This document shows, one piece after another, positions 1 to 64,000 of a stretch of DNA of 64,000 nucleotides. This DNA comes from Vulcanimicrobiota bacterium (GTDB taxonomy: Bacteria; Vulcanimicrobiota; Vulcanimicrobiia; Vulcanimicrobiales; Vulcanimicrobiaceae): assembly GCA_963812155.1 (NCBI GenBank), contig CAWETW010000001.1, positions 1 to 64,000 on the forward strand. The letters run 5' to 3'. The notes below the pieces were generated by a model, which ran no database searches, had not been told where the DNA came from, and was given only the letters and a program-made list of their open reading frames with translations. Numbering within the stretch: position 1 is the stretch's first letter; every line of letters begins with the position of its first letter. The translations under genes and the position numbers were made by a program.

Positions 1-109
1 GGAATAAGAATGCGCTAGTTGACCCACGGAAGGGCGCCAAATCGCAGGTTGCCAAGGTCGCTAGACCGAAAACGACGCACCTCATTTCACGTCTCGGGAG
101 GTATGTTTG

Positions 110-1133
110 ATGAGCCACATTCGTCGCCACGTGCTGATCGCAGCCGTGGCTGCCGCTTCGCTTGCCGGATGTTTGGGGCAACTCGGGCTCTTTCACGTCC
201 GGTCAATCCTCCATGATCGCTCCTTCGAGCCGCGCCGGCACTGGAACGCGCGAACTTGTCGGGCCTCAGTGACAGGTCCACGCATCGTTCCACTCGTACC
301 AAGCAAGCCTAACGCTCCTCGCGGCTGGCCGAATGGCGCGCCGAATCGTCAACTCATTTTCGTTGCAAATGAGGCAGGCAGCGTTTTGATGTACATGCCG
401 AAAACACCAAATGGCTCTCCGGTAGGGTCTTATTACCGACGGTGTCAACGCTCCCGCGGGCCTCGCCGTCGATAATGCCGGTGCGCTCTATGTTGCCAAC
501 GATGGAAACAACACGGTTACCGTCTACGCGCAGGGATCGAGTTCGCCGAGCCTGACGATCAGCAACGGTGTCAGCGGCCCGTATGGAATCGCCGTCGATT
601 CGAGCGGTGAAGTCTTCGTTAGTAACCTCGACAACAACACCCTCACCGGCTATAAGGCCGGCGCAACGTCGCCGTTCGAAACCATCGACTTCAGCAACTT
701 CGGCCAACCGGTCGGCGTCGGGGTCGACGGCAGCGACAATATCTGGGTGGCATCCGATTCCAGCGATGCCGTCTTCGAGATAGCTGCCGGATCGCAAACG
801 GTCCAAAACTCCGGACTCACAAACCTCAACGGGCCGATTGGCGTTGCCATCGGAAAACGAAACGTTGTCTACGTTTCCAATTTCGCGGCTCAGAACGTCA
901 ATATCTACAGCAACGGTTCGACGACGCCGTCCGCGACCATCACCGACGGCATCGAGCAATTCGGGCCAACGCTGGGCGCGTTTGCGAAGTTCCGGGCGTT
1001 ACTTCCAATCGAACCAGGGGCTCAACGTTGTCGGATACAAGGGACTTCAAACGTCGCCGTCTCGACACTGAACGGCCTTTCAGCGTCAACCCCCCCGCTC
1101 GGTGTTGCCGGTTATCCGTTGGTCAAGAAATAG
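110..1133 (+). CDS. Secreted NHL-repeat/beta-propeller lipoprotein, frameshifted
   Basis: GGGAGG Shine-Dalgarno then ATG 110; lipobox-like SLAGC; repeats such as PAGLAVDNAGALYVAN, PYGIAVDSSGEVFVSN and PVGVGVDGSDNIWVA lie in the frame of ORF 747..1133; frame breaks before about 430. Confidence 0.7.
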
Positions 1134-1361
1134 CCGGTTCGCGCGGCGCGAATCACAATACGAGCGCCGGGGACACCGGGCGTCGTATCACTTTGGATCG
1201 ACAATGGAGTGGCGCTTCTCGCCCGCCACGTCGCCGATCGCCGTCTGCGCGATTCTGACCTTAGCGGCGCCGATCGCTTGGCGCCGACGACGGAGAGATC
1301 TATCGCCTGTTTCCGATCTGGCAATAACGAGGTCTCAAAGGTCGCAAAGTTAGCGTTCGAT

Positions 1362-1922
1362 TTACGTTAGCGGCGGGAAACTCATAGGAGAAGTCTGCGC
1401 ACCGAGTCGGAAGGCTGGAGGAACCCGGTCTATATTCCACGCCGTGAGGAGTCCAGCGATTGTCGGGAGTGCGAAAAACGCTATCGTCCCGACAAGGCGA
1501 TTCAAAATGTCCTGGCCAGTCACATTATCGAGAATAAGTGAGATCGAAAAGCCGGCAAGCGTTCCGATGACAAGGAGGGGAAGACATCTCCAAGGATGCG
1601 TCTTCGCCGGTGATTGCGTAAGCGCTACGAAGGCCGGGAATGTTCCGATCACAAGTGCGTAAATGATGCCGAGGTAAACTAGAATGGCGAAATCCGACCC
1701 AATATTGCTCAAGTCGAATCCCGCGAAGCATCCGTGCGCGGCGCGCACAAACGGACTCTCTAGGACTCGATGGGCGTCGACTACGAATATGATCACGCCG
1801 GATCCGAGACCAATCGATACCAGACCCACCACGGTGGCCGCTAGACGCTCAAGAATCCAATAGAATCGATCCAGCATCATGGGCGAGTAGGGTTGGGCTA
1901 AGTTGGCGTTTACGCTGAGCAT
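1362..1922 (-). CDS. Hypothetical membrane protein (about 4 TM segments)
   Basis: 186-aa ORF with several long hydrophobic stretches; start uncertain; no family recognised. Confidence 0.5.
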   Translation of the reverse strand: MLSVNANLAQPYSPMMLDRFYWILERLAATVVGLVSIGLGSGVIIFVVDAHRVLESPFVRAAHGCFAGFDLSNIGSDFAILVYLGIIYALVIGTFPAFVALTQSPAKTHPWRCLPLLVIGTLAGFSISLILDNVTGQDILNRLVGTIAFFALPTIAGLLTAWNIDRVPPAFRLGAQTSPMSFPPLT

Positions 1923-1926
1923 TTCG

Positions 1927-2986
1927 TCACAGGAGCAAGTCGGCTGCGATTACCGCCTGAGCGAACGCCTGCGGCGCCTCTTGCGGCACGTCGTGGCCGA
2001 TGCCCTTGAAGATTCGGTGTGCGTATTTACCTGTAAATTTGTCTCGGTAAACCGTTCCGCTCGCGTTGGCTCCGTCGAAATCACTCGCAATGGTGATTGT
2101 AGGCACCGAGATCGTCGGAAACTGCTGATTCCTGCTCGAGCTCCGCATATTCGGGGGCACCCTTGTCCTGCCAGTTGTATCGGCAGCGATAGTTGCGGAT
2201 CGTGATATCCACGTGGTCGGGATTGTTGAACGATACGGCGGTCCGATCGTAGGTCGCATCGGAGAACTTCCAGTTCGGCGAGGCGAGTTGCCAAATAAGC
2301 TTGTTAAAATCGTGAACATACTTTGCGTAACCAAGCCGGCCGCGTTCGGTGATGAAATAAAACTGGTACCACCAAAAGTGCTCGGCGGGCGGTGGCAACG
2401 GCTGCGTTTGTGCTTTAATGTTGGTAAGTCCGTAGCCACTAACCGGGATTAGGGCCTTTACACGTTCGGGCCAGAGCGCGGCCATGATGGTTGCGGTTCT
2501 CGTTCCCCAATCAAAGCCGCCTACAACCGCGCTCTGGATCTTCAGAGCATCCATCAGAGCGATGATGTCAACGGCAAATACGACTTGCTCGCCAGTGCGG
2601 AAAGTTTGGTCTGAAAGAAATCGTGTGGTCCCAAGCCGCGCGTATACGGAACGATGACGCGGTAGCCCGCCGCCGCCAAAATTGGAGCAACGTCGACGTA
2701 GCTGTAGATATCGTAGGGCCAACCATGCAGAAGAATGACGACGCGGCCATCGGTTGGACCGGCCTCGGCATAAGCTATATTTAAAAGGCCGGCATCGATA
2801 TTTTTGAGCGGAGAAAACGATACCTGCGAGTCCCGGTTGCGGAGATAAGGTGGTCGTGGTGTTGTCACCATCCGCGTTGCTGGATTGCGCGCTGGCGGAA
2901 GCCAGCGCGCCGAACTGTGCGGTGGCCACTGCGATAGTGGCCGCGCCAATGAAGCGGCGGCGGTCGAGGCGATCGTTTTCGGGCAT
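1927..2986 (-). CDS. Tat-exported alpha/beta hydrolase (epoxide hydrolase-like), frameshifted
   Basis: Tat motif DRRRFIG; LLHGWPYD, GFDWG nucleophile elbow and GIGHDVPQEAP spread over ORFs 2554..2949, 2081..3742 and 1927..2439. Confidence 0.8.
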
Positions 2987-3295
2987 GAGTTTCCCTTCCA
3001 TCTGTTTTGGAGGCGACCCGTTTTGCGTGACGGTCCGGTCGTTGCACATCAGGGCGCTTGACTCATTTGGTTCGGCGAGGCGTTTGAGCGCACCCATGAT
3101 TCGGCGCTCTGCGAGATCGGAAGTTGAGACGCGATGTTTAGCATTGCCGACGAGCATAGGTGGCCGGAGTTGAGGCCCTTCTCCTATGCCCACAATGCAG
3201 CGTGACCTGGCGCGTCTTGTATTTCTGCCCATCGCCGTTCGCCTCAATGGGGGGGGGCAGAATCGCGCACGGTATCCCCTATCCCATCGCAAATA

Positions 3296-3376
3296 TAGGG
3301 AAGGTGGGATTCGAACCCACACGAGTTGCCTCGGCCGCTTTTGAGGCGGCTGCGTCTGCCGTTCCGCCACTTCCCC
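3296..3376 (-). tRNA. tRNA-Leu(CAA)
   Basis: GGGGAAGTGGCGGAACGGCAGACGCA-GCCGC-CTCAAAA-GCGGC, long variable arm, GGTTCGAATCC T-loop; CCA not encoded. Confidence 0.93.
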
Positions 3377-3383
3377 AGAGGAG

Positions 3384-6300
3384 CTACGGCGGATTCGCTT
3401 GGAGGATGCGCCCGGCCTCCGTTGCGTCGGCGGCGTACACGCCGAGATGCAGTTCGACCGTCGAGCGCGCGAACACGAGCGTGACGATTTCCGCACCACG
3501 TGCGTGCGCCAGCGTGACGTGCTGCACGTCACCCGGGCGCCATCGGAGCACCGCAAGCCGCGTTCCATGAAGGATGCCGACGTACGTCTCGCCGGGCGGC
3601 GCAAACAGTTCGTCGCCGCGCTCGAATGCGAAGCCGGAGACGCTCTCGAGCGTCGCCGAAGCGGTGTCGGGGTGGAATGTTTCGTCGATCGTGGCCTCGT
3701 TGCCGTCTTGCGCGAGCGACAGCGTCCGCGTGAAATGCGCACCGCCTTCGGGAAGATCCGGCGCGTCGTAAGTACACTCGACGGCTGCCTCGGCGGCCGG
3801 CGTCTTGGTGCAGGCGTAGGTGCGATTGAAGGTCCCCGCCGGTAGCGGATGCGTGTATGCCGCGATGTAGTCGCGCGGCGAAACGGGCGGCGAAGGAGAA
3901 ACGGCGTCGCGCAACAGGCCGATGCTCGTCGCCGCGTTCCCCAGACCAGGTGCGCTCAGCTCCCAGATCCGCGCGCCCGCATCGGGCGCAAACGCGATGC
4001 GAAGATGCGACCCTGCGAGCACTTGCGATGCGTTCGCCGCAAACGGCGGTGGCGTCGCATCGCCGGCGTGAAGCGAAACGAGCGCGCCGGGCGCCGCGAA
4101 GCCGACCGGAACCAATCGCGCGGAGCGCGCGGCGACCGAAAAGCGCGGAACGGCGACGTCGCCGCTCGCGAGCGTGACCGCGAGTGGCCCGAACGTGCGC
4201 GTGGAATCGCTCGGATTGACGGCGTCGACGAATCCGTAGCTGCCGTCGTCGGCGAGCAGCAGCGACGCGTCTGACGCGTCACCGCGCAATGCGGGCGCGA
4301 GCGATGCGAGCGTCGATGCCATGCGCCCGCTGCGCTCGAGCCGCCGCAGCTCGCGCGCCGTCGTTGGAACGAGCGCCGCCTGAAGTCGCGGCGACATGAC
4401 GATGGGTAGCACGATGCGCCGGTACCGCTGCAGATGAGGGTCGTCGGTGTAGGCAACGTCGACGAGCGTGCACGTCAATCCGCGCGCGGAACAGTCGCGC
4501 TGCATCGCGATCGTGCCATCGGCAAACGCCCGAAAATCCTGGTTGGTTAAAGCCAGCGACGAAAACAGGCTTGGCGGCCAAATGATGGCCGCATCGGCAG
4601 CGGGATGCGTTCGCGCGAGCGCCGCGCCGTAACGGTTGACGTCGGCACCAAAGCCGGCGGTCGGCGCGAAGCGCGGCGACGGCTGCACGTCCGAGGTGTA
4701 AGCGGCATCCCACGCATACGACCAGTTCGCCCACGGGACTTCCCAACCGTCGGGATAGACCGTATCCTGCACGGGGAAGTTGACGATACCGTGCGCGCCG
4801 TCGCGCAGCAACTCATAGAGCGCGAGCGTCGTGTTGGCGGGATCGGCGGCCCGCGGCCGCGCTTCGTCGGCGCCCTGCAGCCAACCGGCTTGAAACTCGG
4901 CGTACATCACCGGGCGGTCGGACTGCGTCTGCAGCAGCCCGGTCGCAAAGTCCAGTTCGGCGAGGTCGTGCGTACCGATGGCATACGCGTCGCTCTGATA
5001 CCAATCGCCCCACGCCCACGCCGGCGATGCAGCCGGAACCTTCATTTCGTAGGTGTTGAGAAAGAGCGGGACGCGCGTGCCGGCGACGCTCTGCACCGTC
5101 AGGCGCAGCCAGTCGACGTACGCGTGCCAGCGCGGCGCGGGCCACGTATCGTTGTCGAGGTACGCGCCCTGATCGTCGTCGAGCGCAATGGCGACGATTT
5201 CGTTCGCGTACGGCTCGCAGGCGCGCAGGACGGCGCGCAGCCACTGCTGCGACTCGCTCAAATGGGTCGCGTTGTGCAGCCATTCGGCGGCGGCCGCATC
5301 CGCGTGCGCGTTCTGCAACGTCGCCGTGGCCGGATAACGGCCGCTCAAGACGTCGTTGAGCGGCATGTTGTACTCCGGCCGCGTCAGCAGCCACGCCGGA
5401 TAGCCGCCGTTGCGCCACTCGTTCCGAATGACTGGGCCGGGACGTAGCACCACGTTGAATCCGAGTTGCCGGCACAGCTGCAACACTCCCAGGAGATCCC
5501 GGCGTGAATCGGTTGCGCCGGTGAAATCGGGCGCCTGCGTTTCCACGGGTTGATGCCAGTTCCACATGACGTAGAGATCGATCGTATTTACGCCGAGCGC
5601 GCGGTACGCGCGCAGGGACTCCAGCCAACGATCGCGCGGGATCCGTTCGTAGAAGAAGGCGGCACCGTAGACGAAGAACGGCTTGCCGTCAACCGCGAAC
5701 ACCGGATAGCCCGCGTCGGTCGTGACCGATGACGCGTTCCACGTCGCCCACGATGCTGCGCCGGCGGCACGCGCCGGCGACGGCGGGACGCACGTGACGG
5801 CCGCGATCAGCAGTGCGGCAAAAGGCCACCAACGCTGCGCGCGTGCCGTGATAAGGAAGACGAGGGTGCCGATCGCCAGCCATCCGACCCCGAGCAGAAT
5901 GGCCGTCGAGCCGGTGTAGACGAACGCGAGCGTCCATCCCAGGAGCGCGACGAGCGCGGGTACCGGAAACAGGGGCATTCGAAACGGCGCCGCCGGCGCG
6001 CGCGCCCGCAAGGCGAAGAGGGCAAAGACCTGCGCCACCCCTTGAACGAGGACGATGCCCGCGGTGAGAAACGCGATCACCTGATCGAGCGTGAACAGGC
6101 TCGCGACCAGCGAGAGCGCGCCGACCGCGAACAGCGCAACGTGTGGAATCTCCTTACGCGCGTGCAAGCGCGCAAACGCCGGAAGAAATGCGCCGTCGCG
6201 CGCCGCCGCGAACGGAATGCGGGAAAAACCGAGCAGATTGCCGTAGAGCGACGCGAAGGCGGTCACGAGGACGAGCACGGTGACGACGACGGCCGCCGTG

Positions 6301-7172
6301 CTACCCCACGTTCGCGCGACGACGAGCGAACCGACGTACTGCGCCGCCGCAGTGGGCGTACCATCGCTGCCGAGCAGCGTTCTCCACGGTACGACGCCGA
6401 GCACGCCCACTTGAAGCAGTACGTAGAGCGTTGCGACGAGGAGCACCGAGATGAGAATTGCGAGCGGAATCGTGCGTTTCGGGCGCACGACTTCGTCGCC
6501 GAGCAGCGCCACCTCGGCGTAGCCGACGTAGTCGTACAGCGTAATGTAGAGCGCGCTGCCGAAGCCGGCGAGCAGACCGGCACCCAAGCGCACCGGCGCG
6601 CCGAGATGAAACGCCTGCCCGAAATTCGCGTGCGTCAGCGCGGCGCCGGCGACCAGCGCGACGGTTAAGATCGCCACTCCGGCGAGGACGATTCCCGCGA
6701 TGGCGACGCGCGCGGTTTTGCGATAGAGCGCTGCGATCGTCAGGAGGCCGATTCCCATCGCAATGGCGTCGTGGAGCGGCACGCTCGACCCCGCGGCGGG
6801 ATACAGGTAGGCGGCGTAGTTTGCAAAGCCGATGTATCCGCTGGCGAGCAGGCACGGCGCGTAGAGCAGAAACTGCCAGTTGAAGAGAAACGCCAGCGCG
6901 CGCCCGAGCGTTCGCTCCCCGAACGCGGCGCGCAGATACACGTAGGTTCCACCGGACCCAGGGAACTGCGATGAGAGTTCCGCCCACACCAAACCGTCAC
7001 AGAGAGCGACGACGGCGCCGGCAATCCACCCGACGAGCGCCAGCGGACCGCCGAGTGCGGCGATCACCAAAGGGATCGTCACGAGCGGCCCGATGCCGAT
7101 CATCGTGATGACGTTGACGGCGACGGCGCCGCGCAAGCCGATCGCTCGCTGCAAAGAGGTCTGCTGCGACAC
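3384..7172 (-). CDS. APC-family permease fused to a GH35 (beta-galactosidase/glucosaminidase-like) domain
   Basis: N-terminal MIGIGP, AELSSQFPGSGGTYVY and SRIPFAAARDG APC motifs; then LGVNTIDLYVMWNWHQP, LRPGPVIRNEWRNGGYPAWL and AEFQAGW GH35 motifs in one open frame; GTG 7172 taken as start. Confidence 0.88.
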   Translation of the reverse strand: MSQQTSLQRAIGLRGAVAVNVITMIGIGPLVTIPLVIAALGGPLALVGWIAGAVVALCDGLVWAELSSQFPGSGGTYVYLRAAFGERTLGRALAFLFNWQFLLYAPCLLASGYIGFANYAAYLYPAAGSSVPLHDAIAMGIGLLTIAALYRKTARVAIAGIVLAGVAILTVALVAGAALTHANFGQAFHLGAPVRLGAGLLAGFGSALYITLYDYVGYAEVALLGDEVVRPKRTIPLAILISVLLVATLYVLLQVGVLGVVPWRTLLGSDGTPTAAAQYVGSLVVARTWGSTAAVVVTVLVLVTAFASLYGNLLGFSRIPFAAARDGAFLPAFARLHARKEIPHVALFAVGALSLVASLFTLDQVIAFLTAGIVLVQGVAQVFALFALRARAPAAPFRMPLFPVPALVALLGWTLAFVYTGSTAILLGVGWLAIGTLVFLITARAQRWWPFAALLIAAVTCVPPSPARAAGAASWATWNASSVTTDAGYPVFAVDGKPFFVYGAAFFYERIPRDRWLESLRAYRALGVNTIDLYVMWNWHQPVETQAPDFTGATDSRRDLLGVLQLCRQLGFNVVLRPGPVIRNEWRNGGYPAWLLTRPEYNMPLNDVLSGRYPATATLQNAHADAAAAEWLHNATHLSESQQWLRAVLRACEPYANEIVAIALDDDQGAYLDNDTWPAPRWHAYVDWLRLTVQSVAGTRVPLFLNTYEMKVPAASPAWAWGDWYQSDAYAIGTHDLAELDFATGLLQTQSDRPVMYAEFQAGWLQGADEARPRAADPANTTLALYELLRDGAHGIVNFPVQDTVYPDGWEVPWANWSYAWDAAYTSDVQPSPRFAPTAGFGADVNRYGAALARTHPAADAAIIWPPSLFSSLALTNQDFRAFADGTIAMQRDCSARGLTCTLVDVAYTDDPHLQRYRRIVLPIVMSPRLQAALVPTTARELRRLERSGRMASTLASLAPALRGDASDASLLLADDGSYGFVDAVNPSDSTRTFGPLAVTLASGDVAVPRFSVAARSARLVPVGFAAPGALVSLHAGDATPPPFAANASQVLAGSHLRIAFAPDAGARIWELSAPGLGNAATSIGLLRDAVSPSPPVSPRDYIAAYTHPLPAGTFNRTYACTKTPAAEAAVECTYDAPDLPEGGAHFTRTLSLAQDGNEATIDETFHPDTASATLESVSGFAFERGDELFAPPGETYVGILHGTRLAVLRWRPGDVQHVTLAHARGAEIVTLVFARSTVELHLGVYAADATEAGRILQANPP

Positions 7173-7227
7173 TGCGGCCGGACCTTCGGTGGGGTGAAAG
7201 CGGAACCTGGCTCGAAAGCGCCCGGGC

Positions 7228-8268
7228 ATGGAGAAGCAATCCGCGCTCGCGCGTCTGATGGGTCTGGACGGAGACGTGCACGTCGACTTCGTTACGAGTC
7301 CCGCGTTGGAGGGCAACGCATTGGGCGATTCGGCCACGCGTCCACTGGCGATCTACGTGCCGCCGCAATACGACCATCTCGGTTCCCGGCGCTATCCGGT
7401 ACTCTATCTGCTGCACGGATACACCGGTGACGTCTCGGCGGTGCTGGGCGCGCGGCCATGGGAAGTGAATGCGTTTCAGTGGATCGACCGGCTGATCGCG
7501 GCGGGCCGAATACCGCCTGTGCTGATGGCGGCCGTCGACGGCTTTACGCGCCTCGGCGGCTCTCAGTACGTCGACTCCGTTCACAACGGCGATTACGCGA
7601 CGTATACGGTTCGCGACGTGATCGGTCACATCGACCGCGACTACCGGACGATTGCCGCCGAGGGCGGACGCGCAGTGCTCGGTAAATCCTCCGGCGGATT
7701 CGGCGCGATGCATCTGGTGATGGAGCATCCCGGCGTGTTCGCGGCGTTCGCGTCGCACAGCGGCGACGCATACTTCCGTTACGCGCACTTTCCCGCGTTT
7801 CCGGCCGTGCAGCGGACGCTCGAGCGGCACGGTGGTGACGTCGCCGCGTTCGTCGCTGCCTTCGAAGAGCTGCCCAAGCGTCCGATGAGCGATTACACGA
7901 CGATGGAGATGCTCGGATATGCGTCCGCGTACTCGCCGCGCAGTAACCGCCCGTTCGACTTTGCCTTACCCTTCGACTTGCGCACGGGAGCGCTCGACGA
8001 AGCCGTCTTCGCGCGCTGGCTCTCGTACGATCCGGCCGAGCGCGTCGCCGGCCGGCTGGCGGAACTGCGGCGCTTGCGCTTGCGGTATCTCGATTGCGGG
8101 CGTCGCGACGAGTTCGCGCTCGACATCGGCGCTCGGGTCGTTACGCAACGCATGCGCGACGCCGGGCTCGAAGTGCGTCACGAGGAATTCGACGACGATC
8201 ACCGCAACGTGGGGTACCGCTACGAAGTCTCGCTGCCGGCGCTCGCCGCCGTTTTGGATACCGAATGA
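7228..8268 (+). CDS. Esterase (Fes/enterochelin esterase-like alpha/beta hydrolase)
   Basis: YPVLYLLHG, GKSSGG nucleophile motif, YLDCGRRDE, C-terminal His. Confidence 0.85.
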   Translation: MEKQSALARLMGLDGDVHVDFVTSPALEGNALGDSATRPLAIYVPPQYDHLGSRRYPVLYLLHGYTGDVSAVLGARPWEVNAFQWIDRLIAAGRIPPVLMAAVDGFTRLGGSQYVDSVHNGDYATYTVRDVIGHIDRDYRTIAAEGGRAVLGKSSGGFGAMHLVMEHPGVFAAFASHSGDAYFRYAHFPAFPAVQRTLERHGGDVAAFVAAFEELPKRPMSDYTTMEMLGYASAYSPRSNRPFDFALPFDLRTGALDEAVFARWLSYDPAERVAGRLAELRRLRLRYLDCGRRDEFALDIGARVVTQRMRDAGLEVRHEEFDDDHRNVGYRYEVSLPALAAVLDTE

Positions 8269-8852
8269 AACCTTTTGCACTCATCGTGTCGCTCCTCGCC
8301 GTGGTGCTGGCGTTTTCAGCACGTGGCGCCGTGCGCGCGCAAGTTCCACCGCCGCCGACGCCTTCACCCGATCCGCACCTCTACTCGGATCCGGGAATGA
8401 ATTTCACGGCGCCTCCGGAAGCCGTGCTGCTCGGGCGGCGATACCTGAGCCTGAACGCCCTCACCGACGAACTGCAAACCGTCGCCGTCTGGGCCGTGCG
8501 CCCGGGGAAAGACGACATGCGTACGATTCAACTCTCGATGGAATCGTTCGAAGGCGCGCCCGATCAGTGGGAAGGACAGTTCGAGAGCCAAATGCATAAT
8601 GCGGGCGGGAACGGCCTGCTCATTCGCCATAAGACGCCGATGGCGCTGCTCAACGGCATGCCGGCAAACTTCGTGGAGGTGACGTCGGGAAGCGGCTTTA
8701 CGACCCAGAAGCAATACGCGGTCGTGTGGGCCGACGGTCAGCGCGGCATCGTGCTTTCGGAGTCGACACGCTTGGGAGACGCGGGTCCGGACGAAGCCAA
8801 GCGACTGTTGCACGACGTGACCGCCACGCGCTACCCGCTCGAGCAGCCGTAG
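8265..8852 (+). CDS. Secreted hypothetical protein
   Basis: ATGA overlap with the esterase stop; signal peptide MKPFALIVSLLAVVLAFSA and Pro-rich linker. Confidence 0.7.
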   Translation: MKPFALIVSLLAVVLAFSARGAVRAQVPPPPTPSPDPHLYSDPGMNFTAPPEAVLLGRRYLSLNALTDELQTVAVWAVRPGKDDMRTIQLSMESFEGAPDQWEGQFESQMHNAGGNGLLIRHKTPMALLNGMPANFVEVTSGSGFTTQKQYAVVWADGQRGIVLSESTRLGDAGPDEAKRLLHDVTATRYPLEQP

Positions 8853-8864
8853 CGTTCCGACGGC

Positions 8865-10046
8865 TTAGCGCGCGTAGTCGAGATGGGGAATCGAGGCGAG
8901 CGCCGATTTCAGATCGTCGATGAGATCGTCGCCGTCTTCGATACCGACCGATAGCCGCAGCAATCCATCGGTAATGCCGCGGCTTTCGCGGCTCTCGGCG
9001 GGAATGGACCCGTGGGTCATGCGCGCCGGATGGCAGATCAGCGATTCGACGCCGCCCAGACTTTCGGCCAAACTGAAGTAGCGCAGGCGCCCGGCAAAAT
9101 CGAGTCCGCGCTCGGGCGGCCCGTGAAGCACGAACGACACCATCCCGCCGAATCCGCTCATTTGGCGGCGTGCCAAGTCGTGCTGCGGATGCGAGGGCAG
9201 GCCGGGATAGTACACGCGTGCGACGGCCGGATGCGACTCGAGGAACTCCGCCACCGCCTGCGCGTTGCTCGCGTGTTCGCGCATCCGGATCGCAAGGGTC
9301 TTCGCGCCGCGCATCGTCAGCCACGCGTCGTGCGGGCCGGGGATCGCGCCGGTACTATTTTGATGGAATCGCAAGACGTCGTAGAGATCCCGGTCGTTCG
9401 TAATCGCGATGCCGCCGACCACGTCGCTGTGCCCCCCGATGTACTTCGTCGTCGAGTGAACGACTACGTCGGCACCGAGATCCAGCGGTTGCTGAAAATA
9501 GGGCGTTGCAAACGTGTTGTCGACCGCCACGATCGGGCGAACCCCGCCGTCGGATGCGACGCCGTCGCGCAGCTGCGCGATTGCGCGCAGATCGATGAGT
9601 TTGAGCATCGGATTCGTCGGCGTTTCGACCCAAAGCAGTTTCGTGTTCGGCCGGATGGCCGCGCGGACCGCGCCGGCGTCGGTCATGTCGACGTAGGTGA
9701 ACTCCAGCCCGTAGCGTGCGAGCACGTTGGAAAAGAGCCGGTACGTGCCCCCGTAAAGGTCGTCGGTGACGACCGCGTGGTCGCCGGCGGAGAGTGCGTT
9801 GAGAACGGCTGCCGTGGCCGCGACGCCGCTGGCAAAGGCGCTCGCGTATTCGCCGTTTTCCAACGATGCGAGCTGTTTTTCGAGTGCGGTGCGCGTCGGA
9901 TTGACCGTGCGGCTGTAGTCGTACCCCTTGTGAACGCCGACGCTTTCCTGCGTGTAGGTCGACGTTTGGTAAATGGGGACGATGGTGGCGCCGGTCGCGG
10001 GGTCGGCTTCCTGCCCGACGTGAATTGCGCGCGTTGAAAACTTCAT
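8865..10046 (-). CDS. Cystathionine gamma-lyase/synthase (Cys/Met PLP enzyme)
   Basis: YSRTVNPT, ETPTNP, VDNTFATP, HSTTKYIGGHSD PLP-lysine motif, AESLGGVESL. Confidence 0.95.
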   Translation of the reverse strand: MKFSTRAIHVGQEADPATGATIVPIYQTSTYTQESVGVHKGYDYSRTVNPTRTALEKQLASLENGEYASAFASGVAATAAVLNALSAGDHAVVTDDLYGGTYRLFSNVLARYGLEFTYVDMTDAGAVRAAIRPNTKLLWVETPTNPMLKLIDLRAIAQLRDGVASDGGVRPIVAVDNTFATPYFQQPLDLGADVVVHSTTKYIGGHSDVVGGIAITNDRDLYDVLRFHQNSTGAIPGPHDAWLTMRGAKTLAIRMREHASNAQAVAEFLESHPAVARVYYPGLPSHPQHDLARRQMSGFGGMVSFVLHGPPERGLDFAGRLRYFSLAESLGGVESLICHPARMTHGSIPAESRESRGITDGLLRLSVGIEDGDDLIDDLKSALASIPHLDYAR

Positions 10047-10059
10047 GCCGGAGCGCGGC

Positions 10060-11463
10060 TCACGCGCGGACGATCTCAGAACTGCTCGAGAGGAAGCTGA
10101 TGATATCTTGACGGGTCAGCACGCCGATCGGCTCGTTTTCATCGGCCACGACGATCGCCGGATTTGCAAGCGTCAGCAGTTTGTAGGCGCGTTCGATCTC
10201 GTCGTGCTGTTCGAGAATCGGAAACGCGCGCCCCATCACTTCGCCGACCGGTTGATGGAGGATGTCGGCGTGATCGAAGACCGCTTGCATCACGCCGACG
10301 TCATTGACGCTCCCGACGTGCTCGTGCCCGCGCATCACCGGGATCTGGGAAATTTCGTACTGCCGCAGCAGATCGAGCGCGGTCTTGACGGTGTCGTCGA
10401 ACTGCACCGTGATGAGCGACGGCAGCGGAGTTTTGGCGCGCAGAACGTCGCCGACCGTAGCCCGCCGCTTGGCATCGGCTAAAAATCCGTTGGCGATCAT
10501 CCAGTCGTCGCTGAAGATTTTCGACATGTAGCCGCGGCCCGAATCGGGGAAGATCACGACGACGATCGACTCCGGCGGTAGGGTTTGCGCGAGTTTGACG
10601 GCGGCGACCGCGGCGGTGCCCGACGATCCGCCGACCAAAAGCCCTTCTTCGCGCGTGATGCGCCGCGCGAGCAGAAACGACTCGCGATCGGAAACGCGGA
10701 TCACTTCGTCGATCACGCGCAAATCGACCGTCTCGGGCAAGTAATTCATGCCTATGCCCTCGACGTGATACGAGCGCGGGATATCGCCCGAATAGATCGA
10801 TCCCTCGGGATCGGCGCCGACGACGTGAATTTCGGGATTCTTCTCTTTTAGATACCGCGCGGTCCCGGAGATCGTCCCGCCCGTGCCGATGCCGGCAACG
10901 AAATGCGTGACCGTTCCGCGCGTCTGTTCCCAGATTTCCGGGCCGGTCGTGTGATAGTGCGCTTCCGGATTGAACTGATTGTGAAATTGATTGGGTTGAA
11001 ACGCCCCCGGAATCTCGGCGGCCAAGCGATTAGCGACCGCGTAGTACGATTCGGGCGAGTCCGCGGGAACGTTGGTCGGCGTGATCACGACGTCGGCGCC
11101 GTACGCCCGCAACAAGTCGATTTTTTCCTTCGACATCTTGTCGGGCATGACGAGAATGCACCGGTATCCGCGAATCGCCGCGGCCATCGCTAAGCCGGTG
11201 CCGGTGTTGCCGCTGGTCGGCTCGACGATCGTCCCGCCCGGCTTGAGCAGGCCGCGTTGTTCGGCGGCGTCGAGCATGGCGACCGCCGGGCGGTCCTTCA
11301 CGCTCCCGCCGGGATTCATGTATTCGACTTTGGCGAGCACCAGGCAGCCGGCGTCGCCCGTTACTTTGTTGAGCCGAACGAGCGGCGTATGACCGATCGC
11401 TTCGAGAGCATTGCGGCAGTACGCCGGGCCGAGCGCGCGCTCGTCGCGCGCAGTGGTGGACAT
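10060..11463 (-). CDS. cbs: Cystathionine beta-synthase with C-terminal CBS domains
   Basis: KVEYMNPGGSVKDR, EPTSGNTG, GIGTGGT, PDSGRGYMSK plus a CBS pair; adjacent to the cystathionine lyase. Confidence 0.92.
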   Translation of the reverse strand: MSTTARDERALGPAYCRNALEAIGHTPLVRLNKVTGDAGCLVLAKVEYMNPGGSVKDRPAVAMLDAAEQRGLLKPGGTIVEPTSGNTGTGLAMAAAIRGYRCILVMPDKMSKEKIDLLRAYGADVVITPTNVPADSPESYYAVANRLAAEIPGAFQPNQFHNQFNPEAHYHTTGPEIWEQTRGTVTHFVAGIGTGGTISGTARYLKEKNPEIHVVGADPEGSIYSGDIPRSYHVEGIGMNYLPETVDLRVIDEVIRVSDRESFLLARRITREEGLLVGGSSGTAAVAAVKLAQTLPPESIVVVIFPDSGRGYMSKIFSDDWMIANGFLADAKRRATVGDVLRAKTPLPSLITVQFDDTVKTALDLLRQYEISQIPVMRGHEHVGSVNDVGVMQAVFDHADILHQPVGEVMGRAFPILEQHDEIERAYKLLTLANPAIVVADENEPIGVLTRQDIISFLSSSSEIVRA

Positions 11464-11500
11464 AGGAGCGCGGCCTTCCGCGCGGCGAACAGGTTCACCT

Positions 11501-11845
11501 ATGAAGGCACTACGCACGACCGTCGCCGCACTCGCGCTGCTGCTTTCGGCAGCGGCGTGCAATAGCGATGCGCTGCCGCCGGCGTCGGGCGTCACGACCG
11601 TCTCGGGAGTCGTCACCGATGGTGCCAGCAATAAACCCGTCGCGGGAGCCGTTGTAACCGTGGATACGGTATTGACCGCAACGACCGATGCGAGCGGTAA
11701 GTTCTCGATCGACAAAGTGCCGAGCGGCATCGTCGATTACACGATACAGGCCACCGGATATCAAGTCGTCGTTTCGACGGCGAACGTCGAACCCGGAAAA
11801 CCCTTCGAACTGGACGTTACCTTAGCCACCCAAGCAAGTCACTAG
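11501..11845 (+). CDS. Lipoprotein with carboxypeptidase-regulatory-like (transthyretin-like) domain
   Basis: Lipobox-like AAAC; SGVVTD...PVAGAVV...TTDASGKFSI...ATGY pattern. Confidence 0.75.
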   Translation: MKALRTTVAALALLLSAAACNSDALPPASGVTTVSGVVTDGASNKPVAGAVVTVDTVLTATTDASGKFSIDKVPSGIVDYTIQATGYQVVVSTANVEPGKPFELDVTLATQASH

Positions 11846-11884
11846 GAAGACCCGATTTATCAGCCCTTCCTGTTTGAGGATGGG

Positions 11885-13228
11885 TTACGTCGCGCCGGCG
11901 GGCGAGCGTCGATAGGCGCTGGCCGGCTTCATCAGCGTCGCGCGGCCGGCGACCGCGCGGTCGATGATCGCGACGACCGTGGTTGCCAGGCGATGCGGAT
12001 CGTGGCGGACGGTTTCCGTTTCGCTGATCACGGGCGCAGCGACGGGTTCGGCGCCGAGAGCGGCGATTCGATCGACGTCGGGATGCACCGGAACCTGCCC
12101 TTCCTGCGCGTAGGCTTCGATGAGCCGCGACGGCGCTTCGTCGTTGACGACGACGTACTCACACACCCGCTCGCCCGCAACGCGGAAGAGCGCGTCGACG
12201 TGATCGGCGGCGCTCATTCCATCGGTTTCGCCCGGCTGCGTCATCACGTTGCAGACGTAGATCTTCACGGCATGCGCGTGAGCGACTTCGTGCGCGATCC
12301 GAGCGACTAAGAAGTTCGGGAGAATTGACGTGAACAGCGATCCAGGTCCGAGCACGATGGCGTCGGCGTCGCGAATCGCAGCGATGACTTCCTCCAGGGG
12401 CTCGGCCTTGCCCGGTTCGAAGAAGATGCGCTCGATCGGTTTTTTGACTTGGGAAATGTTCGATTCGCCTTCCACGATCGTGCCGTCGTCGAGTTCGGCG
12501 CAGAGCCGCACCACGCCGAGCGTCGCCGGCAAGACCCGTCCGACGATGTTGAGCACGCGGCTCGACTCCTTGATGGCGCGATCGAAGTTGCCGGTCACGC
12601 CGCTCATCGCCGCGAGAAAAAGATTTCCGAACGAATGTCCGCTGAGCCCCTCACCTTCGGTGAAGCGGAAGCGGAAGAGGTCGGTAACGAGCGCTTCGTC
12701 GTCGGCGAGCGCGACCAGGCAGTTGCGAACGTCGCCGGGCGGCAACACGCCGAGTTCTTTTTGCAGCCGTCCCGAGGAGCCGCCGTCGTCGCTCACCGTT
12801 ACGACGGCGGTGAGGTTGCTCGTGCGCCGCTTCAAACCGCGCAATAACGTCGAAAGGCCGGTGCCGCCGCCGATCGCGACGATTTTATATCCCTGCTGTA
12901 ACCGCAAACCCGCGATGGTCGCACGCAATCCTTCCGGACTGCGGCTGCGCGCGATGCGCCCGACGGACTTCAGCCACATGCGGATGCCGACGGCGAGGAG
13001 CCCGATTCCCGCCAGACCGAAGATCCACGTGAGATATGCCGGTGGAAAATAGTCGTCGACGATGTCGTCGACAATCGCGTTGATGTCGATGCCGACGCCT
13101 TCGGCGATCAACCATCGCAATAGAGCGTCGAGCAGCAAGATGATGCCGATGACGGCGAGCACCGCCCAGCGCTTGATCCCCAAGCCGGGCAACAGCCATT
13201 GGAACCAGCCAGCGACGCGCTTACTCAA
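11885..13228 (-). CDS. yvcK: Gluconeogenesis factor YvcK/GlmR with N-terminal TM region
   Basis: IGGGTGL, DDGGSSGRL, PPGDVRNC, GHSFGNL, GPGSLFTS, NVMTQPGET; TTG start overlaps the rapZ stop. Confidence 0.93.
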   Translation of the reverse strand: MSKRVAGWFQWLLPGLGIKRWAVLAVIGIILLLDALLRWLIAEGVGIDINAIVDDIVDDYFPPAYLTWIFGLAGIGLLAVGIRMWLKSVGRIARSRSPEGLRATIAGLRLQQGYKIVAIGGGTGLSTLLRGLKRRTSNLTAVVTVSDDGGSSGRLQKELGVLPPGDVRNCLVALADDEALVTDLFRFRFTEGEGLSGHSFGNLFLAAMSGVTGNFDRAIKESSRVLNIVGRVLPATLGVVRLCAELDDGTIVEGESNISQVKKPIERIFFEPGKAEPLEEVIAAIRDADAIVLGPGSLFTSILPNFLVARIAHEVAHAHAVKIYVCNVMTQPGETDGMSAADHVDALFRVAGERVCEYVVVNDEAPSRLIEAYAQEGQVPVHPDVDRIAALGAEPVAAPVISETETVRHDPHRLATTVVAIIDRAVAGRATLMKPASAYRRSPAGAT

Positions 13229-14082
13229 GAGCGTTGCACATCGCGCGCTTCGAACGCGAGCTCGAGACGCGAGTCGGCGCCGATGTCCTCGGACAGACGC
13301 CGCGCGACGTAGACCGAGCGGTGGCGTCCGCCGGTGCACCCGATGCCGACGGTAAGGTGCGTCTTGCCTTCGGCGACGTAGCGCGGCAGCAAAAATGCCA
13401 GCAAATCGGCAGTCTTCGCGAGGAACGGCTCGAGAGCCGGGTCATCGGCAATGAATGCGGCGACGGGTGCGTCGTTCCCCGTCAGCGGCGCAAGTTCGGC
13501 GACATAGTTCGGATTGCGCAGAAAGCGCACGTCGAAAAGGAGATCGAGATCGGCGGGCAGCCCGTATTTGAATCCAAACGCTACGATGACGACGGTGAGC
13601 CGCGGCGGCCGTTCGGCAGCAAATGCCGCCGCGACGCGTTCTTTCAACGCAGCGTGCGTGAGCGTGCTCGTGTCGATGACGACGCTCGCGCGCTCGCGCA
13701 ACGGCGCGAGCGTCCGGCGGTCGGCCGCGATCGCTTCGCGCATCGAACCGGCCCGATAGAAAGGATGGCGGCGCCGCGTCGTGCTAAAGCGGCGCACGAG
13801 CACGGCGTCGTGTGAGTCGAGGAAGAGCAATCGCGCCCCGTGCCGTTCGACCGCTTCGTCGATTGCAGCGAGCGGCTCGCCGAGATGGCGGCCGGTTCTG
13901 ACGTCGAGCGCGATCGCGACGTCGCGAATGCCGGCGTCACCGAGCGACTCAATTGCCGGAGCGAGGAGCACGGGAGGAAGGTGCTCGATGCAGTAAAAGC
14001 CCAAGTCCTCGAAGGATTTCATGGCTTGGCTCTGGCCGGCACCGGAGGGTCCGGCAACCAAAACGATACGCGGCGGACTCAT
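13225..14082 (-). CDS. rapZ: RNase adapter RapZ/YvcJ
   Basis: GPSGAGQS P-loop (K replaced by Q), FEDLGFYC, RRRHP, FGFKYG, DVRFLRNP, GCTGGRHRSV. Confidence 0.93.
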   Translation of the reverse strand: MSPPRIVLVAGPSGAGQSQAMKSFEDLGFYCIEHLPPVLLAPAIESLGDAGIRDVAIALDVRTGRHLGEPLAAIDEAVERHGARLLFLDSHDAVLVRRFSTTRRRHPFYRAGSMREAIAADRRTLAPLRERASVVIDTSTLTHAALKERVAAAFAAERPPRLTVVIVAFGFKYGLPADLDLLFDVRFLRNPNYVAELAPLTGNDAPVAAFIADDPALEPFLAKTADLLAFLLPRYVAEGKTHLTVGIGCTGGRHRSVYVARRLSEDIGADSRLELAFEARDVQRS

Positions 14083-14481
14083 ATGAAGTTCTTTTCACCC
14101 GACCGGGCGAGCGCACTGATTCCCAAACTAACACCGCTCGTCGGTGAACTGCTTGCGAAGCGACGCGAACTCGCCATCAAACTCCTCGAATCGGATCCCT
14201 CGCTGCAACATGCCGATCGCCCCCAGGCCCCACGGTTGGCCGGCGTACGTTCGCCGTTTCCTCCGCCGGTCTTCGGCGAACTCAAACTCGAAATCCACCG
14301 TCTGATCCAGCGCATCGAATCGCTCGGGTGCATCGTGAAAGACATCGACCTTGGATTGGTCGATTTTCCGTCGAGCCTCGACGGAGAACCGGTCTATCTT
14401 TGCTGGAAGTTCGGCGAGCCGGTCGTGGCCTACTGGCATGGGCCCGACGAAGGCTTTTCGGGACGCCGCCGGTTAGCGTAG
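14083..14481 (+). CDS. DUF2203-family protein
   Basis: VKDIDLGLVDFP...VYLCWKFGE...YWH...GFSGRR signature. Confidence 0.85.
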   Translation: MKFFSPDRASALIPKLTPLVGELLAKRRELAIKLLESDPSLQHADRPQAPRLAGVRSPFPPPVFGELKLEIHRLIQRIESLGCIVKDIDLGLVDFPSSLDGEPVYLCWKFGEPVVAYWHGPDEGFSGRRRLA

Positions 14482-14484
14482 CGC

Positions 14485-14886
14485 CTAAACCGGGGCGCTT
14501 GCCTCGGCCGGAAGAAAATCCTCGGCCAATCCCTGAAGGCGCACTTCGCCGAATTCGGCGGTGTAAGCGCCGGCATCGGCACCGGTAATCTCGCCGACTT
14601 CGGGCACGTCCGCCAATTGAGGAATCTTGGCGCGGATCTCATCGGGAATCCTGACGCGGTCGCCGACGGCAAGGGTGCCTTTATCGAACAATCCGTTGAG
14701 GCTTTCGAGCAGCATCGGTAGCGGAATGCCGTAGTCTTCGCTGATTGCGCCGATCGTGTGGCTCTCGCTGATCGCACAGTTCGAGCAGCCGCCGAGATGG
14801 AAGCTCGCAAAGACCCGGCGCGCGCCGGCGTGCAAGTGGAAAGCCTGGTCCACGGTCATGTCGGGGGTAAAATGTTGTTCGCTCAC
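14485..14886 (-). CDS. Small Cys-motif protein (DUF1858-like N-terminus plus short beta domain)
   Basis: FTPDMTV...VFASFHLGGCSNCAI...HTIG...YGI...LLESLN pattern. Confidence 0.6.
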   Translation of the reverse strand: MSEQHFTPDMTVDQAFHLHAGARRVFASFHLGGCSNCAISESHTIGAISEDYGIPLPMLLESLNGLFDKGTLAVGDRVRIPDEIRAKIPQLADVPEVGEITGADAGAYTAEFGEVRLQGLAEDFLPAEASAPV

Positions 14887-14949
14887 GGTGCTCTCTTTCG
14901 GTGTAATCGGGACGCAGGCCCATCGAGTTGCAGAAGTTCGGCAAGGTTG

Positions 14950-15423
14950 CGGGGAGGCGCGCCGTAAGCCGGATTCTGTCTCCGCGATTGCTCGCAGTGG
15001 ACGGCCATCTATCTGGGATGCGCGTTACCGCGCACCTCGTTGCGACATAACTCGTTCGGACGGGCGATCCGCCTCGGAAATCCGAGGTAGCCGAGCGGTC
15101 TTGCTTCGAGTGGGGTTTACCCGAGGCCGCGTTACCGCGGCGCTCCGTGAGCTCTTACCTCACGATTTCACCCTTACCCCAAAAAAGTTGCACTTTTTTG
15201 GGGACCCCGTTTGTTTTAAAAGGCGCTCCGGCGCTTTGCGCCTGCGCGCCCCCCAGCGGCAAAGCCGCCGGGGCCCCCAAATCACGCTGCAGTTTTAAGG
15301 GGCGGTATGTCTCTGTGGCACTTTCCTTCGAGTTGCCCCGACAGGACGTTATCCTGCACCCTGCCCTGTGAAGCCCGGACTTTCCTCACCCTTGCGGGCG
15401 CGGCCGTCTAGCGCGCTTCCCCG
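14950..15423 (-). ncRNA. rnpB: RNase P RNA (type A) with expanded P12
   Basis: Universal motifs GAGGAAAGTCCGGGC, GAAAGTGCCACAGA, AAGGGTGAAA, GGTAAACCCC and ACAGAATCCGGCTTA; P1 GGGGAAGCGCGC pairs with GCGCGCCTCCCC. Confidence 0.96.
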
Positions 15424-15427
15424 GGCC

Positions 15428-15436
15428 ACTATAGCA
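15428..15436 (-). promoter_or_regulatory. Extended -10 promoter of rnpB
   Basis: TGCTATAGT a few nt upstream of the RNase P 5' end. Confidence 0.7.
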
Positions 15437-15458
15437 CACGCCGCCGATGACGGGCCGA

Positions 15459-15534
15459 TGGTGGAGGCAAGGAGACTCGAACTCCTGACCCTCACGCTGC
15501 CAGCGTGATGCTCTACCAACTGAGCTATGCCCCC
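15459..15534 (-). tRNA. tRNA-Ala(GGC)
   Basis: GGGGGCA/TGCCTCC acceptor with G3:U70, anticodon arm TCACG-CTGGCAG-CGTGA, encoded CCA. Confidence 0.96.
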
Positions 15535-15648
15535 GCCGAGCCGCCCCTATTCACGCAGGCAACCCTGAGTCCTTTGGTCGCGCCGCTGCCGCCCGGAGGG
15601 TGTCCGTGTAGGGTTCGCGCAGGGGCGAACGAAAGTGCGGCGCCGCCC

Positions 15649-15724
15649 GGGGATGTAGCTCAGCTGGTAGAGCATCTGCTTTGCATGTAGAGGGTCAGGG
15701 GTTCGAGTCCCCTCATCTCCACCA
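15649..15724 (+). tRNA. tRNA-Ala(TGC)
   Basis: GGGGATG/CATCTCC acceptor with G3:U70, anticodon arm TCTGC-TTTGCAT-GTAGA, encoded CCA. Confidence 0.96.
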
Positions 15725-15959
15725 AATCGGCGCGCCGCGAAACGTTGCATTTCCTAGGCTGCGGGAAACGTCAAGCTGGCGCCCTCTCGCGTTCCCCGAT
15801 CACAATCTTTCGCGCGATACATCCGGCGACTACGCGCAATTTTTTAACGGTACTTCTGCCGGAAGTGATTGTCATCAATTTATTGAGCAAGGTGAATCTT
15901 GCGTTTCGCATGAAGCGCAGCAATACGCTTGCGCAGGTTATCGTTGCCGAGGAGTGTCC

Positions 15960-17381
15960 ATGAAGCGACTCGCCGTGTTCTTCGTTGCCTTGTTGGCGAC
16001 GGCGTGCAGTTCGTCGAATCAACAGTCGTCCGGAATCCCCGCCGCTCCGCGGACTTCGATGCTGCGCAACGGTTCTTCGTACCCGATCTCGCACGTCGTC
16101 GTGATCATGCAGGAGAACCGCAGCTTCGACAATTTCTTTCACGGTTTTCCTCACGCCGACAGCGCGTCGTCAGGTTACGGTCACGGCGTGAAGTATACGC
16201 TGGTCTCCAAACCGTTGAAGTGGACCTTCGATCCTAACCACTACCGCTATCAATTTCTAGAAGACTACGACGGCGGGAAGAACGACGGTTGGGATCAACT
16301 GATTCGCGGAGAAGTGCAGTCGTCGCAGTGCACGAAGTACTCGTACCAGTGGGTGAATCATCCGTCGTGCTGGTGGATCTGGAGCGGGAAAACCTACCAG
16401 CAGATGGCCTTCTCTTACGTCCAGAAATCCGACATCCAGCCATACTGGACCATGGCCACGCAATACACCCTGGGCGACCACAACTTCGCGTCGACGAACG
16501 GTCCGAGTTATGGGCCTCACTTAGAACTCGTCGCCGGCCAGGCAGGGCATGCCGACGAGGTGCCCAGTGCGATGCCGTGGGGCTGCGATGCGGATGAGTG
16601 GGAGTATTACCTTCACTACGGGCAAGCCAGCCCGCCCGAATTCCCGGCCATCTTCGGGCACGACGAGAAAGGCCCGAAGCCGTGCTTCACGTTTACGAGC
16701 GTCGCAAAGCATTTAGATGCCGCCAAGGTTTCGTGGCGCTGGTATCTGCAGCCCAGATCGTCCGGCGACTCGTTCTGGCTCAACGCTTTCGATTCCATCA
16801 AACAAGTGCGTTACGGTTCCGACTACAACAACGTCGTCACGCCGGATTGGCAAGTGCTCACCGACATCGCCGACAACAACCTCGCGCAGGTTTCCTGGAT
16901 AATGCCGCACGGCGGCGCTTCCGATCATGCGGGCGGCGGATCGGGCAACTGTGGCCCGGCGTGGATCACGGCAATCGTCAACGCGATCGGTCAGAGCCAG
17001 TACTGGAACAGTACGGCGATCGTCATCACGTGGGACGAGTGGGGCGGCTGGTTCGACCACGTCGTGCCGCCACAGTACCCGAACCCAAAAACCGGCGCCT
17101 ACGAGGGGCTCGGCTACCGTACGCCGCTGATCATCGTCTCGCCATACGCTAAGACGCATTACGTGTCGAAGTCGCAACACGAAACCGCGTCGGCACTGCA
17201 CTTCATCGAGAAGATGTTCGGCTTGCCGTCGTTGAATCAAGACGACGCGCGGGCCGATGCCTACAACGACGTTTTCAACTTTTCGCAGGAGCCGACGAAG
17301 TTCAAGAAAATTGCCCAGCCGGCGAATTATCAGACCTGCATGCAACAGCAGCAGAACGCCGGACCGGAGATTGATTACTAG
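15960..17381 (+). CDS. Phosphoesterase-family lipoprotein (phospholipase C/AcpA acid phosphatase superfamily)
   Basis: GAGGAG SD; lipobox LATAC; HVVVIMQENRSFDN, SDH, TWDEWGGWFDHV, LGYRTPLIIVSPYA. Confidence 0.9.
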   Translation: MKRLAVFFVALLATACSSSNQQSSGIPAAPRTSMLRNGSSYPISHVVVIMQENRSFDNFFHGFPHADSASSGYGHGVKYTLVSKPLKWTFDPNHYRYQFLEDYDGGKNDGWDQLIRGEVQSSQCTKYSYQWVNHPSCWWIWSGKTYQQMAFSYVQKSDIQPYWTMATQYTLGDHNFASTNGPSYGPHLELVAGQAGHADEVPSAMPWGCDADEWEYYLHYGQASPPEFPAIFGHDEKGPKPCFTFTSVAKHLDAAKVSWRWYLQPRSSGDSFWLNAFDSIKQVRYGSDYNNVVTPDWQVLTDIADNNLAQVSWIMPHGGASDHAGGGSGNCGPAWITAIVNAIGQSQYWNSTAIVITWDEWGGWFDHVVPPQYPNPKTGAYEGLGYRTPLIIVSPYAKTHYVSKSQHETASALHFIEKMFGLPSLNQDDARADAYNDVFNFSQEPTKFKKIAQPANYQTCMQQQQNAGPEIDY

Positions 17382-18845
17382 ATGAAGGATGGAAGCCCCG
17401 TGACCCTCTTGCGCGTTGTCGCACTGTCGCTGGCAGCGTCGCTGCCGGCGGCATGCTCGGGTTGGTTTGGAACGGCCCCCCAGGCTCAGCGTTCTCTCGC
17501 AAGCAGCGTGCTCCACGCCGGCGGCTCGAGTCCCATCAAGCACGTGATCGTCATCATTCAGGAGAATCGCACCTTCGACAACATCTTCCACGGGTTTCCG
17601 GGGGCGGATACGGTCGATACCGGCAAAGGCAAAGACGGGAAGACCTACACGCTTGACGCTATCCCGCTGCAATACACGAGGCTCGATCCTCGGCACGACC
17701 ATCCGCAGTTCTTGGAGGATTACGACCAGGGAAAAGACGACGGCTTCGACCAGCAAATCGTCAAGTTTCGAACGGGATCGGGCTGCTCGGACCCTATCAA
17801 CCACCCGTCGTGCTGGGTGATATCCAAAACGCAGACGCAGACGATCTATTCGTACGTACAGCAGTCCGACGTGCAGCAGTACTGGGACCTCGCGCAGCAG
17901 TACGCGATGGGCGACAAAGCATTCGCTTCCAATAGCGGACCTACGTACGTCGCGCACCAGTATTTGATCGCGGGTGAATCCGGGCACGCATCGGAAGTTC
18001 CGTCGGCACAGCCGTGGGGTTGCGGCGGGCCGCCCAGCGAAACCGTAGACCTTCTCGCGTACGGTCAAGCGAGTCCGCCCGTGTTCTCGAAAGCGACGGG
18101 CCACGAAGTGCCCGGACCGTTCCCGTGCTTCACGTATCCGACGATCGCCGATAATCTCGATAGCGCCGGCGTCTCCTGGAATTACTATGTCGAAGCGCAG
18201 AACCCCGGCGGCAATCTTAATGGGTTTGCGGCAATCCAACAAATCTACAAAGGCCCCGACTGGAAGAACATGAGGTCGCCCGATACGAAAATCTTCGATG
18301 ACATCACGAATAAACAACTCGCAAGCGTTTCGTGGATCATGCCTTCGGGCAGCAACTCCGATCACGCAGGTCCGCAGTCGGGCAATAAGGGACCTTCATG
18401 GGTGGCGTCGATCGCGAATGCGATCGGCCAGAGCTCGTATTGGAACAGCACCGCGATCATCGTCATGTGGGACGACTGGGGCGGCTGGTACGATCACGTC
18501 CATCCTCCGCAATATCCCGACCCGCAGACGAAAGCGCGAGAAGGCTTGGGCTTCCGCGTACCGCTGATCGTTATCTCGCCGTACGCCAAGCCGGGCTACA
18601 TCTCGCACAATCAGCACGAAATCGCCGGCACGCTGAATTTCATTGAAGAGACGTTCGGCCTAGGCCTTGTAGGAGCGGGCACGGGAAAAACCTATGCCGA
18701 TCAGCGCGTCGTAAAATATCACGAGCAGTTCGACGATATGTTCGATTATACGCAGAGACCGCTGCACTACAAAAGAATTGCCGTAAAATACGACGCACGT
18801 TACTTTTTAACGCATCCCGACAATACACCGGCAGATAGCTATTAA
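17382..18845 (+). CDS. Phosphoesterase-family lipoprotein, tandem paralog
   Basis: HVIVIIQENRTFDN, WDDWGGWYDHV, LGFRVPLIVISPYAK. Confidence 0.9.
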   Translation: MKDGSPVTLLRVVALSLAASLPAACSGWFGTAPQAQRSLASSVLHAGGSSPIKHVIVIIQENRTFDNIFHGFPGADTVDTGKGKDGKTYTLDAIPLQYTRLDPRHDHPQFLEDYDQGKDDGFDQQIVKFRTGSGCSDPINHPSCWVISKTQTQTIYSYVQQSDVQQYWDLAQQYAMGDKAFASNSGPTYVAHQYLIAGESGHASEVPSAQPWGCGGPPSETVDLLAYGQASPPVFSKATGHEVPGPFPCFTYPTIADNLDSAGVSWNYYVEAQNPGGNLNGFAAIQQIYKGPDWKNMRSPDTKIFDDITNKQLASVSWIMPSGSNSDHAGPQSGNKGPSWVASIANAIGQSSYWNSTAIIVMWDDWGGWYDHVHPPQYPDPQTKAREGLGFRVPLIVISPYAKPGYISHNQHEIAGTLNFIEETFGLGLVGAGTGKTYADQRVVKYHEQFDDMFDYTQRPLHYKRIAVKYDARYFLTHPDNTPADSY

Positions 18846-19177
18846 CTCTGCCATGGTGACAGCATGCGCAGCGAGAAATCGGCGACGCATGCGTTCCTGT
18901 TTCCGCATGCTCGGACCATTGCTACTGTGCGCGAGCACGCGCTGACGCTGCGTTACGGCGATACGGATTCACCCGTGAATTCACCGAGGCGACGACGCAT
19001 AACCGTATCGTCGCACTCTTTCAGGAGGGGCTGGCGGCCGACGAACTCGCGCGTCTTGGCATAGAGGGCGCTGCACTTAGGCCCGCGGCTGCGGTCGCAC
19101 TCGCGCTTGCGGACACGACTCGAACGTCTCGAACGTAGGGACAGGCTCGGCCGGCGCTGCCACCGTATCTTGGCAAC

Positions 19178-19552
19178 ATGTCGGAATCGCACGACCGCCA
19201 TCATCACCACGCGAGCGAAGTGCCGGTCGAGCAGCGACTCGCTGCCATGTTCACGCATATCCTCGGCGGGCTGTTCCTGTTTGTGCCGGGGCTCATCGTC
19301 TGGCTGCGAACGCGCAGAGATCCTGTCGACTCGTGGCTGGCTCACCAAGCGAAGGAGGCGCTCAATTTTCAATACACGTTGACGGGCGCGTTTTGCGTTT
19401 GCGCGATGTTCGGCTGGGCGGCGCCGCGGCCGGCCTTCTGGCTCTTCGCGATCGTGCTCGCGTTCGACTGGCTATTCTCCCTTATCGCCGCCATCAGATC
19501 CGCGTTCGGCGAACGCTATGTCTACCCCGTGAAGCTCACGATCATCCGATAG
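19178..19552 (+). CDS. DUF4870-family membrane protein
   Basis: AMFTH...LIVW...HQAKEALNFQ...GERYVYP signature. Confidence 0.85.
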   Translation: MSESHDRHHHHASEVPVEQRLAAMFTHILGGLFLFVPGLIVWLRTRRDPVDSWLAHQAKEALNFQYTLTGAFCVCAMFGWAAPRPAFWLFAIVLAFDWLFSLIAAIRSAFGERYVYPVKLTIIR

Positions 19553-19879
19553 TTTCCGTGTCTACTCCAAACGCCCACGCCGCCGGCGGCGATCACGTCC
19601 CGTGAGCGGCGTTCCGATCGTTGCCACTTCGTCTGGAGTCCCGGCGCGCCGCGCGGCCGATCCCTCCGATAGCCTGCACCGCGCGGCCCAGTGAGTTCGT
19701 GAATAAAACCCGTGACGTCGCCGCGAGCCGTGGCTGCTTGGACGAGCGCACGCACGCCCTGGCGAAAAGCTCGCTGTTTATTGTTTTTGGTACTGCCCAA
19801 GAAGATGCGTGTGCCAAAACGTGCGCGCGCATGGCTCGAAGGTGACGGTTGCGCCGAAGATGCGTGCCGGGTCGCTCCT

Positions 19880-19921
19880 GCCATCCTCGGTTCGAACCAG
19901 GGACCTCATGCTTACCAAGCA
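19880..19921 (-). repeat. Direct repeat of the tRNA-Ile 3' half (att site)
   Basis: 40 of 42 nt identical to 21866..21907. Confidence 0.9.
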
Positions 19922-20043
19922 CATCCGGAGTCTAATCGCGCCCGCGTGAGCCGCCGAATCTGTGCTCAAATCGTGCGCTAGCGTCCGGTCGCGTTTACCA
20001 AAGTGCATAAAATAGCTTGTAAATAGGCTGACCGGTTGGCTCG

Positions 20044-20080
20044 GCATGCGCGCGGGCGGCGTGTCCGCCCGCGCGCATGC
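20044..20080 (-). terminator. 16-bp perfect hairpin downstream of the glycoside hydrolase gene
   Basis: GCATGCGCGCGGGCGG-cgtgt-CCGCCCGCGCGCATGC, 13 nt after the stop at 20094; no clear U tract. Confidence 0.55.
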
Positions 20081-20093
20081 GAGGACTGTGGCG

Positions 20094-21503
20094 CTACTGT
20101 TGCGCCCAAACGTCCTTTAACGCGTCGAGCGTGGGACGCGGCGTCAACACGTTGAGCTCGCCGCCTTGCGAGATCGAGTTGAGACCGAACCACGCGGCAT
20201 CGTTCCCGCAGCCTGGGAAGTAGCCAACGAATTTCTCATCGCCGACGTGTTTACCGCGATATGCCGGCTCGCCGGCTTTGGCTTTCCACCACTCGTCGGT
20301 CCACTCGAAATAGAAGCCGCCGGCGAGCATGCCGTTGGTCTGATACGCGGTGTGGATCAGACCGGCCATGTTCGTGGCGTAGTCGACCAGGCCCGCCATA
20401 TTGGGGTTGTGATCGGGGCCTTTCGGCAACTCGTCGACGTCGCGGTTTACCGGTCCGGTGGGGCCTTCGGGAGGAACACACGTTCCGTTCGTTTCGGTCT
20501 TGCGGGGCCGGTACTCGTACGTGTTCGACCATGCAGGATGGTAGGCTGCCGTTGCGCCGTACTCGGTAAGAAGAACCGGCTTAGTCGTCGTATCTTGGAT
20601 CTGTTCGAGCAGATCCGTGTACCAACGGCCGCGATAGAGGTTGTCGCCCCAGACATCGACTTGCGCGCCGTTCTTCTCGCCCCAATAGATTTGAGCGATC
20701 TGCTTGCGGCCGTCGACGTCAAAGGGCGTGACGCCGTCGAAGTCGGCGGTCGTCACGATTTTTTTCACGCCTTTCGAGGCAAACCCGTCCTTTGCGCCTT
20801 TGACGACCAGGTTGAAGTTATCCCACCACGGCTTTCCGGTCCAGCCCGTTCCTCCGGTAATCTCGTTGCTGATTGAAACGCCCATGACGGCGGGGTAGAG
20901 CGCGTACTTGGCGGCGAGACGTTGGTATTGTCCCGCGATGTCGCGGGCCGCGTCTTTGTTGTTGAGCGCGTCACCCGGGAACGAGATCGTCATCAGGACG
21001 AATATCGGGTCTTTCCCATTGTTCCAGGCTGCGTCGAGGAACTCGTCGATCGTTCCGAGTTTCTCGTCGTACGGCGGCGGCGCGACGTTGAAGACGCGGA
21101 TGGCGTTTACACCCATCGCCCGGATGAGCGGAAGGTCTCGCGACCAAATGGCCTTGTTATCGTTGCGAAGTGGATCGTCACACGACGGCGGATCGGATAG
21201 GCCGTTTCCAATCGGGGTCGGTGAGTAAGCCACTCCTTTTACAAAGAAATGTTGGGCCGCCTTCGCCCCTTGCTTGAAATCGATGTACCGTCCACTTGCG
21301 AAGAACTCGGTACGCGGCGACTGTTTGCCTTCGCCGCTCTTGCCCTTCTCGCAGCCGGCGACTAAGGGGACGGCGTTGAATGACGAATAGGTTGACTGCG
21401 GGCCGTTCAAGATCGAAGATCCGGTGCCGTTGCATCCGCTGAGCACTGCGAACGCGAGCGTCATAGCGGTCGCTGTGCTCGCGGACAATATGGAATGTCG
21501 CAC
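20094..21503 (-). CDS. Clan GH-A glycoside hydrolase lipoprotein (GH72/GH2-like)
   Basis: AAGGAG SD then GTG; lipobox [34 protein letters not shown] acid/base, LLTEYG nucleophile, [12 protein letters not shown]. Confidence 0.8.
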
Positions 21504-21627
21504 GGAAAGTAGCTCCTTACCCGTTTTTGAGTTTGTGGTGGTGGGCAGGGGATTCGAGGGCGAGTGGCCGCCTCCTAGTGAAGGAAGCCCGGTTGCCTTG
21601 TTGTCCCGCAGCACATTTAGGAAGATA

Positions 21628-21836
21628 CCGAAACATAAACCGCGCAAGGCGCACGTCTTGACGCAAGAAGAAGTCATTTGGAACGTCGCCATCGCGAGTG
21701 GCATTTCGCAGATCCACGTAGCATCGCGCTTGAGACGTGCAGCAATGCGACTGGCCACGGACCGGTACGGTCACATCATGCCCGGCCAACAGCGCGCCGC
21801 GGCGGACGCAATCGAGGCGGCATTGACACCAAAAAA
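21628..21836 (+). pseudogene. Tyrosine integrase remnant
   Basis: PKHKPRKAHVLTQEEV joined directly to IASGISQIHVASRLRRAAMRLATDRYGHIMPGQQRAAADAIE, resembling the integrase C-terminal VSERLGH...TLDxYxH...Q motif. Confidence 0.7.
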
Positions 21837-21859
21837 GGTGCGTCCCTTAGCGTTTTGTC

Positions 21860-21936
21860 TGGTGGGCCATCCTGGGTTCGAACCAGGGACCTCATGCTTA
21901 TCAAGCATGCGCTCTAACCAGCTGAGCTAATGGCCC
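21860..21936 (-). tRNA. tRNA-Ile(GAT)
   Basis: GGGCCAT/ATGGCCC acceptor, CATGC-TTGATAA-GCATG anticodon arm, encoded CCA; upstream TGCTATACT extended -10. Confidence 0.96.
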
Positions 21937-22015
21937 GGGAAGGCTGAAGTATAGCACGGTCGCCCCGCGCCTTCCTACCGGGTCACGCCGGTCAAAACCT
22001 CGACGTGCGCGACCG

Positions 22016-22741
22016 CTATGCGAGCGCCGACGGCACACCGAGCTGCGACGCGAACCACGATTCGAGTTTAACGAAGTCGTCCAACTCGGCGGCCCACGAG
22101 CCGCCCTGATAGAACGCCATGACGCCGGTCTGGCCGAGCTTGAACGCACCGACTGCGAGGATGAACGGATCGTTCCATTGGGGTAATGCGGATCTGTGGC
22201 CGGCGATCGTCTCCCGCGCCCACTCGATCTTACCGGCAACGAGTGCGTAGAGATACGGAATCGCTTTGGACGGATCGAACGCGAAGGTTTTAGCATCGTC
22301 GACATTCGATACGCCGGGCGCAGTGACGTACTTGAGTTTCAACTGGCAAATGCCCATGTCGAATCCGCTCAACTCCTTGGTTGGGTTGCTGCCCAAAAAG
22401 TTGCCGTTTTGGCAAAGCGGATCGAGCAGGCTTTCGCTGGCCATAAGGCCGAGCGCAATCGTTTGCGGCACGACTGACGTTGCAGGCTGCGACCGGACCG
22501 CGCTTGCGATCAGTGCCGCCTGCGGCGCGTGGATTTTATGAATAGTGACGCCCTTGGCAACGAAAGTCCACGTTTGCACGCCGAGCCGCCAGTACGATTG
22601 CATATTATTGTACCGAAGGATCGTCGAACCAAGCGTATCGAGTGAGACGGGAGAATTTGCATGCACGGGCAGCCCGGGTACTGCGAATCGGTCGATGATG
22701 TTGGTTTTGATCCATTTCAGAATGGTTCGTATCCAACTCAT
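22016..22741 (-). CDS. Hypothetical protein, possible lysozyme-like/SLT fold
   Basis: LMASESLLDP, DMGICQL, FDPSKAI and AVGAFKLG occur in SLT motif order. Confidence 0.55.
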   Translation of the reverse strand: MSWIRTILKWIKTNIIDRFAVPGLPVHANSPVSLDTLGSTILRYNNMQSYWRLGVQTWTFVAKGVTIHKIHAPQAALIASAVRSQPATSVVPQTIALGLMASESLLDPLCQNGNFLGSNPTKELSGFDMGICQLKLKYVTAPGVSNVDDAKTFAFDPSKAIPYLYALVAGKIEWARETIAGHRSALPQWNDPFILAVGAFKLGQTGVMAFYQGGSWAAELDDFVKLESWFASQLGVPSALA

Positions 22742-22884
22742 GCTGCGCACCTTCGGCAACCGCGTGCCATGCTCCGTTGTAGGACTATGCGGCAAGCGCT
22801 ATATCAGATAGTTGCAGACTCGCCAAACAGGAATGAGCGCAGCCCGCAGTCTCGAAACCTTTCATACTTAAAGGAGGCACTACC

Positions 22885-23934
22885 ATAATCGCTTTCCAGT
22901 ATCGTGCGCTCTTCGCGGTGAGTCTTGTGTCTCTCGCGTCGCTTCTCGCCGGGTGCAACGGCGGTACTACGTCACCGGCGATACCAGTAAGCTCGTCCCA
23001 TTTCAGGAAATCGAATGACGACATGGGCGGCATTAAGATCTGGGCGGCGGCAGAGCAGACCAGCAAGCTATTCGCCTTATCGTTGGGGGCAAAGGTCGTA
23101 CTCAACGTTATTTCCACCGAGGATCAGCCGGTTAAGGGCGGTAACCCGTTAACGCTCAAAGTTGACGGGAAAGATTTATATGTGACCGACCTGCGCGGAG
23201 GCAAAGCCGGCGTGGTTCAGGAGTACAAGGATGGGCTCTTTGCTCGCGCCTACTCGCCTGGTTGCCCGGTTTCCGATTGTTCGAATTTTACGGGTTCGCT
23301 CAGCGACACCGTCGTGGACAAAAGCCACGTTATCGCGATCATGAAACAAATCCAGTACCGGCATGGAAACGAGACCATCAGCGGCTCCGGGTACGAGTAC
23401 TGGCCTAAGGGAAATCCTTCGGCGACACCCGTCGCCGTGCTTCTGAGCAGTGATTGTTCGGCGATCTGTTTCTACGATGCGGGCGATGAGGATAGTTCCG
23501 GTAACCTCTGGCTTCGGGACTATGGGGCAGGCGCTTACGGCGTCGCGGAAATAACCAATCCAACCTCCAATCCGAGCATGAACCAAGGCTTGCCGCTCGA
23601 CACCTTCACGATAAACCATGGCGACATCGCCGGCTTCTCTATCAGCAACGCCGGAACGGTGCTCAACGTGGGAGATTCCAGCCATAAAATTTACCAATAC
23701 ACACTGCCAGTGACGTTCGGCAACTCGCCGTTCAATACGATAACGCCGTGCGTTCAAGGATGCGATCCACACGGCTTTGGTTTTAATAGTACGGACAAGT
23801 TCATGGTTGTCGGCGACGGCACGTCCACGGGATGGCTCGATATCGGCCAAGTCCCCACGAATCATTGGAAGAAGGTCACCAATCCGCAGTTTATCGTTCC
23901 TTTTAGCGCCGCGGTATATATGCCGGGCGGCTAG
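22885..23934 (+). CDS. Secreted beta-propeller-like lipoprotein
   Basis: Lipobox LLAGC; beta-rich repeats; AAGGAGG-N7-ATA in frame at 22885 (next canonical start GTG 22918). Confidence 0.7.
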   Translation: MIAFQYRALFAVSLVSLASLLAGCNGGTTSPAIPVSSSHFRKSNDDMGGIKIWAAAEQTSKLFALSLGAKVVLNVISTEDQPVKGGNPLTLKVDGKDLYVTDLRGGKAGVVQEYKDGLFARAYSPGCPVSDCSNFTGSLSDTVVDKSHVIAIMKQIQYRHGNETISGSGYEYWPKGNPSATPVAVLLSSDCSAICFYDAGDEDSSGNLWLRDYGAGAYGVAEITNPTSNPSMNQGLPLDTFTINHGDIAGFSISNAGTVLNVGDSSHKIYQYTLPVTFGNSPFNTITPCVQGCDPHGFGFNSTDKFMVVGDGTSTGWLDIGQVPTNHWKKVTNPQFIVPFSAAVYMPGG

Positions 23935-24197
23935 ATGAGCGAAATCCACTTCTTCATGATCTCGTCCTCGTTCTTGAGCTGCTCCATGAGCAATGCTTGC
24001 AGCGCTTCGTGTTCGCGGAGGAGTTCGGCGCGCTCCGCGATTTCGAAATCGAAGGCGGCGTGCTGCGCGGCGAGCTGTGCTTTTTGATCGTCGGAGAGAT
24101 CGCCGGTGGATTGCGCCGCGCCGCGGGTGACCGGCATGACCGATCGCGACGCCGGAGCGCCGCGATCGGTACGCAGGAGTGGAAGCGGGCCGGTCAC
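23931..24197 (-). CDS. Small helical protein, paralog of the upstream gene
   Basis: GTGA coupling to the upstream stop; C-terminus ERAELLREHEALQALLMEQLKNEDEIMKKWISLI. Confidence 0.7.
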   Translation of the reverse strand: MTGPLPLLRTDRGAPASRSVMPVTRGAAQSTGDLSDDQKAQLAAQHAAFDFEIAERAELLREHEALQALLMEQLKNEDEIMKKWISLI

Positions 24198-24523
24198 TCG
24201 GTAATCGACTGGATGAACTTCTTGGTGATGCTGTCGTCGGCTTTGCGCTGTGCCATGTCGACGTTGCGCAGCGTGTCGATTTCACGCATGTTTTCGCTGC
24301 GTTCGTTCATCATCTGATCGAAGATCTCAGACTGCATCTGCATCTGCTCTTGATTTTGCACTTCGGACGAATAGATGCCGAGCTGGAAGGTTTCGTCTTG
24401 GTTGTTGAGTGCGTTCATCGCGCCGTTTTCGACGCTGCCGACGCCGCCGCCCAAAGCACCGCCGAGCGCGCCGCCGAGCAAACCGGAACCGACTCCTTCG
24501 AGCATGGGAAGTAGAAAAGCCAT
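24194..24523 (-). CDS. Small Gly-rich/helical protein, pilin- or needle-like candidate
   Basis: Strong AAGGAG SD; GLLGGALGGALGGG N-terminus; Q/M/N-rich helical C-terminus ending KKFIQSITE. Confidence 0.75.
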   Translation of the reverse strand: MAFLLPMLEGVGSGLLGGALGGALGGGVGSVENGAMNALNNQDETFQLGIYSSEVQNQEQMQMQSEIFDQMMNERSENMREIDTLRNVDMAQRKADDSITKKFIQSITE

Positions 24524-24553
24524 TCGATCGTACTCCTTACAGTTGGCGGAGCG

Positions 24554-25233
24554 TTAGTCGCCGTCGTCGCCGGACAACAGTCCGGCGTAGTCGGCGACCT
24601 GCTGCTGGTAGGGCTGGGGCGCAGCGACCTGTTGCGGCGGCGTCAGTGCCGGCATGGATTGCGCTTGCGATTGAAGCGCACCCAACTCGGCGATGAGGGT
24701 GCGCAACTCGGCAACGGCCGTTTCTTGAGGATCGCCGGCTTCATCGGTCGCGCCTTGCGAGCCGGCCGGAATCGCCGGTTCGGTGGAAGCGGATCCCGTG
24801 AGGCGAGCGTAGTGCTGGAGGACTGAATCGGCGTACCCGAGGCGGCGCCCGCCGGGCCACTGCGTCGTGGTGCCGGTGGCGTCGGGATTGCCGGCGTTGT
24901 AGGCGGATAGCGCCCGATGGACGTTCCCGCCGTATTGCGAGAGCAGTCCCGACAGCATGCCGGCGGCATAATCGGCGTTCTGACCGGGTTCATCGCGCCG
25001 GGAGATTGGGCGAAGGCGTGCCAGCGGTCGTCGATCTGGAAGAGTCCGCGGCCGTGGCCGCCGTCGCCGACGACGTTCCGGCCGGCGTTGCTGCCGGGGC
25101 CGCCGGTTTCTTGGGCGGCGACCGCAGCGAGCAGCTCCGGGTCGACGCCGTGGCGGCGAGCGGCCGAGGCGATTTGGGGAGCGTAGGCGACGCCGTGGGA
25201 GGCGAGGCGAGATGCAGCGGAATCGACGTTCAT
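24554..25233 (-). CDS. Lytic transglycosylase (SLT domain), frameshifted near 24990
   Basis: HGVDPELLAAVAAQETG, GRGLFQID, then ALSAYNAG in the second frame. Confidence 0.85.
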
Positions 25234-25262
25234 GGTATGCGTCCATCCCGCGACGGCGGTAT

Positions 25263-25292
25263 TTGACAAGCCGCGGCGACGGGTCTTAAAAT
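25263..25292 (+). promoter_or_regulatory. Sigma70-type promoter of the yceD-rpmF-fab operon
   Basis: TTGACA-N18-TAAAAT, followed by a 12-bp leader hairpin at 25305..25331. Confidence 0.75.
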
Positions 25293-25351
25293 GTCCAGGT
25301 CGTGGAAGGCCTCGCCGCTGGCGGGGCCTTCATACTGCAACCGAAGGTGAC

Positions 25352-25853
25352 ATGGCTCGTTCGCACCAGGTCGACGTCGGCGGCCTCCTCGCCGGTGGGC
25401 ATCAGCGCATGCTCGTCGACGACGAGGTGCCGATCGAAGCGTTCGAAGGAATCGGTTTCCCGAATCCGGCCCGCGTCCAGCTGGAGTTGCGGTATGCCGA
25501 CCGGATGCTCGTCGTCGCGGGAACCGTCGACGCGCACGCCGCCGGTGAGTGCGATTCGTGCTTGGAACAGGTCGAACGCGTACGTTCACGTCGACGTCGA
25601 CGAGCGGCTCGATCCGTGGAACGACGGCGAGGACGATCCGTTCGGAGATGGCAACGTCATGGCGGGCAGCCGGCTCGACGTCGCCGACCTGGCGCAGCAG
25701 CTCGTGCTGAGCGTGCTGCCGATGGGCTTGCGGTGCAGCGACGATTGCAAGGGGCTTTGCGGCACCTGCGGAGCAAACAGGAACGCGAGCGCGTGCTCGT
25801 GCGAGAACGGAGACACACGTGGCAAATCTAAAATGGAAAACACCGCGCAGTAA
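25352..25853 (+). CDS. yceD: YceD/DUF177 protein, frameshifted near 25580
   Basis: ECDSCL and LPMGLRCSDDCKGLCGTCGANRN; lies upstream of rpmF. Confidence 0.88.
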
Positions 25854-26046
25854 GACGCGCAGCCGCCGTGCGGCAAACTGGAAACTGGACGCGGTGACCA
25901 CCGTCGAATGTCCGCAGTGCCATCAGCCGAAGCGCCCGCATTTCGCGTGCGAGAGCTGCGGCACGTACGCCGGCCGTCAGGTCATCGAAATTCGCGAAGA
26001 ACACGCCGGCGCACGAACGCGGCTGAGATGTCCCTGGACGGCGTGA
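25819..26046 (+). CDS. rpmF: 50S ribosomal protein L32 (3' end probably frameshifted)
   Basis: KTPRSKTRSRRA, CPQC...PHFACESCGTY. Confidence 0.92.
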   Translation: MANLKWKTPRSKTRSRRAANWKLDAVTTVECPQCHQPKRPHFACESCGTYAGRQVIEIREEHAGARTRLRCPWTA

Positions 26047-27019
26047 AGATCGTCGGCGTCGGACATTACGCACCGGCGAACGTCGTGACCAACAAGGATC
26101 TCGAGCAGTGGCTCGACACGTCCGACGAGTGGATCGCTCGCCGGACCGGAATGAAAAGCCGCCACTGGGCTCGGCCGGAAGAATCGACCAGCGATTTGGC
26201 TCTTGCGGCGGCCGGCGTTGCGCTCGAATACGCCGGACTCCGCCCGGCGGACATCGATTGCTACATCGTCTGCACCGTTACGCCCGACTACTATTTTCCG
26301 GCGACGGCGTGCCTCGTCGCCGCCCGCCTGGGTGCCAGGGAGAAACCGGCGTTCGACATCTCGATCGCCTGCAGCGGCTTCATCTACGGGCTGACGGTCG
26401 CATCGGCCTGATCCGCTCCGGCGTCTACAGGCGCGTGATGCTGATCGGCGCCGAGACGCTTTCGAAAATTCTCAACAAAGAGGACCGGTCGACCGCGATT
26501 CTCTTCGGCGACGGCGCGGGCGCCGTGATCTTGGAAGCGTCCGAGGAGAATTCGTTTCTCTCGTCCGAACTCGGGTCCGATGCAAGCAGGCCGGAATTGC
26601 TGTACGTCCGCGCGAGCGGGTCGCGCCATCCGATCGACCGCGCGGCGCTGGATGAGAAGCTCAATCTGATTCAGATGCAGGGCCGCGAAGTCTTTAAATC
26701 GGCCGTCATCAAGATGATCGATGCGACCGGCAAGGCGCTCGCCAAAGCAGACTTGACCAAGCACGACGTCACGCTGCTCATTCCGCATCAGGCCAACAAA
26801 CGCATCATCGATGCGGCCGCGAAGTATCTCGAAATGCCGGCCGACAAAGTGCGTCATCGAACATCGCACGAGTACGGAAACACGTCGGCCGCGTCGATTC
26901 CGATTGCGCTCTCGGAAACCGTGCGGGCGGGCCGTGATCGGCCGGGCGACGTCATCGTCTTCGTCGCGTTCGGCGGCGGCCTCTCGTGGGGCGCCGTCGC
27001 ATGGCGTTGGGCGGCATAA
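26028..27019 (+). CDS. fabH: 3-oxoacyl-ACP synthase III, frameshifted
   Basis: DTSDEWI, ACSGF, DRSTAILFGDGAGA, PHQAN, YGNTSAAS, FGGGLSWG. Confidence 0.93.
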
Positions 27020-27982
27020 TGCGCATCGGCGTCGATCTTTCCGGGCCAAGGTTCGCAAACCGTCGGCATGGGCGTCGACGTTGCGCGCCCAATCGCCGGA
27101 GGCGCGCGACCTGTTCGATCGCGCTCCGCCGCGTGCTCGGCTACGATTTGCTCGCGCTTGCAGAACGACGGCCCGGAAGAGAGGCTGCGCGAGACGCAGT
27201 TCAGCCAGCCCGCGATCTTCGTCACGAATCTCGCGCTCTACTATGCGGTCGGCGATGCGCCGCAGCCGGTCGTCAGCGCCGGGCATTCGTTCGGCGAATT
27301 CTGCAGCCTGATGATCGCCGGATCGCTGTCGTTCGAGGAGGCGCTTCGCATCGTCGACCGAACGCGGCCAGGCGATGCAGGACGCTGCGGAACTCGAAGC
27401 CGGCGGCGATGTCGGCGGTGCTCGGACTCGAGGCGGGTGCCGTGCGCGCGCGTCGCGGACGCGTTCGCGAACGACAACCGGGCGTCGCGTGCAACTGGCG
27501 AACTTCAACTCGCCGACGCAGATCGTGATCAGCGGCGACGACGTGCGGTGCGCGCCGCCGGCGACGCGATGCTCGCGGCCGGCGCAAAGCGCGTCGTCCC
27601 GCTCAACGTTTCGGGCGCGTGGCACAGCGAACTCATGGAGCCGGCGCGTCGCGCGCTTCGCCGGGCGCCGTCGAACGCGCGCACGTTCACGATGCCGCAC
27701 TTCGACGTCATTTCGAACGTCGACGCGCAGCCGTACCGCGACGTCGGACGGCATTCAGGCAGAATCTCGTGCGTTCGATCACCGACGAAGTGCGCTGGCA
27801 CGAAACCGCCGAACGTCTGCTGTCGTACGATCTCGACGTCGTCGTCGAGTTCGGCGCAAGCGCGCGTGCTCGCTCCGCTGATGAAGCGCATGGCCAACGC
27901 GCCGAAGCGATGCTCGTCGGTGAGCGACGTGGGCGTCGAGAAACTGCGCGCGAAGCTTGCGCGGCGACGGCATGAAGTTTGA
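27019..27982 (+). CDS. fabD: Malonyl-CoA:ACP transacylase, multiple frameshifts
   Basis: FPGQGSQ, TQFSQPA, GHSFGE, ANFNSPTQIVISG, LNVSGAWHSELM. Confidence 0.9.
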
Positions 27983-28730
27983 CGGAAAGAGTCGCGCTCA
28001 TCACCGGCGCCAGCCGCGGCATCGGCCGCGCCATTGCGATCGAATTTGCAACGCGCGGCGCGCGACGTCGCGCTCGTCGGACGCGACGTTGCCGCGCTGG
28101 AGGAAACGGCGGCCCTCTGCGCGGCGGCACGCCCGGGCGCGGTCGCGCATCTGTTCGCGCGACGTCACCGAGTCAAGCAGCGGTCGATTCGGCGGTCGCC
28201 GCAGAACCGCTGGCTCGCTTCGGCCGCATCGACTGTCGCCGTCGCCAATGCCGGCCAATCGATCGATGCGCTCCTGCTCCGCCTCAAGGCCGAGACGATC
28301 GACCAGATGCTCGACGTCAATCTGAAGTCGGCGTTCTATCTCTGCGCGCGCGGTCGCAAAGCCGATGATGAAGCAGCGCTCCGGTTCGATCGTGCTCGTG
28401 TCACGAGCATCGTCGGCATGACCGGCAACGCCGGGCAGGCCGCCTACGCCGCCTCGAAGGCCGGCCTGCTCGGGCTCTGCAAGTCCGTTGCGAAGGAGTT
28501 GGGTTCGAGGAACATAAGAGTCAACGCCGTCGCGCCGGGCCTCATCGAGACCGCGATGACCGAAAAGATGCCCGACGCCGCGACGGGAGTATCTTGATAA
28601 AGCAAGCCGCTCTCGGCCGGCCGGGAACGCCGGAGGACGTCAGCGGCGTCGGTCGCCTTCCTTTGTTCCGACGCCGCCGGGTACGTCACCGGTCAGACGA
28701 TCGTCGTCGACGGCGGCGTAGCTGATGTGA
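27972..28730 (+). CDS. fabG: 3-oxoacyl-ACP reductase, multiple frameshifts
   Basis: [42 protein letters not shown]. Confidence 0.9.
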
Positions 28731-28771
28731 GTACGCACGTCGAGTCATACCGTCGTCAATAAGGAGACGCA

Positions 28772-29016
28772 ATGTCCACCTTCGACAAAGTCAAGAAGAT
28801 CATCGTCGAGCAGCTCGGCGTCGACGAATCGGAAGTCACGCCCGAAGCGTCGATCACCGACGATCTCGGCGCCGATTCGCTCGACCAGGTCGAGCTGGTC
28901 ATGGCGTTCGAGACCGAGTTCAACATCGACATTCCCGACGAAGAAGCCGAGAAGATCAAGACCGTCGGCGACGCCGTGAACGCATCGACGAGGCGACCGC
29001 CGGCTCTTCGGCATAA
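28772..29016 (+). CDS. acpP: Acyl carrier protein (3' frameshift)
   Basis: [25 protein letters not shown]. Confidence 0.95.
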
Positions 29017-29037
29017 GCACGCGGCTGCGTTTCGTCA

Positions 29038-30364
29038 TTGTTCGATCAACTCAGCGAGCGCCTAGCGCGCGATCTTCAAGCGGCTGGGCGGCCGCGGCCG
29101 CCTCACCGAAAGCGACGTCACCGAGGCGCTGCGCGAAGTGCGCGTCGCGCTGCTCGAGGCCGACGTCTCGCTCGGCGCAGCCAAGAACTTCGTCGCGGCG
29201 TCAAGGAGCGGGCGATCGGCGCCGACGTTCTCGAGTCGCTGACGCCGGCGCAGACGATCGTCAAGATCGTCCACGACGAACTCGTCGAGCTGCTCGGCGG
29301 CGCGCAAGCGCGCTTGCAGTTCTCCGACGCACCGCCGTCGGTGATCATGCTGGTCGGACTGCAGGGCTCCGGTAAGACGACGCAGGCCGGCAAGCTGGCG
29401 CTGCGCTTGAAGGAGCAAGGCCGCCGCACGCTTGCTCGTTGCCGCCGACGTCTACCGTCCGGCCGCGATCGAGCAGCTGCAAACGCTCGGCAAGCAGATC
29501 GACCTGCCGGTCTTCGACGGGCGACGCGAAGATCCGGTCGAAGATCGCGCGCGACGGCGTCGCGGAAGCCAAGCGCCTCGGTCTCTCGACGGTCATCATC
29601 GATACGGCCGGCCGGCTGCAGATCGACGACGAGCTCATGGACGAGCTCGAGCGCGATCAAAGCGGCCATCAATCCGAAGGAGATTCTGCTCGTCGCCGAC
29701 GCGATGACCGGGCAAGAGGCGACCAGCGTCGCCAAAGGCTTCAACGAGCGTCTCGGCATCACGGGCGTGATTCTCACGAAGATGGACGGCGATACGCGCG
29801 GCGGCGCGGCGCTTGTCGATTCAGCCGAAACCGGCGCGCCGATCAAGTTCGTCGGCGTCGGCGAGAAGCTCTCGGCGCTCGAGCCGTTCTATCCGGACCG
29901 CCTCGCCTCGCGCATTCTCGGCATGGGCGACGTGCTCACGCTCATCGAGAAAACGCAGACCGTCTACTCGCAAGATCAGGCGAAGCAACTCGAGCAGAAG
30001 CTGCGCAAGCAGGGCTTCACGCTCGACGACTTCCTCGACCAGATGCGCAGATGCGCAAGATCGGCTCGATGACCGACATCATGAAGATGATTCCCGGCCT
30101 CTCGAGCCGTTGCCGAAAGACTTCGAGATCCCCGAAACGGACGTCGCGAAGATCGAAGCGATCATCTGCTCGATGACGCGGCGCGAACGCCGTAATCCGG
30201 ATCTGCTCAACGGTTCGCGCCGCAAGCGAATTGCGATGGGCTCCGGCACGCAAGTTTCCGACGTCAACCGGCTCGTCAAACAGTTCGAGCAGTCGCGTCA
30301 GATGATGAAACAGTTCGGCGGAAAGAGACGGCGATTGCCGGCAATTCCCGCGGGTCTGCGATAG
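29038..30364 (+). CDS. ffh: Signal recognition particle protein, multiple frameshifts
   Basis: [54 protein letters not shown]. Confidence 0.95.
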
Positions 30365-30385
30365 CACCCCCCATGAAAGACGAAA

Positions 30386-30682
30386 ATGGTAAAAATCAGA
30401 CTGCGCCGCATGGGCGCGAAGAAACAGCCGACGTACCGCTTCGTCGTCGCCGACGCGCGCGCGCCGCGCGATGGCCGGTTCATCGAAATCCTCGGCCACT
30501 ACAATCCGCGCACGGAACCGAGCACCGTCGAAGTCAACGAAACGAAAGCGAAGGAGTGGCTCGCCAAGGGCGCACAGCCGTCGGTGACGGTGCGCCGTCT
30601 GTTTGCCGAAAAGGGCATCATGGAGCGCGGCCCGATTCCTGAGACCAAACGCAAGCCGAAGTCCGAAAAAGGCGGCTCGTAG
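30386..30682 (+). CDS. rpsP: 30S ribosomal protein S16
   Basis: [13 protein letters not shown]...[15 protein letters not shown]. Confidence 0.98.
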
Positions 30683-31180
30683 ATGAGCGCGTTCGACGAC
30701 GAATTCGGATTATTCGGCGAAGAGTCGGTCGAGGTCGAACGCCGGCCGACGCTCGGTGCGCGCAAGATCGCGGCGAACGAAACGGTGATCGACGAGATCG
30801 AACTCGAGGACGGCCAGCGACCGGTTCGGCGCGATCGCCCTCCGAGGCGCGAACACGATCGGCCGCGGCACACGAACCGCACGCCGGGCGATCCGTGGGC
30901 GGGGCACCGGCGCGCGAGCGCGCTGCTGGGCTTCGTCGCGCGCAAGCTCGTGGCGGATGCGGAATCGGTTGCGGTCGAGCTGTTCGTCGACGAACAAGCG
31001 CAGCCGGTGATCGAATTGGTCGTCGCTCCCGACGATCTCGGCAAGGTCATCGGGCGAAGTGGACGCGTCGCGCACGCGCTGCGCACGCTGGTCCGCGCGA
31101 CGGCCGAAGGACGCGTTTCGGTCGACATCCTCGACAGCGAAGAGGCGGCGGAAGCGCCCGAAGGGGACGACCGCGGCTGA
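30683..31180 (+). CDS. khpA: KH-domain RNA-binding protein KhpA with N-terminal extension
   Basis: DDLGKVIGRSGRVAHALRTLV; located between rpsP and rimM. Confidence 0.85.
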   Translation: MSAFDDEFGLFGEESVEVERRPTLGARKIAANETVIDEIELEDGQRPVRRDRPPRREHDRPRHTNRTPGDPWAGHRRASALLGFVARKLVADAESVAVELFVDEQAQPVIELVVAPDDLGKVIGRSGRVAHALRTLVRATAEGRVSVDILDSEEAAEAPEGDDRG

Positions 31181-31685
31181 AGGCACGCGCCACCCCGTCG
31201 GACGTATCGCCGGCGCGTTCGGCGTAACCGGTGAGATGAAGTGCGACCCGACTAGTTCGGGTCGCTCCGTCTTTGAGCCCGGCGCGCAACTCGACGCGGA
31301 ACGTGACGGCGTCACGTTGACGTTGCGCTTAACCGCAGTTCGTCAGCACAAGGGGCGGCTGTTGATTCGCGCGGAGCGCGTCGAGGACGCCGATGCGGCC
31401 AAAGCGCTCGCGGGTGCGGTTCTTTTCGCGCCCCGCGAACGATTGGAGGTCGGAGCCGACGAGCATCTCGACGCCGATCTCATTGGATGCCGCGTGCTGG
31501 GCGTGGACGGAACGGATTACGGCACGGTAAGTGCCGTCGAGCACTACCCGGCCAGCGACATGCTCGTCGTCGGCAAAGCGCTCGTCCCGATGGTTCGTGC
31601 GATCGTACGCGAAATCGATACCTCCGCGCGCCGAATCCTCATCGATCCACCTCTCGGTTTATTCGACGACGCAACGTTACCGTGA
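31167..31685 (+). CDS. rimM: Ribosome maturation factor RimM (start uncertain)
   Basis: VGRIAGAFGVTGE, DLIGCRV, PASDMLVV, IDPPLGL. Confidence 0.9.
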   Translation, partial: TTAAEGTRHPVGRIAGAFGVTGEMKCDPTSSGRSVFEPGAQLDAERDGVTLTLRLTAVRQHKGRLLIRAERVEDADAAKALAGAVLFAPRERLEVGADEHLDADLIGCRVLGVDGTDYGTVSAVEHYPASDMLVVGKALVPMVRAIVREIDTSARRILIDPPLGLFDDATLP

Positions 31686-32624
31686 AACGGTGAAGGCGTT
31701 GAATTGCGTGCCTGCGAACGTCTTGGTCGGCAACCCTCCGGCAGGATAGTTCCAGTAAGCGAACTGGTTACGATTGTCCGGCTGGGCGACCACGGTGGCC
31801 CCTTGTATCCAAAACTGATACGCGAGTGGAGCGGCGTTCTCAAGCGACGTCGTGCCGACGAGCGTCCCTTTGCGGTTCGAAACCTTAAATCGATAGATCT
31901 GGAACGAGCTGCCGTCGGCAACTGCGACGTGGCTCCCGTCCCACTGCACTCCTCCCGGCCCGGAAATGGCATGATTGAGCGTCACGGCGACAAAGCCCGA
32001 AGCGCCTTTCGGCAGTTCGTAAAAGACAAAATCGTTGCTTGCGCTGATGCCGTCGACGTAAAGATTGCCGTTTGCATCGTACGTGCAAAAGAAGAAGTGC
32101 GCGTCGCGCGTGACTTTATACGTCACGGGCGGATACTTCGGCGCGGCGGGAAAAACGACCACGTTTCCGGGATTGCGATTGCTCGTGCCGCCGCCATACG
32201 TCGCTACCGCTAGGTCGCCGCTCGCCGGGTCGACGGAACATCCGCGAGGATTGTTGCCCGCGCCATTGATGGCCGCAAACGGTGTCGTCGCGCCGTGGGC
32301 AAACTCGACGACCTCGGTTTCGTGGTCGCTGTATCGCGACGTGGTAAGCCAAACGTTTCCCTTGACGTCCGAGCACACTCCACCGACTTCCGCTTGCAGC
32401 GTCAGTTGGCCGGCCGGCATGCCGCCGGGAAACGAAAACATCTCCGCGCCGTCTTCAGCAGTGGCGTACAGCAGACTATGGCGGTTTGGAGCAGATCGGA
32501 AGCCCAAAGACGCGGACGACCTCGCGAGAGGCGTGCTCGACGCGGAACCCGCTCCGCCACATGCCGCAAGCGGCCCACATGTGGCGGCAGTAAGTGCGAA
32601 CGACAGGAACGATCGTCCGGTCAT
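31677..32624 (-). CDS. Secreted beta-propeller lipoprotein
   Basis: Lipobox LAAC; repeats CSDVKGNVWL, CSVDPASGDLAV, CTYDANGNLYV. Confidence 0.75.
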   Translation of the reverse strand: MTGRSFLSFALTAATCGPLAACGGAGSASSTPLARSSASLGFRSAPNRHSLLYATAEDGAEMFSFPGGMPAGQLTLQAEVGGVCSDVKGNVWLTTSRYSDHETEVVEFAHGATTPFAAINGAGNNPRGCSVDPASGDLAVATYGGGTSNRNPGNVVVFPAAPKYPPVTYKVTRDAHFFFCTYDANGNLYVDGISASNDFVFYELPKGASGFVAVTLNHAISGPGGVQWDGSHVAVADGSSFQIYRFKVSNRKGTLVGTTSLENAAPLAYQFWIQGATVVAQPDNRNQFAYWNYPAGGLPTKTFAGTQFNAFTVSR

Positions 32625-33622
32625 TTTGAGAATACCGCGATGCTTTGGCCCGGACCCCAAACGTTGGAAAACGAGCGTCTCTCTTCGGCGCCGAGCGTGG
32701 CGGTTTTCGGATCGTATTCGTAGATGTGGACGGTAGCGACCGGATAAGAGTTGAGCGCGAAGAATTCGCGCTCGTGCGACGCTAGTCCAACTCCGCCGTA
32801 TTCGCCCGGGCCCGACGGATAAAAGAGCTTCGGAACGCCGGAACCGTGCGGAAAGACGGCAATCGAATCGTTAAAACTCCCCTTATATCCGTCAATGCTG
32901 GTGAGGAGGTCGCCGTTGCGATCCGAGACCAGATAAAACGTGCCTGAAGATTTGCCCAGATTGGCAAAGAGGTGCGCGTGCGTGGAACCGCTGGAAAACT
33001 CGTCGATTGAACCCGTATACGTCGAAGGGGACGACCAAACATCGAAGACGTCGCCCTGCGGGTCGGCGACGAGACCCAAGATGCCATTACCGAAACGCTT
33101 GGCCCGTTCGTCGACGAGCGTTCGCAGAGGCTTCGGGCAAACGTTGCCTTTTGGAAGCGGCTCGGCGTACTCCGCAATCGATGCGCCTTCTCGGGAGAGA
33201 TACAACTTTCCGTTCCTGAGTGCGAGCGTGCCGGCGTGCGGATGCAGCAGACAGGTTGTGCTTGGAACGGTGGAACCGGGAGGAAACTGATAGAGCTTTC
33301 CGTCCCCGTTGTAAAAGAATTTCTCCGCAAAGAGATCGTTCTGCGCATCGACTGCGAGCAATCCAAAGCCCGTGTTACCCTCCGGCCGTATCGTATAGAG
33401 CGGCGACGGAGTCGGCCCGGCCGCTTGTGCGTCAAAAACCTGAATGTAAGGGGCTCGCGACTGTGGTTTACCGCCGAGCGTGTACAGCAGGTTGGGCGGC
33501 AGCGTTCGACCGGCGGTTACGGGAGCACCCGACGTCCCGAGTGAGTGGGGTGCCTTCGCGAAGGGAATCGCGGCGCTGCAGCCGGCGAGAAGCACGAGGG
33601 CGAAGGCGAGCCGCTGTATCAA
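32621..33622 (-). CDS. Secreted beta-propeller lipoprotein
   Basis: Lipobox LLAGC; LAVDAQNDLF, LVADPQGDVF, LVSDRNGDLL repeats. Confidence 0.72.
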   Translation of the reverse strand: MIQRLAFALVLLAGCSAAIPFAKAPHSLGTSGAPVTAGRTLPPNLLYTLGGKPQSRAPYIQVFDAQAAGPTPSPLYTIRPEGNTGFGLLAVDAQNDLFAEKFFYNGDGKLYQFPPGSTVPSTTCLLHPHAGTLALRNGKLYLSREGASIAEYAEPLPKGNVCPKPLRTLVDERAKRFGNGILGLVADPQGDVFDVWSSPSTYTGSIDEFSSGSTHAHLFANLGKSSGTFYLVSDRNGDLLTSIDGYKGSFNDSIAVFPHGSGVPKLFYPSGPGEYGGVGLASHEREFFALNSYPVATVHIYEYDPKTATLGAEERRSFSNVWGPGQSIAVFSK

Positions 33623-34641
33623 CTGTTATTCGGATGGGCGGTCGCGTAGCTGGTTACAGCGGCGTCCACGGCACTTTTATACGTGGAGCCCTTGCCGACG
33701 GCGTGATCGAGCTCGGCCCCGAAGCAGGTGTAGATCGAAAGCGTGAAGACGATTTCGGCGCGGCCGTGCTTGGGAACGTTCTGAGCGAGCGTTCCTCCGG
33801 CGATGGTGTTATTGCGATTCGCGCCGCAGATCGAATCGGCTTGCGCTATGGTTGAGCCCGGCGGCGCCATCGCTACGCGATAGTGGCGCTGCATCGAGAA
33901 AAAGAGTTCGTTGGTTGCGTTGGTGAGATCGGCCGCCGCAAACGGGGCGGTTGCCGTGATCGGCGCGACGATGACACCGCGGTCGGGCTTCACCAGCGGC
34001 GTAGGAGAGGGGCCGGCCGCGCCTTTGTGGTGGAAAACCGAATCGACGATGCTCCCGATGCCGTGAATCTGCATTTGAGCGCCGTTGGTGGAGCTTGGCG
34101 CGGGCGTGTTGGCCGACTGCGTCTGGATGTTCTGCGTTCCGCGACCGACGAACGCGAGAATCTGCGCGCGCGCCAGCAGCGATTGCGATGCCACGTCGGC
34201 GACGCTCTGTACCTGCGCGGTCTGCGAGAAAAGAATGACGCCGCTATCGACGCTGACGACTTGCTCGACGACGGCGGCCGTGTCGCCGACGGGCGTCACG
34301 TAACCGCTAATGTAGAAGTCGGCCTTCTGCGTGCGCGCGGTCTCGAGAAAATCGGTTCGCTTGACGCCGGTGGGGACCGCAAGAACGTTCAGGCCGCCGG
34401 CAGCGGACATCTCCTGTGCCAGGATCGACGCGATCGCGAAGCCGATTTTTGCGTCGACGCCGGTCTGAACGTCGAACGGGTAGATGAGTACGGTCGCCGT
34501 TGCGGCGCTGTTCGGCGCGACGAACGGTGTCGGAGAAACTCTGGGGGCGGGCGTCGCGGGCGTCGGCGTAGGCGGTGCGGCCGCAGCCGACAGTGCCGTC
34601 GCCGCAAGCAAGAGTGCAATCGTCCCTAGAAGCCGCCGCAC
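33619..34641 (-). CDS. Secreted hypothetical protein (possible TolB-N/CsgG-like fold)
   Basis: Signal peptide, Pro/Thr linker, VLIYPF...ADFYISG...VSVDSGVILFS pattern. Confidence 0.6.
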   Translation of the reverse strand: MRRLLGTIALLLAATALSAAAAPPTPTPATPAPRVSPTPFVAPNSAATATVLIYPFDVQTGVDAKIGFAIASILAQEMSAAGGLNVLAVPTGVKRTDFLETARTQKADFYISGYVTPVGDTAAVVEQVVSVDSGVILFSQTAQVQSVADVASQSLLARAQILAFVGRGTQNIQTQSANTPAPSSTNGAQMQIHGIGSIVDSVFHHKGAAGPSPTPLVKPDRGVIVAPITATAPFAAADLTNATNELFFSMQRHYRVAMAPPGSTIAQADSICGANRNNTIAGGTLAQNVPKHGRAEIVFTLSIYTCFGAELDHAVGKGSTYKSAVDAAVTSYATAHPNNS

Positions 34642-34699
34642 GAACCGTCCTTTCGAGAATCCATCCGGCCGCTATTCGCTGAGCCGGCTGGCGTATCCG

Positions 34700-35491
34700 T
34701 CAGCGCCGCGAGCTCGACGCCGCGCCGTATTCCGCGCCGAAGAGAAAAATCGAGCCGATGAAGTAAAACCAGAGGAGCAGAACGAGCGGCGCGGTGAGGG
34801 CGCCGTAGATGCGTGTAAAGTCGACGTGCGTGACGTACTGCGCGAAGGCCACTTGCACGACCGGCCACGCCACGGCGACGACGCCGGCGCCGCGAAACGC
34901 GTAGCCCCACGTGACGGAACGGTTGGGCAGCCAGCGATAGAGTACGACCGTCACGATGAAAACGAGTGCCATCGAAACGGCGTAGGCCAGCACGTGCGAG
35001 ATTGCATCGGGCTCGGCAACGCCGCCGATGCGGGCAACGACCGAGAACAGTGCGGGCAGCGCGATCGCGACGATCAGCGCGACGCCGACGACCGGCAACA
35101 TGACGATCGACAGGGCCACGTTATGGACGAGCGGGCGCCCTTTGGGAACGCCCAGCGCGCGATCGAGCGCGAATGCAAGCGCCATGAAGAGGTTCTTCCC
35201 CGACCATAGCAGGACGAGCAGCGCAATCGCGCTGGAGATGCCGCGTCCGTAGATGTACGTTTCGAGGTTCGCGGCGACGTAGTCGTGCAGCGTCGGCGAG
35301 AACGTGTCGAAGAAGGCGAGCATGCGATGCTGGGCCGAGGGCAACACGAGGGTCGCCGCGCTCAGCACCAGGACGCAGAGCGGAAACATCGCAAACAGCG
35401 CATTGAAGGCGATCGCTTGCGCGAGAAAAGCGCAGCCATCGCGGGAGAAGCGCAGCACGGCGTCGCGAAAGGCGGAAATGAATCGCCCCAT
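34700..35491 (-). CDS. YihY/BrkB family membrane protein
   Basis: AIAFNALFAMFP, YRWLP, IYGALTAPLVLLLWFY, GAE. Confidence 0.9.
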   Translation of the reverse strand: MGRFISAFRDAVLRFSRDGCAFLAQAIAFNALFAMFPLCVLVLSAATLVLPSAQHRMLAFFDTFSPTLHDYVAANLETYIYGRGISSAIALLVLLWSGKNLFMALAFALDRALGVPKGRPLVHNVALSIVMLPVVGVALIVAIALPALFSVVARIGGVAEPDAISHVLAYAVSMALVFIVTVVLYRWLPNRSVTWGYAFRGAGVVAVAWPVVQVAFAQYVTHVDFTRIYGALTAPLVLLLWFYFIGSIFLFGAEYGAASSSRR

Positions 35492-35513
35492 TCGACGCGG
35501 TATATCGTGCCGG

Positions 35514-35981
35514 GTGCTCGTATTCCCACCGGCTGCGGCGGTGACGGTGGCGCTCGACGGCCGTCCGGTAGCCGCGTACGTTCGAGCGCAGCTCGCAGGC
35601 GGTCGCGTTTACGCTCCATTGAGCCTGCTGCGAACGCTGGTCGACCGTTTATGGATCGAAGGCGGTGCGGTGTTCGTCGAGAGCGCCGGGCGGCGCGCTC
35701 GCGTTCCGCTCGAGGTGCGATTTTCCGACGACGGCGTCATCGGCGTGGAAGTGGCTCCCGTTTTGCGCGCGTTGGGCGACTCCGTGTACTATTGGGCGCC
35801 GTCGCGCACCCTAGAAGTACGCACGCCGCCGCCGCTGCCGGTGGCGCCGGGCCAACCGTTGCAAACAACGGTCGCTCCGCGCGAAGTCTTCACGCCGGAG
35901 CCGCGCGCAACCGTGCGGCCGGTGTGGAGCGGATCGCCGCAGCCGAGGCGAACGCCGCTGCCGGCGCCCCCATCAGGTTAA
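35514..35981 (+). CDS. Hypothetical protein with copper-amine-oxidase N-terminal-like domain
   Basis: VALDGRP...GRVYAPL...LRALGDSVYY pattern; TATCGT -10 box just before the GTG. Confidence 0.55.
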   Translation: MLVFPPAAAVTVALDGRPVAAYVRAQLAGGRVYAPLSLLRTLVDRLWIEGGAVFVESAGRRARVPLEVRFSDDGVIGVEVAPVLRALGDSVYYWAPSRTLEVRTPPPLPVAPGQPLQTTVAPREVFTPEPRATVRPVWSGSPQPRRTPLPAPPSG

Positions 35982-36949
35982 CGAGGCGGCGCCGAAACGA
36001 GGTCTTGCGCGAGAACGAAGGTAATGCCGTCGGCTTGCAGTTCCGGAATCATCGCGCGCACGGCTGCGAGCGTCGTAGGGCGCGGATGCCCAATTGCAAT
36101 CGCGCTTCCGGTACGTCGCGCAATTGCGGCAGCCTCGCGTAACTGGGCTTCGGTATACGCGACCGACTCTTGGTTGTCGAGAAAGACGTCGCGTGCTGCG
36201 GTTGGAACGCCCGCCGCTTGGGCCGTCTGCTCGCCGAGCGACGATGGGCTCGTTCGTGAATCGATGAAGAAGAGATCGCCACGCTTGGCCAACACGCCGA
36301 TGACGTCGTGCATCACGCGTGAATCGGCAGAACCCTTGCTACCCTCGTGATTGTTCACGCCGCGCGCCAACGGCACTTGATCGAGATCGCTCTCCACTTG
36401 CGTCGTGATTTGCGCGTCGGACATTTCGGTCGTAACCTTTCCAGGGCCCGGATTCAGGCCGGAAATCGTCTCCATCGGAAGATGAAGCATGACGCCTTTT
36501 CCCGCGTCGGCCGCTTCGCGCGCAATCGTCCCGGTATAGTGCACGTCCGGCAGCACCGAAACCGTCAGCGGGACGTCGAGCGCGACGAAACCGCGCTCGG
36601 TATCGATCCACTGCCCGCAATCATCAACGATTAAGGCGAGGCGCGGGCCGCCGGATGCACCCGCAGCGGGTGTCACGCGCTGCAGCGGTGATGGGGACGG
36701 GGAGGGTATCGCCGGCGATTCGCTGGGAACGGCGGACGGCGCTTCGGTGAGCGCCGGCACCGGCGTCTCTTCCACTGCCGGCGACGGCGGCGCAATACTC
36801 TCCTGCGCCTGGCTACCAACGACGGTTTGCGTGGGCGGATGCTTGGCACGCGGGGCGAGCAGCCACCAGGCGGCTACGACCGCAAATGCAAGCACTGCAA
36901 GCAATCCAAGCGGCGACCGCCCGCGGCGCGCACGCGACGATTTCGGCAC
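35978..36949 (-). CDS. Divergent polysaccharide deacetylase (YibQ family)
   Basis: ALIVDDCG, LHLPME, GVNNHEGS, FIDSRT, RDVFLD, AIAIGHP. Confidence 0.92.
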   Translation of the reverse strand: MPKSSRARRGRSPLGLLAVLAFAVVAAWWLLAPRAKHPPTQTVVGSQAQESIAPPSPAVEETPVPALTEAPSAVPSESPAIPSPSPSPLQRVTPAAGASGGPRLALIVDDCGQWIDTERGFVALDVPLTVSVLPDVHYTGTIAREAADAGKGVMLHLPMETISGLNPGPGKVTTEMSDAQITTQVESDLDQVPLARGVNNHEGSKGSADSRVMHDVIGVLAKRGDLFFIDSRTSPSSLGEQTAQAAGVPTAARDVFLDNQESVAYTEAQLREAAAIARRTGSAIAIGHPRPTTLAAVRAMIPELQADGITFVLAQDLVSAPPR

Positions 36950-37029
36950 GAGCGCTCATTCGGCGCCCTCGCATGCCTTCATCCCGCGGCGCGAAGGAGA
37001 GCGCGACGGAGCGCAGCAAAGCGGGTCGT

Positions 37030-37920
37030 GTGAAATCCATCTGGGCCATCGTCTTCGCATCGTTCGTCGCGGTTGCGTTTGTGGGGGCGCCCCGCGAACC
37101 AGTCGCGGCGAGCCCAGCGGCGACACCCGTTCCGCTGCCCTCTCCCGATCGTTTACTCTATCTCATCCGGCGACAATTCCGTTCGCATCGTCCGCCGCCG
37201 CCGTTCGTGACGTATACGTTGATTCGCAAACAAACGCTCGACGACGGCTTCCCCGATTTGGTGAACAGTTACACCTACCATGTTTGGTGCCGCACCTACG
37301 ATCGCGCGGCGCTCGGGCGCAAAGTCTACCGCGGCTCCGCTCGCGGAACGCTGGAGTTCTTGCGGCCCTCATTCAACGAGCCGTGGGACCCCGGGCCGCC
37401 GACCGCCGATTTGTTCGAATCGGCGCCCGTGAGACCCCACACGAACCCGCAAACCTTCGTACCGACGCCTGAACCCACCGGCAGCGTGCCGCCCCTGATC
37501 GCGAGCGTCAGCGTCATGGGCGAGTTCGACTATCGCATCACCAACATCGCCACGCAGGGAAGCGTCACGCACGTATCGCTGGTGCCGCGCCGCGACCCCG
37601 ATCGCAATCGCCTGCGCGAACTTTTCGTCGACTCGAAGACCTTGGAACTGCAACAAGTCGTCGCTACCGATAAACTCTACGACGAGGACAGCCACCACGT
37701 GTATCCGATGATGTTTACCGTGACGATGGGTTCGCTGCAGGGCATTCCGGTCGTAACGCACATTCACGGAACGCCGACGTTAGAAAGCGATGCCGACTAT
37801 CTCGGAAAGGATGCGACGGTCGATTACGATTTCAACGACGTCGTCTTCCCTGCGGCGCTCCCGGCGTGGTTTTTCGAACCGCGTTCGTACGCATCGCACG
37901 TAGACGATCCGCCCAGCTGA
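37030..37920 (+). CDS. Secreted hypothetical protein
   Basis: Signal peptide and a long clean ORF with coding-like composition. Confidence 0.65.
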   Translation: MKSIWAIVFASFVAVAFVGAPREPVAASPAATPVPLPSPDRLLYLIRRQFRSHRPPPPFVTYTLIRKQTLDDGFPDLVNSYTYHVWCRTYDRAALGRKVYRGSARGTLEFLRPSFNEPWDPGPPTADLFESAPVRPHTNPQTFVPTPEPTGSVPPLIASVSVMGEFDYRITNIATQGSVTHVSLVPRRDPDRNRLRELFVDSKTLELQQVVATDKLYDEDSHHVYPMMFTVTMGSLQGIPVVTHIHGTPTLESDADYLGKDATVDYDFNDVVFPAALPAWFFEPRSYASHVDDPPS

Positions 37921-37938
37921 CGCGCAAAAACCCGATCG

Positions 37939-38548
37939 ATGCCGCTGCAAAATCGGGTAACGCCGTTCGGGGAAGTCGTCGCGCTGCCCGGGCGTGGGAC
38001 GATCATGGGAAACCGCGGTATCCTGCACGACGATGCGCGGCGCGTCGTGCGTCAATTTCAAGTGCGGCGCTGGATTGCGTGCCGTTTAGAGTGGCGCGGT
38101 CGCAAGCGCGCCGGTCATGGCGCCGCACCGCTACACCGAGTTGTTCTTCCTCGACGAAGCTGCGGCGTTCGCCGCCGGGCATCGTCCGTGTGCCGAGTGC
38201 CGGCGCGAAGACTACCGTTCGTTTTGCCGGCTGTGGGAAGGGTCGCGGTGCGGAGTGCCCGCCGCAGATGCGATCGATCTCGCGTTGCACGCGGAACGGT
38301 TGGACGGCCGCCGTAAACGGACGCATCGCGCTGCGTTCGCCGGTTTGCCGGACGGAACGTACGTCGCACCGGACGGACGGCCGTGGCTGGTGTGGGGCGA
38401 CGCGTTGCGCCTGTGGTCGGGGAACGCTTACGTCGAAACGGCGGCGCGTCCGCATGCCGGCGATGTGGAGGTGCTGACTCCGCCCTCAATCGTGCGCGTG
38501 TTTTCCGCCGGGTACCGTCCGGCCATTCATGTCAGCGCGCCGGCATAA
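37939..38548 (+). CDS. Conserved hypothetical protein (MPLQNRVTP family), frameshifted near 38110
   Basis: MGNRGILH, WIACRL, YTELFFLDEA, AGHRPCAECRR, LTPPS. Confidence 0.8.
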
Positions 38549-38593
38549 GTCCGCATGAGGTAGTCGCACCGGCTCGCGGCGGTATCGGCAGGC

Positions 38594-39217
38594 ATGACCT
38601 GGAGTGCGGTGCTCGATATCGTCTTTCCGCCGCAATGCGCCGGGTGCAACGCGCTCGGCAGCGGCTTGTGCCGCGTCTGCGCGCCACTTTCCGGTACCGC
38701 GATCCGTCTGGGTCTTCCGCACGTTGACGTCAGGGCGTACGGCAGGTATGAAGGCGTCGTGCGTTCGGCGATCTTGGCGTTAAAAGACGGACGGCGCGAC
38801 GTGGCCGACGCGCTGGGAGAACGCATCGCGCCGCTCGTCGCATCGCAAGCGTTGCTCGTTCCGGTGCCCACGACTGCGAGGCGCATTCGCGTGCGCGGCA
38901 TGGATGGCGTCGCGCTGCTCGCGTGCCGCGCGGCAGAGATTGCCGGGGCAACGGTCGTCGCGGCGATGCGCCAGCGGGCGGGGGACGCGCAGCGCGGGCG
39001 AACTCGCGAGGAACGTCTGGCCGCGCGCGGACGCTTCGTCTGCGACGCATCGCTGATCGCACGCCGCCGCGTCGTGTTGATCGACGACGTCTGCACGACG
39101 GGCGCAACGCTCGCCGATTGCCGCCAGGCGGTCGTCGATTCAGGCGGATTCGTCGCAGGGGCCGTGGTTGCGGCCGCGACGAAAAGCGGGGCCTCGTGGA
39201 TGTCCCTGCCCGACTGA
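38594..39217 (+). CDS. comF: ComF-family phosphoribosyltransferase
   Basis: N-terminal CAGC...LCRVC and PRPP motif LIDDVCTTGAT. Confidence 0.88.
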   Translation: MTWSAVLDIVFPPQCAGCNALGSGLCRVCAPLSGTAIRLGLPHVDVRAYGRYEGVVRSAILALKDGRRDVADALGERIAPLVASQALLVPVPTTARRIRVRGMDGVALLACRAAEIAGATVVAAMRQRAGDAQRGRTREERLAARGRFVCDASLIARRRVVLIDDVCTTGATLADCRQAVVDSGGFVAGAVVAAATKSGASWMSLPD

Positions 39218-40309
39218 CCGCGCGCGACCTCCTCTATTTAGAGCGCGCCTACGAGCTCGCCGCGCGCGGCACCGGTAGCACCGCACCCAACCCGCCGGTC
39301 GGAGCGGTCGTGGTGCGCGACGGCGCCATCCTGGGTGAGGGCTACCATCGGCGCGCCGGGTGCGCGCACGGCGAAATCGTTGCGCTCGAGCGGGCCGGGG
39401 CGGCGGCACGCGGAGCCACGCTGTACGTATCGCTCGAACCGTGCGTTCGACGCCGGGCGCGTGCCGGCGTGCGCGCCGCGCGTGATCGACGCCGGGATCG
39501 CGCGCGTCGTTTGCGGCGTCGTCGATCCCAATCCCGCAAATGACGGCCGGGGCATCGCGTATCTTCGCGAGCGGGGAGTGGACGTCTCCGTCGCCGGGGA
39601 CGCACGCGCGCGCGAACTCATCGAACTCTTCACCGGCTCGATCGCCTCGACGCGCCCGTATCTCGCGTTGAAGATGGCGATGTCGCTCGACGGCGCGATT
39701 GCGTCGCGTTCGGGCGTGCGCGAACAGCTCGGGTCGGAAGCCGAGCGGCTTTACGTGCGCGATCTGCGAATTGCCTACGACGCCGTGATGGTGGGTGCCG
39801 GAACCGTCCGTGTCGACGACCCGCAGTTGACCGTACGTCCGCACCACGACCGTCTGCGGCCCTATGTGCGCGTCGTCGCGTGCGAAACCGAAACCATTGC
39901 GGCCTCGAGCCGCGTTCTCGCTGCGGTGGATGGATATTCGCCGACGATCGTGCTGGCCCCGGCCGGCCTGCGCCGGCGGTTCGAGAATGTATCCGGTGCG
40001 GCCGACGTCAAGTTCGTCGGAAGCGCCGAGAGCACGCATCTCGACCTTCGCAGCGCGATGGAGACGCTGCGCGAGGCCGGCGTCTACAGCGTGCTCTGCG
40101 AGGGCGGCCCGACGCTGGGAGCGCGGTTGATCGTGGACGGCCTCGTCGAACGCTTTTACTGGGCGATCGCACCGCGGCTGATCCGAAGTGAAACTGCCGT
40201 TCCAGTTTTGGCCGGCGTCGATTTTGCGACCGTGCACCCGCGCCTGCAGTTCGATCGCGCGCACCGCGTCGGCGACGACGTCGTTATTTCGGGACGATTC
40301 GTTGTTTAG
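39196..40309 (+). CDS. ribD: Riboflavin deaminase/reductase, frameshifted near 39450
   Basis: PNPPVGAV, HGE, LEPC, KMAMSLDG, VGAGTVRVDDPQL, LCEGG. Confidence 0.93.
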
Positions 40310-40892
40310 CGGGATTGTAGCGCATCGCGGCGTCGTGGTGGCAAACGACGCACTGTCCGGCGGCGGAGCCCGGCTGTGCGTACGCTGCGATGCCGCCGCG
40401 GATGAAGGCGTCGAGCCGAAGGATTCGGTCGCGATCGACGGCGTCTGCCTCACCGTGACGAATGTCGATTCCGGCTTGCTCGGCTTCGACGTCGTGCCGG
40501 AAACGCTGGCGCGCAGCACGCTCGGCGACCGCGTGCCGGGCGACCGCGTGAATCTCGAGTTTGCGGTCCGGGCCGGCGACCGTATCGGCGGCCACTTCGT
40601 CTACGGGCACGTCGACGCGGTCGCGCGCGTGCTCGCTCGCGCACCCGAAGGACAAGGCGAGCGCGTGCGCTTCGAACTTCCCGCGGCACTCGCGTTCGGA
40701 ATCGTCGAGAAGGCATTCGTGGCGATCGACGGCGTGAGCCTCACGGTGGCCGCGGCCGGCGACGACTGGTTCGAGGTCGCGGTGATTCCCGAAACGCTCG
40801 CGCGCACGACGCTCGGCGAACGCGCCTCCGGCGGCATGGTAAACCTCGAAATCGATCCGATCGCACGCTACGCAGCCGGCAGACGAACGTGA
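40302..40892 (+). CDS. ribE: Riboflavin synthase
   Basis: (M)FSGIV, SVAIDGVCLTV, GGHFVYGHVD, IPET, VNLEID. Confidence 0.95.
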   Translation: MFSGIVAHRGVVVANDALSGGGARLCVRCDAAADEGVEPKDSVAIDGVCLTVTNVDSGLLGFDVVPETLARSTLGDRVPGDRVNLEFAVRAGDRIGGHFVYGHVDAVARVLARAPEGQGERVRFELPAALAFGIVEKAFVAIDGVSLTVAAAGDDWFEVAVIPETLARTTLGERASGGMVNLEIDPIARYAAGRRT

Positions 40893-41344
40893 GGTACCGA
40901 GAGGCGCTCGCGCCCGGAGCGCGCGTCTTCGAGTCGCGCGTGCGCGCACAATGGTGCGACGTCGACGTCGCGGGCATCGTCTATTTCGGTGCGTACTGGC
41001 GGTTCGTCGAACGCGCCGAGATGGATTTCTTCCGCGATCTCGGGTTTGCGTACGATCGCGTCTTCGAAGAGTACGATTTTTGGCTGCCGCGCGTCCGCTG
41101 CGAAGCCGAATACCACGCGCCGGCGCTGATGGACGACTGGCTGCGGCTGCGAACGCACGTCGAGCACGTCGGCGCGTCGAGCCTGCGCTGGCGAACCGTC
41201 GTGTTCAACGAACGCACGGGGGAGCCGGGCGCGCAGTTCGCTTTGACCGTCGCGTGCATCGATCGGGAGCGGAAGAAGAGCCGCCCGCTGCCCGAAGTTT
41301 TTCGCACGGCGCTGGCGGCGTGCGTGGCGCCGGCGACGCCATGA
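40889..41344 (+). CDS. Acyl-CoA thioesterase (4HBT/YbgC hotdog fold)
   Basis: DVDVAGIVYFGAY...ERAE, YHAPA. Confidence 0.85.
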   Translation: MRYREALAPGARVFESRVRAQWCDVDVAGIVYFGAYWRFVERAEMDFFRDLGFAYDRVFEEYDFWLPRVRCEAEYHAPALMDDWLRLRTHVEHVGASSLRWRTVVFNERTGEPGAQFALTVACIDRERKKSRPLPEVFRTALAACVAPATP

Positions 41345-42375
41345 GCGCGACCGTGTCCCGCGTTGCTACGCTGGTGGCGCCGCGACGCATCGAGTTGCGG
41401 GAGGAAGCCGTGCCCGCGGCGCCCGACGGGGGCATGGTCGTTCGCGTCCGCGCCGCGCTCACCGACGGCACGGACCTCAAAGCATATCGCCGCGGGCATC
41501 CGAAGATGCCGATGCCCACGCGCTTCGGGCACGAGTTTTCCGGCGACGTCGTTGCAACCGGCGCCGGTGTCGAGCACGTGCGCCCGGGTGACGCGGTGAT
41601 GTGCACGCATACCGCGCCCTGCGGACGGTGCTTTTGGTGCCAACGCGATGAAGGGGAACTGTGCGAGCGCGTGATGCCCGACATGCTGCTCGGCGCGTAC
41701 GCCGATTACATCGCGGTGCCGGCACGCGTCGTCGCGGTCAACTGCTTTTCCAAGCCGGCCGGTGTATCGTATCCAGAGGCCGCGTTTCTCGAACCGCTGT
41801 CGTGCGTCGTCCATTCGATCGCGTTATTGGCACCGCGCAAAGGCGCGACGGTCGCCGTGATCGGCAGCGGCGCGTTCGGGATCCTGCACGCGCTGCTGCT
41901 GAAGCGCGAGGGTGTCCGCCCATTGCTGATTGGGCGCAGCCCCGAGCGCGCGGAACTGGCGCGAACGCTGGGAATCGAAACCGTCGAAGCCGACGCCCTC
42001 GCGGCAAACGACGCGCTCTTGGCGCACACGCACGGGCGCGGCGCCGACGCCGTCGTCGAATGCACGGGTAACGCGCAGGTCTGGGAGCGCGCGCCGGACT
42101 GGGTGCGCCGCGGCGGAACGGTGTCGTTTTTCGGCGGATTGCCGGAGGATGCGCGCGTCTCGTTTGTCGCGTCGCGCCTGCACTACGACGAGATTCGGCT
42201 GATGAGCCCGTTTCATTTTACGCCGCGCGACGTCCGGCGGGCGTACGACCTGATTTCGTCGCAGGCGTTGCCGCTGATGCGTTTGATAACGCGGATTTGT
42301 CGGCTCGAGGACATCGCATCGGCGTTCGAGGATCTCGATGCGGGAGTCGGCATGAAGGTGCTGTTCGAACCGTGA
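41341..42375 (+). CDS. Zn-dependent alcohol/polyol dehydrogenase
   Basis: FGHEFSG, CGRCFWC...C, EPLSC, GSGAFG. Confidence 0.9.
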   Translation: MSATVSRVATLVAPRRIELREEAVPAAPDGGMVVRVRAALTDGTDLKAYRRGHPKMPMPTRFGHEFSGDVVATGAGVEHVRPGDAVMCTHTAPCGRCFWCQRDEGELCERVMPDMLLGAYADYIAVPARVVAVNCFSKPAGVSYPEAAFLEPLSCVVHSIALLAPRKGATVAVIGSGAFGILHALLLKREGVRPLLIGRSPERAELARTLGIETVEADALAANDALLAHTHGRGADAVVECTGNAQVWERAPDWVRRGGTVSFFGGLPEDARVSFVASRLHYDEIRLMSPFHFTPRDVRRAYDLISSQALPLMRLITRICRLEDIASAFEDLDAGVGMKVLFEP

Positions 42376-43416
42376 GCGTCCCGGCGTCGATGCGAGCGGC
42401 GATTCTTTACGATGCGGGCGACGTTCGCATCGAAGAGCGCCCCGTCCCGAAGTTGCGTGAAGGCGAAGTGCTCGTGCGCACGGCCGCCAGCGGAATCTGC
42501 ACGAGTGACGTGATGGCGTGGTATGTCAAGCGTAAGGCGCCCCTGGTGCTCGGGCACGAGCCCGCCGGCGTAATTGCCGCCGTCGGGCCGGGTGAGGTTC
42601 CGCGCGACGAAAACGGCCGGCCGTTCGCGCCTGGCGAACGCGTTTTCGCGCACCATCACGCGCCCTGCTTCGGATGCCGCTCGTGCGCCCGCGGCGATTA
42701 CGTGCAGTGCGCGACCTGGCGCGCGACGCGGATCGAACCGGGCGGTATCGCGGAATACTTTCGCGTGCCGCACGAAAACCTCCGCGACACGCTGCGGCTT
42801 CCAAGCGACGTCGCTTTTGCCGATGCGTCGCTGGTCGAACCGCTGGGCTGCGTCGTGAAGTCACTGCGCCGCGGCGGTGCCGAAAGCCGGCGACAGCATC
42901 TTCGTCGTGGGTCTCGGCGTCATGGGCTTGATGCACGTCGCAGCGGCGCGCGCGCTCGGCGCCGACGTCGTCGCGAGCGACTTCGTCGAGCAGCGGCGCG
43001 CCTTGGCCGCGTCGCTGGGTGCGACCGCGGTGCATCCCGCTGACGCACGCGATGCGCTCGGCGAGGGCGCCGACGTGACGATCTGCGGACCCGGAATGCC
43101 GGCGGCGATGGATGCGTCGGTAGCGGGAACCGGCCGCGGCGGAACGATCGTCATGTTTTCGCCGTTCGAGCCGGGGAATGCGCTGGCTCTCGATGCGGAG
43201 CGTTTCTACTTCGAAGATTTGCGCGTCGTTGCGAGTTATTCGTGCGGTCCTCAAGATACGCGCGAGGCATTGCGCTTGATTGCACGCGGTGCGGTGACGG
43301 CCGAAGCGCTCGGCGCGACGATGGTCTCGCTCGACGATGCCCCTCGCGCGTACGTCGATCTCGCGCAGGGACGCATCGTCAAGCCGATCGTTGTTTTCGA
43401 GTCACCTGCCGAATAG
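42372..43416 (+). CDS. Zn-dependent alcohol/polyol dehydrogenase, frameshifted near 42880
   Basis: GICTSD, LGHE, CFGCRSC...C, EPLGC, GLGVMG. Confidence 0.88.
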
Positions 43417-43427
43417 CCGGCAGCGCG

Positions 43428-44708
43428 CTACGGCGAACCCTCCACGTACGGCATCGGTGCGCCTTCGGGAATCGGCAAGACGACGTCCTTGTCCGCCGTG
43501 GTGACCCGCCACGCGACGATGAGCGCGACGAGATAGAGCATCGCCGCCAAATACCACGGGGCGCCTGGAACTCCGACATTTCGCCACGGGCCGATGAACT
43601 GCGCGAACACTGCGGTGAAGAGTCCGGGCCCGAGCAGCATGGAGATGCCGCGCAGCGAGCCGAGCGCACCTTGCAGTTCGCCCTGGTCGCTCGCGCTCAC
43701 GTGACGCGTCATCAAGGCTTGCGACGTCGCGTTGTACATCGGCAGACAGATGACGACGATTGCGACGAAAAAGAGAATTCCGTTGGCCGTGCCCGCGAGC
43801 GCGCAGCCGGCTACGGCCAAGGCGAGGCTGGCGAGCAGCACGCGGCGCTCGCCGAACCGGGCGACAACCGGCCCGACCAGCGTCGCTTGATTGATTGCGG
43901 TGATCACGCCGGCGAGTGCGAGCGTCAGTCCGATGCTTCCGGTGCTCCAGCCGAAGACCGCGATGCAGAAGATCACCCACACGTTCGGGAAGATTTCGTG
44001 CGCGAGATATCCGATAAAGTTTACCCACGACAATCCCCACAGTTCGTGGTGTGACCGCAACAGCGCGAGCGATCCGAGCGGATTGGCGCGCTTCCATTCC
44101 AAGCGCGGCGTGCGCTGCGCCGGCGCGAGCGATTCCGGAAGCACGAACAGACCGTAGAGCGTGTTGAGCAGGCTGACGGCCGCGGCAGCCCAGAACGTGA
44201 GGCGTGGATCCAGGTTGCCGACGAGCCCGCCGATGGCCGGTCCGAGAATGAATCCAAGGCCAAACGCGCTTCCGAGCAAACCGAACGCTTTGGCACGTTT
44301 CTCCGGAGCGGTTATGTCCGCAATGTATGCCCCCGCCGTCGACATGTTCGCGCTCGCCATGCCCGATAGCACGCGCCCCGCGAAAAGCCAGAGCAAATTC
44401 GGTGCCAGCGCCATGATGGCGTAGTCGACGACGCTAACCGCGTTCGAGAGCAAGATGACGGGGCGCCGCCCGACGCGATCCGAAAGCATTCCGAGCAGCG
44501 GCGACATGAAGAACTGCATCACCGCCCATGCCGTCGCGAACAGACCGATGACGGTGACGGCGTGCGCCATGTTTTCACCGACGAAGCCGGCGACGAGTTT
44601 CGGCAACACCGGTCCGATCATGCCGAACGTCAGCATGTCGAGCATGACCGTGATGAAGATAAAGGCGGTCGCCGCGCGGCGTCCGGACCCGGCGTTAGGC
44701 AACGTCAT
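43428..44708 (-). CDS. TetA-like MFS efflux transporter
   Basis: GMLSDRVGRRPV motif A, GFILGPAIGG motif C, LPESL. Confidence 0.9.
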   Translation of the reverse strand: MTLPNAGSGRRAATAFIFITVMLDMLTFGMIGPVLPKLVAGFVGENMAHAVTVIGLFATAWAVMQFFMSPLLGMLSDRVGRRPVILLSNAVSVVDYAIMALAPNLLWLFAGRVLSGMASANMSTAGAYIADITAPEKRAKAFGLLGSAFGLGFILGPAIGGLVGNLDPRLTFWAAAAVSLLNTLYGLFVLPESLAPAQRTPRLEWKRANPLGSLALLRSHHELWGLSWVNFIGYLAHEIFPNVWVIFCIAVFGWSTGSIGLTLALAGVITAINQATLVGPVVARFGERRVLLASLALAVAGCALAGTANGILFFVAIVVICLPMYNATSQALMTRHVSASDQGELQGALGSLRGISMLLGPGLFTAVFAQFIGPWRNVGVPGAPWYLAAMLYLVALIVAWRVTTADKDVVLPIPEGAPMPYVEGSP

Positions 44709-45297
44709 CGTGCGTCTCTTTCGTAGCGGAAACGTGATCGAGCGAGGAGAGCCAAAGATCCACGGCAAGGTTCACTCGCGCGCGGTCGCCCGTCGCGCAC
44801 AAGTCGAGGAGGAATCCGCGGAAGCCGGCGACCAGCAGCGTGGCGTGGGCGCGCCCCTGTTCGGGGGTGTAACCCGAGCGCATGCAACAGGGCTCGAGCG
44901 CCGTAAGCCAGTCGTCGACGGCGCGCTCGAGGAAACCCGGGAAGCGCGTGCGATCCTGCAGCGCGAGCGCGTAGACTTCGAAGAACAGCCGCATCAGCGG
45001 CAGCCAGCGAGCGTCGCTGAAGTGGTGCCATAGCGTGCCCGCGATCCCGCGCGGTCCCAGTCCGGCGGTCAGGTCGAGGTTCGCCATGGTGGCCTGCTGG
45101 CGCAGGCGCCCACGCCGGATGATCTCGACGACGAGAGCCTCTTTGGACCCGAAGTAGTAGAGCAAAAGCCTCGGGCTGGCCCCTGCGGCTTTAGCTAATG
45201 GGCGAAGGGAAAGTCCGGCTAGCCCCTTCTCGAGCACGTAGTCGAGGGCGCGGTCGAGCAGTTCTTCCCGGCGGGCGTCGTCGGCAGTGCGGGGCAC
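44695..45297 (-). CDS. TetR/AcrR family regulator
   Basis: SLRPLAKAAGASPRLLLYYFGSKEAL HTH. Confidence 0.92.
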   Translation of the reverse strand: MPRTADDARREELLDRALDYVLEKGLAGLSLRPLAKAAGASPRLLLYYFGSKEALVVEIIRRGRLRQQATMANLDLTAGLGPRGIAGTLWHHFSDARWLPLMRLFFEVYALALQDRTRFPGFLERAVDDWLTALEPCCMRSGYTPEQGRAHATLLVAGFRGFLLDLCATGDRARVNLAVDLWLSSLDHVSATKETHDDVA

Positions 45298-45311
45298 GTC
45301 TCGAGGCTACC

Positions 45312-45337
45312 ATACTTGAAACAGTCGTTTCAAGTAT
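45312..45337. promoter_or_regulatory. Probable TetR operator
   Basis: Perfect inverted repeat ATACTTGAAAC-agtc-GTTTCAAGTAT overlapping the TATGGT -10 box of the tetR gene. Confidence 0.8.
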
Positions 45338-45425
45338 TAGCGCATTAGCTTGCCGATTCGAACGGCCCTTGGCCTACGGTTTCTTGCGCTCGAAGTACTG
45401 GGTCGTCGCGGTCTGAGGGCTTTGC

Positions 45426-45457
45426 GGTTGACAGTTGTCAACCAGCGGCCGTACGCT
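45426..45457 (+). promoter_or_regulatory. Promoter and palindromic operator of HTH-ribBA
   Basis: GGTTGACA-gt-TGTCAACC palindrome containing TTGACA; N18; TACGCT; ATG 7 nt later. Confidence 0.75.
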
Positions 45458-45464
45458 CACACAG

Positions 45465-46878
45465 ATGGAGACGTTTGCGGAGCGGCTGAGAGCCGCGATG
45501 GATAGCGCGGGCTTGAACCCTTCCGATTTGGCGGCAAGCAGCGGGTTGACGGAATCGGCGATCTCGCTGCTGCGCTCCGGCCGGCGGGAGCCGTCGTACC
45601 GGACACTCCAGCGGCTGGCACACGTGCTGCCCGAACTGGCGGCGCATCTCGCGGGCGCGACGAGTCCGTTCGACCCAATCGAAGAAGCAATCGCCGACGT
45701 TCGTGCCGGCAAGATGGTCGTCGTGCTCGACGACGAGGATCGTGAAAACGAAGGCGACTTAGTCATGGCGGCCGCCGCCGTCACGCCCGATGCGATCAAC
45801 TTCATGCGCAAACGACGCCGGCGGCTTGATTTGCGTGCCGCTGCCGGCGCGCCGGCTCGACGAACTGCAGATTCCGCAGATGGTGAGCGACAACACGGCG
45901 CTCCACGAGACCGCCTTCACGGTGTCGGTGGAGGCGCGCGGCTTGACGACGACCGGAATTTCCGCGCACGATCGCGCCGCGACGATCAAAAAACTGCTCG
46001 ACCCCGACGCGCGGCCGGCCGACTTTCTGCGGCCGGGGCACACCTTTCCGCTGCGCGCGCGTGAAGGCGGCGTGCTCGTCCGCGCCGGTCAAACCGAAGC
46101 CTCGGTCGATCTCGCGCGTTTAGCCGGGCTCTATCCCGCCGGCGTAATTTGCGAGATCATGGCCGACGACGGAACGATGGAGCGTTTCGACGGTCTGCGT
46201 GCTTACGCCGATCGCCACGGTCTGAAACTCGTAACGGTGAAAGATCTCATCGCCTATCGCATGCGCACCGAAAAACTCGTCAAACGCATCGCCGAGTTCG
46301 ATCTCCCGACCAAGCACGGCAGCTGGAAAGGCATCGCCTACGAAACCACCATTGACGCAAACACGCACGTCGCACTGGTGATGGGCGAGATCGGCGACGG
46401 CAAGAACGTTCCCGTGCGGGTGCACTCGGAATGCCTCACGGGCGACGCGCTGCATTCGATTCGCTGCGACTGCGCCGCGCAGCGCGACGCCGCGATGGAG
46501 ATCATCGCCGCCGAAGGACGCGGCGTGTTTCTCTATCTGCGCCAAGAAGGCCGGGGCATCGGCCTGGCCAACAAACTGCGCGCCTACGAGTTGCAAGACC
46601 GCGGCGCCGATACGGTCGAGGCCAACGTCGCGCTCGGCTTACCGGTCGATAAGCGCGATTACGGCATCGGATCGCAGATCCTCGTCGATCTCGGCGTGCG
46701 CGAGTTGCGCGTCATCACCAACAATCCGCGCAAGATCTTCGGCCTCGAAGGCTACGGACTGAAGATCGTCGATCGCGTGCCCTCGCAGACGGCGCCGACG
46801 AATTACAACCGGCGCTACATGCATACGAAACGCTCGAAGATGGGGCACATTCTCGACGACCCGGCAGCGGTATCGTGA
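45465..46878 (+). CDS. ribBA: XRE-HTH fused to bifunctional DHBP synthase/GTP cyclohydrolase II, frameshift near 45810
   Basis: FAERLRAAM...[25 protein letters not shown] in frame with [11 protein letters not shown]; later [29 protein letters not shown]. Confidence 0.92.
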
Positions 46879-47375
46879 AGACAAACGGGCCGGCGTCCTC
46901 GCTGCCGCACGGCGTGCCGGATTGCGCCGGCCGGCGCTTCGCGATCGTCGCCGCGCGTTTCTACCCCGAACTCGCCGAGTGGCTCGTCGACGGGGCACGG
47001 CGCGGGCTGCGCGCGTGTAACGTTGCCGACGCCGATATCGACGTCTACGATGTCCCCGGCTGCTTCGAACTTCCGCTGGCATGCCGCAATCTGCTCGACA
47101 CGCAGCGGTACCACGCCTTGATTGCGGTGGGAGCGGTCGTGCGCGGAGAAACGCCGCACTTCGATTACGTCGCGGGCGAGTGCGCGCGCGGCATCATGGA
47201 CGTGCAGTTGGCGACGGGTGCGCCGATCGGGTTCGGCGTGTTGACGACGGAAACGTACGAACAAGCGAAGGAGCGAGCGGATCCCGGCAACGGCGACAAA
47301 GGCTACCATGCCGCCATGGCGGCGGCGGCGTTGCTCGGGATGACGGCGCGCCTTCCCCGAGCAGGTCTTCGATAG
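46875..47375 (+). CDS. ribH: Lumazine synthase
   Basis: VPGCFELP, VRGETPHFDYV, GFGVLT, DKG. Confidence 0.95.
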   Translation: MKTNGPASSLPHGVPDCAGRRFAIVAARFYPELAEWLVDGARRGLRACNVADADIDVYDVPGCFELPLACRNLLDTQRYHALIAVGAVVRGETPHFDYVAGECARGIMDVQLATGAPIGFGVLTTETYEQAKERADPGNGDKGYHAAMAAAALLGMTARLPRAGLR

Positions 47376-47398
47376 GCGTCGCGCAGGAACAAGCGGGG

Positions 47399-48859
47399 AT
47401 GAAACGTTCGCCGCTCGCCATAGCGTTCGCCGTGCTCCTGGCGAGTTGCCACGGCGGAGCTTCGGGCGCTCCCGGGATCCCCGCGCCGGCAACGCGCGAT
47501 GCCGATTCGAACGCGCACGCGATGCAGCCCGCGACGGTGTTGGGAAACGGTAAGATCCAACACATCGTCGTGATCATGCAGGAGAACCGTTCCTTCGACA
47601 ATTTGTTTCATGGGTTCCCCGGCGCCGACACGGCGAATTACGGTTACGGACACGGGGTGAAATACGCGATGCAGCCGATGAGTCTGGCCGACCCGTGGGA
47701 CATCAATCACACCCACGACCAGTTCCTCGAAGACTACGATTCCGGCAAAGGCGACGGTTTCGATCTCGAGATTCGCGGATTTTCGACCACGTGCAAGTAT
47801 CCGCGCAACCATCCGTCGTGCTGGATCTTCTGGGACGCCGGACGCTACAAAACCGCGTTCTCGTACGTTCCGCAGAAAGAAATCAAGGCGTATTGGACGA
47901 TGGCGCATCAGTATGCATTGGGCGATCGCGCCTTCGCATCAAATAACGGTCCGAGTTACGTCGCGCATCAATACATGATTTCGGGCCAATCCGGACACGT
48001 GGCCGAAAATCCGTTGTTCGTGCCGCCGACCCCTCCGCCGCCGAATCCGTGGGGCTGCGACTCAGCGCCGACGACCGAGACCTACGTGCTTCAATACGGC
48101 CGAGCAAAACCGCCGGTGTTCTCCAAAGCGACCGGCGTCGAATCGCTCGGACCCTTCCCGTGTTTTTCGTACGCCACGGCCGCGAAGGTGCTCGACGGCG
48201 CGGGTGTTTCGTGGTCGTACTACGCACCGGCGATCGGCGGCGTCGACCAGGGTGAAATCTGGTCGGCGTTCGATGCGATTTGGCCGGTGCGGTTCGGGCA
48301 GGATTGGGTGCGCAACGTCAAGTCGCCGGAGACGACGATTTTCAACGACATCGCCGCAAAGAAACTGCCCGCGGTGTCGTGGGTCGTGCCATCGTGGATC
48401 AACTCCGACCATGCCGGTTCGCGCAGTTTGACCGGGCCCGATTGGGTCGGCTCGGTCGTCAATGCGATCGGCGAAAGCCCGTACTGGCAGCACACGGCGA
48501 TCGTCGTCATGTGGGATGAATGGGGCGGCTGGTTCGATCACGTCGTGCCGCCTCAGGTGCCCGATCCGCATACGCACGCGTTTGAAGGGTTTGGATTCCG
48601 CGTGCCCGTCATCGTACTGTCGCCGTACGCGAAACCCGGCTACGTCTCGCACAAGCGACACGAGATCGCATCCACGCTGCACTTCATCGAGGCGGTCTTC
48701 GGCCTGCCGTCACTGAACGGCGCCGATGCGCGCGCCGACCAGTTCGGTGACATGTTCGATTTTTCGCAAACGCCTCTGACATTTCGTAAAATCCCGACGC
48801 ATCTACAAACCCAGGATTTTCTGCGCCAGCCGCCGTCGTCGACGCCGCCCGACTACTGA
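47399..48859 (+). CDS. Phosphoesterase-family lipoprotein, third paralog
   Basis: Lipobox LLASC; HIVVIMQENRSFDN, NHPSCW, WDEWGGWFDHV. Confidence 0.9.
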   Translation: MKRSPLAIAFAVLLASCHGGASGAPGIPAPATRDADSNAHAMQPATVLGNGKIQHIVVIMQENRSFDNLFHGFPGADTANYGYGHGVKYAMQPMSLADPWDINHTHDQFLEDYDSGKGDGFDLEIRGFSTTCKYPRNHPSCWIFWDAGRYKTAFSYVPQKEIKAYWTMAHQYALGDRAFASNNGPSYVAHQYMISGQSGHVAENPLFVPPTPPPPNPWGCDSAPTTETYVLQYGRAKPPVFSKATGVESLGPFPCFSYATAAKVLDGAGVSWSYYAPAIGGVDQGEIWSAFDAIWPVRFGQDWVRNVKSPETTIFNDIAAKKLPAVSWVVPSWINSDHAGSRSLTGPDWVGSVVNAIGESPYWQHTAIVVMWDEWGGWFDHVVPPQVPDPHTHAFEGFGFRVPVIVLSPYAKPGYVSHKRHEIASTLHFIEAVFGLPSLNGADARADQFGDMFDFSQTPLTFRKIPTHLQTQDFLRQPPSSTPPDY

Positions 48860-48942
48860 CGGGCGGGAGGAACTCGGGGCCCCGGGTCGCATCTATCGCG
48901 CTTCGGGATTTGCCTCTCGGAACCGCGTTGGAGAATCGGGCA

Positions 48943-49236
48943 TTGGAAGATAAAATCATTACATGCAAGGACTGCGCAGCGCAGTTCGTCTTCTCGGCGA
49001 GCGAACAGCAGTTCTTCGCCGACAAAGGATTCCAAAATCAACCGCAACGCTGTCGCGATTGCCGGCAGGCGCGGCGCTCGCAGGGCAGCGGCGAAGCACC
49101 GCGCGCGAACCGGCCGGCGTTCGAAGCCGTCTGCGCCGCCTGTGGGGTGGAGACGACGGTGCCGTTCCGTCCGCGCGGTGACCGCCCGGTCTACTGCCGT
49201 ACGTGTTACGCCGCGCAGGTGCCGGCCGGGGTTTGA
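48943..49236 (+). CDS. Zinc-ribbon / CxxC-x17-CxxC protein
   Basis: CKDC...F...EQQFF...PQRCRDCR then CAACG...VPFRP...PVYCRTC. Confidence 0.88.
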   Translation: MEDKIITCKDCAAQFVFSASEQQFFADKGFQNQPQRCRDCRQARRSQGSGEAPRANRPAFEAVCAACGVETTVPFRPRGDRPVYCRTCYAAQVPAGV

Positions 49237-50240
49237 GCCATCCCGCGGTCGTCGCTTGGGAAGGCGACGCCGTAGCATTTCTCGACCAACGGCTGTTGCC
49301 GCACGAGGTGCGCGTCGAACGAGCGCGCACGGTGCACGAAATCGAAGCCGCCATTCGTGGGCTGGGCGTCCGCGGTGCGCCGTGTATCGGTGTCTTCGCC
49401 GCATACGGCGTCGCTCTGCTGCGACGCACGACTTCCGACGAGGAGACGTTCCGTGAAGCCGTTGCGCGCGTTCGCAGCGCGCGCCCGACGGCGGTTAATC
49501 TCGCCTGGGCCGTCGATCGCGTGCTGGCCGCCGGCGACATGCTCGCCGAAGCGCACGCCATCGCCGAAGAGCAAGCGCGCACCGATGCCGCGATGGCCGC
49601 GCACGGCGCGGATCTGATCCCCAAGAACGCTCGCGTCCTCACGCACTGTAATACCGGTCCCCTGGCGACGGCGGCGGGCGGCACGGCACTCGGCGCGATC
49701 GTCGAGGCGCACCGTGCCGGCAAGCGTCCGCGCGTGTTCGTGGATGAAACGCGTCCGCTACTGCAAGGCGCGCGTTTGACGATGTTCGAGTTGCGCGAGG
49801 CCGGCGTCGACGCCGTGCTGCAGAGCGACGCTGCCGCCGCCAGCGCGATGGCCCGCGAGCGCATCGATTTGGTGATCGTCGGCGCCGACCGCATCGCTCG
49901 CAACGGCGATACCGCCAACAAAGTCGGGACGTACGGTCTCGCAATCCTCGCAGCGCATCACGGCATACCGTTTTACGTAGCGGCGCCGCGCTCGACGTTC
50001 GATTTCGCGCTGGAAAACGGCGCGGCGATTCCGATCGAGCAGCGCGACGCCGAGGAAGTCGTCGCTTTCGGCGCGACGCGCGCCGCACCGGAAGGCTCGG
50101 AGGTCTACAATCCCGCGTTCGACGTGACGCCGGGGCATTTGGTTACGGCATTCGTGACCGAGCACGGCGTGCTGCGTCCGCCCTACGGAGAATCGATCGC
50201 CGACCTCGAGTTTCGTGAAGCTCTACGACTTTCTCGATAA
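49233..50240 (+). CDS. mtnA: Methylthioribose-1-phosphate isomerase
   Basis: LDQRLLP, VRGAP, RPTAVNL, LTHCNTG, ETRPLLQGARLT, GADRI, ANKVGTY, NPAFDVTP. Confidence 0.95.
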   Translation: MSHPAVVAWEGDAVAFLDQRLLPHEVRVERARTVHEIEAAIRGLGVRGAPCIGVFAAYGVALLRRTTSDEETFREAVARVRSARPTAVNLAWAVDRVLAAGDMLAEAHAIAEEQARTDAAMAAHGADLIPKNARVLTHCNTGPLATAAGGTALGAIVEAHRAGKRPRVFVDETRPLLQGARLTMFELREAGVDAVLQSDAAAASAMARERIDLVIVGADRIARNGDTANKVGTYGLAILAAHHGIPFYVAAPRSTFDFALENGAAIPIEQRDAEEVVAFGATRAAPEGSEVYNPAFDVTPGHLVTAFVTEHGVLRPPYGESIADLEFREALRLSR

Positions 50241-51213
50241 ACAGCCCGCGATCGGCCGGCTGGTCGTCATCGAAGGCACGGAACGCGCGCTGGCGGAGCG
50301 TGCGCTCGAGGTGCTGATCGATCGGCTGCTACCCGCGGAAGCGCGCGATCTGAACTTGGAACGCTTCTCGGGCGACGACGCTGCGGACGCCGCGCGCATG
50401 CGCGAAGCGCTTCAAGCAATGCCGTTTCTGGCGGATCGTCGCGTCGTCGTCGTCGAGGACGCCCAGACGCTGAAGGCGCAGCCGCGTCGCGACCTTCTGG
50501 CGGTGGCGGAAGCGGCGCCCGAGGGAAACACGCTCGTGATCCTCGACCTGCTGTCGCCGCGCTCGGAGCGCCCGCAGGCGCTCGGCGCCGCGCTGGGGCG
50601 CGCTGCGCTGCGCGTAGACACCACCGCCTCCGAGGACGTACGCGCACGTTTCGTCGAGGAGACGTTGGAGCGTTTGGGCGCAAAGGCGGAGGCGCGCGTC
50701 GTGCACGCGCTGTCGCGCAGCGGTGCCGAACTCGCGGCCGTGCGCAGCGATCTCGAGAAACTCGCGCTCGGCGGAAAGACGATTACCATGCGCGACGTCG
50801 AGGGCGAAGCGCTTTCGATCGAGGATCCGAAGGCCTACCTTTACGCGAGTAATCTCGTGGAAGGGCGCGTCGCCGAAGCTATGGCGATCGCGCAGGAATG
50901 TTTCGACGCCGATGCGCGCGCGGGCGTCTCGCTCCTGTCGGCTCTCGCCAACGAATGCGGATATCTCTGGGAGTTGACGCGCCCCGGCGGCGCGCTGCCC
51001 GCGCGCTTACGCTGGCGCGAACGGAGCTTGCGGGGGCTCGCGCAGCGCGTCGGCGAGCGGCGTGCACGCTTGGCGTACGAGCGCGCGCTGCGCGGAATCG
51101 AGGCGATCGTGACGGGACGCGCCGGCAGCGATTCGGTGGATCAGCGAACGCTGGTCGAGCGCATCAGCGTCGAACTCTCCGGCTTGGCCGGCCGCCGTCC
51201 GGTCAGTACTTAA
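50215..51213 (+). CDS. holA: DNA polymerase III delta subunit
   Basis: DLNLERF, AMPFLADRRVVVV, DLEKL; divergent C-terminus. Confidence 0.75.
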   Translation: MKLYDFLDKQPAIGRLVVIEGTERALAERALEVLIDRLLPAEARDLNLERFSGDDAADAARMREALQAMPFLADRRVVVVEDAQTLKAQPRRDLLAVAEAAPEGNTLVILDLLSPRSERPQALGAALGRAALRVDTTASEDVRARFVEETLERLGAKAEARVVHALSRSGAELAAVRSDLEKLALGGKTITMRDVEGEALSIEDPKAYLYASNLVEGRVAEAMAIAQECFDADARAGVSLLSALANECGYLWELTRPGGALPARLRWRERSLRGLAQRVGERRARLAYERALRGIEAIVTGRAGSDSVDQRTLVERISVELSGLAGRRPVST

Positions 51214-51901
51214 GCAGTTTCAACTCGACGGTATCGTTATTGTAGACGCTGCGTTGCGGCAGGTGCGAGCGCTCGTCGAAGACATACACGGGCAGCTTCA
51301 GGGTCGGATCGAACGCAATGCGCATCTTGTCGTTGGCCGAGAGATAGCGTCCGCCTTGCTGCGTCAGTTTTCCGTTGTTCACGACGAGAATCGAGGGCGC
51401 GGCGCCTTTGATCGTGCCTTCGCCTTTCGCTTCGTACGCGGCGTTCCAGGTGGTAGACTCTCCCATGAAACCGTTGGCACCCGGAATGATCGCTGCGGTG
51501 ATCGTGTACTTAAGCGGCCAGGTCGCGTGCGCACTTCCCATCAGCGGGTGGAAATACTGGCGCGCCAGCAGCGGAAAGATGGTGAGTTGGATCGGAGAGA
51601 GCGCGAACGGACGCTGCGTGCATGCGACGTTGCCGTTCGGATAGAGTTCGCAGGTATTGGTCGCGCGCGGCCGCACGGTGTTCCACCACGAGTCGGTGCC
51701 GGTAATCATCACGCCGCCGTCGGCCGCTTGTGCGCCGACGTCCACCGTTTCCGTCCCGGTGCCGGTCCCCTGTTTCGCCGCTTTGGTGTTGTAGCCGAAT
51801 TCGTAGACGAGATGCCGTCCGGTAGCCGAGGCAAGGGCCGACGCCTGAATGCTCAGGCCGAAAATGACTGCGAGGAACAAACAAAACGCTTTCACGTGCA
51901 A
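51203..51901 (-). CDS. Secreted hypothetical protein
   Basis: GGAGG SD, signal peptide, ADGG and C...C motifs. Confidence 0.7.
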   Translation of the reverse strand: MHVKAFCLFLAVIFGLSIQASALASATGRHLVYEFGYNTKAAKQGTGTGTETVDVGAQAADGGVMITGTDSWWNTVRPRATNTCELYPNGNVACTQRPFALSPIQLTIFPLLARQYFHPLMGSAHATWPLKYTITAAIIPGANGFMGESTTWNAAYEAKGEGTIKGAAPSILVVNNGKLTQQGGRYLSANDKMRIAFDPTLKLPVYVFDERSHLPQRSVYNNDTVELKLLKY

Positions 51902-52004
51902 ACCTCCAGGATAAGGAAGGAACGGCTTGTTCGCCGGAGACCGGCGCCGACCTGGGCGGCCGGCAGCCGGTCACGCTCCGGCGGGCTCGCGGGCTGTATC
52001 GAGT

Positions 52005-52733
52005 GTGGAAGCGCTCGTCGTGGCCGCCTGCCTTGCGCTGCTGCCTGGTCCGGCAGCGCGCGTGCTTCACTATTCGTATACGTATGAGACCGGAATGTCG
52101 GCGTCCACCGAAAAGGCGTATGGCCTCGACAAGATGGATCCCGGCAGCGGCGGGACCTTCATGTTTCATAACGTCAACCAGCACTATCTCGCCCCGTCGT
52201 TCGACGCGTCCCAAAGCCGGCGCGGTACGCTGACCGTGGAGGTCGTGCGCGAAGAAGCCGACGGCGGCCTCGTGCTGCGCGTAAGGGAAGCGGCGCCGGG
52301 CGCGGCGTCCTCAGGTTCGGCGCCGGGCGCAACTTGCGTTGCCTTCGGCGACACGACCGTGATCTGCGACCCCACTCAAAGCGTCTCACCGGAAGCCGTC
52401 GCGCTGCTGGGTCTCCTCGGGAAGAATTTCGTCGATGCATCGCAGCTGGACGCGTCACGGCATTGGCACGTCGTCGCTTCGGGCAGCTACGGCGGGAGCG
52501 CGGATTTCACGGTCGTGCGCAGCGACGCGGAGATCTTGACGATCAGCGAGCGAGGGGTTCGCGCGAAGGCCGGATCATCCGAGAAAACCGACGTGAGCGC
52601 GGCCATCCTTTACGATACAACTCGTTCGCTGCCGGTGTCGGTCGACGAGTCGGTGCGCGAGCGAGTCGCGCGCGGCGACGTCGTCTCCGAAACGCGCTCC
52701 TCGCACGTCACGCTGACCCTCGAGCCGCGCTAG
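52005..52733 (+). CDS. Secreted hypothetical protein, paralog of 51203..51901
   Basis: Shares GTxTVxV...ADGGxxx and TC...VxC motifs; start approximate. Confidence 0.65.
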   Translation: MEALVVAACLALLPGPAARVLHYSYTYETGMSASTEKAYGLDKMDPGSGGTFMFHNVNQHYLAPSFDASQSRRGTLTVEVVREEADGGLVLRVREAAPGAASSGSAPGATCVAFGDTTVICDPTQSVSPEAVALLGLLGKNFVDASQLDASRHWHVVASGSYGGSADFTVVRSDAEILTISERGVRAKAGSSEKTDVSAAILYDTTRSLPVSVDESVRERVARGDVVSETRSSHVTLTLEPR

Positions 52734-54361
52734 ATTTTCCACTTCCAGGCGTTCCACGACTCGACGACCGGATTGGGATCGAAACCGTGAAAATCGGTGC
52801 TGATCGCCTCTTGCTGACGATTCCACCAGATGAAGACGACCGGATTGTCGCGCGCGAGCAGCCGCTGGATGCGCGCGTAGGCGACCGCGCGCATCGCCTG
52901 ATCGTAAGTGTTGAGCGCATCGTGCTGCGCCGACTCCATTTCGGGAGTGCAGTAACGCGAGACGTTGTAGCCGCCCGGCGGCTCGTTCGCGCACGTGAAC
53001 TGCGATGAATCGTCGGGATCGACGCCGCCGTACCAGGGCCAGAACATCATGTCGAATTTCCCACCCTGCGCGATGCCGCCCAGCGACGCGGTCGCGTAGA
53101 GCAACGCTTCCGGATAATACTTCACTTCGACGGCGATGCCGATCCGGCGGAGCGCTTCTTGCACGAGCAAGCTCTCTTGGCGGTGCGTCGCGGTGATCGT
53201 GTCGGTGGCGAGCAGAAGCTGCAGTGGCCGGCCGCCCTTGCGCGCGATCCCGTCGGAGCTAAATGCGTAACCCGCCTGGCGCAGCAAGTTTCGCGCTTCC
53301 GCGACGTCGTAAGGATACGAATGCACGTTGGGATCGAAGGCCCACATCCAATCGGGAATATCTTCGGTCGCAACCGTGTTGCGACCGAACGTCAACCGGC
53401 GTACGAAGCCGGATTTGTCGATTGCATGCGCAATGGCCAAGCGAACCCGCGGATCGGAGACGACGGGGCGCGCGAGATTGAATCCCAAACCTTCGTAGGC
53501 GTTGGCGTTGACCCACACCAGCCGCACGTCTTTGAGATCTTTGAGCTCCGGATACGTATTGATCGACGGCTGATAAATGTAGTCGATTGCGTGGGTGCGC
53601 AACAGATTCGTCGCGGTGTTCTCGTCGGGGACGATACTGACGACGACGCGCTGCAGTCCCGGCCGCCCCTCGAAAAATGACGGATTCGCGGTGACGACGA
53701 TGTGGTCGCCATGCTGCCAGGAGTCGAACCGGAACGGGCCGTCGCTCACGTTCGGAGCTTCATTGAACGGAATCTGATTGATGTTGGTATACTTCGAAAG
53801 CACGTGCGAGGGCGCGACGCCGTACGGCTGATCGCTCTCGGCGAAGAAGGTGTTGACGAACGGCGCGAAGCGGCGCTTGAGGCGAACGACGACCGTACGA
53901 GCATCCGGCGTGCCGATCGAACGGACGATGTCGTACCCGTGACGCGAGATGACGTTATCGTTCGGATTGACGATGGCTTCCCAGGACCATTTCACGTCGG
54001 CCGACGTCACGGGGACGCCGTCGCTCCACTTGGCGTCGTCGCGTAAGCGGTAGACGATCGTGAGCCCATCACGACTGATGCCGCCGTTGGCCGTCGTCGG
54101 AACGCGCGCGGCGAGCATCGGAAGCGAATTTCCCCGCGGATCGGCGGTGATCAGCGGCTCGAACATGAGGCGGTCGACGAAGCCGTCGGTCGTCGTGGTG
54201 GCGAGCAGCGGATTGAGACTTTTGGGTTCCTGAACGACCGCCACGCGCAGCACGCCGGGCTGCGTCCACGCGCGGCGCCCGCTCGCCTCGCCGGGCGAGC
54301 CGGCTTTGGTGCATCCGGCCACAAGCACGGTGAGGAGGCACGCAATCGTACGGCGCTGCAT
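52730..54361 (-). CDS. ABC transporter peptide-binding lipoprotein (SBP family 5)
   Basis: Lipobox LVAGC; SLNP, KWSDGVPVTSADVKWS, GPF, DPRVRLAIAHAID. Confidence 0.92.
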   Translation of the reverse strand: MQRRTIACLLTVLVAGCTKAGSPGEASGRRAWTQPGVLRVAVVQEPKSLNPLLATTTTDGFVDRLMFEPLITADPRGNSLPMLAARVPTTANGGISRDGLTIVYRLRDDAKWSDGVPVTSADVKWSWEAIVNPNDNVISRHGYDIVRSIGTPDARTVVVRLKRRFAPFVNTFFAESDQPYGVAPSHVLSKYTNINQIPFNEAPNVSDGPFRFDSWQHGDHIVVTANPSFFEGRPGLQRVVVSIVPDENTATNLLRTHAIDYIYQPSINTYPELKDLKDVRLVWVNANAYEGLGFNLARPVVSDPRVRLAIAHAIDKSGFVRRLTFGRNTVATEDIPDWMWAFDPNVHSYPYDVAEARNLLRQAGYAFSSDGIARKGGRPLQLLLATDTITATHRQESLLVQEALRRIGIAVEVKYYPEALLYATASLGGIAQGGKFDMMFWPWYGGVDPDDSSQFTCANEPPGGYNVSRYCTPEMESAQHDALNTYDQAMRAVAYARIQRLLARDNPVVFIWWNRQQEAISTDFHGFDPNPVVESWNAWKWKI

Positions 54362-54445
54362 GCGCCGCCTTTCGCCCTTCGAGCGCAGGCCCCATGGGTT
54401 CCCCGGAGGCGCGGGGCGGCGGGGAGCGGAACGGAAACCCGACCC

Positions 54446-55888
54446 ATGGATTACCGCACCTACGCTTCGCCGTTCTCGTGGAGATACGGGCGCGCCGCAC
54501 TTCGCGCGCTTTTTTCCGAGCGGACGCGCCGGCGGCTCTGGCGCTGCGTGTGGGTCGCCCTGGCCGAGGCCCAGAGCGCCGAAGGATTGGTGACGGCAGC
54601 CGAACTCGACGACTTGCGCGCGCATGCACACGCAATCGACATCGAGGCGGCGCATGCGATCGAGCGCGAGATTCATCACGATCTGATGGCCGAAATCCGC
54701 GTCTTCGCGTCGCAGGCGACGCTTGGCGGCGGCAAGCTGCATTTAGGCGCGACCTCGATGGACATCGAAGACACGGTCGAGACCTATCGGCTTCGATTGG
54801 CCTTGTCGTGGCTGGGCGAAAGTCTGCGCGAATTGCTGCTCGCGCTTGCCGAACGCGTCCGCCGGCACGCCGACCTCGTCTGCATGGGTTTCACCCACTT
54901 GCAGCCGGCCGAACCGACGACGTTGGGCTACCGGCTTGCCGTGTACGCGCAAGATCTGTTGATCGACGACGCCAACTTGCGCTTCGTCTTCGAAAACGTC
55001 ACGACCAAAGGTCTGCGTGGAGCGGTGGGAACCGCCGCCTCGTACGAGAGTCTGCTCGACGGCTCCGGGCGCTCGTCGAACATCGAAGCCTTCGTGCTCG
55101 AGCAATTCGGCCTCGAAGCGCGCGAGATCAGCACGCAGACCTACCCGCGGAAGCTCGACTACCTCCTGCTCTCCGCGCTCGCCGGTTTGGGCGCGTCGCT
55201 CTCGAAGTTCGCCTTCGACGTGCGCGTGCTCAGCAGCCCGGAGTTCGGTGAAACCGCCGAGCCGTTCGGCAGCGCACAGGTCGGAAGTTCGGCGATGCCC
55301 TTCAAGCGTAACCCGATCCTCTGCGAGCGGATCAATTCGCTGGCGCGCCTGCTGGTCGCATACAGCGACACCGCATGGCAGAACGCGGCGACGAATCTTT
55401 TGGAACGGACGCTCGACGACAGCGCCAACCGCCGCATGATTCTTCCCGAAGCGCTGCTGTGCGCCGACGAACTGATCGCGCTCGCGCATCGCGTCGTTGC
55501 CGGTCTGCGCGTCGACGAACGGCGGATCGCACAGAACCTGCGGACGTACGGGCCCTTTTCGGGAACCGAAGCGGTGATGATGGAAGCGGTGCGCTCGGGC
55601 GGCGACCGGCAAGCACTGCACGAATCGCTGCGGCGTGCCTCGATGGAAGCGTGGGAGGCCCTGGCTCGCGGCCAAGACAATCCGCTTTCCCGGCTGCTGG
55701 CCGAGGATTCCGGCTTGACTGCGCTCGTCGACCCCGCCGAGATCCGGCTGCTGCTCGATCCGGGCAAGCATGTCGGCACGGCGCCGCAACGCGCGCGGTT
55801 GCTGGCCGATCGCATCGAACTGTTGGAGCCGTTCCCAAAGCAAACGGAAATCGTACTGCCACCCGAGGAAAACGACACGAGTGAATAA
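54446..55888 (+). CDS. purB: Adenylosuccinate lyase
   Basis: HDLMAE, HLGATS, THLQPA, GSSAMPFKRNP, ERTLDDSA. Confidence 0.96.
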   Translation: MDYRTYASPFSWRYGRAALRALFSERTRRRLWRCVWVALAEAQSAEGLVTAAELDDLRAHAHAIDIEAAHAIEREIHHDLMAEIRVFASQATLGGGKLHLGATSMDIEDTVETYRLRLALSWLGESLRELLLALAERVRRHADLVCMGFTHLQPAEPTTLGYRLAVYAQDLLIDDANLRFVFENVTTKGLRGAVGTAASYESLLDGSGRSSNIEAFVLEQFGLEAREISTQTYPRKLDYLLLSALAGLGASLSKFAFDVRVLSSPEFGETAEPFGSAQVGSSAMPFKRNPILCERINSLARLLVAYSDTAWQNAATNLLERTLDDSANRRMILPEALLCADELIALAHRVVAGLRVDERRIAQNLRTYGPFSGTEAVMMEAVRSGGDRQALHESLRRASMEAWEALARGQDNPLSRLLAEDSGLTALVDPAEIRLLLDPGKHVGTAPQRARLLADRIELLEPFPKQTEIVLPPEENDTSE

Positions 55889-57080
55889 GGGCATCGAAAT
55901 CGCGCGCGGCAAGACCAAAGTGCTCTACGAGCTGCCCGGGCAGCCGGCACAGCTGGTGGTCGCTCAGACCGATCAGATCTCCGCCGGCGACGGCGCGCGC
56001 CGTCACGTGATCGCCGGTAAAGGGCGGCTTGCCGCACAGACGACCGCGCGAGTCTTCCGGCTGCTCAACCTCTGCGGCCTACCGACGCACTACCTCAACG
56101 GCGGCGAAGACGACGACGACAACGAAATGGTCGTGCGCCGCTGCAACATGATTCCGCTCGAGGTGGTGACGCGCGGCGTGGCCGCCGGATCGTTCGTCAA
56201 GCGAAATCCCGCCGCCGCACGCGGCGCGCTGCTCGTGCCGCGCGTCGTCGAGTTCTTTCTGAAGGACGACGCCAACCACGATCCGCTCGTGACGCCGGAG
56301 CAGATCGTCGCGCAGAGCCTGGCATCCCCGCAAGAAATTGCGACGATGAGCGAGCTGGCGCGTTTGACGTTCGACATCTTGGCGCATGCCTGGCGCCGCC
56401 GCGACGTGATGCTCGTCGATCTGAAGATCGAATTCGGACGGCTGGCCAGCGGCGAGAACCAAGGGCAACTCGTCGTCGCCGACGTGATCGACAACGATTC
56501 TTGGCGCATCTGGCCGCAAGGCCGCGAAGATCTCATGCTCGATAAGCAGATGTATCGCAATCTGCAAACGGTGGACGACGAGGCGCTCGCCACCGTGAAG
56601 CGCGCCTACGAGCGCGTCGCCGAGATGACCGGCTCTTTTCCGGTGATGCGCCCTGGAATGATCGCCGTCATCGCCGAGACGCCGGCGCTCGTCGAGCGGG
56701 CCAACGAAATTGCGTTGGCTTTCGGGCAGCTCGGCATGCCGACCGTGCGTCACGTAGCAAATCCGGCGACCACGCCGTTGTACGTCCTGCAACTGGTGCA
56801 GCAGATCGAAACGACGTTTGCGCGCGTCGCATTCGTGGCCGCGGGCGAGAGCGACGTCTTGCGCGCGATGCTGGAAGCGGCAACCTCGTCGCCGGTGCTG
56901 GACGGACGCGCCGATGCGCCGCAGCTGGCGCTGCACTGCGCGAAAATCTTCGGACTCGAGGATACGGTGCTCTTCGGCCGCACGCTGTTGATGCTGGCGA
57001 ACGCGCGGACGAGCGTGGTCGCTGCGGACTCATCGCTTCAGCAACAAGCCGTGTCGGCGCAGGGAGTCGCCCTTGGTTAG
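55881..57080 (+). CDS. purC: SAICAR synthetase with C-terminal degenerate PurE-like domain
   Basis: GKTK, MIPLEVV, KDDANHDP, DLKIEFG, DVIDNDSWRIW, DKQMYR, plus about 140 extra residues. Confidence 0.9.
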   Translation: MNKGIEIARGKTKVLYELPGQPAQLVVAQTDQISAGDGARRHVIAGKGRLAAQTTARVFRLLNLCGLPTHYLNGGEDDDDNEMVVRRCNMIPLEVVTRGVAAGSFVKRNPAAARGALLVPRVVEFFLKDDANHDPLVTPEQIVAQSLASPQEIATMSELARLTFDILAHAWRRRDVMLVDLKIEFGRLASGENQGQLVVADVIDNDSWRIWPQGREDLMLDKQMYRNLQTVDDEALATVKRAYERVAEMTGSFPVMRPGMIAVIAETPALVERANEIALAFGQLGMPTVRHVANPATTPLYVLQLVQQIETTFARVAFVAAGESDVLRAMLEAATSSPVLDGRADAPQLALHCAKIFGLEDTVLFGRTLLMLANARTSVVAADSSLQQQAVSAQGVALG

Positions 57081-59280
57081 CGGTCCGCCGCGCCGGCCAA
57101 ACCTCGCACTCTCCGCAAGCGAGCTGGAAACCATCGCGCGCCGGCTCGGACGCGACCCGACCGTCGTGGAGCAGCACGCGTTCGACGCGCAGTGGAGCGA
57201 GCATTGCAGCTACAAATCCAGCCGCCGGCATCTCGCAAAGTTGCCGTCGAGCGGATCGCGCGTCGTGCTGGGACCGGGTGAAGACGCCGGCATCGTGCAT
57301 TTGGGCGAACATGCGGGCGTGCGATACGGCGTCGTGGCGGCGCACGAGTCCCACAACCATCCTTCCCAGGTCGTGCCGTTCGAAGGCGCCGCGACCGGCG
57401 TCGGAGGGATCGTTCGCGACGTGCTGTGCATGGGCGCTGCGGTCGTGGCGGTGGGCGACGCCTTACGCTTCGGGCGCGTGGACGATCCGCGGTCGCACCA
57501 GCGATACGTGGCCCGGAGCGCCGTCGACGGGATCGGCGCGTATGGCAATGCAATCGGCGTACCGAATCTGGCCGGCGACGTCTACTTCGATGAAGGGTTC
57601 GACGAAAATTGTTTGGTGAACGTCGTCGCGCTCGGCATCGTCGACGAAGCGCAGATCGTGCACTCGTCGGCTCCGGCCGGCGCCGACGGCTGGGACATCG
57701 TGCTGGTCGGCAAGGCCACCGATGCCAGCGGATTCGGCGGCGCCTCGTTCTCATCGGTGACGCTCGATTCGGAGAACGAAGCCGCCAACAAGGGTGCCGT
57801 TCAAGTCCCGGATCCGTTTCTCGAAAACGTGCTCATGCGCGCGTCCTACCGCGTTTTCGAATTCTTGCGCGAGCGGAAAATCGGCGCGGCATTCAAGGAT
57901 CTCGGCGCGGGCGGCATCATGGGGTGCTCCGCCGAGATTACCTCGAGTGGCGGCTATGGCGCCGACCTCAACCTCGACGAGGTCAACGTCGCGTACGACG
58001 GCATGGCGCCGGAAGTGATCGCCGTCGGTGAGACGCAAGAACGCTTGCTCTGGGTGCTTCCGCCGGATGCCACCGCCGGCGTGCTGCGGATTTATAACGA
58101 TGAGTTTACGCTGCCACAGGTAGCGTTCAACGCGCGCGCCGTCGTCGTCGGCCGCGTCACCAACGAGAAGCGTTACGTGCTGCGCCATCGCGGCGCCATC
58201 GTGATGGACGTCGAGAGTGAGTTTCTGACCGGGCGGATCGATGACGAACTGCCCTACGTCGAAGCGATTCGTCACGAACCGTCCGCGCGCGAGCTGCCGG
58301 CCGTCGACGTCGAATCGGTTTTTCCGCGCGTGCTGGCCCATCGAGACGTCTGCTCGCGCGAGCCGCTCTTTCGCCGTTACGACTGGGTCGTGCGCGGCGC
58401 GACCGTCGTTCCGCGCGGCGCCGGCGATGCCGGCGTGCTGGCTCCGATTCCGGGAAGTCCGCTCGGACTCTCGTTAGCCGTTGCGGGAAATCCGCGCTAC
58501 GGCCGGATTGATGCCGGTGCCGCCGCGCAGCTGGCGGTTGTGGAAGCGGTGCGCCGCACGATTGCCGCCGGCGCCCGTCCGATCGGACTCACCGATTGCC
58601 TCAACTTCGGCGATCCGCACAAACCCGAGCGACTGGGCGAGTTCGTTGCAGCCACCGAAGGGCTGGCGCACGCGGCGCGCGAGTTCGGTTTGGCGTTCGT
58701 TTCAGGCAACGTCAGCCTTTACAACGAGTCGAAATCCGGCGCAGCGATTCCACCCTCGGCGATCGTCGCGTGCATCGGAGTCGTCTCCGACGTCGCGCGC
58801 ACGATCACGCCGGGCCTCAAACGCGCCGGTTCTTCGCTGTTGTGGGTGGGCAGTCGCGAACTCGCAGTCGGCGGGTCCGTGCTGGCCGAAGTGCTGGGCA
58901 TCGATGGGCCGCTGCCGGCGATCGACTACGACGGCGAACGGGCCGCAATCGGCATCGTGCAGTCCGCGATTTCGACGGGCGTCCTGCTCTCGTGCCGCGC
59001 CGTCGTGGACGGCGGCATGCTCACGGCGCTCGCGCGGCTCGCGTTCGACGCGCGCGCGGCCGGTCGCGAACTCGGCGCCGAACTCGATTTCGGCAATCCG
59101 CTGTGCGAAACCGGCGGATTCCTCTGCGAGGTGAGCGACGATAGCGAGGTCGACGTGTCGGGCGCGCTCAAAATCGGCGTGACGATCGCGCGGCCGGAAC
59201 TCGTCGTCAACGCAACGGTATTCGAGGTTGATGCGCTGCAGGAGATCTGGTCGAAGCCGCTCGCGGAGATTTATCCGTGA
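57073..59280 (+). CDS. purL: FGAM synthase subunit PurL (small type)
   Basis: WSEHCSYKSS, ESHNHPS, GAATGVGG, DLGAGG, DCLNFG, SGNVSLYN. Confidence 0.97.
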   Translation: MVSGPPRRPNLALSASELETIARRLGRDPTVVEQHAFDAQWSEHCSYKSSRRHLAKLPSSGSRVVLGPGEDAGIVHLGEHAGVRYGVVAAHESHNHPSQVVPFEGAATGVGGIVRDVLCMGAAVVAVGDALRFGRVDDPRSHQRYVARSAVDGIGAYGNAIGVPNLAGDVYFDEGFDENCLVNVVALGIVDEAQIVHSSAPAGADGWDIVLVGKATDASGFGGASFSSVTLDSENEAANKGAVQVPDPFLENVLMRASYRVFEFLRERKIGAAFKDLGAGGIMGCSAEITSSGGYGADLNLDEVNVAYDGMAPEVIAVGETQERLLWVLPPDATAGVLRIYNDEFTLPQVAFNARAVVVGRVTNEKRYVLRHRGAIVMDVESEFLTGRIDDELPYVEAIRHEPSARELPAVDVESVFPRVLAHRDVCSREPLFRRYDWVVRGATVVPRGAGDAGVLAPIPGSPLGLSLAVAGNPRYGRIDAGAAAQLAVVEAVRRTIAAGARPIGLTDCLNFGDPHKPERLGEFVAATEGLAHAAREFGLAFVSGNVSLYNESKSGAAIPPSAIVACIGVVSDVARTITPGLKRAGSSLLWVGSRELAVGGSVLAEVLGIDGPLPAIDYDGERAAIGIVQSAISTGVLLSCRAVVDGGMLTALARLAFDARAAGRELGAELDFGNPLCETGGFLCEVSDDSEVDVSGALKIGVTIARPELVVNATVFEVDALQEIWSKPLAEIYP

Positions 59281-60050
59281 CGGAGATGCGTCGCATTGCA
59301 GTGCTGGTCTTCCCCGGAACGAACTCGGAGGAGGAGACGCTGCGGCTGTTGCGCGATTGCGGCGGCGATGCCGAACTCGTGCACTGGTCGCGCGTGCAAA
59401 CGCTCGGCGCGTTCGACGCCTACGTTCTTCCCGGCGGGTTCGCGTACGAGGATCGCATCCGCGCCGGCGCCGTCGCGGCGCATGACGAGGCGATGGACGC
59501 GGTCGTGACCGCTGCTCGCTCCGGCAAACTCGTGCTCGGCATCTGCAACGGCGCGCAAATTTTGCTCGAGGCGGGGCTCGTGCCCGGCACCGGGACGGCT
59601 CGCCGTCCGACCGCCGCTTTCACCAACAACGCCCCGGTGCCGCACTTCGTCTGCCGCCACGTCTACCTGCGGCTCTCCGTGGCACCCGAGCGTTGCGCGA
59701 TCACTGCATCGCTGGCGCCCGCGGCGCTGATTCCGGCATACGCCGCACACGGAGAAGGCCGTTTGGCGGCATCCGGCGAGCATCTCGCCGAAATCGTCGC
59801 CGGCGATCATCTTGCATTCGTCTATGCCGATGCGTCGGGCCGCACCGAAGACTCCGCCGTTCCCAACGGGTCGGCCCTCGGCTGTGCGGGGCTGGTGAAC
59901 GTGGAGGGTAACGTGCTCGCGGTTATGCCGCATCCGGAGCGCGACGCGTGGAACTTCAATCATCTCGACCGGTGCGAAGGCGACGACGTGCTCGCGCCTT
60001 CCGGCGGCGCCGCGCTCTTCCGCAGTTTCGTCGCCGCGGTGAACGCGTGA
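59277..60050 (+). CDS. purQ: FGAM synthase glutaminase subunit
   Basis: FPGTN, PGGFAYED, GICNG, AHGEG, MPHPER. Confidence 0.96.
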   Translation: MTEMRRIAVLVFPGTNSEEETLRLLRDCGGDAELVHWSRVQTLGAFDAYVLPGGFAYEDRIRAGAVAAHDEAMDAVVTAARSGKLVLGICNGAQILLEAGLVPGTGTARRPTAAFTNNAPVPHFVCRHVYLRLSVAPERCAITASLAPAALIPAYAAHGEGRLAASGEHLAEIVAGDHLAFVYADASGRTEDSAVPNGSALGCAGLVNVEGNVLAVMPHPERDAWNFNHLDRCEGDDVLAPSGGAALFRSFVAAVNA

Positions 60051-60508
60051 TGCGCCGGACTGTCGCCATCTCGCTGAAAATTCCCGACAACGCCGCTTAC
60101 ACCGCGCTGACCGCATTACGCCGCATCGGCCTCGAACTCGGTGAGGCCGACCGGCGCGAGATTTGGCAGTTCGAGGATGCCGGAACGCCCGAGACGCTCG
60201 TCGATCGCATTTCCGCCAACGCCGCAATCTTCAACCCGAACAAGCACCGCATCGCCGTCTTGGAACATCAGCAACCCCAGGCCGGGGAAACGTGGGTGTC
60301 GCCGGCCGGGCAGCGCGACGAAGTGCGCGAACACCTCGGAGGCACCGGCATCGAAGGCATCCTGCGCGCGAAGCGTGCGGTAGGCTGGAGATTGCGCGAC
60401 GGGCATGGCAACCCGGCCGAGCGCGCGATGCTCGTCGCGGCCGTCGAAGGCCTTCTCTGCAATCCGGCCGTCGAAGAGGCGCGCTACGAAGGAGACTCGT
60501 CCGCTTGA
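60050..60508 (+). CDS. purS: Double-length PurS-like protein
   Basis: Follows purQ; 152 aa; ends LLCNPAVE like the PurS LLANPVIE motif; internal IFNPN. Confidence 0.6.
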   Translation: MRRTVAISLKIPDNAAYTALTALRRIGLELGEADRREIWQFEDAGTPETLVDRISANAAIFNPNKHRIAVLEHQQPQAGETWVSPAGQRDEVREHLGGTGIEGILRAKRAVGWRLRDGHGNPAERAMLVAAVEGLLCNPAVEEARYEGDSSA

Positions 60509-61528
60509 ACCGTCCCTACACGATCGCTACGCTCGGCTCGCATTCGGCGCTGCAAATCCTCAAGGGCGCGCACGATGAAGGCTTCAAGACGCTGGCCATC
60601 TCCAATCGCGTGACCGAACGGCTCTACCGCTCGTTCGCCTTCGTGGACGAGGTGATCGCACTTGGAGACTATTCAGAGTTCATGAGCGTCGTCGACGAAC
60701 TGGCGCGGCGCAAGGTCATCATCGTCCCGCACGGTTCGTTCGTGGCCTATCTTTCGCTCGAAGAGCAGAAGAAGATGACGATCCCCTACTTCGGCAACAA
60801 GGCAGTGCTCGATTGGGAAGCCAGTCGCGAACTGCAGCGCCAGTGGCTTTCTCGTGCGGGCTTGACGCTGCCGCGCCAGTTCCGCAGCGGCGCAGAGATC
60901 GACCGGCCGGTCATCGTTAAACTCTACGGCGCGGCAGGCGGCAAAGGGTATATGTTCATCCAGGATGCGGCCGACTTCGAAGCGCGCGCGGCGCACCTGC
61001 AGCAAGACTACATCATTCAGGAATACGTCATCGGCGTCCCGCTCTACATTCATTACTTCTATTCGCCGCTCAATGACAAACTCGAAATCATGTCGATGGA
61101 TCGCCGCTACGAAACCAACGTCGACTCGCTCGGCCGCATCCCCGCGGCGGCGCAGGGCAGCATGGACGTCAACCCGTCGTACGTCGTCGTGGGCAACCAG
61201 CCGGTCTCGCTGCGCGAATCGATGCTCGCCGAAGCGCTGCGCATGGGCGACGATGTCGTGCGGATCAGCAAAGAGATTTGCGGTCCCAAAGGCCTCTTCG
61301 GCGCCTTCTGCATCGAAACGATCATCACGCCGGACATCCAGTTCTACGTGATGGAAATCTCGGCGCGAATCGTCGCGGGAACCAATCTTGTTCATCGACG
61401 GCTCTCCGTATTCGTACCTGAACTATTCCGAGCCGATGTCGACCGGCCGGCGCATCGCGCGGGAGATCAAAAACGCCCTTCTCACCCACAATCTCCGTTT
61501 CGTTTTCGATGATTCGAGCATTCTCTAA
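60505..61528 (+). CDS. purP: Formate-dependent FAICAR synthetase, frameshift near 61390
   Basis: [65 protein letters not shown]. Confidence 0.92.
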
Positions 61529-62626
61529 CACCCTCACCGTTTTCGTTCTGCTGGTGTTGATGTTGCCGGCGGCGGCGAAAGCGGCGTTGGTTGCCGATCC
61601 GGCGGTGCTCTACCAGCAGATGAAGGACGCCTACGGCAAAGGCGCGGCGGGCGGCTGGAATTACCGGTCGCAGCAGTACTATCTGTCGACGATTTTCAAT
61701 GCGGGACGCGCCTACTCGCTGCAGTATCCCGACGATCCGGCGTACGGAGAGTTGGCGACGCTGACGGTACAAATCGGCGGAGGCCTGCACTACAATCCAC
61801 TGATCAATCACGATGCTGCGGCGTGGTGGGTACGCGAAGCGTCCGACTGGGTGATGAAGCACGGGCAGGATGCGTCGCTGATGGGCGAAGCCGCGCAGAT
61901 GCTGCAGCGCGTGAACTCCGAAGATGCTCCCGAGCAGCTGGCGCGTTTGGCCGATCAAGACGCGACGGCCAACCTGCAGACCTATCCGCGCGACGTCGAC
62001 GCACTGCTCGCGCAGGTCGAAGCCAATTGGCGGGGATGGCTATTGACGCGCGACGCCGCTTGGCGCTCGCTGGCATTCCAGCGGGCGGCGGCGGCGGACT
62101 TTCCGGTCGCGCATCTGCCGACGACGTGGGGAAACGACCTGGTGGCTTCGGCCAGTGCGGCATCGACCGAAAACGGCTACAGCGGACAGGACGTCGCAAA
62201 TGCCGGGATATTCCTGCGCCGACTGAAAGCCGTCGATCCGATCCGAGTCATCACCACCGTTACGGCGCTTCCGCACGACGTGTACATGACGACGCTCGCG
62301 CCGGCGGACGAGTACTTCGGGCGCATGGGCATGTCGATTCTGGGCATTCGAGAACCAACTCAAGCACATCAATTTCATGCTCGACTACAACTACGGCAAT
62401 CGCGAGAGCGGCGAGACGGTCTTGGTGGCCGAGTCGATCGACGACATGCACAAGGTCTATCCTCGCGATCGCGATTTACCGATGCTGCTCTACTGGTGTT
62501 ATACGACCTTGCAGCGGATGAGCGACGCGCCAGTCACGCACGGCTGCCGCGCATCTGCGGGCGATTCTCACGGTCGAATACCAGGACAGCCCGCAGGCCC
62601 GCAAGATTCTCACGGGAAGTTCTTAG
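61509..62626 (+). CDS. Secreted helical hypothetical protein, frameshifted
   Basis: Signal peptide; [16 protein letters not shown] motif; continues into ORF 62377 and a third frame. Confidence 0.6.
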
Positions 62627-62632
62627 GCACGC

Positions 62633-63962
62633 ATGCTCAACGCGGTGCCGGCCGACCGTTTGCAGTTTGCATTTACGGTCATGTTTCACTACCTCTTTCC
62701 GATCGGGACGATGGGCTTGGCGCCGTTCGTGGCGGCCTATACGTGGAAGGCGGCGCACACCGGCGACCCGGACGCCGCCCGCGCGGCGCGATTCTGGACG
62801 AAGATCTTTGCGATCAACTTCGCGGCCGGCGTCGTCACCGGGATTCCGATGGAGTTTCAGTTCGGCACGAACTGGGCGGAGTTTTCGCGGCGCACCGGCG
62901 CGGTCGTCGGCCAGCCGCTCGCGATGGAAGGCTTCTTCGCGTTTTTCCTCGAGTCGGTATTCCTGGGGATACTGCTCTACCGGCGGCGCGAGCAGCCGTC
63001 CCCGCTCGTCGCCTGGTCGGCGGTGCTCGTCTGCGTCGGCGCGTGGCTCTCCGGCTTTTTCATCGTCGCAACGAATGCGTGGATGCAGCATCCGGTCGGC
63101 TACTCCGTCGCCGCCAACGGCACGGTGCGTCTCGAGAGCATCGCCGCGCTGCTGCTGTCGCCGTGGACGTGGTGGCAGTTCGCACACGTGCTCACGGGCG
63201 CGTTGCTGGCGGGCGCGATGGTCGTTGCCGGCTGCGGCGCGTACTATCTGCTTGCCGGACGCGAACCCACGATCGGCCGGCGCTTCGTGCGCGCGGGCAC
63301 CATCGCGTCATTCATCTTTGCAGCGATGGCGGCATTTCCGACCGGCGACGGAAACGCGAAAGACGTGACCGCCTATCAGCCGGTGAAGCTCGCGGCGATG
63401 GAAGGACTCTTCGAGACGACGCGCAGCGCGCCGCTGGCGATTATCGGAATGCCCGATCCCGCCGGGCAGACGCTGATCGATCCGATCTACGTTCCGGACT
63501 TTCTGAGTTTTCTCGCGTACGGAAATTTCAACGCCAACGTCAACGGTCTCAGGGACTACGCGCGCGACCAGTGGCCGCCGGTCGAGTTCACGTATTACGC
63601 CTATCACGTGATGGTCGGTCTGGGGACGATCTTCGTCGGCGTCATGGGCATCGCACTGCTCGCGCTCGTCTTGGGCCGTCTCGAGCGGCGCGCGCTGGAT
63701 TTTGTGGCCGCTCATGCTGCTGATGCCGTTCCCCTATATTGCCAACGAGGCCGGCTGGATGGTGAGCGAGGTCGGTCGGCAGCCGTGGATCGTCTACGGC
63801 CTGATGCGCACCGCGCAAGCCGCGTCCCCGACCGTCAACAGCGGTGAGGTCGTCTTCACGACGATCGGATTCGCCGGCATGTACTTTCTCCTCGGCGTCT
63901 TATTCCTGATTCTCGTGCTGCGCGAGATCGGTCTCGGGCCGTCGCACGCGGAGCGAGCGTAA
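62633..63962 (+). CDS. cydA: Cytochrome bd oxidase subunit I, frameshift near 63700
   Basis: QFAFTVMFHYLF, GVVTGIPMEFQFGTNW, NAWMQHP, QPVKLAAMEG, GWMVSEVGRQPW. Confidence 0.96.
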
Positions 63963-64000
63963 TGCTCGCAACGGTTGCGTTCGCCGTCGATCGCGTTCAT
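63962..64000 (+). CDS. cydB: Probable start of cytochrome bd subunit II (truncated by window end)
   Basis: TAATG overlap with the cydA stop; hydrophobic MLATVAFAVDR; positional inference. Confidence 0.6.
   Translation, partial: MLATVAFAVDRVH

Follow-up and report, generated by a model that had tools for sequence, protein, structure and literature searches.

Bacterial riboflavin synthesis serves as the textbook example of control by riboswitch, and the FMN riboswitch is near-universal in bacteria. Positions 45465-46878 of the window, by which we mean the whole stretch of 64,000 nucleotides that was analysed, hold a gene that combines an XRE-type helix-turn-helix (HTH) with RibB and GTP cyclohydrolase II, HTH and RibB being joined in frame. 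The locus raises the question whether the entry enzyme of the pathway could also act as the regulator of its own synthesis. With a probability of roughly 0.65 we read the product as a self-repressing trigger enzyme that would control ribBA-ribH, at a point where most bacteria use an RNA switch.

Architecture and conservation of the fusion gene

Pfam searches placed HTH_3 (PF01381, 33.7 bits, cut-off 23) and HTH_31 (28.0 bits, cut-off 27) at about nt 45486-45629 in the frame of the ATG at 45465. The same frame continues into positions 1-46 of the DHBP_synthase profile, starting at nt 45681, and no stop codon occurs between HTH and RibB in the window. Profile positions 43-191 and the complete GTP_cyclohydro2 domain follow in the +1 frame (ORF 45790-46878), which ends with TGA at 46876-46878. 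The initial annotation had described an HTH running in frame into RibB and a frameshift near 45810 behind the junction; both descriptions were confirmed, since HTH_3 and DHBP_synthase share one uninterrupted frame and the extra G at 45814 lies beyond the HTH-RibB join. The choice of 45465 as start agrees with the relatives, whose frames open with ATG or GTG at the corresponding place in the alignment. Coordinates of all features are collected in Table 1.

Table 1. Features of the ribBA-ribH locus, given in positions of the window.
Feature	Position	Strand	Basis
Operator candidate, perfect inverted repeat GGTTGACA-GT-TGTCAACC with 8-nt arms	45426..45443	.	conserved dyad
-35 hexamer TTGACA, left half-site of the dyad	45428..45433	+	read from sequence; position conserved in relatives
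-10-like hexamer TACGCT, 18 nt after -35 and 7 nt before ATG	45452..45457	+	read from sequence
XRE/Cro-C1-type HTH domain, residues 1-63, five helices	45465..45653	+	Pfam, AF2 model, dN/dS
Variable HTH-RibB linker, about residues 58-68	45636..45668	+	gap-bearing alignment columns, dN/dS 0.92
DHBP synthase (RibB) domain, split by the frame break in the window	45669..46257	+	PF00926 on both pieces
Extra G breaking the frame, AAAC[G]ACGCC; probably an assembly error	45814..45814	+	comparison with relatives, run contigs
GTP cyclohydrolase II (RibA) domain	46285..46782	+	PF00925, 231 bits, profile 2-165 of 165
ribH (lumazine synthase), GTG start overlapping the ribBA stop	46875..47375	+	DMRL_synthase, 162 bits

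Counting the two PF00926 pieces together (1-46 plus 43-191), both RibBA domains are full length. Residues 69-462 of the orthologue from relative G001 align with chain residues 4-404 of a solved RibBA structure (PDB 4i14) at an E-value of 2e-139. In the alignment of 20 orthologues, D89-D98 of RibB and the Cys triad C323, C334 and C336 in HSEC...RCDC are invariant; we take the former, an acidic loop, and the latter, the zinc-binding triad of GTP cyclohydrolase II, to be the catalytic motifs. The fusion protein is accordingly best described as a putative DNA-binding domain on an enzyme that appears active. In an AF2 model of the G001 orthologue the HTH shows pLDDT values of 66-90 per 10-residue block over residues 1-60, and helices 4-15, 19-26, 30-38, 45-54 and 56-63 form a compact five-helix fold. 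The model of the whole protein was calculated from a shallow alignment of 20 close sequences; its mean pLDDT is 59.4 and the enzyme part is poor, so that the placement of the HTH relative to RibB is not readable from it. Downstream, the overlap of the ribH start with the ribBA stop puts ribH into the same operon, and ribH follows the fusion gene in 72 of 76 related loci.

The fusion gene is conserved and codes for about 470 aa. At E<=1e-10 it was found in 274/296 genomes of family f1 and in 5/5 of family f2, which belong to the same order of Eremiobacterota; the 19 remaining families of the phylum, with 99 genomes, gave no match (0/99). The order carrying it consists of uncultured soil bacteria. 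Residues 1-114 are matched in one frame in 29/29 relatives from the two families. Most of the relatives' frames span 470-490 aa; the shorter ones end at contig ends, except that of G019, which breaks off within a contig. The N-terminus is shared by at least 458 protein clusters. Among the matches listed (120 clusters), PF00926 occurs in 120/120 and PF01381 plus PF00925 in 117/120, two clusters being without a precomputed HTH match and three short ones without PF00925. The combination of PF01381, PF00926 and PF00925 thus recurs as a fusion in related genomes. The genome counts for fusion, riboswitch and dyad include the unpublished genomes G022 and G036, and the phylum count also includes the unpublished G227, G285, G257, G375, G395, G274, G195, G250, G335 and G244; no sequence was retrieved from the unpublished genomes, and dropping them alters no pattern.

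Along the protein, dN/dS (NG86) is lowest in the enzyme domains (0.09-0.13), intermediate in the HTH (0.25) and near neutral in the linker (0.92). Within the HTH, T29, E30, A32, I33, S34, R41, P43 and S44 are invariant in the alignment. Judged from these comparisons, the fusion is a real, selected gene. The idea of an independent HTH gene whose stop codon is missing here was rejected: the relatives keep HTH and RibB in one frame instead of showing a stop and restart, no stops being found in about 280 genomes. An internal start in the linker was rejected as well, since neither Met nor Val is conserved there and the promoter is found immediately in front of the HTH start. A word-based search among proteins of 39-126 aa revealed no free-standing HTH family; it gave 15 matches, 10 of which carry the RibB start and 3 of which are labelled as partial by the source, the rest being short.

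An uninterrupted RibBA reading frame is not present in the window as assembled. The extra G is absent from the relatives G001 and G007 and from both run contigs that span 45814 (public runs X1 and X4, 2/2), and none of the run contigs carries it. The X1 contig over this position is 316 nt long and differs in 3 other letters; the run contigs may derive from a slightly different strain. Aligned with the nearest relative, G001, over 57,388 columns, the window shows 65 isolated 1-nt indels, of which 48 are extra bases in the window and 43 are clustered at 24-32 kb. Because of these isolated single-base differences, the frame break is most likely an assembly error. In principle, the gene could be a true pseudogene in this genome, with a real frameshift at 45814 and a decaying riboflavin pathway, and ribD is also frameshifted (at 39451), which makes two rib genes in the window with a 1-nt insertion relative to G001. 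Such decay is nevertheless improbable, as the X1 and X4 contigs lack the extra base and the indels against G001, mostly extra bases, fit consensus errors. Consensus errors would also fit a genome that is only 83.85% complete despite its 5 contigs.

Promoter and candidate operator

A TAnnnT hexamer is located 16-18 nt after the -35 hexamer in 74/90 unique orthologous promoters, and in 72/74 of those the start codon follows after 6-9 nt. With this spacing there is no room for a leader, and the ribBA-ribH mRNA appears to be leaderless, starting at a position that we infer from the hexamers. A consensus promoter scanner reported no promoter in 45250-47600; it missed this one because TACGCT matches just 3/6 positions of TATAAT.

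A leaderless mRNA would also have no room for an FMN riboswitch. RF00050 gave no match at E<=1 in 38000-52000 of the window, and no Rfam family scored above threshold in this region, the sole match at E<=1 being a weak one to COG2908. RF00050 was not found in the whole genome (83.85% complete) either. None of the 41 genomes of the class yielded it, whether they carry the fusion or not, in a search that used stricter Infernal filters and recovered the control in 7/14 named genomes. These results are in accordance with the earlier statement that no riboswitch fits upstream of the fusion gene or of ribD. A complementary distribution of fusion and riboswitch was considered and discarded as uninformative, the riboswitch count being 0/41 either way.

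The promoter contains an inverted repeat. The palindrome pointed out initially upstream of the gene turned out to be a perfect dyad with the conserved core C-TTGACA-NN-TGTnAA-G of 14-16 bp. Within the window it occurs only at 45426-45443 (18-mer, <=3 mismatches; shuffle mean 0.01). In two sets of orthologous promoters it is kept in 27/29 and 62/72, with variant sites only in the remaining 2/29 and 10/72. In 94 unique sequences the right half-site TGTnAAG, which did not serve as anchor, has an information content of 1.0-2.1 bits at each position, and the C and G on either side of the dyad mirror each other. As a source of the symmetry we considered two -35 boxes placed back to back, one of them serving a divergent gene. 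The dyad is kept where the upstream gene, ribE or a thioesterase gene, lies on the same strand, and it is therefore not a pair of -35 boxes of a divergent gene.

The exact pattern has a single site in the genome under study, at ribBA. It was found in 27/30 fusion genomes, with 27 sites at ribBA and 3 extra ones, one of them due to a duplicated contig end; the reversed pattern as control gave 3 matches in 41 genomes. In front of RibBA genes that lack the HTH, the dyad was found in 0/6 cases (three in f1, three in f3). The dyad is usually the only such site in a genome, and its co-occurrence with the fusion (27/30 versus 0/6) supports the initial proposal of HTH-RibBA as a DNA-binding autoregulator, in which binding is the predicted step. 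Outside the fusion, 4/11 genomes of family f3 have the 14-mer elsewhere, and the two of these that were inspected precede genes that look ArsR-like by eye. In one fusion genome a second site lies before a gene that looks Fur-like by eye.

The pattern search in window and genome gave no such site at ribD-ribE, so that most of the pathway would escape control; the predicted regulon comprises only ribBA-ribH and not ribD-ribE. A wider regulon, searched for by IUPAC pattern only, was not supported. Allowing 1 mismatch, the own genome yields 4 further matches compared to 2 for the reversed control, and the extra exact sites in relatives are without a common theme.

Position 12 of the candidate operator varies with the third residue of the recognition helix. 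Where this residue is Ser, position 12 is A in 27, C in 21, T in 4 and G in 2 cases, and where it is Ala, position 12 is T in 26, A in 2 and C in 1. After correction for relatedness 4 independent pairs are left, of which on average 3.6 change in the same way and 0 in the opposite way, and the sign test is not significant (p = 0.125). This non-significant covariation, together with the similar 14-mers at unrelated promoters in genomes without the fusion, would fit a dyad that is bound by another factor or is a mere promoter feature, the HTH having its role elsewhere, on DNA, RNA or protein. We regard this as unlikely. The site accompanies the HTH in 27/30 cases and its absence in 0/6, it is usually the sole site in the genome, its right half and symmetric flanks are conserved though the promoter does not need them, and it is retained next to upstream genes of the same orientation.

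Proposed autoregulation

The preferred reading, self-repression, can be formulated as follows. The protein has three domains, an XRE-type HTH followed, after a short flexible linker, by DHBP synthase and GTP cyclohydrolase II. The enzyme part would catalyse the first steps of both riboflavin branches, while the HTH pair of a dimer would bind C-TTGACA-NN-TGTnAA-G; RibB is known to dimerise. The dyad has its centre near -30 and takes in the -35 box together with the first part of the spacer, both in the promoter that drives the gene itself. A dimer sitting there would keep RNA polymerase off and so repress ribBA-ribH, whose mRNA is probably leaderless. The outcome would be negative autoregulation of the pathway entry enzyme, in a lineage in which no FMN riboswitch was detected. 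The enzyme domains may further make DNA binding dependent on a ligand, be it substrate, product or flavin. Binding of the HTH to the dyad, repression by this binding, the leaderless mRNA and the dimeric state of the protein are all predictions from sequence.

The same arrangement bears on the direction of control. A dimer on the dyad, which overlaps a perfect -35 box and the spacer and is centred near -30, would compete with RNA polymerase. Spacer-binding activators act on spacers of 19-20 nt, whereas those found here measure 16-18 nt. Moreover, a biosynthetic enzyme that stimulated its own synthesis and had no sensor would, we infer, be an unstable arrangement. That the protein activates its own promoter is therefore very improbable, even though the weak -10 hexamer (3/6 positions) might leave the promoter in need of help and RbkR is proposed to activate (PMC5397151).

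A stronger version of the repressor reading assumes that GTP, ribulose-5-phosphate, a pathway product or flavin sets the affinity for DNA and that the protein in this way replaces the FMN riboswitch. We consider it only tentatively. To our knowledge, no flavin site is known in RibB or GTP cyclohydrolase II. The sequence gives no sign of coupling between the domains, the near-neutral linker (dN/dS 0.92) fits a passive tether, and autorepression in its simple form would work without a ligand. A plain RibBA can be aligned with residues 69-462 from one end to the other, which leaves no extra sensor domain, and any sensing would thus need the active sites. This would nevertheless be in line with BirA, NadR and RbkR, which use the enzyme domain as sensor according to PMC5397151. 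The FMN riboswitch, whose function such a sensor would take over, was found neither in the genome nor in the 41 genomes of the class.

Significance and comparison with known systems

In the literature outside subscription journals no description of an HTH-RibBA protein was found, in agreement with the initial annotation, whose author knew of no such regulator. Public annotation of these proteins reads bifunctional RibBA only, which makes the regulator currently invisible in databases. If the preferred reading is true, the few enzyme-repressor fusions of cofactor metabolism would gain a bacterial member. The case would also illustrate the way in which a lineage lacking the riboswitch can build up regulation anew. 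It is conceivable, if rather doubtful, that this order of Eremiobacterota replaced the FMN riboswitch with a protein feedback loop in the entry enzyme, through an affinity set by a ligand in the active sites or by a flavin. In that case the protein would have no bacterial predecessor of its kind among DNA-binding regulators of riboflavin synthesis. The system is small and directly testable, consisting of one protein and one 16-bp site.

Like the FMN riboswitch (RFN element, RF00050), the proposed loop would exert feedback control at the head of the rib genes; the riboswitch is RNA, whereas a protein would act here, and it was not found in the window, the genome and the 41 class genomes searched. 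Plain RibBA, as in 4i14, is alignable over residues 69-462 and shares the acidic loop and the Cys triad, and the fusion differs from it by 68 extra N-terminal residues, which form HTH and linker. XRE repressors (6jq1, DdrOC, 434 repressor, C.AhdI, SinR) are weak HTH matches with E-values of 0.0065-0.85 and have in common with the fusion the predicted five-helix fold. The 14-bp dyad presumably resembles the operators of phage 434. In contrast to the fusion, these repressors are small and stand alone or have their own dimerisation or sensor domains, and none is fused to a biosynthetic enzyme.

Among proteins that combine an enzyme domain with regulation, RibR of Bacillus subtilis is similar as a flavin-enzyme domain protein that regulates rib expression. 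It differs in that it targets the RNA leader and the FMN riboswitch instead of DNA and has a flavokinase as enzyme domain (PMC12542839). BirA, NadR and PutA, which are listed in PMC5397151, parallel the proposed system: they are active enzymes that repress genes of their own pathway by means of a DNA-binding domain. None of them belongs to riboflavin synthesis, ligand-dependent binding is established for them and only a possibility for the fusion, and their domain families differ.

The one described protein counterpart is RbkR of Archaea, a winged HTH fused to CTP-dependent riboflavin kinase (PMC5397151). Both proteins place an N-terminal DNA-binding domain on a riboflavin enzyme, both have operators predicted upstream of rib genes by comparative genomics, and both occur in lineages without FMN riboswitches. 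RbkR is archaeal, with a winged HTH on the kinase of the last step, whereas the present fusion is bacterial and joins an XRE/Cro-C1 domain to the first steps. RbkR also has a wider regulon and is proposed to be an FMN-dependent activator, in contrast to the repression of a single promoter predicted here.

Gene structure and frame break

The ATG of the fusion gene opens a frame (frame 1) in which ORF listing and Pfam place HTH_3 (33.7 bits, cut-off 23), HTH_31, likewise above its cut-off, and, with no stop between, positions 1-46 of the DHBP_synthase profile. The overlapping frame 2 takes up this profile again at positions 43-191 and contains GTP_cyclohydro2 in full. The initial annotation, which had described an HTH joined in frame to RibB with a frameshift near 45810 past the junction, proved correct at each point checked in the window. 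Residues 69-462 of the fusion match residues 4-404 of the solved RibBA 4i14 (E 2e-139), so that the 68 N-terminal residues are an addition and no further sensor domain is present. Among solved HTHs the best matches, all weak (E 0.0065-0.85), are to regulators of the XRE family. In an AF2 model residues 4-63 form five helices, and pLDDT over residues 1-60 is 66-90 in blocks of 10 residues; the enzyme part is poorly modelled (mean pLDDT 59.4; shallow alignment).

Features of the riboflavin region and its surroundings
Feature	Position	Strand	Remark
Gene with ComF-type-looking product	38564-39217		phosphoribosyltransferase by eye
ribD (RibD_C) and ribE (Lum_binding)	roughly 39200-40892		about 5 kb upstream of ribBA
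Extra C in ribD	39451		relative to G001, the nearest relative
MFS transporter gene	43428-44768		paired with TetR gene
TetR gene	44695-45297	minus	paired with MFS transporter gene
Inverted repeat ATACTTGAAAC-N4-GTTTCAAGTAT	45312-45337		perfect; 15 nt upstream of TetR gene
Inverted repeat GGTTGACA-GT-TGTCAACC	45426-45443		dyad of fusion promoter
-10-like hexamer TACGCT	45452-45457		
Fusion start ATG	45465		opens frame 1
Frame 2 of fusion	45790-46878		overlaps frame 1
Extra G in fusion	45814		relative to G001 and G007
ribH	46875-47375		start overlaps ribBA stop; Pfam DMRL_synthase
Small zf_Tbcl + zf_Tbcl_2 protein	48910-49236		two treble-clef zinc fingers; between phosphoesterase and IF-2B-family genes

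The break results from a single extra G (AAAC[G]ACGCC). In G001, which is the nearest relative and shares 96% identity across residues 1-114, a 470-aa frame passes this position uninterrupted. When contigs of four public sequencing runs were compared with window 45300-46900, a 316-nt contig of the best-covering run X1 (three other letters differing) lacked one base at 45815 and a 240-nt contig of X4 one base at 45814; within alignment ambiguity these omissions are the same event. The extra base occurred in no contig of the four runs; neither X2 nor X3 spans the site. We read the break as an assembly consensus error; a true private mutation, making the gene a real pseudogene in this strain, appears distinctly improbable. 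Against G001, the window shows 65 isolated single-base indels over 57,388 aligned columns. In 48 of them the window has the additional base, and 43 of the 65 cluster at 24-32 kb, again mostly as extra bases. The stretch 24000-32000 looks poorly polished and genes there will therefore appear broken. Through its extra C, ribD falls into two pieces, a deaminase part in the frame of 39199 and a reductase part in ORF 39335-40309. An identical 9-mer, CGACGCCGG, arises from each of the two rib-gene insertions (39447-39455 and 45810-45818). Chance could account for this, or the consensus may err systematically in this context, which other indels of the window do not share. The genome comprises 5 contigs, yet its completeness is only 83.85%.

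Distribution, selection and gene context

Residues 1-114 were searched against 40 genomes, 29 from two families of the window's order (f1 and f2) and 11 from a family of another order in the same class (f3); this count, like those for the riboswitch, the exact site and the phylum below, takes in some unpublished genomes. HTH and RibB shared one open frame over the whole query in 29/29 f1 and f2 genomes. All 11 f3 genomes matched in the RibB part only, from about query residue 40-68 on, and their RibBA starts MPL(A/S)xIE. The f1 and f2 frames are mostly 470-490 aa long; shorter ones stop at contig ends, and one further short frame (G019) ends inside a contig. When 400 genomes of the phylum were searched with just the 66-aa HTH (E<=1e-10), matches came from 274/296 f1 and 5/5 f2 genomes and from 0/99 in the other 19 families, which confines the fusion to two families within a single order. 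Five f1 genomes without a match were inspected singly: three have RibBA but no HTH (G182, G168, G110), one is cut by a contig end (G058) and one gave no RibB match (G197).

A collection of 5.8 billion proteins yielded at least 458 clusters with this N-terminus at E<=0.001. Among the 120 clusters listed, all carry PF00926 and 117 also PF01381 and PF00925; for two no HTH hit is precomputed, and PF00925 is missing from three that are short. Where named, fusion clusters are called only bifunctional RibBA, and a short-protein search for a stand-alone HTH recovered nothing but pieces of the fusion. For 76 additional loci the record titles give Candidatus Eremiobacteraeota/Vulcanimicrobiota, Baltobacteraceae, Cybelea, Velthaea, Elarobacter and Tyrphobacter; a few bins named otherwise (one as Verrucomicrobiia, one as Alphaproteobacteria, some as "bacterium") are attributed to loose binning or labelling.

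Across 20 full-length orthologues, G27, T29, E30, A32, I33, S34, R41, P43 and S44 are invariant through the turn and recognition helix. Rough dN/dS values (NG86; dS near saturation at about 1.1) are 0.09 for RibB, 0.125 for GTP cyclohydrolase II and 0.25 for the HTH compared to 0.92 for the linker, pointing to an HTH kept by selection on a linker that acts as a free tether.

In 72/76 loci ribH follows the fusion. Upstream on the same strand, ribD-ribE(-thioesterase) is found in 8-11/76 loci, with promoter and dyad in between, and a divergent TetR-MFS pair directly precedes the fusion in 18/76, an arrangement that the window also shows. In the window, ribD-ribE and ribBA are separated by the divergent MFS-TetR pair together with a thioesterase gene and a fragment of a dehydrogenase gene. 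From this layout the predicted regulon is limited to the ribBA-ribH unit. The perfect repeat in front of the TetR gene, also present in G001, G023 and G020, is probably the TetR operator.

Promoter and candidate operator

The dyad C-TTGACA-NN-TGTnAA-G lies over the -35 box of the fusion promoter. Its core is present upstream in 27/29 orthologues, where flanking sequence is not alignable, and a slightly degenerate pattern finds it in 62/72 further loci; the remaining 10 have near variants, e.g. TTGACAACTGAAAA. In 94 unique promoter sequences anchored on the -35-like hexamer, the right half, not used for anchoring, equals the -35 in conservation (T 0.84, G 0.96, T 0.87, n, A 0.96, A 0.94, G 0.86), and the symmetric flanks reach C 0.77 and G 0.86. 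The sole free right-half position mirrors the G in TTGACA that the promoter itself needs. This is how a dyad-symmetric protein site over a -35 box should look. A TAnnnT hexamer occurs 16-18 nt past the -35 in 74/90 unique promoters, and in 72/74 the first in-frame start (GTG 40, ATG 34) follows 6-9 nt later. A consensus promoter scanner called no promoter here, the -10 fitting at only 3/6 positions. In a subset of orthologous promoters (e.g. L034, L050, L053, L064, L093) an A/T-rich (g)tatatca(t/c)c, absent from the window, abuts the -35 and could represent an UP-like element or an additional site.

Because of the short distance between hexamer and start codon the mRNA would be leaderless, leaving no room for a riboswitch. 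The ribD GTG (39199) apparently falls within the last part of the gene before it, so that ribD would have no leader either. RF00050 had no match in the window region, the whole genome or 41 genomes of the class, in a search that was positive in 7/14 named control genomes; the initial annotation had likewise seen no fitting riboswitch upstream of the fusion gene or of ribD.

The exact dyad occurs once in the window's genome; one mismatch adds 4 hits vs 2 for the reversed control. An exact site was found in 27/30 fusion genomes, while the reversed control gave 3 hits in all (41 genomes). Two of the three exceptions carry variants, TTGACGTTCGTTAA and GTTAAC..TGTTAAC; the third is unpublished. The ribBA site is the only exact one in fusion genomes save three extras: a duplicated contig end on which the ribBA promoter and the beginning of the gene recur (G017 contigs C224 and C227), which raises the site count by one, a site preceding a Fur-like-looking gene (by eye), and one with no clear gene nearby. 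Upstream of complete RibBA genes without HTH the dyad is absent in 6/6 cases (three f1, three f3), in three of which ribBA follows ribE.

Exact sites also occur in 4/11 f3 genomes, which have no fusion; of three examined, two stand in front of genes resembling ArsR by eye, and the third falls within an ORF. Perfect TTGACA-NN-TGTCAA palindromes stand before small ArsR/SmtB-like-looking genes (by eye) at L113 (G037:C1:612853) and L114 (G033:C47:6783). Since such palindromes occur in sister-order genomes without the fusion, the 14-mer alone is not diagnostic of the HTH-RibBA system. Occupation of the dyad by another factor is considered unlikely. In a set of 89 of the 104 orthologues passing the filters, the third recognition-helix residue (TE-S/A/G-AIS) tracks operator position 12: Ser goes with A 27, C 21, T 4, G 2 and Ala with T 26, A 2, C 1. 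On the enzyme-part tree a mean of 3.6 pairs changed the same way and none the opposite way. With only 4 independent pairs (sign test p = 0.125), this putative covariation is suggestive but underpowered.

Proposed mechanism and known systems

Judged from these sequence comparisons, an HTH-RibBA dimer would bind the dyad centred near -30 and block RNA polymerase, resulting in negative autoregulation of ribBA-ribH; we assign this reading a probability of about 0.65. Activation of its own promoter by HTH-RibBA, from the same site over the -35 box, seems very improbable. That the enzyme domains gate the predicted DNA binding by a ligand is a tentative, rather doubtful extension of the autorepressor reading.

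In the portion consulted of a 2025 review on riboflavin regulation, RibR is the only bacterial protein mentioned and no HTH, XRE or RbkR term appears (PMC12542839). Full-text literature searches found no description of a fusion of this type, in agreement with the initial statement that no HTH-RibBA regulator was known. Described trigger enzymes include BirA, NadR, PutA and archaeal RbkR (PMC5397151). The mode proposed for HTH-RibBA would be like theirs. The fusion is distinct from all four in its enzyme, its HTH class and its lineage.
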